Assembly: GCA_051294375.1 (NCBI GenBank) | Contig: CM119268.1 | Coordinates: forward strand, 18,742,615 to 18,806,614 | DNA length: 64,000 nt | Direction of reading: 5' to 3' | From: Paraspadella gotoi | Lineage: Eukaryota; Animalia; Chaetognatha | In this document: positions 1 to 64,000 of the stretch, in pieces | Layout: each line of letters starts with the position of its first letter | Numbering within the stretch: the first letter of the stretch is position 1 | Notes under the pieces: model-generated | What the model was told of the DNA's origin: nothing | Databases searched by the model: none | Seen by the model: only the letters and a program-made list of their open reading frames with translations | Position numbers and translations under genes: made by a program

Positions 1-667
1 TCATGATCATATATATGAACATATTATTATTTTCTAACTTGTTATTCCATACTTTTGGACATATTAAAACAGTATTGTGTACTATCTGTACTAACGTTTC
101 GAGAATTTTCGAAAGAGGTCGAGCCGAAAAGGAAGGCGGACGGATGGGCGCTCAAGCGAGGGAACAGAAAGAACAGGCGCTTGATGGGGAACCATCGAGT
201 CTTCTCTCCCTCACGAGGAACGGAAGCTTAATTTGGAAGGGAATCTGGCGATTAGCGTCACAGACGAAATCAATTGCGATCGATCGACGCGGGTTAATCC
301 GGATTGCAGATGGAAACGGAGTTCGGGAGGCAAGAGACTGAGATTGGAGAAAAGAGGCCCGAGAGTTTGATTGGGTAAATTGGTTAATGTTGTGATTGGA
401 GAAAATAGAGTCTGATTGGAGAAAGAGAATACAAGATCCTCATATCTCATACTTGTGGAGATAAGCTGTGATTGGAAAAAAGAAAAGAATTAAAAAAGAC
501 AATCCTATTGGAAAAAAAGAAAAACGTGTGGAAAATTATAGAGCTTGTTTATTAAATAGGTAATCTTAATATGGTTGTACTGATTGTTGAATGATTATAG
601 AAAAATGGATATTTTATAGCAACGGGAGGATAGCCTGTGATACCCGGGGCGCGGGGTATCTCACCAA

Positions 668-747
668 CTGGCGTAGGGGCTGCGGACCCTCAGTGACCGC
701 CTCCTGTCACTGGCATTTTTATACCGGCACCGTCACATTTAAGCCAG
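668..747 (-). ncRNA. Twister ribozyme, P5-type permutation (copy A1)
   Basis: Minus strand reads P5 CUGGC-uuaa-P2' AUGU-GA-T1 CGG-P1 ugccggua-U^AA-P2 AAAU-GC-P3 CAGUGAC/GUCACUG-P4 AGGG-L4 U CCG CA GC-CCCU-ac-P5' GCCAG. Predicted cleavage 721/720. One P2 mismatch, and L4 has CA where AA is usual. Confidence 0.8.
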
Positions 748-762
748 AAGCGGGATACCCAG

Positions 763-815
763 GGATTGAACCCGGGACGCACGGATGGAATGAGATGATT
801 TAGCCTGCTCAGCCA
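763..815 (-). promoter_or_regulatory. Putative Pol III type-2 internal promoter (A box + B box)
   Basis: Minus strand TGGCTGAGCAGG (815-804) fits TRGCNNARYNGG. GGTTCAATCC (772-763) fits a B box inside a T-arm-like hairpin, 31 nt away. Both motifs are conserved in the copy at 62867-62920. Confidence 0.45.
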
Positions 816-2959
816 TTGAGACGAGGCTGAGGACGGACAGCAGTGAGGCAGCTTTAAGTCTTGCTGCCACAATTTACGGTATTAGGAAAAAGGGAATGAG
901 TTGAAAAAAATAACTTCTTCTAATTTAAAGTGTTTGATTTGAAAATGAATAGAATTTCAGAGGAAAAAATTAAAGGAGACTGAGCAACCAAACCCATGGT
1001 ATAAAGAATGGAACTCGAGATTCCATTCTCGATAAAGTTTTCATAAAGAACCTNNNNNNNNNNNNNNNNNNNNNNNNNNNNNNNNNNNNNNNNNNNNNNN
1101 NNNNNNNNNNNNNNNNNNNNNNNNNNNNNNNNNNNNNNNNNNNNNNNNNNNNNNNNNNNNNNNNNNNNNNNNNNNNNNNNNNNNNNNNNNNNNNNNNNNN
1201 NNNNNNNNNNNNNNNNNNNNNNNNNNNNNNNNNNNNNNNNNNNNNNNNNNNNNNNNNNNNNNNNNNNNNNNNNNNNNNNNNNNNNNNNNNNNNNNNNNNN
1301 NNNNNNNNNNNNNNNNNNNNNNNNNNNNNNNNNNNNNNNNNNNNNNNNNNNNNNNNNNNNNNNNNNNNNNNNNNNNNNNNNNNNNNNNNNNNNNNNNNNN
1401 NNNNNNNNNNNNNNNNNNNNNNNNNNNNNNNNNNNNNNNNNNNNNNNNNNNNNNNNNNNNNNNNNNNNNNNNNNNNNNNNNNNNNNNNNNNNNNNNNNNN
1501 NNNNNNNNNNNNNNNNNNNNNNNNNNNNNNNNNNNNNNNNNNNNNNNNNNNNNNNNNNNNNNNNNNNNNNNNNNNNNNNNNNNNNNNNNNNNNNNNNNNN
1601 NNNNNNNNNNNNNNNNNNNNNNNTCTGAAATTGCAAACGTGTTTCTGTTTTGCTTGTTTTCGTTAAAAAGTAATTTATGTATAATATTTAATAGTTTATA
1701 TACAATAAGTAGTACTGATTGTATATAAAAGTGCATTCATGCATATTTTTTTTATCTCCCCACCATCCCACAAAGCCAAAGGTCATGTCAATATCGAAGT
1801 AGTACAATCGTTACTACTTCTTTTCGCTTTGGGTCGCAAAAGAGTTTTATCGGATTCAATGTTTGTGCCGAATCGGAATCCAGTTGTTGTTGTTGTTGTC
1901 GTCGTTGTTTGCGCCGTTCGAACAGCCTTCCAGGCGATTCTGTTTTCTAAGCGAAAAAAAGTTTGTGCCGACCTGTTTGAGACAAACANNNNNNNNNNNN
2001 NNNNNNNNNNNNNNNNNNNNNNNNNNNNNNNNNNNNNNNNNNNNNNNNNNNNNNNNNNNNNNNNNNNNNNNNNNNNNNNNNNNNNNNNNNNNNNNNNNNN
2101 NNNNNNNNNNNNNNNNNNNNNNNNNNNNNNNNNNNNNNNNNNNNNNNNNNNNNNNNNNNNNNNNNNNNNNNNNNNNNNNNNNNNNNNNNNNNNNNNNNNN
2201 NNNNNNNNNNNNNNNNNNNNNNNNNNNNNNNNNNNNNNNNNNNNNNNNNNNNNNNNNNNNNNNNNNNNNNNTTTTCTCTCTTTTTCTCTGTATTTTCTCA
2301 TTTCCTTCTGTCTTTTTGGGACAAAAAAGTCGATTTTTCGTCCAAAGTGTTTCATCTCAGTCGGTGTTACACTTTCTTTATTTTCTTCACTTTTTTGTTT
2401 TTCTTCATTTCTGTCAGTTTTTCTTTCTTTTTTTTTTTTGCGTCCTTCGCACTTACTCTTCCACGCGTTCTTCTTTCTTATCTCTCCTTTTCTTTCTTCA
2501 CACGACTTTCCTTCGTTTCGTCCTTGACGATTTAAACTTACCTCGACTTAGAAGATTACGTAGTTTAATGTTTTTTCTTATCTTCAACACCTTACCATTT
2601 TTTATGACAAGCTGTATCAGCATTTTATTTCCATTCGACCTTTTCTTCTGCCTTCCTTCCATTTTTCACTTTGATGTTCTTTTACAAATTTACTCTCNNN
2701 NNNNNNNNNNNNNNNNNNNNNNNNNNNNNNNNNNNNNNNNNNNNNNNNNNNNNNNNNNNNNNNNNNNNNNNNNNNNNNNNNNNNNNNNNNNNNNNNNNNN
2801 NNNNNNNNNNNNNNNNNNNNNNNNNNNNTCTCTCTCTCTTTCTCTCTCTCTCTTTCTCTCACTATCGCCCAGTCTCTGTCTCTGTCTCTCTCTTTCTCTC
2901 CCACTTTCACCCTCTGCTGCTCGCTCAGTCTCCGAGCGCAACTTCCTCTGAAAATAAAT

Positions 2960-3255
2960 GATGGATGGACGGATTTAAGAATACATGGATGGATGGATGG
3001 ATAGAAAAATAGCTGGAGAAATGGAAGATGGATGTATGGATGGATATCTGAATTAATAATGAATAGAGATTGAAAAATTAATGAATAATAATTTAATAAA
3101 TAAATTAATGAAACGTTTTACGATTGAATGAATTAATGAATGAATGAATGAAGGAATGAATGAATGAATGAATAAATGAATGAATGAATGAATGAATGAA
3201 TAATTGAATTAATAAATGAATGAATAAAAGAATAAACCAACGCATGAATGAATAA
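2960..3255. repeat. (GGAT)n/(GAAT)n microsatellite tract
   Basis: Direct reading of tetranucleotide repeats. Confidence 0.9.
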
Positions 3256-4042
3256 ATTTATCTACGAGGGATGGAAGGTTGGATCATTCTTCTGATCCCG
3301 TCTTCTCTCTTCTACCTCAGCAATTTTCGTTCCACCCAGAGGCAACGCCCCCTTATCGGCCTTGAAATTCCATCAGCAGGGCCGAAAGAGTGGGGGACTA
3401 GAAATGGGGACCAGAAAAGGGGATGAGTGGGAAATTGACCTACATGGAAAAGGGGAATGGAAGGAGAATTGGTAAGATGGGGATTTTATTGAAATATTAT
3501 GTTATTTCAATAATAGGGAAGCCAGGTACTCTGGGAGTGAATAAACTTAACTGTGAGAGAGTCTTGATTGAAAGCTGGCAGGGTCCTGCTTTGTATTATC
3601 TATTAACTTAACTAACCATAGCCTGTTATGCGAAACATGGCTTATTCTATAAATAAAAGGATATTTTTTATATTGGTTGTAACAATTCCATAAGAAAAAG
3701 AAAGAAAGAAAAACTAGAATTGAATTAAATCGAGAAGTGAAATTGTGAAAGGCAAGTGAGAGAAGCAATGCGACTTTGGGGACCAATTTTAATTGGTAGA
3801 GTGAGGTTGGGGGGGATGGGAGGTCCATGGCTGTGGTGATGGAGACGTCCATGCCCTGGGTGTTGGCGAGTTGCGAGGATATCCGTGGTCATCTCTCATT
3901 ATTATTCCGACTCTCGAAATGGGAAACCGAAATTAAAGCTCGCTCCCACTCAGACGCTCTTATCTCTAAAGGGAGAGAGAGATTGCGAGAGAGAGAGAGA
4001 GAGAAGAAGAGAGGATGAGAGAGATAGCCGAGAGAGCAAGAG

Positions 4043-4096
<54 letters not shown>

Positions 4097-4190
4097 GAGT
4101 GAACGGACACGAAAGAGGCCGAGAATTCTTGGTGGTTGAGTTTGAATTGGTTCAAAGACTGGAGTGGAGACGAGCGAAGAGAGAGAGAGT

Positions 4191-4230
<40 letters not shown>

Positions 4231-4464
4231 TGAGGAAGAGAAGAATATTTAGCATATTTAAGAAGATAAATTAAGCCACTGCAATTGCTTGGTTCTAAGC
4301 TGGTTCTAAATACTTGAAATTTTTTTGCACCCAATTTATTGTCTCCGGCTTGAATCTCTCCAAAAAAACGTTTGCTTCATACTTAATGAATTTTTTTTTT
4401 CAAAAGTTTGTCATCAGGAGAAAACATGAGAAATATTAAAAATATGAGAAACAATAACGGTAAT

Positions 4465-4782
4465 TCCAATGTGTTGCGCCGCAGTGACTTTATTTCCACG
4501 TGTATTTCCCTTTGATCACATGATATGACACGACTAAAAACGTTTTTGCCAGTGTATTTATTACATACACAGCATCCAAGACTTTACTTATTCCTTATAG
4601 TTTTAGGAATTCCTGAAGGGGCGCTAGCAGTCCCTTAGATTTGAGGTTTTTTTCTGTCTTAACAAATGATATGCAATGTTAACATAAGTGGGATAGACCG
4701 ACGGACAGATATTCCGACGGACCGACCGACGGACCGACGGACCGACCGAAATGTATAGAGTTGCTCGCGGCGCAACTAAAAT
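4465..4782 (-). mobile_element. Non-autonomous Helentron/DINE-1-like (HINE-type) element
   Basis: Minus strand starts TTTTAGTTGCGCCGCGAGCAACT (terminal palindrome), then a (GTCG/GTCC)n microsatellite, and ends with the inverted subterminal motif GCGGCGCAAC. Body is homologous to 60845-61192 (e.g. AAGGGACTGCTAGCG, AAATAAAGTCACT). Confidence 0.6.
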
Positions 4783-5576
4783 TTTAAATTCTTTCATTTT
4801 TAAAAAAAAAAATATTTATTTGTTTCAATAACTCCTTTCTTCACTGAATATGTTAGACAGCTGACGGTTTGATTTTGAAATGATGACAATTTAAATCTGT
4901 GATTAGGATAAACGCAAATCAAGATGAGCCGCGATTCCAAGGCTTTGAGACATTTGGCCCAATTATTTTGGCTTAAAGAAGTTGTTGTTCTGCCGAGAAG
5001 GAATTCAGACTTTCAACGACAATAATGTTCTCAAGACAGTTTTGGGGAGGCTTATTTAAAAAACAATTCGAAAGAGAACAAGTAGCCTTGAATTTAAACT
5101 TAAACTTAGTCTTTGAAAATAGCGGGGTTTTTTCAAGCAACGAAGTCTGTGCGTTGAATGAATAAAACGAGATTTTCTCGGAGATGACTCTTTTAACAAC
5201 AACAACTACAACAATGATACGCACGAGCGACGCAAAAAAAAAAAAGCACAATAAATAAAATCAAATAGAATTCTCTTTCTATTTCATTCACGTTTCTATC
5301 TCTCTTTATATCTTTTCTGTTTTTTCTTTTATTTTATAATTCATCTTTTGTATAGCTGTTATCGCTTTTTGTACTTAACTCCTTTTTTTAACTATGCCCT
5401 ACTCCCTCTCTATCTCTCTATCTCTCTCCATCTCTCTCTCACTCGCGCTGGTGAAGCTTCTTGATTAATTATCCTCCACCAGGCCTCTCCGAGCGCCGAA
5501 GCTTTGGCCCCATAGTTTCATTATTATCATCTCTCCCTCGTTATTCATTTCTTCAAAACTCTCTTGGTTTGTTGAC

Positions 5577-5623
<47 letters not shown>

Positions 5624-6924
5624 TTTTCGCTCTATCTCTTCTTTTTCGCTCTATCTCGCATTCAACTCTTTTTAAATTTAAACCTAAATACTTTTCTTCT
5701 TGTCTCAATCTCTTGATAATCCAAGATAATTAATAATTTAATTTAACTTTTAATTTAATTTCTTGATAATTTAAACCTAAATACTTTTCCTCTTGTCTCA
5801 ATCTCTTGATAATCCATTCTCTGCGTTGTTCTGTTACGTATGTTTAAAAGTCTCCGCTGTCTATGTTCTTCTTAATTAGTTTATTTATATTTATTTATTT
5901 ATATCCGTAACCGAACTTTTCTATCCTCTGGAAATAAAAAAAACTACATCGTCATCGAATTTTGCCGAGAGTTTGTGACGAGTCATGGGAGAGATGAAGC
6001 GAATTGGAGGAAAGCTTTACGAGTTCTTTCTCATCAATTTCAGTAACTTTATTCTGACATTTTAGAGAGACAATTATATTACTGTAACCGAAAATCGACT
6101 TGATCTCAGGCTATAATTGTTGAATCGAGGCTGTAAAAAAAAAGAAAGAGTGAGACTGAGTGATAAGTGAAAGAGAGAAAGAGAGAGAGAGAAAGAGAGA
6201 AAAAANNNNNNNNNNNNNNNNNNNNNNNNNNNNNNNNNNNNNNNNNNNNNNNNNNNNNNNNNNNNNNNNNNNNNNNNNNNNNNNNNNNNNNNNNNNNNNN
6301 NNNNNNNNNNNNNNNNNNNNNNNNNNNNNNNNNNNNNNNNNNNNNNNNNNNNNNNNNNNNNNNNNNNNNNNNNNNNNNNNNNNNNNNNNNNNNNNNAGAG
6401 AGAGAGAGAGAGAGATTAAAATTCAAGATTGGCAACAAAAATCGCTTCCCTCCACCGAGACTCAATTGAAAGTTGAAATTTAAAAAAATAAAAAAATAAA
6501 ACGAGAGAATTAAGTGAAACCTGACTCTCCATCGCCTTGAATTTGTCAGTACCGAGTTTTGAAGATAATTTGTTTTGTAAACTTTTATCAAGGAATTGCC
6601 TTCTTTTCACCCTTAAACAGACTATTATTCGGGTGTGTTTTCCATCTTTCTTTCTATTTTAATAAAAAAAAAAAAAAANNNNNNNNNNNNNNNNNNNNNN
6701 NNNNNNNNNNNNNNNNNNNNNNNNNNNNNNNNNNNNNNNNNNNNNNNNNNNNNNNNNNNNNNNNNNNNNNNNNNNNNNNNNNNNNNNNNNNNNNNNNNNN
6801 NNNNNNNNNNNNNNNNNNNNNNNNNNNNNNNNNNNNNNNNNNNNNNNNNNNNNNNNNNNNNNNNNNNNNNNNNNNNNNNNNNNNNNNNNNNNNNNNNNNN
6901 NNNNNNNNNNNNNNNNNNNNNNNN

Positions 6925-6961
<37 letters not shown>

Positions 6962-7414
6962 ATCCATTGATTTTTTTCGGGCTACGCGCAAAAGCTTTGC
7001 CCGTGACACATTGACTAGCATCTGAACTGCAAAGTCAATTGGAGAGAGCCAAAGGATGTAAGAGAGAGATAGAGAGAGAAAGTGAGTGAGAGAGAGAAAG
7101 AGAGAGAGATAGAGAGCACATTTGAAGACTGTGTGCGCTAATAAAAAGATATTTCTTAAACATTTTTAAAAGAAAATTATTTAAAAAAAAAAAGAGGCTT
7201 AGAAAAGAATAAGCTAAAATACATCGGTAATTACATGGACGATCACGTGACTACATAACTATGTAATATATGTATAACAAATGTTCTATGGTTTAATCAC
7301 TTATATGCAAAGTTTTAACCAAAACAACCAAATATTATACAAAATCACAATATCTACAAAATATACTATGGCAACAGCCGGGTTGCCTGTGATGCCCATT
7401 GGGATGGGGCAGAT

Positions 7415-7498
7415 GTTAGCTTTTGGGGGCTTCCGACCCTTAGTGACGCGCTCCAGTAACTGGCGCGGTTACCCTAGGACGGTCTCCGCTTTGCCAAC
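7415..7498 (-). ncRNA. Twister ribozyme, P5-type permutation (copy B1)
   Basis: Minus strand reads GUUGGC-aaa-GCGG-a-GA-CCG-UCC ua GGG-U^AA-CCGC-GC-P3 CAGUUAC/GUCACUA-AGGG-U CGG AA GC-CCC-caaaa-GCUAAC. Canonical L4 with T1 CGG/CCG. Predicted cleavage 7471/7470. One extra A before GA. Confidence 0.8.
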
Positions 7499-7891
7499 GC
7501 AGAGGGAAGTCGTTAGGACTTGGATGAACACTACGCTTGGGATGTGTGTTCCCCTCTGAGCCAATGGATTTGGCTGAAGGACGGTGGATGTGAGGCAGTG
7601 TGAATATACCACCACAGGATCCCCGGGCCAAGACATCACTCAGGTTCCTCAAGCCAGAGAGGTGTCTTGACAAGACTGTTACCATAGTGGGAGAGAGAGG
7701 AGAGCGCGAGTTGGGGGGGATAGGCGTTTGTTGTAGCGACTACCCAAGGGGTATAGGCGTTTGTCTTATACGCAGATACCGAAGTCGGAGCATAGTCGTC
7801 GTAGCGTACCCTGAGAGGTGCGTGTTTGATAGTAGCACCACTTATGGCAACAGCCGGGTTGCCTGTGATGCCCATTGGGATGGGGCACTCA

Positions 7892-7962
7892 GTTGGCTGG
7901 GCTTCCGACCCTCAGTGACGCTCCAGTCACGGAGCCACAAGGACGGTTCTCGCTTTTCCAAC
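7892..7962 (-). ncRNA. Degenerate twister ribozyme (copy B2)
   Basis: Retains P5, P3, L4 (U CGG AA GC) and the T1 partner CCG, but the UAA cleavage motif and P2 strand are missing as assembled. Confidence 0.5.
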
Positions 7963-8319
7963 GCAGAGGGAAGTCGTTAGGACTGGTAATGGACAACCGG
8001 AGGTGCGCCTGAGCCATGGATTGGAAGGCCAAGGAGGAGCATAGTGGAAACCGCCACAATACCATATTTATTTTATGATTATGCGACTGTATTTTTATTT
8101 TGTCATGTGATAAAGGAAGTATGATACATAAGCACAAGAAGCATTTACTTATTAACTTAACTTATTAGTCTCCAAAATGTCTAAGTCTTTCATGTATTAG
8201 GCAAATCATCATATGATCGCTTTTTGATTATGTGAATGTACAAGTATGATACATATGCATATGAAAGATCTTTTGGTACGTCACCCTCCTACCGAATGAT
8301 AACTTCATTGATGCTGTAT

Positions 8320-8385
8320 TACCGACCGACCGACCGAAAAATCATTTTTAGTTGCTCCGCGAGTACACGCGGCGCAACTAAAAAA
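8320..8385. repeat. HINE-related terminal palindrome with (ACCG)n
   Basis: TTTTAGTTGC...GCAACTAAAA inverted repeat; the end CGCGGCGCAACTAAAA matches the end of the element at 4465-4782. Confidence 0.5.
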
Positions 8386-9428
8386 AGAGGAAGGCGTCGA
8401 CTGGGATAGACTTAAGTCCATTCGTCAACCGACGAAGTCTAAAGTCTAAACGACCGAAATCTCTTAATCTTGTTTTCAATTCGGCCGCGCCTGAGACGAA
8501 GCGATTCTCGGCTTAATCGAAGTCAAGTGTAGCTATCGATGATTATCATTGGGAGAGATGTAGATCGAGAAGTCAGCAAACAGGTGGAAAATAGGGAAGA
8601 ACAAATGAATTGATTCGTGTTAATTGGGTCTGAGAAGATGGGAAGGGGAAGAAACGGTAGGAAACTTCAAATATACATAGAAAAGAATAATAGGAAATTA
8701 ACTAAATTAAAAGTTTAGTCAAATGAAAATTAAAAAAAAGTTAAAGAGGAAAAGAGCAAAATAGGAAAATAAATATAAAATTAATATGAATATGGAAAGG
8801 GAAATGAAATTAAGCGTGTGAAAAATACAGGAAGAAAAAATATTAAAACTCTAAACTTTAAATGAATTTAGTTATGTAGGGCAGACTAAAAAGAGAAAAG
8901 AACATTAAAGGGAGGAAAGAAAAGAAAGAAAACGCGATTAAAAAGACATAAAAAAGGATCCCGAAAGGTCGCACCATGGCCTTCGGTTGACCTTTTGTTT
9001 GGCCTCAAAGTCACAAACCGGCGAAAGTTCGGAAGAAAAACAGAGTCCTTTTCCTTCTCGTAAAATCTCCGTTAAAAAGAATTAAGCGAGACGTTATTTT
9101 TTCGCTTTCATGAAATATTTATAAGGCTCCGTTAATTACCATAAATCTTTGTCGTAAAAAGTTGGAAAAGCTTCGAGAAGATTCCAGAATATCTCACGGT
9201 TGAACTTTTTCAACTCTGCGTTGATAACTGTTTTTCTTGTTCTTCTTCTTTCTACTTTTTCTACTAACTGTAATTTTATTATTTTGTATTTTCACTTATC
9301 ATTATTTATCTTTTATTCTCTTCATTCCAGGCGAACTCATGCATCCGCAATCTTCCTCTATACTCTAATGACCTTTCGCACCGGAGAGATTCTCACTCCA
9401 ACAGACAACTCCCCCCCTTTTCACGCTC

Positions 9429-11716
9429 CTAAACTGACCGCAGGCCCGGATAAAGGCTCGCGCGTGGCGGGTGTTCCCGCTCCTGTCCCAAAGCGCCTCA
9501 CCAGCGACACCTCACGGTACATAATCTCCGTCGAGTAAACGCGCCCGAAATGAACCCTGAGACGAGAGGAAGTGGATTGAGAGGAAAATGAGAGGGCACT
9601 GAGAAATGAAGGAGCGGACTAGTATAAATGTTGCAGGTGGTGGCACCGAAGATGAACCATTCTTAGTTAGGAAAATTGTGGGATGAGGGGAAACGAAAAA
9701 TGGTAAATTGGGTGTGTTAAAAGCAAGCGAAACTTTACATATATTAATTTAATGTTAGACATAGTGTCTGTCTAATGCCGAAAATGTACGTCTAAAAACT
9801 TGAATAAATAGAATCGTAGTAATCTCAAATTAACTACAACGTCTCTTCTGATTATTTACCATGATACACTTGGTACAGTTCGGGGGTAGAAATTATATGT
9901 TTTGTTTATAAAGAAGGTTAGTAGAACATATGTATTTTGAGTCTTTACTTGTCGAAATCTTTCACAAGTCAGGAGAATTTTTGAGTCGTTGCGTGTGGTT
10001 AGAGAGAAGAAGATATCAACGTTATGAACTAAAAATAATGAGTCAGCACATAAAGAGTTAAAAGAGAGTTCCTTGAACAAATTATTTCCATGTTCCTATT
10101 AATATGGCAATATATAAATATAATATAATTATAATATAATATATATATAATATAGCGGCAGCTTCCTTATGACCACCAATTAACATAGAGTGGAGCACCA
10201 AGAACAAAAATTTATTTGAGTGATTTGAACAACTGATATTTAAGATTGTGAGATAGTAATGATTAACTAATATAAAAAAATTTTTGTTCATATTATCTCG
10301 GGAACAGAATAGTAAAATATAATATATTTATAGTATATCTTATAAAATAGTAAATTTTAAAAATAATTTTAATAAAACTTTTATAAAGAATTCAGTATTC
10401 TGTCATACAAACAAGGTTGAATCAAAAAATATAAAACATGTTATCAAAAATTCTGTCATCTTAAATGTTTTATAATAAGAAAAAAGGTGAAAATTCTTTG
10501 ACTTTTTTAATTCTCTGTAGTAGAAACTTATATTATGTTTAACACGTTTTAGTCATTTTTTGTGGATCTAAACATTGAAATTATCATATAAATATTTTAT
10601 AAAATGTTCTAGTTTTGATTGCGAATCCAAATCAGTTCTTAAATAAAAAACAATTATTTTGAATTTGACGATTTTATAAAGGATATTACTACATAAATAA
10701 TTGAATTTGCTATAAACTGTTATGCTAAAAAAAATTTTAAAAGGATTAAAAATTCATTAATTATATGTCTCATAGGTCAGCAAATAAATAATGTTCAATC
10801 ACTCAATCTTTTCAATCACTCCACCCTAATCCATAAGTAGTAGCTTCCCCCACCTCCCACCTCACCACATGCTTCCTGTCCAGCCATTCTGTCTTCGTCG
10901 TGCAGATAAAGAATTGGCTCTTGTTCGTGTTGGGCCCCGCGTTCGCCATCGACAGCACACCGGGTCCAGAGTGTTGCAGGTGAAATTTCGTCGTCGAAGG
11001 GCTGACCGTAGATGCTCTGACCCCGTGCCGTCGCTCGGGTGAAGTCCCCGCCTGGAAAAGAGAGGGGAGAGGCTTTTAGTGAAAGAATAAAGAGGAAGTG
11101 TGGTTGATAGAGAGGTAAAGTCGTTTAATAGAGAGGAAGTGTTGTTGAAAGATAGGTAGCGTTGATAGAGAGGATTATATTTTAATGACGTAGTGGGAGA
11201 GGAGTGTCGATACAAGTAGAAGGGAAGTAGAGAGAAAAGAGGAGGATAGAAAGGGAGGAGAGGAGAGAGAGAGGAGGAAATAGAGAGGAGAGAAGAGGAG
11301 GAGATAGAGAGGAGAGGACAGGGACGATAAGGGCGTTGATGAAGAGCAACTGGGAAGAAGTTTTTGGAAAGGTTTAGAAACTCTTTCCAATAAAAAGGTC
11401 GAGCTTTAGTTTAAAAGATAATGATAATTCAAGTTCTTTACATACAATTTGCACATACTGAGAGAAAATATAACTTGTGAGACAAATGTTGTATTTACTT
11501 AAACCTCAAAAAAAAAGAAAAACTTGTCGTAAACACCGACGCTTCTCTGTCCAACATACTTAGAGCGAAGCTTAAGTCTCTTTCAATCACCCGAGCGCGA
11601 GTATTAATAGCGGCGAAAAATGAACAACGAGAGAAAAAAAGGACAATAACAATAAAGTCAACAAGGAAGCAAAAGAGAGACTAAAAGCGTGCGTAGAAAC
11701 GACTTCCGAATGTAAA

Positions 11717-11755
<39 letters not shown>

Positions 11756-12684
11756 CAAGAAAGAAAGAAAGAAAAAAGAAAGAAAGAAAGAAAAGAAAGA
11801 AAGAAAGAAAGTAAAAAAAAGAAAGAACTAATGGCTAATAGCGAGAAAGTAAAATTGGCTGGGAAGATAGACGACGTTCGCGGGTAAGTGAATTAACGAG
11901 AGTAAGTCACGTAAGCATGGACTTATTCTGTTGTCTGTGTTGTCGTCAATTATTAAACTGTTTCGTCACTGAATTATTACCTAATTGTTTCAGTCCTCGG
12001 AATTTGTTAAGGGGAGAAGGCCACAGAAACAATATTTTCATTATCAAATTAAATTATTCGCTGACGAGCAGAAAACAGAGTCATTGTGGAGCGAGAATAA
12101 AAAAACACAAAAAAAAAAAACAAAAACAAAAGAACAGAGGGATTACCACTGAGAACCGTAGAACCAGTGAAAGAGAGAGAAATATGAAATTCTCATTTTT
12201 ACTTTTTAATCGAAAACATATGAAAAACAAATAAATAACAACGAAGTACGTAGTTAAAGGAAAAATATTATTTGAAAATTAAAAAAAGAAGGTCAAAATA
12301 GTAGAAAAACTAAAATTTTACGCTCAAAAATAGTGTTAAATACGTATAGGTTTTAGTATTTTTGAAATATTTTGAGAAAAAAGAAATTTTGATATCTTTT
12401 ATTCATTTGCTATAATTTAATCTAAAAATAAAATATAAATAAACTTTTTCACTTTACTTTCCACCATCCCGAGTTCCTCACCCTAACTCACCTGAATCAT
12501 AAACCGAGGGATGATGCGGTGTGGAAGGCGCTGCCTTGTAATCCGACCCCTTCTTCCCGTGCAGAGAAGCGGAAATTCTCGGCGTTTTCGGCACCACACG
12601 TCCGGCCGAAGCCTCCATGGTGATGCGTCCGGCGTCGTACTCGCCCGAGGAGAACGTCGAAATAACGCGAGGCAGAGCTGACAT
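9429..12684 (-). pseudogene. Frameshifted inverted copy of the cyclophilin gene (pseudogene or error-laden assembly duplicate)
   Basis: Exons at 12684-12492, 11051-10866 and ~9556-9429 mirror the + copy but carry many single-base indels typical of unpolished long reads. Confidence 0.75.
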
Positions 12685-13225
12685 TTTGGTTTTCGTTGTT
12701 TTGTTTTGATTTTTATTAGTTTTTTTTTGTTTTTATTTTTTATTTTTTCTTTATTTTTTTAGATTAATTCCCCTTTTATATATTTAATTAATAATTTGTT
12801 ATTTCTTTGTTTTCAAATCACTGTTTTTATTCAAGGCTAGTAAAGTGAAAATAGAGAAAAATGAGGTAGGTTGAGCTTTTGCCGGGAAATTATTTTTTTA
12901 TCTTTATATTAGTAAAATTTTTAATCGTCTCAGTCTCTGTCACGCTGTCTCTGTCTCTCACGCCAAATCGTTTTTTCCGCAAAGAAATAAAAAAAAAGAT
13001 AAAGAAATGCGAACGATCGTTGATTTAAGGAGAAAGCTCTCAGTCTCGATCTCGCTCCACGTCTCGCTCTCTCGCTCTCCATTTTTCTTCACTCTTCTCT
13101 TTTCTCTCGCTCTCATCGCTCTCTCGCTCTCGCAACGCCCACTCGGTCTCGTTCCGGTCGCGAGCGCGTCGGCGTCGAAAATGACGGAGACTGAATTTCT
13201 TTTCCGCTGCTGAGGTTTATCGTTT

Positions 13226-13258
<33 letters not shown>

Positions 13259-14134
13259 CAAGCTCCTCGTTAGTCGTCGTTAAGGTCAACGCAAGAGACT
13301 CGAGTAATCAGCCGTCGTCGTTGTTATATTCGTTGTTTGTTTTGTCGTATATGTGGTTTATAAATCAACAAGTGCCTTCGTCGTCGTCGTCGTCGTCGTC
13401 GGCGTCGTTGTCATGGGAGACGCCCTTCGATGAGATTAAAAATTTCGTGCGAAACACCTATTTGTTTGTTTTTTTTTTTTTTTGTTTTTTTTAGATCGAA
13501 GACGCTTTCTCCGATTTAGGAGATTTGTGGTCACGTGATCTAAGATGATTCGAAACGTTTAGTTAGTATTTAATATTTTTAAGGTGAATCGTTTATATTC
13601 CAGTTTTATTCGCGAAGAGACGTCGTTTCCAGTGACGCCTGAAGAATTAAAGAAAATAAGTTTGAGGAAGAGAAAAAAAAATCTTACCTTTTTCTTTATC
13701 AAGCGGAGATAAACAATAAAAAATTCGTGCTCCTTAATTGCCTCTTCCTCTCCCTCTCCTCTCTCTCTCCTCTCTCCCCCTTCTATCCTTTTTCTTCTCT
13801 TCCCTCCTTCTCCTCCTTTCTTCTTTCTCCCTTTTCCCTTCCTCTCTCTCTCTCCCATTTCTGCTCTTTTCATCTCTCTTCATGTTATTTTCTCTTTTTA
13901 GTCTCTCGTGTTTGTTTTTGGACTGTTTTTCTTTGACACTGCCGATGATAGGGCTCCACAGACGTCGACCAAAACGACGACAGTGACGAAGACCACGGAC
14001 GACGTTGACGACGACGATGACCACGACGAAAACGATGACGTTGACCCCGAAAATATAAAAAACGAGGATGATCCCTAATGGTCAATGGTCGTCGACCAAA
14101 ACGATGCTTATGACCATCACGATTACAAATACTC

Positions 14135-14162
14135 AATAATATAATTATAATAATAATAATAA

Positions 14163-14208
<46 letters not shown>

Positions 14209-14210
14209 TA

Positions 14211-14249
<39 letters not shown>

Positions 14250-14275
14250 TAATAAATAATAATAATATAATATAC

Positions 14276-14310
<35 letters not shown>

Positions 14311-14350
14311 TAATAATAATAATAATAATAAAATGAATAATATAAATAAT
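14135..14350. repeat. (AAT)n microsatellite
   Basis: Direct reading; shorter mirror copy at ~17460-17540. Confidence 0.9.
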
Positions 14351-14549
14351 AATAATATTAAATAAATATTAATGATGATAGTAATGGTAATAATGATAAT
14401 GATAATAACAATCAAAAGTAAAAAACGACGACGACGATGACGACGACGATCATAATACATCAGGATTTCTCTGCCGTTGATGAGAATTTTATCTTATGAA
14501 ATTTTTCCTAGTGCTTTTTTGTTTGTTGTTGTCTTATCTTTCTCTCTCA

Positions 14550-14631
<82 letters not shown>

Positions 14632-15792
14632 CTCCGAGTGTGTCACTTTCATCTTCACACATTCTTTGTTTCTCGGGACAAAGAAATTTTTTCACCACCA
14701 GGATTTTCTCTCCTAATTATATATTATTTATATATTTATAAACGCAAAACTTAGTTCCTTTTATTGTTTTAACATTACGTAACGTCTTGAAGTAAAAAAT
14801 CTCGCACAACATTTAATGAAACAAATACATGATTACGATCAATTTGAAAATTAAAAAAAAAACTACTGTAATAACTTTTCATTACATAATTGATAAGTGG
14901 TTTAAGGCTAATATTCATCTATTGATCAATGATAATCATTATCTTTTTTTTAAGTCACTCGGTATTTCCGATTTTTATTTTCGTCGCGTTAGGCGTCGAA
15001 GATATCTCGTCTCGATTGGCAAAGCTTGTATCGCTTGGCAGACGCCTATTTTGCTTGCCTCATTCGCAATTTAGCTTTCATTAGGACGAAACCCCTCGTC
15101 GTTCGGTCCTCAAGGTCGCGAAAGAGAATAAAGCATTTGTTTTATTTTTTTCTCTCCTTCGTTTTTCTTTCGTTTCTTCCTTTGTTTTGTTGTTTTTTTC
15201 TTCTTTTGTTCCCCCGAGAAACTTGTTGCATCATTAAGCGGAAAGGAGGCTAAACGGATTAATCAGTAGGAGACAGTGAGAAAAAAGGTTGAGGCGGTGA
15301 GAACGGATGGAGGCGGGTGAGGCCGGTGAGGTGAGGGGAACAGAAGGTCAGATTCTTGAGAAAGAGAGAAAAGCGATTGAGTCCGACTTTGTTTAGATGA
15401 AGTTGATGGGGAGGGTGAGGGGGTTGGTTGTTGTTATTGTCGTTGTTGATGCTTGCTTGCTTGCTTGTTTGCTTGCTTGCTATTGTCGTTCGTGGAGATT
15501 GAGATTTGGGGGATGAGATGAATGCGATGGTGAAGTTGGTAATCCCATTATGAAATTTAAAGAAACATATTATTTTGCTAAAATAATATTAATCTGATTC
15601 GAAATATGGAGAAGAGATATTTCATTTTTTAATAAAAGAACATATAAAGATGGATAAGTTGAGGAGAGAAGGAAAGATGTGAGAACTCAGTCGTGATAAG
15701 TGAAGGAAGTGAAAGCGAATCACAGTCCTCGTGCAAACGTGTATCTCTCTGAAAATGGAATCGAGGGAGACGTGGGACTGGCACACACACAC

Positions 15793-15865
<73 letters not shown>

Positions 15866-15900
15866 TTATAATAAAAGAGGGAGAGAGAGAGAGAGAGAGA

Positions 15901-15972
<72 letters not shown>

Positions 15973-16005
15973 AAAGCCAANNNNNNNNNNNNNNNNNNNN
16001 NNNNN

Positions 16006-16043
<38 letters not shown>

Positions 16044-17231
16044 GTGTGTGTGTGCCAGTCCCACGTCTCCCTCGATTCCATTTTCAGAGAGATACACGTT
16101 TTGCACGAGACTGTGATTCGCTTTCACTCCTCACTTATCACGACTGAGTTCTCACATCTTTCCTTCTCCCTCAACTTATCCATCTTTATATGTTCTTTTA
16201 TTAAAAATGAAATATCTCTCTCCATATTTCGAATCAGATTAATATTATTTTAGCAAAATAATTATGTTTCTTTAAATTTCATAATGGATTACCAACTTCA
16301 CCATCGCATTCATCTCATCCCCCAAATCTCAATCTCCACGAACGACAATAGCAAGCAAGCAAACAAGCAAGCAAGCAAGCATCAACAACGACAATAACAA
16401 CAACCAAACCCCCTCACCCTCCCCCATCACTTCATCTAAACAAAGTCGGACTCAATCGCCCTTTCTCTCTTTATCAAAATCTGACCTTCATGTTCCCCTC
16501 ACCTCACCCGGCCTCACCCGTCCTCATCCGTTCTCACCGCCTCACCTTTTTTCTCATGTCTCCTACTGATTAATCCGTTTAGCCTCCTTTCCGCTTAATG
16601 ATGCACAAGTTTCTCGGGGAACAAAAAGAAGAAAAAAACAACAAAACAAAGGAAGAAACGAAAGAAAAACGAAGGAGAGAAAAAAAGTAAACAAATGCTT
16701 TATTCTCTTTCGCGACCTTGAGGACCGAACGACGAGGGAGTTTCGTCCTAATGAAAGCTAATTGCGAATGAGGCAAGCAAAATAGGCGTCTGCCAAGCGA
16801 TACAAGCTTTGCCAATCGAGACGAGATATCTTCCGACGCCTAACGCGACGAAAATAAAAATCGGAAATACCGAGTGACTTAAAAAAAAGATAATGATTAT
16901 CATTGATCAATAATGATTAGCCTTAAACGACTTATCAATATGTAATGAATAGTTTATTACAGTAGTGTTTTTTTTTTAATTTTCAATTGATCGTAATCAT
17001 GTATTTGTTTCATTAAATTAAATGTGTGCGAGATTTTTACTTCAAGACGTTACGTAATGTTAAAACAATAAAAGGAACTTAAGTTTGCGTTTAAAATATA
17101 TAAATAATATATAATTAGGAGAAAATCCTGGTGGTGAAAAAATATTTCTTTGTCCCGAGAAACAAAGAATGTGTGAAGATGAAAGTGACAACACTCGGAA
17201 GAGAGAGGAAAGGAGAGAGAGAGAGAGAGAG

Positions 17232-17287
<56 letters not shown>

Positions 17288-17478
17288 TCAGAGAAAGATA
17301 AGACGAACAACAAACAAAGAGCACAGGAAAAAAAATTTCATAAGATAAAATTCTCATCAACGACAGAGAAATCCTGATGTATTATGATCGTCGTCGTCAT
17401 CGTCGTCGTCGTTTTTTTACTTTTGATTGTTATTATCATTATCATTATTACCATTACTATCATCATTAATATTATTAA

Positions 17479-17539
<61 letters not shown>

Positions 17540-18058
17540 GGAGTATTTGTAATCGTGATGGTCATAAGCATCGTTTTGGTCGACGACCATTGACCATTAG
17601 GGATCATCCTCGTTTTTTATATTTCGGGGTCAACGTCATCGTTTTCGTCGTGGTCATCGTCGTCGTCAACGTCGTCGTGGTCTTCGTCACTGTCGTCGTT
17701 TTGGTCGACGTCTGTGGAGCCCTATCATCGGCAGTGTCAAAGAAAAACAGTCCAAAACAAACACGAGAGACTAAAAAGAGAGAAATAACATGAAAAACGA
17801 GAGAGAGAGAGAGAGAGAGAGGCAATTAAGGGAGCACGAATTTTTTTATTGTTTATCTCCGCTTGATAAAGAAAAAGGTAAGATTTTTTTTCTTCTTCCT
17901 CAAACTTATTTTCTTTTAATTCTTCAGGCGTCACTGGAAACGACGTCTCTATCGGAATAAAACGATTTCACCTTAAAAATATGAAATATAACTAAACGTT
18001 TCGAATCAATCTTAGATCACGTGACCACAAATCTCCTAAATCGGAAAAGCGTCTTCGA

Positions 18059-18106
<48 letters not shown>

Positions 18107-18885
18107 AAATTGGTTTTCGCACGAATTTTAAATCTTCATCGAAGGGCGTCTCCCATGACAACGACGCCGACGACGACGACGACGACGACGAAGGCACTTG
18201 TTGATTTATAAACCACATATACGACAAACAACAACAACGAATATAACAACGACGACGGCTGATTACTCGAGTCTCTTGCGTTGACCTTAACGACGNNNNN
18301 NNNNNGGAGCTGCTGTTGTGGTTGCTGTTGCTGCTGCTGTTGTAAAGCGATAAACCTCAGCAGCGGAAAAGAAATTCAGTCTCCGTCATTTTCGACGCCG
18401 ACGCGCTCGACGCCGGAACGAGACCGAGTGGGCGTTGCGAGAGCGAGAGAGCGAGAGAGCGAGAGAAAAAGAGAAATGAGTGAGAGAGCGAGAGAGCGAG
18501 ACGTGGAGCGAGATCGAGACTGAGAGCTTTTCTCCTTAAATCAACGATCGTCGCATTTCTTTATCTTTTTTTTATTTCTTTGCGGAAAAACGATTTGGCG
18601 TGAGAGACAGAGACAGCGTGACAGAGACTGAGACGATTAAAAATTTTACTAATATAAAGATAAAAAAATAATTTCCCGGCAAAAGCTCAACCTACCTCAT
18701 TTTGCTCCTATTTTCACTTTACTAGCCTTGAATAAAACACTGATTGAAAAACAAAATTAAAACAAAAGATAAAAATTATTAATTAAATATATAAAAGGGG
18801 AATTAATCTAAAAAAATAAAGAAAAAATAAAAAATAAAAACAAAATAAAAACTAATAAAAATCAAACAAAACAACGAAAACCAAA

Positions 18886-19078
18886 ATGTCAGCTCTGCCT
18901 CGCGTTTATTTCGACGTCTCCATCGGCGAGTACGACGCCGGACGCATCACCATGGAGCTTCGGCCGGACGTGGTGCCGAAAACGGCCGAGAATTTCCGGC
19001 TTCTCTGCACGGGAGAGAAGGGGGTCGGATACAAAGGCAGCGCCTTCCACCGCATCATCCCTCGGTTTATGATTCAGG
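18886..19078 (+). CDS. PPIA: Cyclophilin A-type peptidyl-prolyl cis-trans isomerase, exon 1 of 3
   Basis: [64 protein letters not shown](G); phase-1 donor G|GTGAGT at 19079. Symbol denotes the family (PPIA-like), orthology not established. Confidence 0.93.
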
Positions 19079-19788
19079 GTGAGTTAGGGTGAGGAACTCG
19101 GGATGGTGGAAAGTAAAGTGAAAAGTAAGATTTTAGTCTTTCTGTTTATTTATTTATTTTTAGATTAAATTATAGCAAATGAATAAAAGATATCAAAATT
19201 TCTTTTTTCTCAAATATTTCAAAAATACTAAAACCTATACTGTATTTAACTTTGAGCGTAAAATTTTAGTTTTTTTCTACTATTTTGACCTTCTTTTTTT
19301 AATTTTCGAATAATAATTTTCCTTTAACTACGTACTTCGTTGTTATTTATTTGTTTTTCATATGTTTTCGATTAAAAAGTAAAATGAGAATTTCATATTT
19401 CTCTCTCTTTCACTGGTTCTACGGTTCTCAGTGGTAATCCCTCTGTTCTTTTGTTTTTGTTTTTTTTTGTTTTGTGTTTTTTATTCTCGCTCCACAATGA
19501 CTCTGTTTTCTTGCTTCGTCAGCGAATAATTTAATTTGATAATGAAAATATTGTTTCTGTGGCCTTCTCCCCTTAACAAATTCGAGACTGAACAAATTAG
19601 GTAATAATTCAGTGACGAAACAGTTTTAATAATTGACGAGACAACAGACAACAGAGTAAGTCCATGCTTACGTGACTTACTCTCGTTAATCACTTACCCG
19701 CGAACGTCGTCTATCTTCCCAGCCAATTTTACTTTCTCGCTATTAGCCATTAGTTCTTTCTTTTTTTTACTTTCTTTCTTTCTTAATT

Positions 19789-19868
<80 letters not shown>

Positions 19869-20558
19869 TTTACATCGGAAGTCGTTCTACGACGCTTTTA
19901 GTTCTCTTTTGCTTCCTTGTTGACTTTATTGTTATTGTCCTTTTTTTTCTCTCGTTGTCATTTTCGCCGCTATTAATACTCGCGCTCGGGTGATTGAAAG
20001 AGACTTAAGCTTCGGCTCTAAGTATGTATGGACAGAGAAGCGTCGATGTTACGACAAGTTTTTTTTTTTTTTTTCGAGGTTTAAGTAAATACAACATTTG
20101 TCTCACAGTATAATTTTCTCTCAGATGTGCAAATTGTATGTAAAGACATTGAATTATCATTATCTTTTAAACTAAAGCTCGGACTTCGTTATTATGAAAG
20201 AGTTTCTAAACCTTTCCAAAAACTTCTCTCCCAGTTGCTCTTCATCAACGCCCTTATCTCCTGTCCTCTCCTCTCTATCTCCTCCTCTTCTCTCTTCTCT
20301 ATTTCCTCCTCTTCTCTCCTCTCTATTTCCTCTCCTCCTCTTCTCTCCTCTCCTCTCCTTTCTATCTCCTCTTTTCTCTCTACTTCCCTCTACTTGTATC
20401 GACACTCCTCTCCCACTACGTCATTAAAATATAATCCTCTCTATCAACGCTACCTATCTTTCAACAACACTTCCTCTCTATTAAACGACTTTACCTCTCT
20501 ATCAACCACACTTCCTCTTTATTCTTTCCTAAAGCCTCCTCCTCCCTCTCTTTTCCAG

Positions 20559-20749
20559 GCGGGGACTTCACCCGAGGCGACGGCACGGGGGGTCAGAGCA
20601 TCTACGGTCAGCCCTTCGACGACGAAAACTTTCACCTGCAACACTCTGGACCCGGTGTGCTGTCGATGGCGAACGCGGGGCCCAACACGAACAAGAGCCA
20701 ATTCTTTATCTGCACGACGAAGACAGAATGGCTGGACAGGAAGCATGTG
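20559..20749 (+). CDS. PPIA: Cyclophilin A-type PPIase, exon 2 of 3
   Basis: Polypyrimidine tract plus CAG acceptor; [64 protein letters not shown]; donor GTGAGG at 20750. Confidence 0.93.
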
Positions 20750-21402
20750 GTGAGGCGGGGAGGGGGGGGGAAGCTACTACTATGTTGATTGGTGGTCATA
20801 AGGAAAGCTAGCGCTATATTATATATTATATTATATTATATTATATTATATTATTATTATATTATATTATTTATATTATTATATTATATTATATTATATT
20901 ATATTATATTATTATATTATGATAGGACATGGAAAAATTTGTCAAGGAACTTTTTTTAACTCTTTATGTGCGACTATTATTTTTAGTCATAACTATATCG
21001 TTCTTTTTATACCACACGAAGATTACAAAATTTTCACTTGTAAAGATTTCGACAAGTAAGACTAAAAAAAATATTGTATTAAATCTTTATAAACAAAACA
21101 TAAATTTCTACTCCAGAAACTGTACCAAGTGTATCATGTAAATAATAGAAGACGTTTTTAATTTGAGATTACTACGATTTTTTATTTCAATTTTAGACGT
21201 ACATGTTTCGGCTTTAACAATGTCTAACATGTAAATAATATTTAAAGTTCCTTGCTTTTAAAACCAATTTACATTTTTTCCTCACCACAATTTTTCCTAA
21301 CTAAAATGAGTTTTATCTTCGGCCACACCTGCAACCATTTATCTGCCGCTCCTTCATGTCTGCTCCTCTATTTTCTCTCCACTCCACTTCCTCTCCGCTC
21401 AG

Positions 21403-21516
21403 GTCTTCGGGCGCGTTATCGACGGGATGGACGTGGTGTCGCTGGTGGAGGCGCTTGGTAGCAGGAGCGGAAAACCCGCAGCGCGAGCCTTTATCCGGGC
21501 CTGCGGACAGTTGTAG
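21403..21516 (+). CDS. PPIA: Cyclophilin A-type PPIase, exon 3 of 3
   Basis: CAG acceptor; VFGRVIDGMDVVSLVEALGSRSGKPAARAFIRACGQL-stop. Spliced CDS is 193+191+114 = 498 nt, giving 165 aa in frame. Confidence 0.93.
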   Translation, partial: VFGRVIDGMDVVSLVEALGSRSGKPAARAFIRACGQL

Positions 21517-23781
21517 GAGCGGAAAAAGGGGGGAGTTGTTGTTGGAGTGGAGAATCTCTGCGGTAGCGAAAGGTCATTAGAGTGAGAGGAAGATTGTGAG
21601 TGCGGTCGCTGGAATGAGAGAAAATTTGACGAAAAACTTTAGAGAACGTCAGGTTGTTGGAATAAAGAGTCGTTGAGGGAGGGAGAGGTTGTTGGAGCTT
21701 AGGGTCGTTGAAGGAGCGAACTCTTTCGCTCTTAGCTGGAGTTCCTCCGTCAAATAAACTTGAAGAAAACTAAGGTGGAATTGGAAACGACTGTTGGAAA
21801 TGGCGGCCGACAGCGTCGATTACGATCGTCCGAGGAACGCCCGCACAAAAAAACAAAATAAAAGACAATAACAAACTATTTCACCCCCCCCAGTCCCCCC
21901 CCCACCAAAAGATAAATGTGAGCTCCTCTCCCGTATTTAAATTTGTTTTTACTTCGACCATCGTCGAAAATATAAAAACAAATTCTTACACATAATTAGC
22001 ATAATTTACGATTTGAATGAGATTTTTTTTTCAATCGTTCGTCTGGTGAACGCTACTTTTTTTTTTCTTTATGGAAATATCGCACGAGATATTTATTATT
22101 CAAAATGTTCGTTGCATATATTTACTATGAATGAATGTCGTTGAATAATTATGTTTTCGGCCAAAGCGCATGCGTTCTGAACTCGTCTCATCCGTACATC
22201 CGATTTTCAGCGATGATAATGGAGAAGAGATTTTTTTTTTATCAAATCTTGGTTCACTTCGCGATTTTAGAATCGACACAATATTGCTATGAATTTAATG
22301 CGACTGAAAAAGTTGATTAGCGACTTCATCAATTAAAATTACTTTTTTATTCATCGCATCTCACTTCGTATTAAAATCGAAATCATTTTTAATGAAAAAC
22401 ATTTTTTCTGCATTTTTTATGCGTGAAGTGTGAAAAAAAATAAAATTAACTGTCTTTTTTAAATAAAACTTCCTTAGTATATCTACGGAATAATTAATTC
22501 ATTTCATGTCGGGCGTAATTTATTGAATAAATAGTTTTAAAATTTACAAATTATCATTGTTTTATTTCTTTTTGTAAATTTGTGTCTAATATTCCAAGAA
22601 AAACTTTTCTCTCTTTTAATCATCTTCTTCTTCGTCGTCGTCATCATCATGATTTTTTGAGAAGAGAAAGTGAGCGTTCTAATTTTTTTTGGGGCCAAAT
22701 AATATTTGGAAAGAGAAGAAATTTCGTATTTGGGTTCAGCTGGTGTCGGGTTTGTTGCTGCCGCTTTTCCTTTTATTTTACAGACATCGTCCGGTTCATT
22801 TTACTCTTTCTTTTTCTTTCTTTCCTTTTTTCAATCCTTGACTTTCCATTTTCTTTCTTAATTTTTGTTGCTCCAATTTTTTTTAAATCTCCTTGTCTTT
22901 TGTCTTTTGTCTTTTTGCTTTTGTGTTTCGTCTCTCAGCTTTTTTTACTCATCTTTCCAATTTCTCTAATTCACAGTCGCTTTTTAACTATTTCTTCAGC
23001 AGTTCTTTTCTTTTTTAGTTTTTATTCACATTATTCGTGTCTTTTTATTCCCTCCTTTTCTTTAATATTTCAGGATAAAATTGTCTTTTTTTTATTCTTC
23101 TTCTCCCATTTTCCCCTCTTTCATTTTTTTTCTCTTTCTGTCCTCCGTTAATCTTTCCCTTTTTCCTCTCTCCCACCTTCCTCTCTCTCCTCTCTCTCTT
23201 CTTCCTCTTCCTACCTTCCCCGGTGAGGTCTCATGCGGTTCTGTTAAATTCCAATTTTTGTTTCCCACCTGTCTTAAGTTCTTAACTTTAAACGGAGATT
23301 GAAGTTTTTTTTTTGTTTTTTTTTTATTTCTGTTTGTTTTATTTTTTTTTCTTTTTTTTTTAAACTGAAAATTGAAAAATATTTCCGCCCCCTACATCTC
23401 GTCATCTTCCTCCTCCTCCTTTTCCTCCTCCTCCTCCTCCTCCTCCTATTTCCACTAAATTGGGTGAGCTTCCCACCCTAAGTAGTTTTTACTTTTATCC
23501 ACCCTTTTTTTTCATATCCTTCCGCATTTCTCCCTTCTAATCTTGATCCGATTCTAAACAAATTTTGTTCTGATATCAATCTTTGTCTCATCCCTCCAAT
23601 CCCTATCATCCCACGGCTCAACTCTCTCTTCCTCCTCCCTCCCTCCCTCCCTTCTCCTGCCTCCTCCTCCTTCCTTCCTCCCTCCCCCCTCTCTCCCTCT
23701 CACATATCTCCTTTCCTCTTCCGCCGCCGAAATCTTTGCACCAAAAGATGAACACATTCGCAACTAGTCGGAACTAAAACG

Positions 23782-23815
<34 letters not shown>

Positions 23816-26234
23816 ATCTCATCTCTCTCTCCTCTCTCTTCCCTCTCTCTCTCTCTCTCTCTCTTTCTGCGGTCAAAACTTGCGAACTTCAGCTGTCTCC
23901 CTTGAGATTTTGTCTTTGGCCCTCGAACGTTTGGTTTTCAAAACGAATTTTATTTCAATTTTCAAATTTTTTTTCCCAATGTCAACTGCGTTCTGAAAGC
24001 CCATTTACCTTATTTAAATCCCTTTAATAATTTATTTTCACGATTTAGAGCGAAGTGAACTTCACGAATAATTTATTCGCATTTTTAGGCAATTTAAATA
24101 AAATTTGATTTTTCCTTCATCGATCCGCAACCTTGATTATAAACATTACCATAAAAGCATTAGCGAACTGTGCATAATCGTTATTAATTTATCATCATTA
24201 ATTACTGCGAATGTGTTTTTTTTTTTTTTTCTTCGTTTAATCGTTTACGATATTTATTGATTTTATTTCTTTGTCACGCAGATTTTGGAAATGATAAGAA
24301 ACAAAAAAAAATGACAAGAATAAGACAAGAGTCAAAGATTTGAACTACGACAAGTAACAAACTTTCAATTCGCTCGACTGCAAATCGCCGAACTTTCTTT
24401 CTTCGTTATCCACAGCGGTGGCGGCCACAGCAGCGGCGGCTGCTGCCTCGTCGATTCACAAAACTCAAATATCGTCCACTTGTAATAAGAACACGTCAAT
24501 TCAATATAATCACTATTTTCGGGAGAAAAAAAATTTACGCAGTCTCTTTCTCCACCACATTCGCGGTTCTACCCTAATCGAATTTTCTATTTTCGTTCCT
24601 CCACAAGACCTAAAACTAAAAGGGTTCTTCTTTTTTTCTTTCTTTCTCTTTCTTACTTTCTTTCTTTCCTTTCCTTCCAAATTTAGTTGAACTGAAAAAG
24701 GCAAGTCTGCATTGATTAATTTCTAACTCCCAAAGAGAATTCATCATTTTAGAAAATTCTGAAAATTTTCAAAATATTACAACTGTTTAGTCGACAAACC
24801 TCCTCAAAGTTATTCTTATTTGTTATTACATTTAAATTCATATTAATTTTAACTTTTTCAGTGGATTTAATAACATATTTGCATTTCATCTCGTTTTTGC
24901 AGTTTTTATTCTTTTCTTTCGATTGAAAAATTATCTTTCTAATCTTCTTTCCTCTCTCTCTCTCTCTCTCTCTCTTTATCTCTCGTCTCTCCATCTCATC
25001 TCCTCTTTTCTCTCTCTCTCTCTCATCCTCTCTCTCTCTCTTCTCTCTCTCTACTCTCTCTCTCTCCCTCCACCGCACCTGACTCCACTCAATCGTCCAG
25101 ATCTAGATTCAATGCCAGATTTCTTTCTCCCGTCTCCTCTATAATTCATCCTCACCTCAGCGACTTCGAGATTCCATCGCTTCAAAAAGCACAACCGGTT
25201 TTGGCAACACATGAGTTGCATCTGAAATTGCTTAACGTTACCATGATCAAGTTTTATTATATACCAACATAGTTTCACAAACAAGCTACTGTATGAATGT
25301 CAGAATTTTATAAAATTTTTAATTTAAAATTTTCTTTAAAATGTGATAAAATAATCATAGCAAAATAACTAATCTACACCAATTAAGTTAATAAAATATG
25401 TTTCTTTTAATATTCTGTGAAAAAGCGGTCAGCATTTGGTTCTCACTGAAGATTGACCCAAGGCCTATTAAACGTCCAACTTTTCTGAACACTATTCCTC
25501 CTTCCTCCTTTCCTCTTTTCTTTTTTTCCCAAACAATTCTTTTTCATATTATATTCATTATTTTTCTTCCCTCATTTCCTCCCTCCCTTCGTCCTCTTTC
25601 CTCTCCCAAATCCGCTGCCCAGACTTCCTCGCCTAATGCATCTCTCATAACGAATTCAGCCTCACGTCATTTACATCTTCCTCTCTTCCTCCTCCGCTCT
25701 CCATCTTCCTCTTTTACTCTTTTCCTCTCCCTCTTCCTCTCTTTTCCCCCCACTCTCCCTCTTCCACCCCTTCTTTTCTTTTCCATCCTCTCTCTCTTTC
25801 TCTCTTATTTATTTTCTCTTTGTCATCCTTTTTCCCATCATTTCCTTCCTTATTTTTTTTTACTCCTTCCTTTTCTCCTTCTATTTTCTCGATTTTTGTC
25901 TTGTGCCTTCAATTCTAATCACCATTTCTCTTCTTATATCTTCTTTCATCTCCGATTTTATCCTTTTATATTTTCCCGCCAAAAAATCTAAATCATCCAT
26001 TCCTTTTTCCAAAATATTGCGTTTTCTATAATTAACAATTTATAATTTATAATTTTACTCATCACTCATCTCCAAAAAGCTAATGATTTAGGACACTTCG
26101 TAATACTCACGCATTCTTTCTCTCCTAAATAATTCTTATATAACTTGTAGCAAAAGTGACTAGGGTAATGTAAGTCCTTCCTCCATCCAATGCATTCATT
26201 TCGAATTCAAATTTCCCCGCCTCCTCCCCTGTCT

Positions 26235-26272
<38 letters not shown>

Positions 26273-26387
26273 TGCGGCCGCGGCTCCACGTTTCTCCCTG
26301 CGAATCCGGGCGTCAATTTCCCCCCCTCCGCCCCCCCTGCCTTCCTGAGTTCCTCTCGTTTTATTCGTCCCGAAACCAAAACTGTGG

Positions 26388-26703
26388 AAGATGATGACAA
26401 TGACAATAGTGATGACGACGATGATGACAATAGTGATGACGACAATGATGACAATGACAATAGTGATGAAAATGATGATGACTACGACAAGAAGTGATGA
26501 CGAAGATGATGACAATGACAATAGTGATGACGACAATGATGACAATCACAATAGTGATGAAAAATATGATGACTACGACAATAGTGATGATGAAGATGAT
26601 GACAATGACAAACGTGATGACGACGATGATGACAATGACAATAGTGATGACGAAAACGATGACAATGACAATAGTGATGACGAAGATAATGACAATGACA
26701 ATA
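26388..26703. repeat. ~30-bp minisatellite (GATGATGACAATGACAATAGTGATGACGAA-like)
   Basis: About ten imperfect tandem units; explains the Asp/Met/His-rich ORFs here. Confidence 0.85.
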
Positions 26704-27147
26704 AGGGATATAACTTGGCGAACAAAACCCAGATTCCAGTTCAGAGCAAAAACGACGACAACGACAACAACGACAACAACGAAAACAACGAAAACAACGA
26801 CAGCTTTCACTCTTTTCTTGATGTTGAAAAGCAAAGCTCGTGTCTCCTCGAAGCCCAAAGACTGAACTTGAAAAAAATCCCTGGGTGAGCCGATTGGGCA
26901 CGCCCGCCTCAGACTCAACCGAGCAGGCCCGGGTACGCCCACACCCAAGCCATTCCGCTCACGAATCTTTTCCGGTCCGTCGCTCTGTTTCAGAACTCAA
27001 AGTCTCTCCTTTTCTCGTTGGTGGAAATCGTCGAAAACAAACAAACAAATGACGACGACGACGACGATGAAGACGACGACGACGACTTAAACTCTACCGG
27101 ATATCCTTGGGCTCGGTAATAGCCCTTCACTTCAAAGAACACCAATA

Positions 27148-27209
<62 letters not shown>

Positions 27210-28734
27210 CTCTCTCCCTCTTTTCCCTTGTCTATCGGACAACCAAAACGGAAAACGATTTCCTGATCAAATTATTTTCTAATTTCTTTTTTTTCTTCTT
27301 CTTCATTGTTTTTTTCTTTTTTCCTCCTTGATTCTTAAGGAGTGTCGAGCCCCGCCCCTTTCTTCTTACTTCTATTCGCTTGGTAAGGAAGGAGAGGTGA
27401 GTTCGCTACTGCTGCGGATTCTTGAGAAGATATTCGCTGAATTGTAGGAACTGCGGCCGGTGTCGAAAGCGAGAACCTTAGGTCCTTACTTCTCTTTATC
27501 GACCAAATCCTGGAAGCAAAAATCTGCTTAAACACTTTGTCCCTACGATTCCCTTTTGTTCTGCGTACAATGCCAACTGCAATGAAAACAACGACAGGTA
27601 ATTTAGATTCCTCTTTGTTTTCCGTTCACGATGCGGACGACGACGACGACGACGACGACCGACGACGACGATTACTAAGAATCCATTGAGTTTTTGTTTT
27701 ACTCCAACAACAACGACGATACCAAACGCGAAGCAAAGAACTGACAACAACTAAAAACCTTCAAATAGACTACAAGACACAACAACAACATTTCCACTTC
27801 CGCTTCTCCTCTCGCGCGTCGTCGTTGTTGTTGTTGTTATTGTTGTTGTCGTAGCTTCACTCAAGGGTTTCGATTTCTTCCTTAGGCGGATCCCTTAGTT
27901 TAAATCGAGCGAGGGAAGAAAAGGATTTGAGGTAGTGAAAGTAGAAAGGAGGTGAGTTGTGGGTAGTGGATAGAGAAAGGAGGTAAGTTGTGGGTAGTGG
28001 ATAGAGAAAGGAAGTGAGNNNNNNNNNNNNNNNNNNNNNNNNNGAGAAGAAGATTCAAGATGGCTGACCAAAGTCTCGGCAAAGATGTCGTCGACGCAAG
28101 GCGGACGATCAAGTCGATGCGAAATCCAGGAATCTTCTCTGAAGCTAAAAGAGCTTGAAGCTAAAGCCGGAAGCTAAAGTTAGAAATCCTGGACAAAGGG
28201 AACAAAAACATTTAATACACACTCAGTAAATATATATATAAATTTTAAAAGAGATTCTTTACTTGTTTCTGAAGCCAGAATTGTAAAATGTTGCCTCTAT
28301 CACAAAGAAAGTCCACCAATCCAGCGACACAAAAACTTATTATTAAAAAAACGTGTTTCCGAGAATATCTATATGCGAATTGTAGAAAACTTATTAAAAA
28401 GTAGCAAAAACGCAGTGTGAGACTAAGGAATTATGAAAGGCTACACGTCGATAGAAATCAGGACTGAGATCTTATCGAAACGGGCGGCAACCAATCAGAG
28501 CCCGCCACGCACTGCCTCGGAAACTTGTACTCAAGTATATACTTTAATACACAATCGAAACTACAGTGGTCGCTGTGATCGCCAGAAGAAACGGAATATT
28601 CCTTGCGTTAGTAAGGGAAACCAAAAGATCAGTTGGGAAAAGGTAGAGAAGCTGGAATTTCCTCGTAATTATTGAATCAATTATTACGTAACAGGCGGAT
28701 CCCTTAGTTTAAATCGAGCGAGGGAAGAAAAGGA

Positions 28735-29395
28735 TTTGAGGGTAGTGGAAAGAGAAAGGAGGTGAGTTTGTGGTAGTGGATAGAGAAAGGAGGTAGTTGT
28801 GGGTAGTGGATAGAGAAAGGAAGTGAGTAAGTTGGGTAGTGGATAGAGAAAGGGGTGAGTGTGGGTAGTGGATAAGTAGAAAGGAAGTGGAGTAGTGGGT
28901 AGTGGATAAAAAAGGAGGAGAGTAATTGTGGGTAGTGGATAGAGAAAAGGAAGTGAAGAGTAGTGAAGGTATAGGGATATAGAAAAGGAGGTGAGTTGTG
29001 GCTTGAATTGAGCAAAGGAGGTGGGGTTGTGGCGTAGTGCCCGTAGGAAGAGCGGATAGTGGGAATACGGGTATGGAACTAGAAAGGAAGTGGGAGTAGT
29101 GGGCTAGTGGAATAGAAAAGGAGGTGAGTTTGTGGGTAGTGGATAAGAGAAAAGGAAGTGAGTAGTGGGTAGTGATAGAGAACAGAGGTGAGTTGTGGGT
29201 AGTGGATAGAGAAAGGAAGTGAGTAGTGGGTAGTGGATGAAAAAGGAGGTGTGAGTTGTGGGTAGTGGATAGAGAAAGGAAGTGAGTAGTCGGTAGTGGA
29301 TAGAAAAAGGAGGTGGGTTGTGGGTAGTAGATAGAGGAAGGAGGAGAGTTGTGGGTAGTGGATAGAGGAAAGAGAAGGGTTGTGGGTAGTGGGTG
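28735..29395. repeat. ~30-bp minisatellite (GGAAGTGAGTTGTGGGTAGTGGATAGAGAAA-like)
   Basis: About twenty imperfect units. Its start and left flank are duplicated at 27885-28018, just before a 25-N gap. Confidence 0.85.
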
Positions 29396-30563
29396 AAGCC
29401 GTCTTGTTTGTCTCAACTCTGACTCGATTTTGCCATCCCCACTCTCCCGCCCTCTTATCTTTTTTATCTTCTTTACCCTCGACGTTCCATTTCGACGATC
29501 ATCTCCTTTATTAAAATCCCACAATTTAATTTTCCTCTTAAACTTTTTATTCCTATGCAGAAATATTGCTAATTTATTTTCCTTCCTCTTTCCTCCTTTA
29601 GAGTTTAGACCTTTCTGAAAGTCCTTTCCTTTTAAAAATCCAGTCGCCCACCCAAGATTTTACAAACTATTTAAAAGTCCTTTCCTTTTCTCTTTCAGAA
29701 TTATACTACTTTTTTTCTCTCATCTCCCTTCCCCTTCTCCTCTCCTTTTCATATTTAATATAAACGCTGTTGTTCTCTCCGTTTCCGATAATCCCTTCTT
29801 CCTTCCCCTCCTCCTCCTCCACTAGACCCTGGTTTTTCCCTTCCTCCTAATTTATTATTCTCCGACGTCGAAAACCTAATTATCTTCGCCCCATATTTTA
29901 TTTCCTTTTTTTTCGTAATCGCGTTTTTCGTTGAGCTCACGTGAGAGGTGTTTACCGCGCGCGTTCACGCGAGTGGAGACCTCACGAATTTTTCGGTCGG
30001 TGGAGTGAATTCACGGATCAGTGAAGGCTTCGTTAGAATACGTTTTGTGATAAAGTATGTATGTTTCATAATTTACTATTTGATAGCAAATTATGATTTT
30101 CGTTCTTTGCTTTATTTGATGTTGATATTTGCTATATTTGCTTGTTTCAAAACTCTTGGCGCTTGCACGCTCAAAGCAGCGATCGATCGCTACCTCACTC
30201 ACTCACCGTCGCACGCTCACACTCTCGCACGCTCATTATATCGCACGTTCACGAGGGAAACTTTTCACGGTTGCTCGTGTCGAGTCTCCCCATCAATTTC
30301 TTCGACGCTCTCGACACTCGCGACGCTCGCGAGGCCAGCGCTCGCTAAATGGGCCGAACGCGTGCTTACTTTGCCCTCGGCTCTTTCCGTTGCCGGTCGC
30401 TTGCCGAGCCGGGTCGGCACTGGCCTGGCCGTAAGGGCGCAGTCCGTGCCCGCCGCGGCTGCCGTCAGCACTATGGCGCTCAGCAAACAAGTTAGCTCAC
30501 GCTCTCTCTCTCTCTGGAGAGAAAGAGAGAGAGAAAGAGAGAAGAGAGAAGAGAAGAGAGAGA

Positions 30564-30608
<45 letters not shown>

Positions 30609-31108
30609 GGCTGCCAAATTCCGGAGTGAGATTGCGAATNNNNNNNNNNNNNNNNNNNNNNNNNATACGAAGAATCGAACTCCCGTTTCACTTTTATCAA
30701 AATTTCTGTCATCAAACTTTTAAATAAATCAATTGATTATAAAAAAAATTTCTGATGAGACTGTTTTTTTTAAATTTCATAGGCTTAAAACTTTAAAAAA
30801 ATATGGTTTATTGCCGTAAGGTTAATACAAAACATTAACTCTTCACATACTCCTTCATTTTTAACTCTCCATTTTCCCCTTGATTTTCTTTTTTTTTCGT
30901 CCACTTTCACATCTTACTATTTATAGTATTTTGTATTAGTTACTCTCTATTTCCCGTTTTAATTTTGCAATTTGCTAACTTTTTTCTCTTCTTGTTTCAC
31001 TTTTTTCGCTGAGCCAGTTTTTTTCCCATTATGGCGTTTCTCCATCCGCAGTTTATTGCCATAATACCCGACCTTACTGTATACCGCATATTTTTTTACC
31101 CTCTCTCT

Positions 31109-31147
<39 letters not shown>

Positions 31148-31339
31148 ATTCTCTTCTTCTTCTTATTCTTCAGGAAAACGTGTTTTCTTCTTCCTATTTT
31201 TTCCCTCACTTTTTCCATCTTTTTTTTCAATCTTTTATTATATGCCCACTTTTACGCTGAGTTTTCCTTCTTTTCCTCTTTTTTTGCATCTTTGTTTTAC
31301 AATCGGTCTCCATTTCTGTCTTTTGACTTCATCTTTACT

Positions 31340-32967
31340 AAGGGTATATGCACAAAAAACTTTAAAAATAACTAATTTCTTCATCGATGGTTTTAAAATA
31401 CAATTAAGCCTAAAGCGAAGTGTACTTTAATCGTTAAATCAAGTTTTGACCTTTAAAATATTTGATTACGCCAACTGATTTACGTCAATTTGGGAGTAAC
31501 GTTTCTGCTCCTTTACTGATGTCAAGGATATCAGCCAACATTTTTGAAAAACGCCTTTTTTTCTAATTAAGCGAATACATGTAGTATGGATCAGCATGTG
31601 GATTTTCTTTTTTTTATGTGTCATTTGTTGGCTCTCGGTGGCGTAAAAACTACGCCAAAACGTATTATTTTCCTAATAACATATGCGGCGTTAATGATTT
31701 TTTCCAAAAAAATGTGATTAAAATATATAAAGTAAATAATTAGTAAAATGTTTTATATTTAAATTTTTGAAAAAGATTGTGGCGTAAATGAGCGTGAAAT
31801 GAAAGTTAAAACCGTTTTAATATTGAATATCATTGATGTGGCGCTAAAAGGACTTTTCCTGAATTGTTTTCAATAGTAAAAGCTTATTACTGGTTAAGTG
31901 CGTTTAAAGATTTATCTAGGCCTCTTTTATACAAGATGTTTGGCGTAGAATTAGCGCGTTAAAATGACAAAAAAGCATATAAATATATATTTACTTCGTG
32001 GCGTTAGAGGAATTGGACGTAGAATTGCAGTAAATTGACGTAAAACTGAAAGCCACTTTATCCCCTCATTCTCTTTCCCTTTCCTCCCTTTTCTTTTCTC
32101 TATTTATACAATCTCCCGATCAAAAGTCGATTATTTTTTCCCGGTTGTCAATTCTTTAAAAAATCAAAGAAAAAACGCGAATACCGAAAAATAAAATCTC
32201 AAATCATACTAGATAAAAAGAAACAAAGATATTACACATTAAAACTCAGTGGACCAATTTTAAGGAAAAGTATCAGAAATTGTTGGATCAATAATGAGTC
32301 TTTAAGACGTTTATGGTTTGAAATTTGTTAAAAATAAAGACTATAATAAAGATTAATACCCATATAATAATTACAGGAATCTATTGTATATTTAAGCAAA
32401 TGAGGAATGCGTTGGTAAGCAGAAAAAAAGGCAAGACATAAAATCTTAGATCATAATAAAATATTTATTATATCAGTTTTTCATACATATTGATGATTCA
32501 TAAGGCCTTAATATACAGTAGTTATGGAAAACTATATATTAAAATGACTATTCGCCAGAAACTGCTGCTGAGCGCAGTTTGCGCATCATTTTTGGCGAAT
32601 TATCAATGATTAAATACCTTGAGCAGTAAATACATTTGCATCTTCCTATAAACCAGAGCGTTTTGCGGCAGCCGGAAAGCCTAGTTTTTGCGCTACAATA
32701 AAAAGAAATATGCTTTTCTGCTACTATTTCAATATTTTTCTTTATTGAAAGATTCTTTTCGGTTTTTATTTAGGGGGTTATTGCTTTTATTTACCCCGCT
32801 TAACCTAATTTCCCAAAAAAAAAAAAATAAAATTTTTATTTTCAGTATTTTCCATACAGCAAATATTTCCAAAAAAGCTTTTGTTTTTTTGGTATCAAAA
32901 TTTCCCTATTTATTTTTTCGCGCCGCATAAAGAAATAAACATTTCGTCGAATACTTGCCTAATCCCT
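31340..32967. mobile_element. Non-autonomous MULE-like DNA transposon insertion
   Basis: Flanked by ATCTTTACT at 31331-31339 and 32968-32976. The homologous sites near 51781 and 57642 have one copy and no insert. Imperfect termini AGGGTATATGCA versus reverse-complement AGGGATTAGGCA; recurrent internal TGGCGTA motifs. Confidence 0.65.
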
Positions 32968-35900
32968 ATCTTTACTTACGTGCCCTTTCTATTTCTTAAC
33001 CGCTTGTTACTGGCGGCAGCAAACCTAAATAACTTTCGTCTGTCGGTTGGTTTTTCATCTGTTTCTTTTATTTGTGTCCGTTATTTTAAATCTACTTCTA
33101 AACGTATATTATATGCACATTTGCTATCACATGTATCACCATAGTATCCACATATTCACAGTTGTATCCAAATTCTTGTTGGATCGGAATACAAGTTTTA
33201 AAATCCGGCGCAACATTCTACACTATTATTATTATATAATTATTTATTATTTCTTTCACACCGAAAAAAAGCATATTGATGCGAATTGAAATTTACTGAG
33301 ATATAGAAACATTTAAAACTGTTAAGCTTATTTAAAGATAAAGCGATTGAGTTCAGGCCCCATTAAAAATCTATCAAAGCGTCCTAAAGTTATAGGAGGT
33401 CAAAGGTCGGAATTGGTAAAATCATCTGACAAGAATAATTAATATTAATCAAAGATGAGTCTCTGACTTTTTCTTATTATAATACTATAATATAATATGA
33501 AATTTAGCTGAACAAATTCAGCATACAATATATCTGTAGGATAGGGTATCAAACCAATTTTCAAACCTAAAAGAAAAATGAAAATAAGTTAGGGAAACAA
33601 TATAGGAAAAACAATTCTTTTATAAAAATAAAGCAAAAAGCAGTTGATTTGCATAACTTACCCAAGGCTTAATTTCAAAGCTTTTCACATCAAAGTTTTT
33701 TATCCTTTATCGGCATTCTCGTGTTAAAGTTACTTTATCATAGAATTATTGTTTTGATTTAAAGATAAATTTTTGCAAAAAATTATTGGTTTTTAGATAT
33801 TTATTATTTAAAATGCAATATTTGGTAGCAATTTTCAAAAATATTTCATAAAAAAGTAATTTACAAATTTAATTGCCAACCCTTCTTATATGGTTTAATT
33901 TTCATTATTGGATTTTTTTTTAGTTCTATATATAAAATCAGTCAGAAAAAAGTATCAACAAATAAACTAACCTTTTAGAAATCACTTTTCCCAATTCCAT
34001 TTTGCAGACTCTGACTTTAAAAGGTCTTGCTCTATCACTACTTTCCAGAACAATTCAAATTTTTCTTGCACCGACCGATAAGCTCTTTAAAGAGCTATAC
34101 TTTAATATATATTTTTCTCAAAATAAAAAAGAAATAATGGTGCCTATTAAAAGCCTACCTCAGTGTCTTCTTTTTTTTTGCGCCGCCAGTTGTAAGATTT
34201 ATACTTCCTTTTTTTTCCCTTTTTTTCTCCTTCAATTTCCTCGTTGACCATCGAGACTCACTTGAAATTTTTTGTTTCCTTTTACTTTCTTTTCTCCATC
34301 TTCTCCTTTTCCTTTTTATTTCTTCTTTCTTACCAAAAATTTTCCCATTTTTTCGAGTCCTATGGTCTTTTTGTTATCGGTTCAGGTGATTTGAGACAAG
34401 GTCTTGCCGGAAAAAAAAACAAGCAGTTTACGGGTGAGGACAACAAGCATCATTAAATCTTTAAGCAAACATTATATGTTGAATTAAACGTTAAACTACA
34501 TTTATTGCATGACACACAAACTAAGAAAACAAAAAAAAAAACAACGAAAACTAAAACTCATCTTTTCATTTATAGTTGCGGGAAACGAGCAGAGGATGAC
34601 CGGCGTCCCCTGACGAAGAAGAGACTTCCCTCCGCCTATTCTTTTAAGTTCCACTGGGATTCGCATTCCCATCTCTTTCTCTCTCCTCTCTCTCTCTCTC
34701 TCTACTCTCTCTTCTCTCTCTCCTCTCTCTCTCCTCTCTCTCTCTCTCATCTCTCTCTCTCTCTCTTCTCTCCTCTCTCTCTCCCAGCTCCACAACTTTT
34801 GAAGGAAGGGCATATTTCCCGGCGATTTGGTCAGATTCATATTAAGTTCGATTACTCGGCAAGTTATATCGACTTTCGGAGAAGTTCAAGGATTCCGACA
34901 GTTAAAGCAGCGAGAGAGAAAGAAAATCGCTTAAGAAAAAATGAGAAGATAGCAAAGAACCGGAAAATAAAAAAAAGAGAAGCAAAAGAAAATAAAAGAA
35001 AAGAAAAGAAGATAGAAAGAAAAGATAAAAGAAATAAATCAAAGAGAAAAAAATAGAAATTAAATATCAACTAGAAGAAAAAGAAAGAAAATATTAATGA
35101 AGAAAATAGAGAAAAGTGAGAAGAGACGCGAAAGAGTGAAAAGAAAGAAAAGCTTAAAGCACCAATAGTTATTCTGTATATTTTTTCTTTTTTCCAAAAG
35201 AAGAGGCTTCCTCTCGGCATTTATTAACCTTTAATCCTGCTGACGAGTAGGCTGATGCTCACAGCTCAGTTCAAAGCAAGAAAACAGAAATGATTTCCTT
35301 AAAGGGAAAAAAAATAATGAAACAGATGGTTTTCAAGCACGAAAACCCTTTAAGGTTAAGGGGATTTGTTCCGGATGGTACAGGATTGGTTTTTAGATGG
35401 TTTAGGTGAGCTATCTTGGCGAGATCTGCGAGATCTGGAATTTGAGATGCGAGGAGGTGACCTTAGTAGATATGCGGTTGACAAATGAGGATTTAATGGG
35501 AAGTAAGTCACAAACAGTTTTCAAGCAGGAGAAAGTCAGTCGAAGAAAATAATTTTAGATGGTTCTGGTGAATCTAGTAATGATGAAGCCATGAGCTGAG
35601 GTATGATGAAATTAAAAATGGTTGTGGATATTGTGTTTTATTGGACCAGATACAGATAATTTGAGATGTGAGAGGTTAGCTCAGTAAAAAACGAATTTGG
35701 TTTTAAAAATGGCGTTGAGTTCAGACGTCGTTTTCAGATGCATGCGATACGGTAAAATTGAAGAGAGCAAGATGTTTGAGATGGTGCGAAAATGGAGCGG
35801 AATCGCGAGTCTAAACGGTCGGTGAGGAAGTTATTTGCTCGTCGCCCGGATTTCCGAGATCTTACTCAATTCAGCGAGGAGGAGAAACCGAAGTAAGGCG

Positions 35901-36394
35901 AGATACATGAGCAGGTCTGGTGTTGCTAAGCCGGTGTCCATCAGTAATCTTTGTTCAGTATGATTACATCCGGAAACTCTGTCAGTTAATTAATCGCGAG
36001 CTCTATCATTAATTACACGGCCAAGTCTATTTATTATTACATATGCGCAACTCTATAATTTATGCAGCTTTACATTCAGCTTATTCCATTAGCTCAATTC
36101 GGTTTTCACGATTGTTTTACTTCTCTTTCTGAGTTCGTCACACGACCCTGTCTGGCCTTTTTAAAAGTTAGTAGTTTTTATTGATGTATAGAAAGCGTTA
36201 CCAGTATCCGTATTATCTAATGACGCGTAATAGCACGTTTAATAAAGTTAACGAGCATTGTTAAACTATAACTGTCGCACTGATCCCGCATCATGGATCA
36301 AAAACTGCGGCCCCTCGACTGCCATTTTATTGCGGGTCATCTTCTCGACCCCTTGACCTTCGGCCGACACGGGAGAGCGAAATCGTTCGATCGC

Positions 36395-36935
36395 GGGTTG
36401 GTGGGAGTGAGAGCTGGAGAGAGTGAATAGTGTTTGTGTGCGGCATGGTGGGCCAGTACAGTGAGGAAGGAAGTGATAGTGGTTTGATGGTGATGGCGGA
36501 GGAGAGTGCAGGAAATGATAATGTTGTGTGATGGTGAGAGTGGTGGGAAGCGAAGAGAGGAGAAGTGATAGTGGTTGGGATGTGTGGGATGTGAGAGTGG
36601 AGGAAAGTGATAGTGGTGCGCTGTGATGCCGTGAGAGGGGTGGGATTGAAGTGAGGAAGTGATAGTGGTTGTGACGTGGGGAAGTGAGAGTGCGGAAGAG
36701 AATGTGATAGTGGTTGGATAGCTGGTGGGAGTGAGATAGTGAGTCGAGTGATAAGTGGGTTGTGCATTGGGGAGTGAGAGGGAGCATGTAGGCCATCTGG
36801 TGGAGTGGGAGTGAGAGTGAAGGAAGTGATAGTGGTTGTGACGGTGTGAGTGAGAGTGAGGAAGTGATAGTGCGTGTGATGGTGGGACGTGGCGGGAGTG
36901 AGAGTAGAGGAAGTGATAGCTGAGTAGTGTGATGC
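36395..36935. repeat. ~39-48-bp minisatellite (GGAAGTGATAGTGGTTGTGATGGTGGGAGTGAGAGT-like)
   Basis: Tandem units; mirrored at 47778-48255 and 53945-54240; source of the His/Thr/Pro-rich ORFs. Confidence 0.85.
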
Positions 36936-39183
36936 TTAAAAAAGTGAAAATTTGTAACATAGTGAGATGTGACATAAGGCGATACACAATTTAAAACAGA
37001 AATGTAATTTCGTGTTCTTTCTTCAAAAAAATAAAAAACTAAAGTTTTGATGTAAAGAATTAAATATTAAAAAAGAAAAGAGAGAGAGTTTATTTATTTC
37101 TGCCCTCAGGACTGTTTATGTTTTTATTACATGCAACATTGGGATTATTATTAATTATGTATAGTTGTGAAAAAAATTAGATCCACACTATGTACATGTA
37201 TGTATATATATACGAGCACCTAGTGATCATAGAGCTGATGGCTTTACTCAATGAGCCATCGGTCACGACTGAAAGGTGTCATGCTTATAGGGCGGGGTGA
37301 ACCTAGGCAATATTAAAAGAAATCTTACTTATTACTAGTCAACATAGTTATATTAGGTTGTATAAATAACATAGATCGATTGGTTTATAAGTCAGGGACC
37401 TAATCCCGATAATTGTATGGTAATTTCAATTTACTGCAGCATACTGCAGCTTCAATTTTTTTAAAATAAAAAAATTAAAGTACTGACTGATTTTATTGCT
37501 TGTTATACAATTTTGGTTTATGCAAGAAGTTAGATTTTTTATTCGAGAAATCCATAAACGTACTCTCTCAATACTACCATAAAAAACCCATTAGGTTGAT
37601 CATTGTAACTTTTGACAGGAGTTGATTTTAATTATTTGGACGCGGAGCAAAAAAAATATCTTACAAACGATTTCTTTCTGCGATAAAAATAAAACAATTT
37701 TGTAAAACAATCGTGCGTAGGGCGAGGATCAATTAAGGGGGTAAGGTTCAAGTCCGAACTCTGTATATTAGAGCGTACTAACAAAATACAAATCAAGTGA
37801 GTGTACTAAGCTATTCTTAGTGTATATGTCAGTCTGTAGAGAATTCGAGGTGATGACCATGTTTATTTTGTATTAATTATATCATATATGTCGGAAATGA
37901 CGGCGTTTTTATGTATACTAAAGTTTTATAAAATAGCAACCATATAAAGTTATGATAAATCAAAGTTATTTAAAATATAATTAAATTTATATGAGCTTTT
38001 GAAATATAAAAATAAAAGTACTTATAAAAATATTTTGGTAAGGTTTATTTTCTTAATATTTTTAACTATAAAGTTAGTTAACTTATATTTATAATAATTA
38101 TAAGCTAATAAAAATTGGCTAAAGTAAAAAAAATAATTTCAAAAATTTATTCATGGATTGGATTTCTTGGCAACAAGTTGATATAAGAAAATATAACTTT
38201 GTTATATCAAAATTATGTCATTAAAGTTGGTAAAATTCATAAAAACTATGAATTTAAAGAAAAAATTGAAAAATTAAACAAAAATAGATAGTTTTTTAAT
38301 TCTTTAACACTACATTATGAAGATTTTTTAATGGATATACTTTCTATATCAACTTTTTGTAGAGATTCAAATTCGATTATTAAAATTTAAAATTTTTAAT
38401 TTTCACTTTAGCTTTTTTTATTATTATATTAATTAAATATAGTTAACAAAAACTATTAATTGAAATAATAAATTTTGTAAACAAATTACCAAAATATTTA
38501 TATGGCGTCTTTATTAGTATGTAAGTTATTGGCTTTTTCACTAACTACTTAAGATAATTTGAGTTTCTATAACTTTACAATGTTTTGCGCCTACATTTTA
38601 ATAGCACGTTATTTGCTCGCAAAAACGCCATTTCCCACAAAGAAGAAATGAGACTACTACAAAAAAGTGCATTATCATCATCGAATTCTAAGACTGGAGA
38701 TATACATTATATATATTAAGTACGTCCTTACTTGATTTGGTTAATTTCGATTATTTTTTCAACGCCCTATATGTTATTTTTTTCAAGCCCTATATGTTAT
38801 CGATGTATGTATTGTATATTGCTAAAACTTTTCTGTTCCAATTCTGATAGGCGATCACTAACAATTTCTCTCTCTCTCATCTCCTCTTCTCCCTCTCATC
38901 TCTCTCTCTCATTATCTCTCTCGTCTCTCTCTTCTCTCTCTCTTCTCACACTCTTCGTCGTCGATTGCATTGACCCCTGGATATATCGTCTCTCATGGCG
39001 AAAACGAAGGCGATATAAGCACCGATTATGAGGACCTATAATCTGAGAGAGAAAGCAAAAGGGAGAATAACAAATACAACAAGGCCATAGAAGGAAGCGA
39101 AAGCAGGAAAAGACGGAGAGGAAGAGAGAAAGAGGACGAGAGGAGTGGGAGAGAGAGAGAGGATAGAAGAGAGAGAGGAGAGC

Positions 39184-39240
<57 letters not shown>

Positions 39241-39544
39241 AGAGAATAAAAATATACTCATAGAAAGAGATAAACGACACCTAATTATCTGTATATTAAA
39301 AGTATGATATCATAATGATTAGCTCCCAATGATAAGTTAACACTACCATATCTCTTACAAACTTACCACATACTACGAAGTTGGACGAATGAAAAAGTCC
39401 TTTGCAGCAAAGGGTCGCTGGCAGTCTTTGCGGCCACATTTTTGACGGAGAGAGTGAGAGAGAAGAGAGAGACGAGAGAGAAGAGAGAGAGAGGAAGAGA
39501 GAGAGAGAAGAGAGAGACGAGAGACAGAGAGAGAGAGAGAGAGA

Positions 39545-40897
39545 GAGATAGATAGATAGATAGATAGATAATTCCCGCCTTCCCTTATTTATGAGACTTC
39601 GCGTTCGAGTGAGATTCCGATGCAGTTTTTATACGGATTGATGGCGTCGTCGCCGTCGCCGTCGCCGTCGTCGTCGTCATCGTCGTCGCCGAGTCCATAA
39701 CCCGGCCGCCATCTTTGGCTTTGGAAGCGTAAATCCGCTCGCCTCCCCCCATCATCCTCCTTGTTATTTTTCCCACGCGAATTTCTTGGCCTGAAGTCGT
39801 TGTTGTTGATTCACGACGTCGTCGTCGTCGTCGTCGTCGTCGATTGTAATGAACAGGAAATCTTTTTCTTGACTTCGATCAGCGGGTTTCGCGTTGTTGT
39901 CGTTGTTGTTATTAATTTTTTGTTTCTTTTATTGTTTTTGTTTTGCCTGCTTTCACGATGTCTCTCGGCAAACCATTCGTTTATAATCATTAATTTTTTC
40001 ATCGCGAATTATTTATCCTTTATAAATCCAGTACGTGAAATATGTGTTTGTTGTTGTTGTTGATGTAGTTGTTGTTGTTGTTCTTATGTTGTTGTTGTTT
40101 TGTGCTTTTGAGAGGAAGGCTGATGGTTGAAGGCACGAGAGGTGGTGATCGAATTTTAAGCGACTGAAAGGAAAGAATAAAAATATCTTTTTTTCTACTG
40201 TGCGAAATTTACAACAATATGTCAAAAAAAATCTGAAATAAAAATTCGAAAATAAACATGAAAGATTGTATTGAAAACCAAGAGTACTACAATAACAAAG
40301 AATATTATTCCAAACACAATGTTAATTATAAATAATGATTTGAATTGATATTGATATTGATTTAATTATAAGAAGCGACAAAAAGTCAATTTACAATATA
40401 TGTAAAACTTTGAAAAAATATGAAATTGAGGTAAATAAAAGTTTTCAGAGGAAAAAATAGATGCCCTGGATGGATTTGAATTGGTTATTAGAAAGAGAGA
40501 GAAGAGTGAGAGAGAGAGAGAAGAGAGAGAAGAGAAGAGAGAGAGAGAGAGAGAAGAGAGAGGAGAGAGAGAGAGAGAGAAGAGAGAGGCTCCAAATTCC
40601 GGAGTGAGATTGCGAATGTTTTCATCTTCGCGGAGAAAAGAGTTTTCTCTAAGTCGAGGCTCGGAGCCCCTCCTGTGCCAACACCCGAGCCATCGCCCCC
40701 GGAGCCGCGGGGCGTGGTTTGCCGTGCCGCAGGGGCTGCTCGGTGGGCGGCTCCTGCTGCGCGTGAGGATTTCGGGTGAGGAAATCAGATAGGAAACGAA
40801 CGGACGAACGAGGCGAAAAATTTGGAAGGAAGGAAATGGAAGAATGATGATGTTAACTCCAAAAGGCGTCTCTTTTCTCTCTCTCCCTCTCTTTCTC

Positions 40898-40956
<59 letters not shown>

Positions 40957-41809
40957 CTCCTCTCCTCTCGTTAAAAACTCCAACAAGTCTATCTTATTTC
41001 TGAAAAAAAGGAACAATAAATTTACTTACTTTTTATTTTCACTTATTTTCCTCTTTTGCCGTTTTCCAAACAAAATATTTATTTTAGTTTTACCAACGAA
41101 ATATTTCACAGAAATTTGCTCACCTAATCCTTTTTTTCATTCAGATTTCACCTGCTGGTATTAGCGAATTTCCTTTTTTTTCTTTTTTTAGCGCTTTCCT
41201 GTCTGGACTTTTGCCTTACACGGAGATCGACCAGGAAAAAATAAACCAGATACAGTTTTAGCCCCCTTTGTTTTTTTAAAATCAATTCACCCATCCATTT
41301 TTGGGTTATTTATTCAAATTTGTTATGTGACATCTGTGCTTTTAGTCAAAGCAAGTCAAACTTTTTTTATCAAAATAAGAAAAAAAAAGAAAAAAGAAGT
41401 TTGCAATTTTCGAGGATGTGGTTGAATTCTTCAAGCAAAGAAAAAATTTTTATAATTTCTTAGGCGCCAAATTTTGAAAAAGTTGCCGGAGACGAAAGAA
41501 AATAAAAAACTATTTTAGGGGACGATAAAATAAAAATAAAAAAAAGATAAAAGAAGTAAAAAAAGAGTAATTAGTTTTTTTAACAAAAATAGTATTATTT
41601 TTCCTCTTTTCGTTTTTTGTGACTTTTTTCTGTCGTCGGTTGGCAAAGTCCTTTCTTTTGACTTTGTTTTACTGTGTTAACTTTGTTTTGTTCTAAACTT
41701 CGAAGAATCTCGGAACAAATACGTCAAGCAAGTTTGTATCATTTGTCACTGAAGTAGTAGAGAGGAGAGCACGAGAGCAGAGAGAGAGAGAGAGCGATGA
41801 GAGAGAGAC

Positions 41810-41842
<33 letters not shown>

Positions 41843-42960
41843 AGAGAGAGACGAGAGAGAGAGAGAGATGAGAGAGAGAACGAGACAAGAGAGAGAGAAA
41901 GACAAGATAGAGACGAGAGAGAGATGAGAGAGAGGAGACGAACGAGAGCGAGAGAGACAGGAGAGAGAGAAGAGAGAGGAAATCGAAAGCGTTGAGGAAA
42001 TTTCATGGAGCAATAATAATTTTTTACGTCTACAAAAGGGCGTTCTCTCTCTTTCTATAACAATTCAAATCCATCCAGGGCATCTATTTTTTCCTCTGAA
42101 ACTTTTATTTACCTCAATTCATTTTTTTCAAAGTTTTACATATATTGTAATTGACTTTTGTCGCTTCTTATTAATTAAATCAATATCAATATCAATTCAA
42201 ATCATTATTTATAATTAACATTGTGTTGGAATAATAATTCTTGTTATTGTAGTACTCTTGTTTTCATACAATCTTTTCATGTTTATTTTCGATTTTTATT
42301 CAGATTTTTTGACATATTGTTGTAAATTTCGCACAGTAGAAAAAAAAAGATATTTTTATTCTTTTCCTTTCAGTCGCTTAAAATTCGATGCACCACCTCT
42401 CGTGCCTTCAGCCATCAGCCTTCCTCTCAAAAGCACAAAACAACAACAACAATAAGAACAACAACAACAACTACATCAACAACAACAACAAACACATATT
42501 TCACGTACTGGATTTATAAAGGATAAAATAAATTCGCGATGAAAAATTAATGATTATAACGAATGGTTTGCCGAGAGACATCGTGAAGCAGGCAAAACAA
42601 AACAATAAAAGAAACAAAAATAATAACAACAACGACAACAACGCGAAACCCGCTGATCGAATCAAGAAAAAGATTTCCTGTTCATTACATCGACGACGAC
42701 GACGACGACGACGACGTCGTGAATCACAACAACGACTTCAGCCAAGAAATTCGCGTGGGAAAAATAACAAGGAGGATGATGGGGGGGAGGCGAGCGGATT
42801 TATCGCTTCCAAAGGCCAAAGATGGCGGCCGGGTTATGGACTCGGCGACGACGATGACGACGACGACGGCGACGGCGACGGCGACGACGCCATCATCCGT
42901 ATAAAAACTGCATCGGAATCTCACTCGAACCGAAGTCTCATAAATAAGGGAAAGGCGGGA

Positions 42961-42991
<31 letters not shown>
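39545..42991. repeat. Inverted duplication 39545-40487 / 42055-42991
   Basis: Reverse-complement match over ~0.94 kb, ending at a 25-N gap (42992-43016). Confidence 0.88.
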
Positions 42992-43034
42992 NNNNNNNNN
43001 NNNNNNNNNNNNNNNNGAAAGAGAAGAGATGTGA

Positions 43035-44751
43035 AAAAAATTAATGATCCACACTATGTACAATTATGTAACTCAGATATACGAGCACCTAAGTGATTAT
43101 CGAGCTGAGATGGCTTTACTCAACTGAGCCATCGGGTCACGACTACGGAAGGTGTCATCCGCTATAGGAGGGGGTGAACCTTAGGCAATCAATTAAAAAG
43201 AAATCTTACTTATATAGTCAACATACGTATAGTTAGCTGTATAAATAACATAGATCGAGTGGTATTATAATCAGGGGACTAATCCCGATAATTGGGTATG
43301 GTAATTTCAATGTTTACTAGCAGCATACTGCAGCTTTCAATTTTTTTAAAATAAAAAAATTAAAGTACTGACTGAATTTTTATTGGCTTGTTATATATAT
43401 AATATAGATTATAATTGCAAGAAGTTAGATTTTTTATTTCGAGCAAATGCCATAAACGTACTCTCTCAATACTACCGATTAAAGAAACCCATTAGGTTGA
43501 TCATGTGTAACTTTTGCACAGGAAGTTGATTTTAATTATTTGGACGCGGAGCAAAAAATGTCTTAAAAACGATTCTTCTGCGATAAAAATTAAACAATTT
43601 TGTAAACAATCGTGCGTAGGGCGAGGATCAATTAAGGGGGTAAGGTTCAAGTCCGAAATCTTATATTAGAGCAGTCTACATTTACAAATAAGTGAGGTAC
43701 AAGGCTATTCTTAGTGTAATGTCAGTCTGTAGAAATTCGATGGTGATGACCATGTTTTTTAGTATTAATATATATATATATGTCGGAAATGACGGGTTTT
43801 ATGTTCGTAACGTTTATAAAATAGGCAACCATTATAAAGTTATGATAAATCAAATTATTAAAATTTTTAAATTTAATATGACTTTTGAATATAAAAATAA
43901 AGTACTTATAAAAATATTTTGGTAAGTTTATTTTCTTAAATTTTAGTTTAAATCTATAAAGTTGTTACTATATATTTATTAATAATTATAAGTAAAATTG
44001 GCTAAAGTAAAAAATAATAATTTCAAAAATTTTTTCATGGATTTGGATCTTTGGCAACAAGTTGATATAAAAGAATATAACTTTGTATATCAAAATTTAT
44101 GTCATTAAGTGTGGTAAAATTCATAAAACTATAGAATCTTAAAGACAAAAATTGAAACAAATTAAACAAAATAGATGAGTTTTTTAATTCTTTTACACTA
44201 CATTATGAAGATTTTTTAATGGATATATTTCTATATCAATTTTTGGTAAGATTCCAAATTCGATTATTAAAATTAAAATTTTTAATTTTCAACTTTAGCT
44301 TTTTTTATTATTATATTAATTATAATATAGTGTACAAACTATTAATGAAATAATAATTTGTAACAAATTACCAAAATATTTATATGCGTCTTTATAGGTA
44401 TGTAGTTTTGCTTCTTGCACTAACTACTTAAGATAACTTGAGTTTCTATAAACTCTACAATGTTTGGCGCTACGAGTTTTAATAGCACGTTATTTGCTCG
44501 CAAAAATCGCCATTTCCGACAAAGAAGAAAATGAGACTGACTACAAAAAGTGATATCATCATCGAATTCTAAGAGAGAGATATATATTATATATATTAGT
44601 ACGTTTACTTGATTTGGTTAATTTCGATTATTTTTCAACGCCACTATATGATTTTTTTCAACGCCCTATATGTTATCGATGTATGTATTGTATATTGTAA
44701 AACTTTTCTGTTCCCATTCTGATAGGCGATCACTAACAAATTTTCTCTCTC

Positions 44752-44787
<36 letters not shown>

Positions 44788-44970
44788 GTCTCTCTCTTCT
44801 CTCTCTTCTCTCTCTCTTCTCACCTCTTCGTCGTCGATTGCATTGACCCCTGGAATATCGTCTCTCCATGGCGAAACGAAGGCGATATAAGCACCGATAT
44901 GAGACTATATCTGAAGAGAGAAAGCAAAAGGAGAAACGAATAACAAAACAAAAGGCCATCAGAAAGGGGG

Positions 44971-45049
<79 letters not shown>

Positions 45050-45283
45050 AGAGAGAGAGAGGTAAAAATACTACATAGAAAAGATAAACTGACACTATAT
45101 CTTGTATATATAAGTATATGATAATAATGATTAGCTCTCAATGATACAGTAACACTTTACATATCTCTTTACAAACTTACCCGATACTCACGAGTTGGAC
45201 GAATGAAAAAAGTCCTTTGCAGCAAAAGGTCGCTGCAGTCTTTGCGGCACATTTTTAGACGGTAGAGAGGAGAGAGAAGAGAG

Positions 45284-45341
<58 letters not shown>

Positions 45342-45538
45342 AGAGGTCAAAAATGTGCCGCAAAGACTGCAGCGACCTTTGCTGCAAAGGACTTTTTCAT
45401 TCGTCCAACTTCGTAGTATGGGTAAGTTTGTAAGAGATATGTAAAGTGTCTAACTGTATCATTGGAGCTAATTCATTATTATCATTACTTATATATACAG
45501 ATATAGTGTCAGTTTATTTTTCTGATGAGTATATTTTA

Positions 45539-45629
<91 letters not shown>

Positions 45630-47540
45630 TTCTCTCTCCCTCCCTTTTCCTGATGGCCTTTGTTTTGTTATTCGTTTCTCCTTTTGCTTTCTCTCTCAGA
45701 TATAGGTCTCATAATCGGGTGCTTATATCGCCTTCGTTTTCGCCATGAGAGACGATATTCCAGGGGTCAATGCAATCGACGACGAAGAGTGTGAGAGAGA
45801 GAGAGAGAAGAGAGAGAAGAGAAGAGTAGAGAGAGAGAGAGATGAGAGAGAGAATGAGAGAGAGAGAGAGAAAATTGCTAGTGAAATCGCCTATCAGAAT
45901 GGGAACAGAAAGTTTTACAATATACAATACATACATCGATAACATATAGGGCGTTGAAAAAAATCATATAGTGGCGTTGAAAAATAATCGAAATTAACCA
46001 AATCAAGTAAACGTACTAATATATATAATATATATCTCTCTCTTAGAATTCGATGATGATATCACTTTTTGTAGTCAGTCTCATTTTCTTCTTTGTCGGA
46101 AATGGCGATTTTTGCGAGCAAATAACGTGCTATTAAAACTCGTAGCGCCAAACATTGTAGAGTTTATAGAAACTCAAGTTATCTTAAGTAGTTAGTGCAA
46201 GAAGCAAAACTACATACCTATAAAGACGCATATAAATATTTTGGTAATTTGTTACAAATTATTATTTCATTAATAGTTTGTACACTATATTATAATTAAT
46301 ATAATAATAAAAAAAGCTAAAGTTGAAAATTAAAAATTTTAATTTTAATAATCGAATTTGGAATCTTACCAAAAATTGATATAGAAATATATCCATTAAA
46401 AAATCTTCATAATGTAGTGTAAAAGAATTAAAAAACTCATCTATTTTGTTTAATTTGTTTCAATTTTTGTCTTTAAGATTCTATAGTTTTATGAATTTTA
46501 CCACACTTAATGACATAAATTTTGATATACAAAGTTATATTCTTTTATATCAACTTGTTGCCAAAGATCCAAATCCATGAAAAAATTTTTGAAATTATTA
46601 TTTTTTACTTTAGCCAATTTTACTTATAATTATTAATAAATATATAGTAACAACTTTATAGATTTAAACTAAAATTTAAGAAAATAAACTTACCAAAATA
46701 TTTTTATAAGTACTTTATTTTTATATTCAAAAGTCATATTAAATTTAAAAATTTTAATAATTTGATTTATCATAACTTTATAATGGTTGCCTATTTTATA
46801 AACGTTACGAACATAAAACCCGTCATTTCCGACATATATATATATATTAATACTAAAAAACATGGTCATCACCATCGAATTTCTACAGACTGACATTACA
46901 CTAAGAATAGCCTTGTACCTCACTTATTTGTAAATGTAGACTGCTCTAATATAAGATTTCGGACTTGAACCTTACCCCCTTAATTGATCCTCGCCCTACG
47001 CACGATTGTTTACAAAATTGTTTAATTTTTATCGCAGAAGAATCGTTTTTAAGACATTTTTTGCTCCGCGTCCAAATAATTAAAATCAACTTCCTGTGCA
47101 AAAGTTACACATGATCAACCTAATGGGTTTCTTTAATCGGTAGTATTGAGAGAGTACGTTTATGGCATTTGCTCGAATAAAAAATCTAACTTCTTGCAAT
47201 AAACAAATATTATAACAAGCAATAAAAATCAGTCAGTACTTTAATTTTTTTTATTTTTAAAAAAATTGAAGCTGCAGTATGCTGCAGTAAATTGAATTAC
47301 CATACCAATTATCGGGATTAGTCCCCTGACTTATAAACCATCGATCTATGTTATTTATACAGCCTAATATACTATGTTACTAGTATAAAGTAAGATTTCT
47401 TTTAATATTGCCTAGGTTCACCCCGCCTATAAGCATGACACCTTCAGTCGTGACCCGATGGCTCATTGAGTAAAGCCATCAGCTCATGATCACTAGGTGC
47501 GTATATATATACATACATGTACATAGTGTGGATCGAATTT
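43035..47540. repeat. Fold-back palindrome centred ~45305 on a (GA)n tract
   Basis: Arms are near-identical (identical 77-aa ORFs at 43692-43925 + and 46690-46923 -); the left arm is also a direct copy of ~37180-39450. Confidence 0.9.
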
Positions 47541-49811
47541 TTTCACAATACGTAACAAAATTAAAATAATCCCAATGTGCATGTGAATAAAAACATAAAC
47601 AGTCCTGATGGCAGAACTTTTAAAATAAACTCTCTTCTTTTCTTTTTAATATTTATTCTTTAAATCAAAACTTCAGTTTTTTTATTTTTGAAGAAAAAGA
47701 ACACGAATTACATTTCTGTTTTATTGTCGTCATCGCCTTATGACATCTCACTATGTTACAAATTTCACTTTTTTTAAGCATCACAACCACTATCACTTCC
47801 TCTACTCTCACTCCCGCCAGTCCCACCATCACAACCACTATCACTTCCTCCACTCTCACTCACACCGTCACAACCACTATCACTTCCTTCACTCTCACTC
47901 CCACCACTCCCACCATCACAACCACTATCACTTCCTCCTATCTCACTCCCACCATCACACACCACTATCACTTCTTCCACTCTCACTCCCACCGTCACAA
48001 CACTATCACTTCCTCCCACTCTCAATCCCACCCCTCTCACCATCACAACCACTATCACTTCCTCCACTCTCACTCCCACCATCCAACACTATCACTTCCT
48101 CCTCTCTCGCTCCCACCACTCTCACCATCACAAACACTTATCATGTTGCATGCGCCACTCTTCCTCTGCCACCATCACAACCACTATCACTTCCTCCACT
48201 GTCACTCCCACCATCACAAACACTATCACTTCCTCCACTCTCACTCCCACCACCCCGCGATCGACGAATTTCTCTCTCCGTGTCGGGCGAAGGTCAAGGG
48301 TCGAAAGAAGATGACCCCAATAAAAATGGCAGTCGAGGGCCCATTTTTTGATCCATGAATGCGGGATCAGTGCAGCTTATAGTTTAAATGTGTTAAACTT
48401 TATTAACTGAAATAATACGATTGTACGCTTTTACATCAATAAAAACTACTAACTTTTAAAAAGGCAGGACAGGTCGTGTGACCGAACTGAAGAAAAGAAG
48501 TAAAACAATCGTGAAACCGAATTGGCTAATGGAATAAGCTGAATGTAAGCTGATAAATATAGAGTTGGCTAATGTAATAAATCAATAGACTTGGCCGTTG
48601 TAATTAAGTGATAGAGCTCGCGGATGTAATTAACTGACAGAGTTTCCGGATGTAATCAACTGACAAAGATTACTGATGGAACCGGCTAGCAACCCAGACT
48701 CTCATTATCTCGGCCTTCTTCGGTTTCTCCTCCTCGTTGAGTAAGAATTCTCGGAAATCCGGGCGACGAGCAAAAGACTCCCTCACCGACCGTTTAGACT
48801 CGCGATTCCCTCCATTTTCCCACCATCTCAAAACCATCTGCTCTCAATTTACCTCCATCATCTGAAAACCGTCTGAACTCAACCTCACCCCTTTTTAACC
48901 AATCTTTACTGAGCTAAGCTCCACCATCTCAAAATAATCTGTACTGTCACAATATCCACTATTTTTAATTTATCAATACTCAGCTCATCTTCATCATTAC
49001 AGATTCACAGAACCATCTAAAATTATTTTCTTCGAAGCTGACTTTCTCCATCTGAAAACTATTTGTACTACGCACTAAATCTCCTCATTTGTAAACCATA
49101 TCTACTAAGGTCACCTCCTCCATCTCAAATCCATATCTCCAGATCTTCAGATAGCTTACCTCAACCAACTAAAGACCATCCTGTACCATCGGACAATCCC
49201 CTTAACCTTAAGGGTTTTTCTGCTGAAACCTCTGGTTTCATTATTTTTTTCCCTTTAGGAAATCATTTCTGTCTTCTTTGAACTGAGCAGTGAGCATCAG
49301 CCTACTCAGCAGATTAAAGGTTAAATAAATGCCGAGAGAAGCCTCTTTCTTTTGGAAAATATAAGAATAACATTGGTCTTTAGCTTTTCCTTTTCTTTTC
49401 TCTCTTCCCGTCTCTCTCCCTTTTCTTCTATTTTCTTCTTAATATTTTCTTTCTTTTTCTTCTAGTTGATATTAATTTCTATTTTTTTCTCTTTTCATTT
49501 ATTTTCTTTTATCTTTTCTTTTCTATCTTCTTTGCTTTTCTTTCCCTTTCTTCAATTTTCTTTTTTTTTCTTCTTTATTTTCTCTTCTTTTCTTTTCTTT
49601 TCTTTTTCTTTTATTTTCTTTTCTTCTCTTTTTTTATTTTCCGTTCTTTTCTTATCTTCTCATTTTTTTTTCTTATTATTTCTTTTCTTCTCCTCGCTCT
49701 TTAACGTCGAGAATCCTTGAACTTCTCCGAAAGTCGATATAACTCGAGTAATCGAACTTAATTGAATCTGACCAAATCCCGGGAATATCCTTCCTTCAAA
49801 GTTGTGGAGCT

Positions 49812-49946
<135 letters not shown>

Positions 49947-50771
49947 GAATCGAATCCCAGTGGACTGAAAAGAAAAGCGAGGGAAGTCTCTTCGTCAGGA
50001 ACGCGGTCATCTCTGCTCGTTTCCGCAACAAAATGAAAAGATGAGTTTTAGTTTTGTTTGTTTTTTTTTCTTTTCTTAGTTTTGTTTCATCCAATAAATT
50101 TAGTTTAACGTTTAATTCAAACATATAAATGTTTGCTTAAAATTTATGATGCTTGTTGTCTCAACCCCGTAAACTGCTTGTTTTTTTTCGCAACCTTGTC
50201 TTCAATCACCTGAACGATAACAAAAGACAAGGACTCGAAAAAATGGGAAATTTTTTTAGCAAAAGAGTAAAAAGAAAAAAAAAAGAAATAAAAGGGAAAA
50301 AGGAGAAATGTGAAAAAAAGAAAAGAAAAAAAAGGAAACAAAAAATTCAAGTGAGTCCGAGGTCAAACGAAGGAATTGAAGAGAAAAAAGGGAAAGAAAA
50401 AGGAAGTATAAATCTTACACTGCGGCGCAAAAAAAAGAAGACACTAGGTAGCTTCTAATACACCATTATTTCTTTTTTAATTTTGAGAAAATATATATTA
50501 AAAGTATAGCTCTTTTAAAGAGCTATCGGTCGGTGCAAGAAAAATTTGAATTTGTTCTGGAAGTAGTATAGAGCAAGACTCTAAAGTCAGAGTCTCAGAA
50601 TGGAATTGGGAAAAAGTGATTTCTAAAGGTTAGTATTGTTGATACTTTTTTTCTGACTGATGTTTATAATATAGAACTAAAAAAATCATAATAAAAGGGT
50701 TGTCAATAAATTTGTATTACTTTTTTATAAAAATATTTTTGAATTGCTACCAAATATTGCATTTTAATAAT

Positions 50772-50942
50772 TATTAGAAAAGTTTGAAATGAATTTTCAA
50801 CAACGATTTTATTTTTAATAAAAAACGGACATGTTTCGGCTTAACTACAAGCCTTCATCAGCATTAAAAAAGTTAGTGAATTTGAAACAAATTATGTGCA
50901 TAAAGAAAGAGTGAGAGAGAGAGAGAGAGAGAGAGACCACAA
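50772..50942 (-). mobile_element. 171-bp hammerhead-containing insertion with 14-bp flanking direct repeat (Penelope-like terminal-repeat fragment)
   Basis: TGCATTTTAATAAT at 50758-50771 and 50943-50956; insert is absent at the homologous sites near 33810 and 56780. Confidence 0.7.
50824..50865 (-). ncRNA. Minimal type-I hammerhead ribozyme
   Basis: Minus strand AAUG-CUGAUGA-A-GGCUU guaguu AAGCC-GAAAC AU GUC^-CGUU: complete core, 5-bp stem II, palindromic ACAUGU stem III, stem I AAUG/CGUU. Predicted cleavage 50828/50827. Confidence 0.82.
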
Positions 50943-51509
50943 TGCATTTTAATAATAAATATTAAAAACAATCAATTTTTTCAAAATTATTTTAAAATCA
51001 AAACATAATTTTATGATAAAAATAAAAAAAATAATTTTATTATAATAGTAAGTGTTTATATTAGTCTGCTTTAACACGAGATGCCATAAGGATAAAAACT
51101 TTGATGTGAAAAAGCTTTGAAATTAACCTTGGGTAAGTTATCACTCAAACTGCTTTTTCTTTATTTTAAAAAGATTGCTTTTTTATATTGTTTCCCTACT
51201 TATTTTCATTTTCTTTAGGTTGAAAATGGTTGATACCTATCCTACAGATATTTGATGCTGAATTTGTTCAGCTAATTTCAATAATAATATTATAATAAGA
51301 AAAAGTCAGAGACTCTTCTTTGATTAATATTAATTTATTCTTGTCAGATGATTTGTACCAATCGACTTTGACCTCCTATAACTTTCGGACGCTTTGATAG
51401 ATTTTAATGGGGCCTGAACCAATCGCTTTATCTTTAAATAAGCTTTGTTTTATGTTTCTATATCTCAGTAAAATTTATCCATCCAATATAGCTTTTTCGG
51501 TGTGAAAGA

Positions 51510-51549
<40 letters not shown>

Positions 51550-51963
51550 GTGTAGATGTTGCGCCGGATTTTAAAACTTGTATCGATCCAACAAGAATTT
51601 GATACAATGTGATATGTGATACAATGTGATACAATGTGATACAATGTGATATAATATACGTTTAGAAGTAGATTTAACGGACCAATAAAAGAAAACAGAT
51701 AGAAAAACCAACCGACAGACGAAAGTTATTTTAAGGTTTGCTCCGCCAGTACAAGCGGGTTAAGAAATAGAAAGGCACGTAGTAAAGATGAGTCAAGACA
51801 GAAAATGGAGACCGATTGTAAACAAAGATGCAAAAAAGAGGAAAAGAGGAAAACTCAGCGTAAAGTGGGCAATAATAAAAGATTGAAAAAAAAAGATGGA
51901 AATGAGAGGAAAAAATAGGAAGAAGAAAACGACGTTTTGCTGAAGAATAAGAAGAAGAAGAAG

Positions 51964-51998
<35 letters not shown>

Positions 51999-54900
51999 NN
52001 NNNNNNNNNNNNNNNNNNNNNNNNNNNNNNNNNNNNNNNNNNNNNNNNNNNNNNNNNNNNNNNNNNNNNNNNNNNNNNNNNNNNNNNNNNNNNNNNNNNN
52101 NNNNNNNNNNNNNNNNNNNNNNNNNNNNNNNNNNNNNNNNNNNNNNNNNNGAGAGAGAGAGGGTAAAAAAATATGCGTAATAAGTAAAGGTCGGGTATTA
52201 TGGGCAATAAACTGCGGATGGAGAAACCCCATAATGGAAAAAAACTGGCTCAGCGAAAAAAGTGAAACAAGAAGAGAAAAAAGTTAGCAAATTGCAAAAT
52301 AAACGGAATAAGAGTAACTAATACAAATACTATAAATAGTAGATGTGAAAGTGGACGAAAAAAAGAAAATCAAGGGAAAAATGGGAGAGTTAAAATGAAG
52401 GAGTAGTGTGAAAGAGTTAATTTTGTATTACCTACGGCAATACCTATTTTTTTAAGTTTAGCCTATAAATTAAAAAAAGTCTCATCAGAATTTTTTTTTA
52501 TAATCAATTGATTAATTAAAAGTTGATGACATAAATTTTGATAAAAGTGAAAACGGGGAGTTCGAATTCTTCGTANNNNNNNNNNNNNNNNNNNNNNNNN
52601 NNNNNNNNNNNNNNNNNNNNNNNNNNNNNNNNNNNNNNNNNNNNNNNNNNNNNNNNNNNNNNNNNNNNNNNNNNNNNNNNNNNNNNNNNNNNNNNNNNNN
52701 NNNNNNNNNNNNNNNNNNNNNNNNNNNNNNNNNNNNNNNNNNNNNNNNNNNNNNNNNNNNNNNNNNNNNNNNNNNNNNNNNNNNNNNNNNNNNNNNNNNN
52801 NNNNNNNNNNNNNNNNNNNNNNNNNNNNNNNNCTTAAGAAAATCTTGAAACATCGTAATGATCCGAGGAATGGTCGTCTCCATTTTCTGCAAACGATGAG
52901 ACTGGAGCCTAAACGTGGACGAATGAGAGAGAGAGAAAGAAAAGATGAAAGGAGAAAAAGAAAGAAAGAAAAAAAATAAAGAAAATTGGAGAGAGGGATA
53001 AAAAGAGGAGAAGGGAAAGTCAAAGGGGTAAAAGTGAAAAGAATATCAGGGCAGGNNNNNNNNNNNNNNNNNNNNNNNATTCTTAGCGCCTCCCGCATCA
53101 ATTTCATTCCGCTTATATTTTAATACGAAATTCTGATCGCCTTTTATTTTAATTGCGACGCGTTTTCTTTTTTAATAAGAAAATTCAGAAATGTAGCTTA
53201 TCCAAAACGCCTGAAGGTTTTATTTTATGCTGCCATTAGGCTATTTCATTTTTACCTAAAAATGTCCTCGGTCCTCCTTTTCTTGATTTTTACTAAATTG
53301 TCCAAATCCGAAATTAATTAATATTTTTATTTAACTCTTTAATTTAATGCTCTCAATCAAAGGGATGGGAGAGAGTCGGTCTCTTCTTCGCCGCAGAGGT
53401 AAACAAACTAACAAAGTAATATTTAATATTAAGACGGAGAGAAAAATAAACTAACAAGTTAACAAAAATAACCAAATAAATAAGTGAATATTAGTAATCA
53501 TGATTCATGAATTCGTTTTTTTTACCCGAGAAATTAACTTATGTTTAAAGCCTGTCACCTTCAAATTAAAAAATGTTTTTCTTATATCTTCCTCAGTGAC
53601 TCATTGTCCCACCAAACAAAACACAAGCTCACTGAGACTCACTTAGAGTTTGTGTTTTGTTGGTTTTTAATTTAATTTTTTTTATTAATTTTTTTTGTCT
53701 GTTTTTAATTTATATTTTTAAAAAACATCTTGAGATAAAAATGACTGTAAATCACTGTGAATTTTGATCAAAATGAAAAGAAAAAGGTTTAATTCTCGCA
53801 ACATTTACATCAAACTGTGTTTCGACTTTAATGTGATTTGAGTTTGACGTGACGTGCGATCAAAAGGCATCGACGTTATTAATTTCGCTTTCAGATCAAA
53901 CCAAATATGGAACATTATTATTCCCTTTCTTAATAAAGAGAGGATCACCATCACAGCAACCACTATCACTTCTTCCACTCTCACTTCCCACCGGTCACAA
54001 CACTATCACTTCTCCTCTCAATCACCACCCCTCCACATACACAACCACTATCACTTCCTCCACTCTCACTCCCACCATCCAAACCCTATCACTTCCTCTC
54101 TCTCGCTCCCACCACTCTCACCATCACAAACACTTATCAATTCTGCACTCTCACTCCCACCATCACACCACTATCACTTCCTCCACTGTCACTCCACCAT
54201 CACAAACATATCACTTCCTCATCTCACTCCCACCACCCCGCGATCGACGAATTGGTCTCTCTCCGTGGGTTCGGGCGAAGGTCAAGGGTCGAAAGAAGAT
54301 GACCCAATAAAATGGCAGTCGAGGCCCATTTTTGGATTCCATGAATGCGGGATCAGTGCAGCTTAAAAGTTTAAATGTTGTTAAACTTTATTAACAGAAA
54401 TAATACGATTGTACGCTTTACATCAATAAAACTACTAACTTTTAAAAAGGCAGGACAGGTCGTGTGACCGAACTGAAGAAAAGAAGTAAAACAATTCGTG
54501 AACCGAATTGGCTAATGTAATAAGCTGAATGTAAGCTGATAAATATAGAGTTGCCTAATGTAATAAATCATAGACTTGGCCGTTGTAATTAAGTGATAGA
54601 GCTCGCGTGTAATTAACTGACAGAGTTTCCCGGATGTAAATCAACTGACAAAGATTACTGATGGAACCGGCTTAAGCAACCCAGACTCTCATTATCTTCG
54701 CCTTCCTTCGGTTTCCTCCCTCCTCGGTTGGGTAAAGAATTTCGTGAAATCGGGCGACGAAGCAAAAGACTCCCTCACCGACCGTTTATGACTCGCGATT
54801 CCCTCCATTTTTGCGACGCATCTCAAAACCATCTGCTCTCATTTAACCTCCATCATCCTGAAAACCGTCTGAACTCCAACCTCCACCCATTTTACCAATT

Positions 54901-55863
54901 CTTTTACTGAGCTAAACCTCCACACATCTCAAAAATAATCTGGTACTGTCACATATTATCCACTATTTTAAATTTATCAATAACTCAGCTCATCTTCGAT
55001 CATTACAGATTCACAGAAACCATCTAAAAATTATTTTCTTCGAAAAGCTGACTTCTTCTCCATCTGAACTATTTGTACTACGCACTAAAATATCCTCATT
55101 TTGTAAACCAATATCTACTAAGGTCACCTCCTCCATCTCAAATCCATATCTCCAGATCTTTCAGATAGCTTACCTCAACCAACTAAAGAACCATCACTGT
55201 ACCATCGGACAATCCCCTAACGCTTAAGGTTTTTCTGGCTGAAACGCTCTGGTTTCATTATTTTTTTTCCCTTTAGGAAATCATTTCTGTCTTCTTTGGA
55301 ACTGAGCAGTGGAGCATCAGCCCTACTCAGGACAGATTTTTAAAAGGTTAAATAAATGCGAGAGAAGCCTCTTCTTTTTGGAAAATATAAAAGAATAACA
55401 TTGGTCTTTAGCTTTTCCCTTTTCTTTTTCCTCTCTTCGCCGTCTCTCTCCCTTTTCTTCTATTTTCTTCTTAAATATTTCCTTTTCTTTTCCCCCCCCC
55501 CCCCCTTCTTCTAGTTGATATTAATTTCTCTATTTTTTTCTCTTTTCATTTATTTTCTTTTATCTTTTCTTTTCTATCTTCTTTGCTTTTTCCTTTCCCT
55601 TTCTTCAAATTTTCTTTTTTTTTCTTCTTTATTTTCTCTTCTTTTCTTTTCTTTTCTTTCTTTTATTTTCTTTTCTTCCTCTTTTTTTATTTTCCGTTCT
55701 TTTCTTATTCTTTCATTTTTTTTTCGTTATTATTTCTTTTCTTCCCTCGCTCTTTAACGTCGAGAATCCTTGAACTTCTCCGAAAGTCGATATAAACCTC
55801 GAGTATCGAACTTAATTGAATCTGAGCAAATCCGGGAATATTCCTTTCTTCAAGTTGTGGAGC

Positions 55864-55947
<84 letters not shown>

Positions 55948-57822
55948 TGGGAATCGAATTCCCCAGTGGGACTGAAAGAAAAGCGAGGGAAGTCTCTTCG
56001 TCAGGAACGCGGTCATCTTCTGCTCGTTTCCGCAACAAAATGAAAGAATGAAAGTTTTAGTTTTGTTTGTTTTTTTTTCCTTTTCCTTAAGTTTTGTTTC
56101 AATCCAATAAATTTAGTTTAACGTTTAAATTCAAACATAATAATGTTTGCTTAAAATTTATGATGCTTGTTGTCTCAACCCCGTAAACTGCTTGTTTTTT
56201 TTTCGGCAAACCTTGTCTTCAATCACCTGAACGATAACAAAAGACAAGGACTCCGAAAAAAATGGAAATTTTTTTTAGGCAAAAGAGTAAAAAAAAAAAA
56301 AAAGAAATAAAAGGGAAAAGGAGAAATGTGAAAAAAGAAAAGAAAAAAAAGGAACAAAAAATTCAGTGAGTCCGAGTCAAACGAAGGAATTGGAAGAGAA
56401 AAAGGGAAGAAAAAGGAAGTATAAATCTTACACTCGCGGCGAAAAAAAAAGAAGACACTAAGGTAGCTTAATAATACACCATTATTTCTTTTTTAATTTT
56501 GAGAAAATATATATTAAAAGTATAGCTTGCTTTAAAGAGCTATCGTCGGTGCAAGAAAATTTGAATTTGTGTTCTGGAAGTAGTATAGAGCAAGAACTCA
56601 AAGTCAGAGTCTCAGAATGGAATGGGAAAAAGTGATTTCTAAAGGTTAGTATTGTTGAATACTTTTTTCTGAACTGACTGTTTATAATATAGAACTAAAA
56701 AAGTGCATAATAGGGTTTGTCAATAAATTTGTATTACTTTTTTAATAAAAATATTTTTGAAATTGCTTACCATAATTGCATTTTTAATAATAAATATTAA
56801 AAACAATCAAATTTTTTCAAAATTATTTTTAAAAAATCAAAACATAATTCTATGATAAAAATAAAAAACACTAATTTATTATAAGTAAGTGTTCTATATT
56901 AGTCTGCTTTAACACGAGTGCCATAAGGATAAAAACTTTGATGTGAAAAACTTTGAAAATTAACCTTGGGTAAGGTTATCACTCAACTGCTTTTTCTTTA
57001 TTTAAAAAAGATTGCTTTTTTATATTTGTTTCCCTACTTATTTTCATTTTCTTTAGGTTGAAAATGGTTGATACCTATCCCTACAGGATATTTTGATGCT
57101 GAATTTGTTCAGCTAATTTCAATAATATATTATATAATAAAGAAAGTCCAGAGACTCTTCTTTGATTAATATTAATTTATTCTTGTCAGATGATTTGTAC
57201 CAATCGACTTTTGACGCTCCTAATAACTTTCGGACGCTTTGATAGATTTTTAATGGGCTGAACCAAATCGCTTTATCTTTAAATAAGGCTTTGTTTTTAT
57301 GTTCTATAATCTCAGTAAAATTTATCCCATCCAATAATAGCTTTTTTCGGTGTGAAAGAAATTTAATAATAATAATAATATAATAATAATAATAATAATA
57401 GTTGTAGATGTTGCGCCGGAATTTTAAAAACTTGTAAATCGATCCAACAAGAAATTTTGATAAATGTGATATGTGATACAATGTGATACAATGTGATTAT
57501 CATGTGATATAATATACGTTTAGAAGTAGATTTAAACGGACCAATAAAAGAAAACAATAGAAAAACCAACCGTAAGACGAAAGTTATTTTAAGGTTTGCC
57601 TCCGCCAGTACAATAGCGGTTTAAGAAATAGAAAGGCACGTAGTAAAGATGAGTCAAGACAGAAAATGGAGACCGATTGTAAAACAAAGATGCAAAAAAG
57701 AGGAAAAGAGGAAAACTCAGCGTAAAGTGGGCATAATAAAAGATTGAAAAAAAAGATGGAAATGAGAGGAAAAAATAGGAAGAAGAAACGACGTTTGCTG
57801 AAGAATAAGAAAGAAGAAGAAG

Positions 57823-57908
<86 letters not shown>

Positions 57909-58381
57909 AAAAAATATGAACAGTAATAAGTAAAGGTCGGTATTATGGGCAATAAACTGACGGATGCGAAACCCCCATATATGGAAAAAAACTGGCTCAA
58001 GCGAAAAAAAGTGAAACAAGAAGAGGAAAAAAGTTAGCAACATTGGCAAAAATAAAACGGAATAAGAGGTAACTAATACAAATACATAAATAGTTAGATG
58101 CCGAAAGTTGACGAAAAAAATGAAAATGCAAGGGGAAAAATGGGAGAGTTAAAATGAAGGATAGTGTGAAAGAGTTAATTTTGCATTACCTACGGCAATA
58201 CTATTATTTTTAAGGTTTAGCCTATAAATTAAAAAAAAGGTTTCTCATCAAATTTTTTTTATAATCCATTGATTAATTAAAAGTTGATGAATAAATTTTG
58301 ATAAAAGTGAAAAAACGGGGAGTTCGAATTCTTCGTAATACATATTTTTTCTTTTTTGATTTCCCATTGTTAAGAATTTTT

Positions 58382-58447
<66 letters not shown>

Positions 58448-60019
58448 CTCTCTTCTCTCTTCATCTCTCTCTCTCTTCCCTTTTCTATCAATCTTAAGAA
58501 AAATCTTGAAAAATCGTAATGATTACGAGGAATGGTCGTCTCCATTTTCTGCAAAACGATGAGACTGGAGCCTAAACGTGGACGAATGAGAGAGAGAGAA
58601 AGAAAAGATAGAAAAGGAGAAAAAGAAGAAAGAAAAAAAATAAAGAAAATTGAGAGAGGGATAAAAAGAGGAGAAGGAAAGTCAAAGGGGTAAAAGTGAA
58701 AAGAATATAGGGCAGGGGCGGATTTAATATTGCAAAGTTTCTAGGGTTCTCCATAACTCCTTTCTATCTACTCTCTCTCACTCTCCTCACTCTCTCTCTC
58801 TCTCTCGAATCTCTCTCTCTCTCTCGTCTCTCTATCTCTCTCTCTCTCTCTTCTCTCTCTCTCGTCTTCTCTCTCCTCTCTCTCTCACACACATCACACA
58901 CTGGGAAAATATTCGTCTTTGGGCGTCGGATCTGAATTCTGAGAATTCTTAGCGCCTCCCGCATCAAATTCATTCGCTTATATTTTAATACGAAAATTCT
59001 GATCGCCTTTTATTTTAATTGGGCGACGCGTTGTAGAAGGCTTCTTTTAATAAGAAATTCAGAAATGTAGCTTATCCAAACGCCTGTCTGGAAGGTTTTA
59101 TTTTATGCTGCATTAGGGCTATTTCATTTTTACCTAAAAATGTCCTCGGTCTCCTTTTCTTGATTTTTTACTAAATGTCCCAAATCCGAAATTAATTAAT
59201 ATTTTTATTTAACTCTTTAATTTAATGTCTCAATCAAAGGATGGGAGAGATCGGTCTCTTCTTTCGCCGCAGAGGTAAACAAACTAACAAAAGTAATATT
59301 TAATATTAAGGACGGAGAGAAAAATAAACTAACAAGTTAAAAAAAATAACCAAATAAATAAGTGAATAATTAGTAATCATGATTCATGAATTCGTTTTTT
59401 TTACCCGAAGAAATTACTTATGTTTAAAATCCTGTCACCTTCAAATTAAAAAATGTTTTTTCTTATATCTTCCCTCAGTGACTCAAATTGTTCCCACAAA
59501 CCAAAACACAGCTCACTGAGACTCACCGTTAGAGTTTGTGTTTTGTTGGTTTTTTAATTTAATTTTTTAATTAATTTTTTTTTGTCTGTTTTTAATTTAT
59601 ATTTTTAAAAAAAACATCTTGAGATAAAAATGACTGAAATCACTGTGAAATTTTTGTCAAAATGAAAGAAAAAGTTTAATTCTAAGCAACATTTACATCA
59701 AACTGTGTGTTGACCTTAATGTGATTTGAGTTTGGGAAACGTGACGTTGCGATCAAGAAGGCATCGACGGTTTATTAATTTCGCTTCAGATCAAACCAAA
59801 ATATGGAACAATTATTATTCCCTTTCTTTATTCTCTCTCTGCTCCTCTCGTTCTCGTCTCTCGGTCTCTCTCTTTCTCTCTCTCTCTCTCTTCTTCTCTC
59901 TCTCCCTCTCTTCCTTCAGTGTCGAAAAAAGTGACGTAAGAATGACGTCAAAATGGCATCAATCCTAATCAAATGAAGGCAAAACCGAAGACCAATAGTG
60001 GACTCGGTTCAAATTCTAG

Positions 60020-60089
<70 letters not shown>

Positions 60090-60161
60090 AATTTTTTTTA
60101 TTATATCTCCAGCCTCGACGTGACGACATACGACTTTAGGTGTGACCCGCGAGACCGAAAG

Positions 60162-60236
<75 letters not shown>

Positions 60237-60322
60237 AAGAGAGAAGAGAGAGAGAGAAAAACAAGTGTCAGACAAAATTAGAATAGGATTGAACATCTAA
60301 TTTAAAATTTGATATTAAGAAA

Positions 60323-60354
<32 letters not shown>

Positions 60355-60844
60355 AGCGAAGGAGAAAGAAGAGGAGAGAGAGAGAGAGAGAGGAGAGAAG
60401 GGNNNNNNNNNNNNNNNNNNNNNNNNNAGAGAGAGAGAGATAGAAAGTGAAAACAACGAAAAATATTAGTTGGAACGTAGGAAGAAACAGTAGAAACTGA
60501 AAGGAAAGGAAATAAGATCAATAATATTTAACCTATAAATAACAACATGGAATAATAATATTTATTTTCATTTAAAAATAACTCTTCTCGATCTCATTTT
60601 GAATTTTATCACCTCGTAAATCGATAAATGATCTTGACCCGTCTTGACCTGATCACCGAATCAACCAGACCCTAGATGATCTGACCCGAAAAGACCTGAC
60701 CCAAATTGACCTGACCCGAATCGACCTGACCCGTGATGGTTCGGCTCTTTCCCAAAATCCTCACGAATTAACATCAGGTTGAGTTTGACCGATTTTTTTT
60801 CTTTTCAATTTTTTTCCCTTTTTTTTTCGTTTCGTTTCGAACTA

Positions 60845-61192
60845 TAAGTCACTTTTAGGTCGGTCTGTCGGTTGGTGGGTTGGACTGTCGGTCTGTAATG
60901 GTATGTCTGTCTGTCGGTCTGTCCCACTTACGTTAAAAATGCACATAATTTTCCTATAGTTTGTTTCTTATTTGTTAAGACAGGAAAAAACCTTAAATTT
61001 AAGGGACTGCTAGCGTCGCCTTCAGAAAATCCTATAACTATAAAGAATAAAAGACGGAATTCCGATTCAGTGTGAGTCATAAATACACATGTTAAGAAAC
61101 TTATTGTAGACATGTAATCATGTCGAGTCATGTCATGTCATGTCACCAGAAATAAACGTGAAAATAAAGTCACTACGGCGCAAGACATTGGA
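60845..61192 (+). mobile_element. Non-autonomous Helentron/DINE-1-like element, second copy (5' palindrome missing)
   Basis: (GTCG/GTCT)n microsatellite followed by a body homologous to the reverse complement of 4465-4700. Confidence 0.55.
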
Positions 61193-62729
61193 TGAACCGT
61201 CTTCTTTTTTTTTCTTTTTATATAAACCTTTAAAGATTTAACCTTTAATCTTTTTAATGGATATTTTCGCCACGAGACTTTTTTTCCCCCAGAGGCGCAG
61301 TTTGTCTCTGTCGACGTCGAGGGCGACTTTTTCTTCTTCCTCCCGGACGTCGTTGTCGTCGTCGTCTTTGTCGTTGTCGTTGTAGTCTTTGTCGTCGTTG
61401 TCGTCGTTGTCGTTATCCTATCCCTAAACAACATGAATCAATTTTTTTTAATAGAATTTTCCTGGATTCTTTGTTGTGGCTTATTTCATTTGTCATTGTC
61501 GTCTTTATAAACGAATAGTTTTCATCATCGTCTTCGTCATCATATATGTCACCATTCTTTTTTTTCTCTTCACCGTCGTCGTCGTCGTTGTCGTTGTCGT
61601 CGTCTAGATCGTCGCTCTCATTAACCTCGAAAGAGAAACTCGAATTATGATAACGACTTTTCTTTTTTTTTTTTTTATTTCAAAGTCGCATTCCATCAAA
61701 AAGTGAGAAACTCTTGAATCGCTCAGTCGATCCGTCAAGTGTGTCCGTGCGTCTGACTAGTGAGAAAAACTAATTATCCAGAGAGAAAAAAAAATATTGT
61801 CTCTATTTATAAATCGACTGACAAAAGTTTTTATTCCTTGTCAAATGTACCGACTTGTAACTTTTTATATAGTTGGCGCCTGGCGTCTGGAAAGATATAA
61901 CTGTTATCTCCGGAATCTCGTACAATATGCAATACGCATTAATGCAATGTCTTTTTATATAAAAAAAGAAACGCTCATAATTTATGGCGAATTCGTTCCA
62001 AGGTGGAAAACTGCTTTTTTTTCCTTTCGTTATGAGTCATTAGCGAGATTACGTTTTTGTGATGCAATGTTAGTGATGTCCTTTTTTATTATCGTCAATT
62101 CTGTAAGTCAAATCGTCGTTATGACAATCATAATTACCTCTATAATTAATATAAAGTTATAAAAATAACATTATCATTAACATTATCGTCATCATTACAT
62201 TAACGTCGTGATAAACTTTGATTATCATCGTCATCGTCATCACTCTCATTATCATCAACAACTCTCAACATTATCATCGTCAAAATGAACATCAGCACCC
62301 GCATTATCATCATCAATTGGATTAGACCATCATCATCAGCACCAACCTCACCATTATCCACTAAGGCGTAGTGAAAGTTACGTACGAAAATTCTAAAGGT
62401 CAATATGAACAACATACCATCAGTGAACATTAATTTGTAAAAAAAAATAATTTATTGTTTTTTAATTTTCGCAGTAGGCTATATTTATATATAGTAGTAC
62501 TATCCTTATAAAATCGAAAAATTTCAAAATAGGCTTTTCTTAATTTGATTGCAGATTTGAATTCCTCGTCAAAAGTTGATAAAAGAAAATATAAATTATT
62601 TTTAAAAATTCTTTATTAAGTGGGTTAAAAATTACAAAAACTATATTTAATATATAAAAAGAGTAATTTTCAGCTTAAAATATATTTTTCTAATTTTTTG
62701 ACCCACTTAATGAAGGATTTTTTTAAAAA

Positions 62730-62978
62730 GGAGGGTAGCCTGTGATACCCGGGGCGCGGGGTATCTCACTAACTGGCGTAGGGGCTGCGGACCCTCAGTG
62801 ACCGCCTCCTGTCACTGGCATGTTTATACCGGCACCGTCACATTTAAGCCAGAACGGGATTACCCAGGATTGAACCCGGGACGCACGATGGAATGAAGAT
62901 GATTTTAGCCTGCTCAGCCATTGAGACAAGGCGGAGGACGGACAGCAGTGAGGCACTTTAAGTCTTGCGTGCCACAAT
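62730..62978 (-). mobile_element. Twister-ribozyme-bearing structured repeat, subfamily A copy 2
   Basis: Near-identical to 625-873 in unrelated flanking sequence, with the same CCACAAT boundary. Confidence 0.75.
62773..62852 (-). ncRNA. Twister ribozyme, P5-type permutation (copy A2)
   Basis: As copy A1 but with fully paired P2 (AUGU/ACAU). Predicted cleavage 62826/62825. Confidence 0.83.
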
Positions 62979-63228
62979 ATTCTTTTTATCAACTTTTTAT
63001 GACGGATCCAAATCTGCAAAAAACTCTTAGAAAAAACTGTTTTGAAATTTTAACATTTATTGGATTAGTACTAGTATAAATATGGCCTACTGCGTAAATT
63101 GTAAAATTTATTATAAATTTTTTTTATACATTAGTATAATGTTGTTCGTTCCTCACTTTTAGAATTTTAATTAAAGTTAAATTTAGAAATTTTACTACGC
63201 CTTATTATCCACCCCACCCCACCTCAAG

Positions 63229-63372
63229 GTCTTCATCTCCGTCCTCCTTGCCTGCGCCGTCCTCATCGTGCTGCTCGGCATCTGCGGCTGCTGCGGGGTC
63301 GGCGCTGAATCATTTTGCCTCATAAAAACCTACATCCTCTTCATGATGCTCATCGTTTTGGCCGAAATCACG
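63229..63372 (+). CDS. Tetraspanin family protein, internal exon (TM2-TM3)
   Basis: AG|...|GTGAGC, 144 nt, phase 0-0; VFISVLLACAVLIVLLGICGCCGVGAESFCLIKTYILFMMLIVLAEIT carries the tetraspanin GxxGCCG..ES.CL..Y.........E pattern. Other exons were not identified. Confidence 0.85.
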
Positions 63373-64000
63373 GTGAGCGTGAATTATGAGGGGCTCGCAG
63401 GGCTCAGGACTGTTCGGGTGTGGGGTCGGGGTGTTTCGGGTCTCGGGACCGCGAGGAGAGTGACTTTTGAGTTCTCGGCACTGCAGGAGGGTTGATTAGA
63501 GGTCTCTGGTCTGCGGGGGATGTGTTATAGAGCTGGAGACTGCAGACTAGTGTGTTATGGGGCTTGGCATTTTATGGAGATTTTTAATGGGTCACGCTAC
63601 TGCGGGGGGAACCGAGTAAAGGTGCTCGAGATTAGCGGGTGGTAAGTTGTGGGTCTCTGGAATATGCGGGTGAGTTTTACGGTGAAGGACTGCGGATTAA
63701 GTTATCTGTGTATTGACTTTTGAGAATAATGTAGCGGTAGTATTTCATACCCCGCTACTCGTCCGAGAATCAGCAGCACCTATGGCGCCGCAGGTAGCAC
63801 GAGCTCCTCCCAACCCAAAGGACTCGTGTTCGTGCCCTGCTGATTCTCACAAGTTAAAGCGGGACGGGGCGTCTCACTTACCTATGTTAACAGACTACAG
63901 CCCGATACGAAGTTCGGGACCTTGTGTGCAACGGACGGTGAACTGCTCGAGGCATCGTCTTCCGCAATAATTTGTTTTAAGTGAGCAACATAAAATGACG

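What the first reader, a model, noticed from the sequence alone, without database searches (positions are those of the whole stretch)
617..873. Dispersed ~250-nt repeat family built around a P5-type twister self-cleaving ribozyme
Seen: the minus strand has every twister element in permuted order (P5, P2', GA, T1, short P1, U^AA, P2, GC, P3, P4, 8-nt L4, P4', P5'). It sits in a larger multi-helix RNA closed by UUGUGG/UCACAG, whose G-U pairs work only on the minus strand. It recurs 62.1 kb away in different flanks, and a divergent subfamily lies at 7.4-8.1 kb, giving four copies in 64 kb. Known: twister has P1/P3/P5 permutations and occurs in some eukaryotic repeats; ribozyme-bearing non-autonomous retroelements (retrozymes, schistosome Sm-alpha) are mostly described with hammerheads. 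Inference: a probably high-copy, possibly undescribed twister-based mobile RNA family in this animal. Caveats: L4 has CA instead of AA and P1 is only 2-3 bp.
Basis: partly seen in the sequence, partly recalled or inferred. Interest (0 to 1): 0.9.

Follow-up and report, generated by a model that had tools for sequence, protein, structure and literature searches.

The report
Twister-ribozyme miniature LTR retrotransposon
This 257-base repeat is the end repeat of a tiny, gene-less, many-copy jumping element; it carries a tRNA-type promoter motif followed by a predicted self-cutting twister RNA, which likely lets the element cut out and circularise its own RNA, a design described so far mainly in plants and with a different ribozyme.

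Summary
The twister fold is real, but the unit was misread. 615-871 is a solo LTR (TGT...ATA ends, 4-bp ATTT duplication). The two 'divergent copies' at 7.4-8.1 kb are the two LTRs of one 692-bp non-coding element with a tRNA-Trp-type primer site, a weak polypurine tract and an ATAC duplication. The intact LTRs carry tRNA A/B-box motifs followed by a P5-permuted twister. Subfamilies only 61% identical swap pairs in T1, P2 and P5; the T1 swaps and the L4 'CA' caveat are active in published twister mutagenesis. Rfam gives only a weak hit (twister-P1, E 0.09). Public runs hold thousands of matching contigs with many different flanks and an ATAT-like target. Ends and primer site match CsRn1-clade Gypsy elements. 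Best reading: a Helenus-type TRIM that is also an LTR retrozyme, using twister instead of hammerhead. I found this combination in none of 10 literature searches. The scan noted P5 twisters in animal repeats and Helenus elements separately on other DNA, never together. Cleavage, transcription, circles, the partner element and the host phylum are untested.

The parts
615..871 (-). c1: solo LTR of subfamily A, 257 bp, ends TGTGG...GCTATA
   Evidence: contig depth and loose ends stop at 614/615 and 871-873 in runs X1, X9
611..614 (.). left 4-bp target-site duplication ATTT
872..875 (.). right 4-bp target-site duplication ATTT
804..815 (-). tRNA-type A-box motif
   Evidence: A+B pattern hits only c1 and c2 in the window, both strands
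759..775 (-). tRNA T-arm with B-box (5-bp stem, loop TTCAATC)
668..747 (-). P5-permuted twister fold; predicted cut U721/A720; P2 has one mismatch here that 99.5% of summed contig depth in X1 does not share
722..729 (-). P1 segment, an 8-nt self-complementary stretch (2-bp hairpin or 8-bp duplex between two ribozymes)
   Evidence: duplex -10.9 kcal/mol, no stable hairpin
635..665 (-). 3' structured end: 665-661 pairs with 846-842; 7-bp hairpin 660-654/645-639; 640-635 can pair with the LTR 5' end
62730..62976 (-). c2: subfamily A LTR lacking its last ~10 nt, ATAT beyond the 5' end; perfect P2; predicted cut 62826/62825
7367..8058 (-). full-length subfamily B element, 692 bp: LTR-internal-LTR, no protein family
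7363..7366 (.). left TSD ATAC
8059..8062 (.). right TSD ATAC
7367..7616 (-). c3: 3' LTR, 250 bp; twister 7498-7415 with L4 UCGGAAGC; predicted cut 7471/7470; P1 segment 7479-7472 again self-complementary
7617..7842 (-). 226-bp non-coding internal region
7617..7629 (-). PPT-like end (GGGGA run just before the 3' LTR); weak
   Evidence: the same GGATC junction is the consensus behind 871 in X1 contigs of subfamily A
7826..7840 (-). primer-binding site 2 nt after the 5' LTR; degenerate here (TGGTGCTAC), TGGTGAGCCC in an X13 contig; tRNA-Trp type
7843..8058 (-). c4: 5' LTR, 216 bp, damaged or mis-assembled; keeps GA, T1, P4, L4 but lacks U^AA

Best explanation
The repeat is the LTR of a short, gene-less LTR retroelement (a TRIM) that is likely transcribed from its tRNA-type promoter, is predicted to cut itself with the twister ribozyme in each LTR into a unit-length RNA that would be circularised, and is likely copied and inserted by a CsRn1-clade Gypsy retrotransposon. 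Shown in sequence: LTR-internal-LTR layout, 4-bp TSDs at two loci, a solo LTR, PBS, A/B boxes, twister anatomy with compensatory changes, many insertion flanks. Inferred: (1) Pol III starts near the A box of the 5' LTR and meets no T4 terminator on this strand; (2) the two twisters cut at U^A, giving a ~476-488-nt RNA (one LTR plus internal region) with 5'-OH and cyclic-phosphate ends and no terminal repeat; (3) an RtcB-type ligase closes it, as shown for hammerhead retrozymes; (4) tRNA-Trp primes reverse transcription round the circle, which rebuilds two LTRs; (5) the partner's integrase inserts it at ATAT-like sites; (6) LTR-LTR recombination or short cDNAs leave solo LTRs such as 615-871. 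Rough odds: LTR element 0.93, active twister 0.8, Pol III 0.6, circle route 0.55.
For: TSDs ATTT and ATAC at ends fixed by shared termini (chance about 0.007 each at flank composition, my estimate). Loose ends of contigs stop at the same ends with AT-rich, mutually different flanks: 21+12+7 contigs at 614-619, 26+18+18 at 871-873, 81 and 80 at 7842 in X1 and X3. One 506-nt contig of another study (X13) runs PBS-internal-PPT-LTR-PBS, unit about 488 nt. CsRn1 clade: ends TGT...ATA or AAA, PBS TGGTGA(G/C)CCCG, 4-bp TSD (PMC2582038 passages). Helenus: tRNA boxes in LTRs, 4-bp TSD in animals, Gypsy-mobilised (PMC10886601). Subfamilies are 61% identical (163 of 266 columns) yet keep GA, U^AA, both GC, L4 U and A, and swap pairs in T1, P2, P5, P1. 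The T1 swaps equal C27G/G47C (0.86) and C26G/G48C (0.74) in Osa-1-4, where C27G or C26G with nearly any other change is about 0.2 or less. Majority letters in the runs restore P2 of c1 (717, 99.5% of depth) and P3 of c3 (7441, 7458, 97.5-99%). G-U pairs favour the minus strand: LTR termini pair 9 of 9 on minus in c1 and c3, 6 and 4 of 9 on plus. No TTTT on the minus strand of c1, c2 or the full element. RtcB circularises hammerhead retrozyme monomers (PMC7229834 passages).
Against: No cleavage, transcription or circle shown; no autonomous partner found. Rfam score far below gathering. In the only full-length copy the LTRs are just 73% alike (185 of 254) and the 5' twister lacks U^AA, so this copy as assembled would cut once; 8000-8027 has no depth and 8028-8055 at most 62 in the 4 runs laid, so it may be error or decay. 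The PPT is weak. Subfamily B's B box departs from consensus and the strict A+B pattern misses c3 and c4. Its P2' has an extra A in c3 and a one-base deletion in about half of X1 depth whose partner change I could not see (86 rows hidden). Formal covariation rests on 4 rows (3 pairs changed on both sides, 115 of 500 shuffles as high). Lack of TTTT alone is weak. CsRn1-like elements are reported without target preference, unlike the ATAT bias here. The unit-length circle folds only modestly better than shuffles (z -2.1).
Confidence: 0.58

Rival explanations
1. A Helenus-type TRIM in which the twister only makes RNA ends (standing in for the Pol III T-run terminator or trimming read-through), while reverse transcription uses linear RNA cut once, with a terminal repeat and no circle.
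For: Published Helenus LTRs seen in supplement parts 1 and 7 mostly have a T run shortly after the B box (by eye, not counted), where this element has the twister. An RNA begun at the 5' A box and cut only in the 3' LTR would keep a ~95-nt repeat. The full copy has a broken 5' twister.
Against: Both LTRs are made identical at each round, so a fast ribozyme would also cut the 5' LTR. Helices that join sequence upstream of the A box to the LTR 3' end are kept in both subfamilies, which needs a whole LTR in one RNA, as in a circle.
Confidence: 0.2
2. Subfamily A (615-871, c2) is the LTR of an autonomous, protein-coding CsRn1-like Gypsy element that itself carries the twister; subfamily B is its small derivative.
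For: Only solo or truncated A copies are in the window; their internal region was not seen. Ends and PPT-side junction are Gypsy-like.
Against: A shares the tRNA boxes and PPT-side junction of the 692-bp non-coding B element. Kojima argues Pol III promoters limit length and are unlikely in autonomous partners. No RT or integrase family among the 126 window frames scanned.
Confidence: 0.1
3. The fold is a dead or non-catalytic relic (for instance a captured ribozyme now serving as a packaging structure) in an ordinary TRIM.
For: Weak Rfam score; P1 only 2 bp; c4 broken; no assay.
Against: Catalytic G, cut-site AA and all four positions that tolerate no substitution (G13, G30, A46 kept; G48 kept in A and swapped with its partner in B) survive 39% divergence, with T1 double swaps that are active only as pairs. 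P1 is dispensable in other twisters.
Confidence: 0.12

Closest known systems
Plant LTR retrozymes (Cervera et al. 2016, PMC4918200, passages read)
   Same: Non-coding, under 1.5 kb, ribozyme in each LTR, PBS and PPT, 4-bp TSD, solo LTRs, Ty3/Gypsy dependence.
   Different: Twister instead of type III hammerhead; tRNA-Trp-type instead of tRNA-Met PBS; tRNA A/B boxes; 250-bp LTR and ~480-nt unit against 300-400 bp and ~700 nt; host not recognisably a plant; circles not shown here.
Helenus TRIMs / TRIMp3 (Kojima 2024, PMC10886601, parts 1-4 of 6 and supplement parts 1, 7, 10 of 11 read)
   Same: Under 1 kb, two LTRs with tRNA-derived A and B boxes, PBS, 4-bp TSD as in animal Helenus, solo LTRs; one listed wasp family uses tRNA-Trp.
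   Different: No ribozyme is mentioned in the paper ('twister' 0, 'ribozyme' only in a reference). Here the boxes lie mid-LTR and are followed by ~100 nt of ribozyme with no T run; ends TGT...ATA. Exact-motif searches of its consensus file showed no twister core (line wraps and variants would be missed).
Twister ribozyme, type P5 (Rfam clan CL00120; PMC6154101 section 2.1, PMC8501958 section 17, PMC5113685 whole text; Roth et al. 2014 not read)
   Same: U^AA, 4-bp P2, GC/GC T2, P3, P4, 8-nt L4, GA plus 3-bp T1, open P5.
   Different: T1 pairs swapped (CGG or CCG for GGG), P1 reduced to an 8-nt palindrome, below Rfam thresholds; P5 is present in only 1% of annotated twisters.
Twister variants of Schistosoma Perere-3 and RTE non-LTR elements (PMC8501958, PMC7761336 passages)
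   Same: Twister used by a retroelement in an animal genome.
   Different: Those are single 5'-end motifs on autonomous LINEs, with the TSD next to the cut; here the ribozyme is inside LTRs of a non-coding element.
Animal non-LTR retrozymes and Sm-alpha (PMC7229834, PMC7761336, bioRxiv 10.64898/2026.07.22.740005; passages)
   Same: Small ribozyme-bearing non-coding repeats; some need dimeric ribozymes.
   Different: Type I hammerheads, tandem arrays, stated to lack LTR, PBS and PPT, linked to Penelope-like elements.
CsRn1 clade of Ty3/Gypsy (PMC2582038, passages)
   Same: TGT...ATA ends, PBS TGGTGA(G/C)CCC, 4-bp TSD.
   Different: Those encode Gag-Pol and show no target preference; this element encodes nothing and prefers ATAT-like sites.

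Membership tests
Twister ribozyme | L1 U^AA followed by 4-bp P2 and GC (T2) | tested here: met
   c2, c3 perfect; c1 one P2 mismatch not shared by 99.5% of X1 depth; c4 lacks it
Twister ribozyme | P4 with 8-nt L4 (U, T1 strand, NA, GC) | tested here: met
   UCCGCAGC in A, UCGGAAGC in B; A28C active
Twister ribozyme | Conserved GA plus 3-bp pseudoknot T1 | tested here: met
   4 of 4 copies pair, with a compensatory swap
Twister ribozyme | P1 of at least 2 bp next to the cut | tested here: inconclusive
   2 bp with 4-nt loop, unstable alone; 8-bp duplex if dimeric
Twister ribozyme | Rfam gathering score | tested here: not met
   twister-P1 18.4 bits against 67.2 on c2; no hit listed on c1, c3, c4
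Twister ribozyme | Self-cleavage at U^A | not testable with these tools
   needs in vitro transcription
Twister type P5 | Strand ends leave through P5; P1 closed by a loop | tested here: met
   5-6 bp P5 in c1 and c3 with a compensatory pair
TRIM / Helenus | Non-coding, under 1 kb, two LTRs | tested here: met
   692 bp; no Pfam hit in its frames of 55 aa or more; LTRs only 73% alike in this assembly
TRIM / Helenus | 4-bp TSD (animal type) | tested here: met
   2 of 3 loci; third is truncated
TRIM / Helenus | PBS after the 5' LTR | tested here: met
   X13 contig matches 11 of the first 13 letters of the tRNA-Trp PBS; window copy has a 4-nt gap
TRIM / Helenus | PPT before the 3' LTR | tested here: inconclusive
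   only a 5-purine run, conserved junction
TRIM / Helenus | tRNA A and B boxes in the LTR | tested here: met
   c1, c2 meet the pattern; subfamily B has an A box and a divergent T-arm
TRIM / Helenus | Pol III transcription | not testable with these tools
   also unproven for Helenus itself
LTR retrozyme | Self-cleaving ribozyme in each LTR | tested here: inconclusive
   intact in 3 of 4 LTRs; broken in the 5' LTR of the full copy
LTR retrozyme | Type III hammerhead and tRNA-Met PBS | tested here: not met
   twister; Trp-type PBS; no hammerhead hit
LTR retrozyme | Accumulating circular RNA | not testable with these tools
   only contigs were served; no holder on record as RNA
CsRn1-dependent element | Ends, PBS and TSD length shared with CsRn1 clade | tested here: met
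CsRn1-dependent element | Matching autonomous element in the same genome | not testable with these tools
   no genome held

The most novel reading that the evidence does not exclude
The first LTR retrozyme of an animal and the first built on twister: a Pol III-driven Gypsy parasite in which the ribozyme has replaced the poly-T terminator, and whose palindromic P1 makes the two LTR ribozymes pair with each other, a dimeric twister that cuts well only when both LTRs are in one transcript and so releases exactly the unit-length RNA for circularisation.
Probability: 0.22. Interest if true: 0.88.

Novelty: new variant of a known kind. Interest (0 to 1): 0.72.

Why it matters
Reviews state that animal retrozymes lack LTRs, PBS and PPT and carry hammerheads, and that LTR retrozymes are mainly a plant feature. 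An element that joins a tRNA promoter, a twister and Gypsy priming signals would show that the 'cut out, circularise, borrow a Gypsy RT' design arose again with another ribozyme. It gives the rare P5 twister a testable biological job, bears on how Pol III-driven TRIMs make an RNA that can be reverse-transcribed, and shows that high-copy genomic twisters escape Rfam. The main claims can be tested with a 100-nt transcript and a northern blot.

Tried and rejected
No whole genome is held, so no copy count, TSD census or partner search. Rfam: whole window gave only microsatellite-driven miRNA matches; c1 region nothing; 7350-8080 two chance matches. ARAGORN found 0 tRNA genes, so the boxes are not an intact tRNA. 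A 21-nt core pattern gave 0 viral, 2 metagenome and 3 prokaryote-genome matches; none of the 5 extends beyond the pattern or has the rest of the fold: chance. An LTR-end plus PBS pattern gave 1 viral contig, inside a long unrelated reading frame: chance. No RNA holder listed; X9 and X10 are only guessed to be RNA, and contigs cannot show ends or circles. Summed contig depth (4.7e5-8.8e5 on the LTR against 242 on the flank in X1) is no copy number. Host placement failed: tetraspanin exon no homologue at E 0.001, atlas clusters mixed, cyclophilin about 71% to named animals, algae and Euglena alike, tree unresolved. Rejected: SINE (TG...TA ends, 4-bp TSD, PBS, no tail); Penelope pseudo-LTR or tandem non-LTR retrozyme (same reasons); hammerhead on the plus strand (CUGANGA present but no GAAA partner, by eye); P1-type reading suggested by cmscan (no T1 after that GA); c1/c2 as an assembly duplicate (flanks differ). 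Several c3 helix coordinates and four c1 ones were mis-set by me; I rely only on rows that were in register.
Full report
Observation. The minus strand of 747-668 has every twister element in P5-permuted order. I wrote a descriptor from the published consensus (Table 1 of PMC8501958, section read). It hits 3 places in the window, U721, U62826 and U7471, all in this family. It hits 10-14 of 20,000 shuffles of each copy and 0.2 times per shuffled window. Rfam does not recognise c1, c3 or c4; on a 131-nt stretch of c2 the best of 4,227 families is twister-P1, 18.4 bits, E 0.09, far below gathering. BLAST and nhmmer find four copies and no more.

What the unit is. All complete copies begin TGTGG and end GTTGC(C/T)ATA on the minus strand. 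With those ends, 615-871 is flanked by ATTT on both sides, and 7367-8058 as a whole by ATAC. So the 7.4-8.1 kb pair is one 692-bp element: 5' LTR 8058-7843, 226-bp internal region, 3' LTR 7616-7367; the flagged copy is a solo LTR. None of the element's frames among 126 scanned has a Pfam match. Two bases after the 5' LTR comes TGG, the start of a primer site; a short G run precedes the 3' LTR. c1 and c2 hold an A box and a full T-arm B box, the only two A+B pattern hits in the window, directly upstream of the ribozyme. The minus strand has no TTTT in c1, c2 or the full element.

Independent data. 13 of 15 listed runs, from 7 studies, hold the stretch, mostly one organism; none is on record as RNA. 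In X1, 1,630 contigs lie on 540-950 and 3,909 on 7300-8120; X3 gives 4,452. Depth drops more than 1,000-fold at the LTR ends. Dozens of contigs run out at 614/615, 871-873, 7842 and 7616 into AT-rich sequence with low agreement, that is, many different insertion sites; their junction consensus is ATAT-like in most of these rows. Contigs breaking at 871 give GGATC, the PPT-side junction of the full B element, so A LTRs also have an internal region. One 506-nt contig from a biofilm metagenome (X13, another study) runs PBS, internal region, PPT, LTR, PBS again, a unit of about 488 nt, with PBS TGGTGAGCCC. X1 may be related to the window's source, and summed depth is not a copy number; I conclude only 'many copies'.

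Is the ribozyme under selection? c1 and c3 are 61% identical, yet GA, U^AA, both T2 GC, P4 and the L4 U and A are kept, while P2 (ACAU/AUGU to CCGC/GCGG), the middle T1 pair, a P5 pair and P1 change on both sides. The helix defects of c1 (P2) and c3 (P3) are not shared by 97-99.5% of contig depth. In the Osa-1-4 mutant matrix (PMC5113685, whole text and supplement passages; values read by counting columns) C27G/G47C scores 0.86, C26G/G48C 0.74 and A28C 1.00, while the C27G and C26G rows are otherwise about 0.2 or less in the columns shown. These are the departures of subfamilies A and B. Against: the formal test has 4 rows and is not significant for pair counts (115 of 500; covariation score 7 of 500); the LTR's MFE z is only -1.0 to -1.5; c4 lacks U^AA; B's P2' is unresolved.

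P1. The 8 nt between T1 and the cut are self-complementary in both subfamilies, with different sequences (UGCCGGUA, UCCUAGGG). They form no stable hairpin but a duplex of about -11 kcal/mol. Dimeric cleavage is known for amphibian hammerheads (PMC7229834). A dimeric twister is a post hoc idea from two sequences; P1 is also dispensable in other twisters.

Mechanism. Most likely Pol III reads from the 5' LTR through both twisters. Cutting gives one LTR-plus-internal unit (476 nt in the window) with no terminal repeat, which the usual strand transfer needs; circularisation solves this, as modelled for plant retrozymes (PMC4918200) and shown with RtcB for animal ones. Ends TGT...ATA, PBS TGGTGA(G/C)CCC and 4-bp TSD match the CsRn1 clade (PMC2582038), so such an element is the likely source of RT and integrase; it was not found. 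All RNA-level steps are inferred. The rival with a single cut and linear RNA remains open.

Comparison. The DNA layout meets most tested features of Helenus TRIMs (PMC10886601), whose paper names no ribozyme. It works like a plant LTR retrozyme but fails that family's hammerhead and tRNA-Met features. Animal retrozymes are described as lacking LTR, PBS and PPT; a 2024 review (PMC11722881, passages) has no 'twister'. Twisters are known at the 5' ends of Perere-3 and RTE LINEs. Ten searches of the held library (listings, plus passages of PMC6765202, PMC13725137, PMC12859917, PMC13570524) showed no twister in an LTR element. Subscription papers, Repbase, Roth et al. 2014 with its lists, bioRxiv supplements and 8 of 11 parts of the Helenus supplement were not seen, and the family could be listed there without the ribozyme being noticed. 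The scan's own index has no finding with all the words and no real sequence look-alike.

Host. Spliced cyclophilin and tetraspanin exons show a eukaryote; the phylum is unresolved. The CsRn1-type signals, reported from trematodes and insects, favour an animal. The assembly has large fold-backs and many indels, so single-copy defects may be errors.

Verdict. Observation confirmed; unit re-identified as the LTR of a non-autonomous element. New variant of a known kind, interest 0.72.

Noticed in passing
window 10.8-20.8 kb, centre near the N gap 15981-16005; also 43431-44706 / 45909-47184: Large mirror-image duplications (many arms 89-100% complementary; one 1,276-nt pair at 100%), possibly amplification chimeras or real fold-backs.
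   Followed up: no
window 18886-19080+, 20558-20752+, about 21400-21513+, mirror piece 10815-11075-: A spliced cyclophilin gene, partly duplicated by the fold-back; 88% to one metagenome protein and about 71% to all named proteins.
   Followed up: partly
window 63190-63372+: Tetraspanin exon (PF00335, E 2.6e-7) about 210 nt from copy c2.
   Followed up: partly
window 7790-7842+ and the X13 loose end behind 7816: The plus strand beyond the PBS resembles more of a tRNA 3' half (T-arm-like letters), as if primer tRNA had been copied further than usual; rests on my recall of tRNA-Trp, and ARAGORN and Rfam find nothing.
   Followed up: no
window 7700-7830: Contig depth falls about 100- to 1,000-fold in the PBS-side half of the internal region, so this half is variable among copies or mis-assembled here.
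   Followed up: no
window 47.7-48.3 kb and 53.9-54.2 kb; 49.5-52 kb and 55.5-58 kb; 27.9-29.4 kb: 39/48-nt C-rich minisatellites, an apparent ~6-kb segmental duplication and a 31-nt minisatellite.
   Followed up: no
L003 1-1389-: Chance pattern hit inside a 463-aa open frame of a small viral contig that looks like an RNA-virus polymerase by eye.
   Followed up: no
PMC10886601 supplement part 7 (wasp Helenus internal regions): Several share a conserved hairpin just before the PPT, seen by eye.
   Followed up: no

What the first reader, a model, noticed from the sequence alone, without database searches (positions are those of the whole stretch)
7367..8060. 476-bp head-to-tail tandem of twister units: retrozyme/circRNA-like arrangement
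Seen: two same-strand units 476 bp apart, each with a twister fold (B1 intact, B2 lacking UAA/P2 as assembled). Known: tandem ribozyme repeats of a few hundred nt are the genomic signature of non-LTR retrozymes, whose multimeric transcripts self-cleave to 5'-OH/2',3'-cyclic-phosphate monomers that can circularise. Inference: this could be the integrated cDNA of a ~476-nt circular twister RNA.
Basis: partly seen in the sequence, partly recalled or inferred. Interest (0 to 1): 0.8.

Follow-up and report, generated by a model that had tools for sequence, protein, structure and literature searches.

The report
Twister ribozyme in a mini-LTR retrotransposon
A 692-base stretch with the layout of a miniature, gene-less retrotransposon carries a predicted self-cutting RNA fold (twister) in its terminal repeat and would likely spread through a small circular RNA, a design that the papers searched describe only for plants and with a different ribozyme.

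Summary
The 476-bp repeat is real, but it is not a head-to-tail array. The layout is repeat (7367-7616), single-copy 226-bp interior, repeat (7843-8058), 692 bp in all. It has TGT...ATA ends and an exact 4-bp target duplication. The 250-bp repeat has fixed ends at many genomic sites (135, 99 and 27 contigs leave at one end in runs from three studies). A related repeat lies alone in the window with its own 4-bp duplication. These are LTRs. Ends, duplication and a primer-site-like motif match the CsRn1 clade of Ty3/Gypsy. B1 and two family-A copies fold on paper as type-P5 twisters (0 hits in 200 shuffles; pseudoknot pair swapped between families). Rfam gives only a weak hit on one copy. B2 lacks UAA/P2 where reads barely cover the assembly, probably a sequencing error. 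Best reading: a TRIM-like LTR retrozyme with twister in place of hammerhead, in a eukaryote that is probably an animal. Cleavage, transcription, circles and the helper element are all untested.

The parts
7363..7366 (.). Target-site duplication, left copy (ATAC on +)
   Evidence: matched without differences by X3 record 9, 7240-7390
7367..7616 (-). 3' LTR (B1), 250 bp, TGT...ATA on the minus strand
   Evidence: contigs leave into unrelated AT-rich flanks at 7367 (135/99/27 in X1/X4/X9) and at 7616 (56/15 in X1/X9)
7415..7498 (-). Predicted type-P5 twister: P5 7498-7493/7420-7415, P2' 7489-7486, candidate general-base G7484, T1 7482-7480/7435-7433, P1 7479-7477/7474-7472, U7471^A7470, P2 7468-7465, T2 7464-7463/7430-7429, P3 7461-7456/7447-7442, P4 7439-7437/7428-7426
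   Evidence: order of motifs compared with the Rfam twister-P1 consensus line printed
7556..7563 (-). A-box-like motif inside the LTR, upstream of the ribozyme (possible tRNA-type Pol III promoter; inferred)
   Evidence: the full A-box/B-box pattern (recalled consensus) matches only family A copies, not B1 as assembled
7612..7624 (-). Short G-run running into the LTR start (weak PPT-like junction)
   Evidence: sequence; not a clean polypurine tract as assembled; junction bridged by X9 record 31, 7559-7697
7617..7842 (-). Single-copy non-coding interior, 226 bp as assembled; 7690-7676 is predicted to pair with the LTR 3' end/PBS junction
   Evidence: no Pfam match in 10 stop-to-stop frames over the element; X3 record 14 covers 7674-7816 with 12 other letters and 16 gaps
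7829..7840 (-). PBS-like motif starting TGGTG two bases after the 5' LTR; CsRn1-type tRNA-Trp PBS
   Evidence: 4 contigs of run X1 carry four more letters here and then agree with the published CsRn1 PBS at 11 of 12 letters (PMC2582038); not shown in X4 or X9
7843..8058 (-). 5' LTR (B2), 216 bp as assembled, deletion-rich, twister lacking UAA/P2
   Evidence: 193 matches, 14 mismatches, 43 gaps in B2 against 9 in B1; low read cover at 7990-8073
8059..8062 (.). Target-site duplication, right copy (ATAC on +)
   Evidence: X1 record 8 (8050-8278, 0 differences), X3 record 16, X4 record 24
615..871 (-). Related solo LTR (family A, copy A1), 257 bp, TGT...ATA ends, TSD ATTT on both sides, twister U^A at 721, A-box/B-box pattern 815-763
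62730..62976 (-). Family A copy A2, 3' end truncated, twister with fully paired P2, U^A at 62826, A-box/B-box pattern 62920-62867

Best explanation
This is a gene-less LTR-interior-LTR element with a predicted type-P5 twister ribozyme in its LTR, which would likely cut the transcript once in each LTR, be circularised by a host ligase and be copied back into DNA by the enzymes of an inferred CsRn1-clade Ty3/Gypsy helper. Shown: direct repeats, TGT...ATA ends, 4-bp TSD, dispersed copies with fixed ends, no protein family match, the twister sequence/pairing pattern. Inferred steps: (1) minus-strand transcription, perhaps by Pol III from tRNA-like boxes inside the LTR (no T4 run in the element; the first lies 6 nt past its end); (2) cleavage at U^A in both LTRs gives an RNA of roughly 480-500 nt with 5'-OH and 2',3'-cyclic phosphate and no terminal redundancy (R); (3) RtcB-type ligation closes it; (4) a tRNA-Trp-primed reverse transcriptase runs through the ligated junction and so rebuilds a full LTR without strand transfer; (5) the helper integrase inserts it with a 4-bp duplication; solo LTRs arise by recombination or short cDNAs. 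I put the architecture (non-autonomous CsRn1-type LTR element with a twister fold) at about 0.8 and the circle route at about 0.55 overall.
For: Ends and TSD; chance of a 4-letter match about 0.007 (B) and 0.010 (A1). Fixed termini at many loci in runs from 3 studies. CsRn1 hallmarks (4-bp TSD, TGT...ATA or AAA ends, tRNA-Trp PBS): PMC2582038 passages. Twister pattern: 3 sites against 0 in 200 shuffles. T1 middle pair is C-G in family B and G-C in family A; P5 and P1 also show two-sided changes; 87.9% of cells paired against 32-44% in slid controls (4 rows, 2 families). At the places where B1 mispairs in P3 and wobbles in P5, most read depth shows the pairing letter, and no substitution of 25% or more is listed in 7459-7485. 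Minus-strand period folds at z -2.85 as a circle, plus strand z -1.0. GC 56% against 28-32% in flanks. Precedent for the R-less circle route: PMC4918200 passages; RtcB ligation of animal retrozyme RNA: PMC7229834 passages.
Against: Rfam has no twister hit for B1 and only 18.4 bits for A2. B-family P2 is imperfect next to the active site: four pairs with a bulged A in the window, or three pairs with a C-A mismatch in the one-letter-shorter form held by about half of X1 depth and most of X9 depth. P2 scores 56% paired in the common register. B2 has no complete ribozyme as assembled. The circle's paired fraction is 55%, equal to shuffles and below the over-70% reported for retrozyme RNAs. The full PBS match rests on 4 contigs of one run, X1, which may be the assembly's own sample. 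PBS-side interior depth is about 100-fold lower than PPT-side depth, so full two-LTR copies may be a minority. No listed contig bridges 7842/7843 or spans the element, and outer-junction contigs reach only 9-24 letters into the LTR, short of the tool's 31-letter rule. The PPT is weak. No helper element was found in the window.
Confidence: 0.55

Rival explanations
1. Same LTR element, but the twister only trims a linear RNA (frees it from read-through or Pol III leader RNA, as proposed for ribozymes at the 5' end of non-LTR elements). The 3' copy cuts slowly or not at all, and transposition uses ordinary strand transfer without a circle. The LTR may come from an autonomous CsRn1-type element.
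For: Twister variants process the 5' end of Perere-3 RNA (PMC8501958 abstract start and passages; PMC7761336 passage). Paired fraction is only 55%. A religated type-P5 junction would rebuild the whole ribozyme and could re-cleave (inference).
Against: Both LTRs carry the same motif in the same position, so equal cleavage removes R (inference; same argument in PMC4918200).
Confidence: 0.2
2. A TRIM whose twister-like fold is now inactive in family B (a relic, or a structure kept for another purpose); the element moves as an ordinary TRIM.
For: Imperfect P2 in family B. No Rfam hit for B1. Family A has C where the Rfam consensus has A in loop L4.
Against: The core letters (UAA, GA, GC, AGC, T1) are held by the bulk of read depth in three studies, and T1 covaries between families.
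Confidence: 0.12
3. One reading: a non-LTR retrozyme or tRNA-derived SINE-like unit in partial tandem, mobilised by a Penelope-like or LINE machinery.
For: The 476-bp period, tRNA-like A/B boxes in family A, and the precedent of a tRNA within schistosome retrozyme repeats (PMC4918200 passage).
Against: Fixed TGT...ATA termini, exact 4-bp TSDs at 2 of 2 insertions with both ends intact, boxes about 55 nt inside the unit rather than at its 5' end, no poly-A or simple-repeat tail, PBS-like motif, single-copy interior, 56% GC.
Confidence: 0.06
4. Assembly artefact: a solo LTR or two separate loci merged by noisy long reads into an apparent two-LTR element.
For: The window has 14 N gaps, large inverted duplications, a deletion-rich B2, near-zero cover at 7733-7786 and no listed contig across 7842/7843.
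Against: The same 4-mer flanks both outer ends, and both flanks are matched by short-read contigs. The LTR-interior junction is bridged at family level (X9 record 31). X3 record 14 runs through 7674-7816 at about flank depth (336 against 288).
Confidence: 0.07

Closest known systems
Plant LTR retrozymes (Cervera et al. 2016, PMC4918200)
   Same: Non-coding LTR-interior-LTR layout, ribozyme inside the LTR, 4-bp TSD, PBS, solo LTRs, GC above 55%, inferred Ty3/Gypsy helper.
   Different: Type-P5 twister instead of type III hammerhead; tRNA-Trp-like instead of tRNA-Met PBS; shorter (LTR about 250, period about 476 against 300-400 and about 700); host probably not a plant; A/B-box-like motifs in the LTR; circles not shown.
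CsRn1 clade of Ty3/Gypsy (PwRn1, AgCR; PMC2582038)
   Same: TGT...ATA LTR ends, 4-bp TSD, LTR length within the range of the table rows seen (146-383 bp), PBS motif.
   Different: No gag/pol here; I found no report of a ribozyme in CsRn1 LTRs; that paper saw no target preference, whereas flanks here are AT-rich.
Metazoan non-LTR retrozymes (PMC7229834)
   Same: Short non-coding, multi-copy, ribozymes a few hundred nt apart.
   Different: Those are tandem arrays with type I hammerheads, GC under 50%, no LTR, PBS or PPT, and longer TSDs.
Twister variants in Schistosoma Perere-3 / RTE non-LTR retrotransposons (PMC8501958; PMC7761336)
   Same: Twister fold tied to a retroelement.
   Different: Single, often P1-less twister at the 5' end of an autonomous LINE; here a full P5-permuted twister in both terminal repeats of a non-autonomous LTR element.
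Cassandra TRIMs (PMC12486564)
   Same: TRIM with a Pol III-type promoter domain inside the LTR.
   Different: 5S-derived and in plants, with no ribozyme in the passages read; here tRNA-like boxes (clear only in family A) plus a twister fold.

Membership tests
Twister ribozyme (type P5) | U-A cleavage dinucleotide in L1 with conserved G opposite | tested here: met
   B1 U7471/A7470 and G7484; A1; A2. Feature from PMC8501958 and PMC6154101 passages. Not met in B2 as assembled.
Twister ribozyme (type P5) | Pseudoknots T1 and T2 from loop L4 | tested here: met
   T1 100% paired with one two-sided change, T2 87.5% (4 rows, 2 families)
Twister ribozyme (type P5) | Stems P1, P2, P4 (P3, P5 optional) | tested here: inconclusive
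   P1, P3, P4, P5 at 90-100% paired; P2 perfect in A2, 3 of 4 in A1, bulged or mismatched in family B
Twister ribozyme (type P5) | Rfam covariance-model score at the family threshold | tested here: not met
   none; twister-P1 18.4 bits against 67.2
Twister ribozyme (type P5) | Site-specific self-cleavage | not testable with these tools
   needs an in vitro assay
Non-autonomous LTR element (TRIM-like) | Two direct terminal repeats around a short non-coding interior | tested here: met
   LTR identity low as assembled (193 of 259 columns, mostly gaps)
Non-autonomous LTR element (TRIM-like) | Short TSD and fixed termini at dispersed sites | tested here: met
Non-autonomous LTR element (TRIM-like) | PBS just inside the 5' LTR | tested here: inconclusive
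   TGGTG in the window; 11 of 12 letters match in 4 contigs of one run
Non-autonomous LTR element (TRIM-like) | Polypurine tract before the 3' LTR | tested here: inconclusive
   only a short G-run at 7624-7621
CsRn1-clade Ty3/Gypsy | TGT...ATA/AAA ends and 4-bp TSD | tested here: met
CsRn1-clade Ty3/Gypsy | CHCC Gag and RT phylogeny | tested here: not met
   no coding match in the element; it can only be a non-autonomous client; helper not searched because no genome is held
LTR retrozyme (as defined in plants) | Hammerhead ribozyme in the LTR | tested here: not met
   no Rfam hammerhead match; twister fold instead. It works like one but is not a member by the original definition.
LTR retrozyme (as defined in plants) | Unit-length circular RNA | not testable with these tools
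   no run on record as RNA; contigs only
LTR retrozyme (as defined in plants) | Highly self-paired monomer (over 70%) | tested here: not met
   55% paired on the noisy assembled period, though z -2.85
Metazoan non-LTR retrozyme | Head-to-tail tandem of whole units without LTR, PBS or 4-bp TSD | tested here: not met
   1.45 periods with LTR features at this locus; longer arrays elsewhere in the genome not tested

The most novel reading that the evidence does not exclude
An animal LTR-retrozyme lineage: at least two diverged families of CsRn1-type LTRs carry a tRNA-derived Pol III promoter followed by a rare type-P5 twister. They have replaced the R-region strand transfer of LTR retrotransposons with ribozyme cleavage and RNA circularisation, independently of the hammerhead retrozymes of plants, and the same LTR may sit on the autonomous Gypsy helper.
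Probability: 0.35. Interest if true: 0.85.

Novelty: new variant of a known kind. Interest (0 to 1): 0.68.

Why it matters
The passages read state that animal retrozymes lack LTRs, PBS and PPT and place twisters only in non-LTR elements. A twister-bearing LTR element would show that the ribozyme-plus-circle route arose again with another ribozyme and another Gypsy clade. It would give a biological role to a twister permutation whose P5 stem occurs in about 1% of annotated examples. It also offers a direct test of whether LTR elements can dispense with the R region, and a natural counterpart of tandem-twister circRNA expression constructs (mentioned in PMC7229834).

Tried and rejected
No whole genome is held, so copy numbers, arrays and the helper element could not be searched. 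No RNA holder listed. Run X9 is only guessed to be RNA and was used as a sequence holder, not as expression evidence. Summed contig depth (about 1e5-1e6 on the LTR against about 90 on the flank in X1) is not a copy number and is used only to say 'highly repeated'. Core-motif scans: 2 metagenome hits (L001, L002) are 21-23-nt matches in GC-rich, apparently bacterial coding DNA, with no wider similarity and no twister pattern; 0 hits in viral contigs. A CsRn1-PBS pattern gave 25 viral loci, none with similarity to the element, a twister pattern or an LTR-like repeat. MFE folding of B1 alone does not recover the twister (z -0.84), as expected for a pseudoknotted RNA. ARAGORN found no tRNA gene. 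Hammerhead and HDV readings of the LTR 5' hairpins were considered by eye and had no Rfam support. The plus-strand orientation was rejected: no TGG after the LTR and no twister pattern. 'Goes back' joints fit single LTR copies laid across both repeats and were not taken as arrays or circles. Host placement failed: the tetraspanin exon gave no hits and eukaryote-only clusters of mixed phyla; cyclophilin hits are uninformative. Three look-ups of earlier findings were empty.

Full report
Observation. Two same-strand repeats begin at 7367 and 7843, 476 bp apart. They share about 250 nt; the 226 nt between them occur once, so the locus holds about 1.45 periods, and Tandem Repeats Finder reports no array there. 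The 692-bp block is 56% GC within flanks of 28-32%. The host is a eukaryote with microsatellite-rich DNA and an intron-bordered tetraspanin exon. That it is an animal is inferred from the CsRn1-type features and not shown (searches did not place it).

The ribozyme. On the minus strand B1 reads P5 - P2' - GA - T1' - P1' - P1 - U^AA - P2 - GCC - P3 - P4 - L4 - P4' - P5', a type-P5 permutation. A descriptor of this order finds B1 (U7471) and two more copies, A1 (U721) and A2 (U62826); it finds nothing in 200 shuffles of the window or 5000 of the element, and it does not find B2. I wrote the descriptor after seeing the copies, from recalled twister features, so the control is favourable to it. Independent support is modest. 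Rfam places A2 on twister-P1 at 18.4 bits (E 0.097; gathering 67.2), aligning UAA, GCC, P3, P4 and L4 but not the permuted half. B1 gets no twister hit. Across the 4 aligned copies 87.9% of cells pair (slid controls 32-44%), the middle T1 pair is C-G in family B and G-C in family A, and P5 and P1 each have a two-sided change. With two families this is suggestive, not a statistic. In the reads, the places where B1 mispairs in P3 or wobbles in P5 mostly carry the pairing letter, and no substitution of 25% or more is listed between 7459 and 7485. The weak point is P2 in family B: bulged in the window, or three pairs plus a C-A mismatch in the one-letter-shorter form held by about half of X1 depth and 96% of X9 depth. 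B2 has 43 gaps against 9 in B1 and 14 mismatches, and its 5' half is hardly covered by contigs of a highly repeated family. Long-read error is the likeliest cause, though old decay is not excluded.

The architecture. The repeat begins TGT and ends ATA on the minus strand, and the same four letters flank the whole element. A1 is a lone relative with the same ends and its own exact 4-bp duplication; chance matches are about 0.7% and 1.0%. Of 9 runs holding the stretch (3 studies) I laid 4. Contigs leave the repeat into unrelated AT-rich flanks at 7367 (135, 99, 27 in X1, X4, X9) and at 7616 (56 in X1, 15 in X9; X4 not listed), so the termini are fixed at many sites. Both outer flanks with the TSD are matched by contigs (X3 record 9; X1 record 8, X3 record 16, X4 record 24), though these reach only 9-24 letters into the LTR. 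X9 record 31 bridges the LTR-interior junction at 7616, and X3 record 14 covers 7674-7816 at about flank depth. No listed contig bridges 7842/7843 or spans the element, cover is near zero at 7733-7786, and the PBS-side interior is about 100-fold shallower than the PPT side. Two bases inside the 5' LTR stands TGGTG. Four contigs of X1 carry four further letters there and then agree with the published CsRn1 primer site at 11 of 12 letters; X4 and X9 do not show this. PMC2582038 (passages; its supplementary alignment not seen) gives for CsRn1-like elements 4-bp TSDs, TGT...ATA or TGT...AAA ends and a tRNA-Trp PBS. CsRn1 elements are reported from trematodes, insects, an annelid and cephalopods. 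The PPT is weak. No reading frame over the element matches Pfam (10 frames among 91 tested).

Mechanism. Both LTRs hold the ribozyme at the same place, so cleavage in both would leave an RNA without the terminal repeat needed for strand transfer. For plant LTR retrozymes the proposed answer is circularisation and reverse transcription around the circle (PMC4918200 passages), and RtcB ligates animal retrozyme monomers in vitro (PMC7229834 passages). I commit to the same route here, with a CsRn1-clade helper. Family A has an A-box/B-box pattern just upstream of the twister (2 matches, 0.01 expected). B1 and B2 have the A-box-like motif only as assembled. The element has no T4 run on the RNA strand and the first lies 6 nt downstream, which would suit Pol III read-through of the whole unit; this is inference. 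The period folds better than shuffles on the minus strand (z -2.85; plus strand -1.0) but only 55% is paired, the same as shuffles, which is against a retrozyme-like compact circle, though the input is noisy. Transcription, cleavage, circles and helper are untested.

Comparison and novelty. It works like a plant LTR retrozyme but fails the hammerhead criterion. It has CsRn1 cis-signals but no genes. It does not fit metazoan non-LTR retrozymes (PMC7229834, PMC7761336, PMC5680766 passages). Twisters in retroelements are described for Perere-3/RTE non-LTR elements (PMC8501958 passages; PMC9695139 passage) and in viroid-like circles of metatranscriptomes (bioRxiv 2022.07.19.500677 passages). Cassandra is the precedent for a Pol III domain in a TRIM LTR (PMC12486564 passages). 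P5 occurs in 1% of annotated twisters (PMC6154101 passage). Searches listed no paper whose title, abstract start or the passages I read report a twister in LTRs. The library covers only Creative Commons PMC papers and bioRxiv; I read passages, not whole texts; Repbase, Dfam and the original twister survey's supplements were not seen and may already hold such elements. TRIMs without ribozymes are known in some animals (recalled, from no call). Also read as passages without bearing on the verdict: PMC6765202, PMC12471100, PMC3286476, PMC10085705.

Verdict. Observation partly confirmed, interpretation partly supported. New variant of a known kind: a TRIM-like LTR element with a predicted type-P5 twister, likely an LTR retrozyme. 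Architecture about 0.8, full circle mechanism 0.55, interest 0.68.

Noticed in passing
window 615-871 and 62730-62976: Family A LTRs (238 of 251 columns identical to each other, 170 of 271 to B1) carry a tRNA-like A-box and a T-arm/B-box directly before a type-P5 twister; 2 matches against 0.01 expected (pattern recalled and narrowed after seeing the sequence).
   Followed up: partly
window 7676-7690 with 7836-7856: [quoted passage not shown]
   Followed up: partly
window 8326-8400: Another highly repeated element with a fixed boundary near 8350-8384 (134-191 contigs with loose ends in X1, X3, X4); identity unknown.
   Followed up: no
window 10847-20768 and 43431-47184: Very large inverted duplications (a cyclophilin piece on both arms; a 1276-nt perfect arm pair), suggestive of amplification or long-read fold-back artefacts.
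   Followed up: no
window 47700-52300 and 53900-58100: A direct duplication of about 6 kb including a 39/48-bp minisatellite, also present at 36470-36890; possibly an uncollapsed haplotype.
   Followed up: no
window 63223-63372: Tetraspanin exon (PF00335, E 6e-8) followed by a GT donor, about 250 bp from copy A2.
   Followed up: partly
window 7715-7731 / 7748-7764 and 7654-7664 / 7810-7820: Short direct repeats within the element's interior; role unknown.
   Followed up: no

Follow-up and report, generated by a model that had tools for sequence, protein, structure and literature searches.

A predicted P5-permuted twister ribozyme in the terminal repeats of a small, Helenus-like LTR element of Paraspadella gotoi

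In the accessible text of the relevant reports, LTR retrozymes are placed in plants, with hammerhead ribozymes, and twister ribozymes are tied to non-LTR elements (PMC7761336, PMC6765202, PMC5680766, PMC13725137, 10.64898/2026.07.22.740005); the published links between twister and retroelements concern the non-LTR Perere-3 and the 5′ ends of RTE elements (PMC7761336). Plant LTR retrozymes (Cervera 2016, PMC4918200) measure 600–800 nt and are described with a type III hammerhead within each LTR and a tRNA-Met PBS. Metazoan non-LTR retrozymes and Schistosoma Sm-alpha (PMC7229834; bioRxiv 10.64898/2026.07.22.740005) have type I hammerheads, are tied to Penelope-like elements and, as those reports describe them, lack LTRs, a PBS and 4-bp duplications. 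Helenus/TRIMp3 elements (Kojima 2024, PMC10886601) are non-coding and shorter than 1 kb, with two repeats around a short middle and solo repeats.

Here we describe, from a 64,000-nt stretch of Paraspadella gotoi DNA (GCA_051294375.1, contig CM119268.1; hereafter the window), an element that on its sequence is a Helenus-like TRIM bearing a predicted twister ribozyme. Like plant LTR retrozymes, it has homologous copies of a putative ribozyme motif in its LTRs (the 5′ copy, B2, is broken), a non-coding middle, 4-bp duplications, solo LTRs, a GC content of about 56% and an RNA predicted to pair with itself; unlike them, it has a twister in place of the type III hammerhead, a smaller predicted RNA of ~475 nt, tRNA-type Pol III boxes, no tRNA-Met PBS and an animal host (PMC4918200). 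As it has neither the hammerhead nor the tRNA-Met site, we set it outside the LTR retrozyme family proper. The architecture set out above for Helenus/TRIMp3 recurs here, as do tRNA-derived A and B boxes in the repeat and the 4-bp duplications of animal Helenus, and the TG..TA ends have counterparts in some published Helenus LTRs that likewise end in TA (PMC10886601). In contrast, the available text of that report mentions no ribozyme and places the tRNA part of Helenus LTRs towards the 3′ end, where a T run comes after it and no space is left for a ribozyme; here the tRNA part falls in the 5′ half, and the ~145 nt after it contain the twister. Because the PBS and purine tract are weak, the ends are TG..TA and the tRNA part is differently placed, we do not file the element as a Helenus member. 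High-copy, small, non-coding repeats with tandem ribozymes in an animal are features in common with the metazoan non-LTR retrozymes and Sm-alpha (PMC7229834; 10.64898/2026.07.22.740005). A ribozyme within the terminal repeats of a small LTR element is a design that we found described only in plants, with a different ribozyme; a literature search covering few subscription papers, and neither the original twister alignments nor Repbase, returned no twister in an LTR element, and neither a shared motif nor a copy turned up when the supplements of PMC8501958 and PMC10886601 were searched for motifs, although FASTA line breaks may conceal one.

The window consists of AT-rich DNA laden with microsatellites; it has 14 N gaps and contains many blocks that nearly duplicate one another. 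Near-duplicates of 77–95% identity, long and in both inverted and direct orientation, adjoin N gaps at 10836–20781 and 30517–59831 and look like gap-filling artefacts of noisy long reads, so single-base features of the assembly need care. Also present are a second dispersed repeat pair, inverted and 69% identical (4457–4749 and 60864–61200), and purine/pyrimidine-skewed minisatellite arrays of 31-bp and 39/48-bp units (27931–29392; 36396–36934, 47736–48295, 53946–54239). A search of the window for the AGGGU..AGCCC core returned four copies, A1, A2, B1 and B2, all on the minus strand and at the places where an initial annotation of this DNA had put them:

668–747, minus strand: twister copy A1, with one P2 mismatch; predicted cut 721/720.
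62773–62852, minus strand: twister copy A2, all helices fully paired; predicted cut 62826/62825.
7415–7498, minus strand: twister-type ribozyme copy B1, P5 permutation; predicted cut 7471/7470.
Parts of B1, minus strand: P5 7498–7493/7420–7415; catalytic G 7484; T1 7482–7480 with 7435–7433.
About 7962–7893, minus strand: twister copy B2, without UAA and the T2 GC.

Read against the published twister layout (PMC8501958, PMC5408937), the order of parts (P5, P2′, GA, T1′, P1 hairpin, UAA, P2, GC, P3, P4, L4, P4′, P5′) is, judged by sequence, that of a P5 circular permutation of twister in which P1 is reduced to a tiny hairpin. Most twisters differ in this respect, P5 stems being present in about 1% of those annotated (PMC6154101), and P1 and P5 are described as dispensable or optional helices (PMC6154101, PMC5408937). 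Three of the four copies (A1, A2 and B1) fit this fold, and three of the four carry defects. The L1 UAA cut site opposite GA (which supplies the general-base G and A46) is present in A1, A2 and B1 and absent from B2; the same three copies have the T2 pseudoknot (GC/GC), P4 with U24.A29 and a T1 pseudoknot between L4 and L1 with all three pairs Watson–Crick and one two-sided swap. P2, which in twisters directly precedes GA, has four of four pairs in A2, three of four in A1 and, in family B, three of four plus a C.A beside the active site; 5′ of GA, B1 carries one base more than its family does. P4 comprises four pairs in A and three plus an A.C in B. The alignment of A with B is gap-free from GA to P4, with 42 of 59 core positions identical; the catalytic G, A46, UAA, T2 and U24/A29 are unchanged in A1, A2 and B1, and the flanking repeat is just 60–63% identical. 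The UAA cut site, GA with its general-base G, four-step P2 (fully paired in A2), GC/GC T2, P3, P4, U-NNN-N-A-GC loop and 3-bp T1 are shared with known twisters (RF03160 twister-P1, twister-P5, rice Osa-1-4 and the Schistosoma Sma-1 series), whereas T1 reads CCG/CGG or CGG/CCG here and CCC/GGG in the published twister (PMC8501958).

The motif scores below all Rfam twister thresholds. An Rfam scan of the whole 64-kb window gave no match at gathering score and no hammerhead match; over element B (7200–8200) there was no match at E ≤ 1 and over A1 none at E ≤ 10, and the twister-P5 model matched nowhere. Over A2 at E ≤ 10, the sole match was to twister-P1 (62830–62760, 18.4 bits, E 0.21), against a gathering threshold of 67.2 bits that is a curation rather than a mechanistic criterion. 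Minimum-energy folding did not produce the twister fold and gave stabilities no better than those of shuffles (z −1.9 to +0.2); in A2 the nested part of the fold lies 6.5 kcal/mol above the minimum, with pseudoknots not scored. A family-agnostic P5-twister descriptor, which was composed after the copies were known, matched A1, A2 and B1, themselves homologous to each other, and nothing else in the window, against five matches in 600 windows after local shuffling (a chance rate of about 0.008 per window). A two-part twister pattern had no matches in viral and metagenome contigs, and shorter patterns had 1 and 21, all 22 being chance matches without upstream twister parts. The surroundings of one of these (bacterial contig L015, 1130–1290) resemble a cobalamin riboswitch.

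Between families A and B, T1, P2, P1 and P5 appear to have drifted while staying paired. The initial annotation had these four helices changing on both sides and read the pattern as selection on the catalytic fold. As MAFFT misregisters P2 and P5, we counted pairs by coordinates. The T1 swap is real but amounts to a single pair (G–C to C–G in CGG:CCG to CCG:CGG), the other two being unchanged. P1, described as going from UGC/GUA to UCC/GGG, contains one two-sided change (G.U to C–G), but also a one-sided one (U–A to U.G), and its third pair closes a 2-nt loop; P5, with five pairs in A and six in B, likewise contributes one two-sided change (C–G to U–A) and not a whole helix. The P2 strands proposed for A, AUGU/ACAU, are those of A2, but A1 reads AAAU and has one mismatch. 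Those proposed for B, GCGG/CCGC, did not survive, as they require B1's extra A to bulge between P2 and the catalytic GA. Because 94–99% of public contig depth across 7486 has one base fewer (four of four runs), the family's P2 is read as GCGA/CCGC, with two compensatory pairs, one unchanged pair and one C.A mismatch. The same contigs carry a pairing base at 7441 and 7458 in 87–100% of depth, such that family B keeps A's P3 stem and the two P3 pairs broken in B1 are not family-wide, and at 7418 in 71–82%, which leaves family B's P5 fully paired; positions 7486, 7458 and 7441 are thus private departures of B1. The elements listed as fixed (GA, UAA, GC, AGGGU and AGCCC) are so in A1, A2 and B1 but not in B2, which has neither UAA nor the T2 GC.

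Counted in this way, A and family B differ by five compensatory pairs (one in T1, two in P2, one in P1 and one in P5), along with one non-pairing two-sided change, one wobble and one break. A2 and B1 differ by two-sided changes at one T1, one P1, one P5 and three P2 pairs (the last only with the bulged A before GA), two wobble changes and three broken pairs (two in P3 and one at the P4 base). The outer P4 pair goes from A–U in A to A.C in B, and L4 position 28 is C in A and A in B. Six doubly changed pairs among 28 gave P = 0.0034 for A2 versus B1 and 6e-5 for A2 versus family B, with P = 5.7e-4 when P1 and P5 were left out and P = 0.034 for the gap-free core alone (19 pairs), under a null in which changed positions fall at random on pairs, phylogeny is ignored, two lineages are compared and the outcome depends on the P2 and P5 registers. 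With only two lineages, a phylogenetically valid covariation test is not possible. On these comparisons, the two-sided changes do favour selection on the twister fold sometime after the A/B split, not present activity. The earlier interpretation stands in so far as the two-sided changes exceed chance, the catalytic positions are invariant and the T1 swap is one that the rice twister tolerates only when both sides change, but its compensatory count was too high: five pairs, not four helices. A hairpin 3′ of the ribozyme, GAU(A/G)CCC..GGG(U/C)AUC, shows one A–U/G–C swap between A and B, by which structure is evidently kept outside the ribozyme too:

Approximately 62766–62744, 661–639 and 7411–7388, minus strand: conserved 3′ hairpin.

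That two-sided change in a hairpin outside the ribozyme, the absence of a significant Rfam score and the P value of the gap-free core are what would be seen if the resemblance to twister were fortuitous and the paired changes were those of generic hairpins in a GC-rich repeat. We regard this as very improbable, since the descriptor seldom matches by chance, T1 is a long-range pseudoknot that generic hairpin upkeep would not preserve, and the catalytic positions are all invariant amid flanks that have diverged to 60–63% identity.

A deep scan of the rice Osa-1-4 twister (PMC5113685) offers a scale for these departures. There, C26G alone scores 0.09 and the double C26G+G48C, equivalent to the T1 swap between A and B, 0.74, with every change at G48 below 0.20; C27G alone scores 0.13 and C27G+G47C, the swap that parts both families from the published T1 (PMC8501958), 0.86. 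At 1.00 for A28C and 0.97 for G44A, the rice twister tolerates changes of the kinds represented by A's C28 and by the C.A pair of family B. We took these values from the supplement matrix by our own column count; they are 2-h end points on another scaffold and concern single and double changes, a range that does not extend to family B's combination of two helix-end A.C mismatches. At that resolution, the departures seen here are of the kind that a working twister tolerates, the T1 swap only as a pair. B1 itself may be impaired, because the active site is believed to be upset when a P2 pair is gained or lost (PMC5408937).

The two helix-end A.C mismatches of family B weigh against an active ribozyme element. 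Together with the defects in three of the four window copies and the lack of any Rfam-level match, the C.A next to the active site and the A.C at the P4 base would suit a relic, in which twister was selected when A and B diverged, today's copies, above all those of family B, have lost cleavage and the element spreads simply as a Pol III TRIM. Against this, A2 is fully paired, and G44A and A28C are tolerated in rice (PMC5113685). In addition, the contig variant table, which is not exhaustive, lists no substitution at or above 3% across 7459–7485 (GA, T1, UAA, the P2 5′ strand and T2) and one at 3–15% in the P3 loop, although this lends weak support, because the table skips sites near alignment ends and missed the majority change at 7441. 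We consider a relic improbable.

All four motifs sit in homologous units of ~250 bp that start with TGTGG and, where intact, end with TTGCYATA:

7367–7616, minus strand: 3′ terminal repeat (LTR) of B, 250 bp, starting TG and ending TA, with loose Pol III boxes at 7563 and 7529.
7617–7842, minus strand: internal domain of B, 226 bp, non-coding.
7843–8058, minus strand: 5′ terminal repeat of B, 216 bp, deletion-ridden, holding B2.
8059–8062, minus strand: target-site duplication GTAT, upstream copy.
7363–7366, minus strand: target-site duplication GTAT, downstream copy.
615–871, minus strand: solo repeat A1, 257 bp, AAAT on each side, with a strict A box at 815 and B box at 771.
62730–62976, minus strand: repeat A2, last ~10 bp missing, with a strict A box at 62920 and B box at 62875.

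Element B, the sole full copy in the window, totals 692 bp (216 + 226 + 250) in the order repeat, 226 bp, repeat, which is below the size limit of about 1.3 kb for Helenus/TRIMp3, and A1 is a solo repeat. The two insertions that retain both of their ends are each flanked by 4-bp target duplications, for which base frequencies give a probability of about 0.008 apiece, and at both ends of the repeat, one of them 7616, public contigs run on into AT-rich DNA that is unrelated. The fixed ends carry imperfect terminal inverted repeats, read TG..TA and not TG..CA in three of three cases, and have no A-tail. A homologous ribozyme motif lies in both B repeats (that of B2 is broken in this assembly), which are identical at 185 of 250 positions (74%); the A1 and B1 units are identical at 163 of 257 (63%), far above shuffles, and A and B are probably two diverged families of one element. 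All copies share 56 nt of conserved sequence from TGTGG to the A box. A PBS-like site, whose TGG begins 2 nt past the 5′ repeat, has no match beyond 6 nt to the tRNA 3′ ends listed for Helenus, and the polypurine tract is weak, consisting only of GGGGA 3 nt from the 3′ repeat. No coding capacity was found in the middle domain. A 15-mer within it (7690–7676) is complementary to the repeat end and the PBS-like bases, and 8 of 2,000 shuffles pair equally well. The last ~30 nt of the repeat and the PBS-like bases pair with the 3′ middle domain in a long rod (7873–7837, 7690–7676, 7626–7612, minus strand), which in this model could hide the primer site or play a part in packaging or priming.

A2 is embedded in AT-rich inverted repeats, with 74% arms and an additional palindrome (62431–62592, 62599–62729, 62977–63133), that are related to 43856–44078, 46537–46759 and 10527–10700; to judge from the sequence, A2 probably inserted into a member of a MITE or fold-back family. 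Origins as a Penelope pseudo-LTR or a DIRS element were set aside, because the fixed TG start and the 4-bp duplications speak against both, as was a plus-strand orientation, since that strand has no PBS-like TGG, boxes or ribozyme.

Several features weigh against an LTR-type element with working ribozymes: one full element only, repeats just 74% identical, a broken 5′ ribozyme, a PBS match of at most 6 nt, a weak purine tract, TG..TA ends and degenerate B boxes. The weakness of the PBS and of the purine tract, the presence of a ribozyme after tRNA-type boxes, the 26% difference between B1 and B2 and the uneven depth over the middle domain would also be expected of a tRNA-headed, ribozyme-bearing repeat of SINE or satellite type, comparable to Schistosoma Sm-alpha and metazoan non-LTR retrozymes, with B a tandem pair or two neighbouring insertions. 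Such a repeat would have to accommodate 56 nt of conserved sequence before the A box, fixed ends with imperfect inverted repeats and no A-tail, and 4-bp duplications around both the whole B element and the solo A1; non-LTR retrozymes, as described in the available text, are without LTR features and have longer duplications (PMC7229834). We hold this reading to be quite improbable. Over all the readings that keep both the twister and an LTR-type carrier, the relic included, the motif is very probably a present or former twister in such an element.

In all three DNA runs that cover the unique flank, contig depth summed across the ribozyme is 700–9,000 times that of the flank, an order-of-magnitude ratio rather than a copy number, which marks the element family as very abundant. 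Public contig cover in B is little or none at 7745–7806 and 7993–8054 and varies over the middle domain. A1 and A2 have strict A and B boxes of tRNA type, 44–45 nt apart, upstream of the twister, and this pair has only these two matches in the window and arose in 4 of 200,000 shuffles. B1 has the start of box A and a degenerate box B, and no box B was found in B2. The scan used standard patterns for the two boxes; TRGCY (box A) and GGTTC (box B) are also given for the tRNA-derived boxes of Helenus (PMC10886601). ARAGORN found no tRNA gene in the repeats, and the sense strand of B and A1 contains no T4 run, which is weak evidence for Pol III. From the boxes and the absent T4 run in B and A1, transcription by Pol III is likely.

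In the life cycle that we propose, the tRNA-type boxes of the 5′ repeat would direct the start of transcription by RNA polymerase III, and the twister would cut once per repeat, releasing an RNA of ~475 nt (about 476 nt by the unit-to-unit spacing) with 5′-OH and cyclic-phosphate ends. Cleavage itself is likely by analogy with described twisters. The monomer would be circularised by an RtcB-type ligation, and the circle reverse-transcribed and integrated by a Gypsy-type partner. Both steps are likely on the precedent of related elements: animal retrozyme RNA is ligated by RtcB (PMC7229834), and Gypsy-type copying and integration have been proposed for plant retrozymes (PMC4918200), as has Gypsy mobilisation for animal Helenus (PMC10886601). 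Because cuts at the same site in both repeats leave no terminal redundancy, a circle is the simplest template from which full repeats could be regenerated.

A different outcome would follow if the element were a TRIM with an active twister that only forms the 3′ end of a linear Pol III transcript, replacing the T-run terminator of Helenus; the 5′ copy would then adopt an inactive fold, ~100 nt of terminal redundancy would remain and standard LTR strand transfer would proceed with no circles. In the published Helenus LTRs examined, the B box is closely followed by a run of T or pyrimidines towards the end of the repeat (PMC10886601), where a twister and no T4 run are found here, and alternative folds are more stable than the twister fold, both of which suit a linear transcript. 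On the other hand, no sequence feature sets the 5′ copy apart from the 3′ copy in an intact element, and tandem ribozymes yield circles in plants and animals (PMC4918200, PMC7229834). We judge the linear transcript unlikely, albeit the strongest of the alternatives, and lean slightly towards a P5-permuted twister in an LTR-type element that works as in plant LTR retrozymes. The fuller proposal, that this is the first LTR retrozyme of an animal and the first based on twister, a Pol III-driven, Gypsy-mobilised TRIM present in thousands of copies and making a circular RNA of ~475 nt, we advance tentatively, at a little under even confidence.

The biological roles of twister are known in few cases, at the 5′ ends of non-LTR elements. 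The element described here would join twister, the LTR retrozyme plan and the Pol III TRIM, the last so far described without ribozymes, and would represent a high-copy twister family missed at Rfam thresholds. It would offer a natural twister-based generator of circular RNA and allow a clear test of how an LTR element replicates without terminal redundancy. If the proposal is true, the rare P5 twister gains a biological role, the retrozyme life cycle would extend to a second ribozyme class and a second kingdom, and LTR retrozymes arose more than once, with interchangeable ribozymes.
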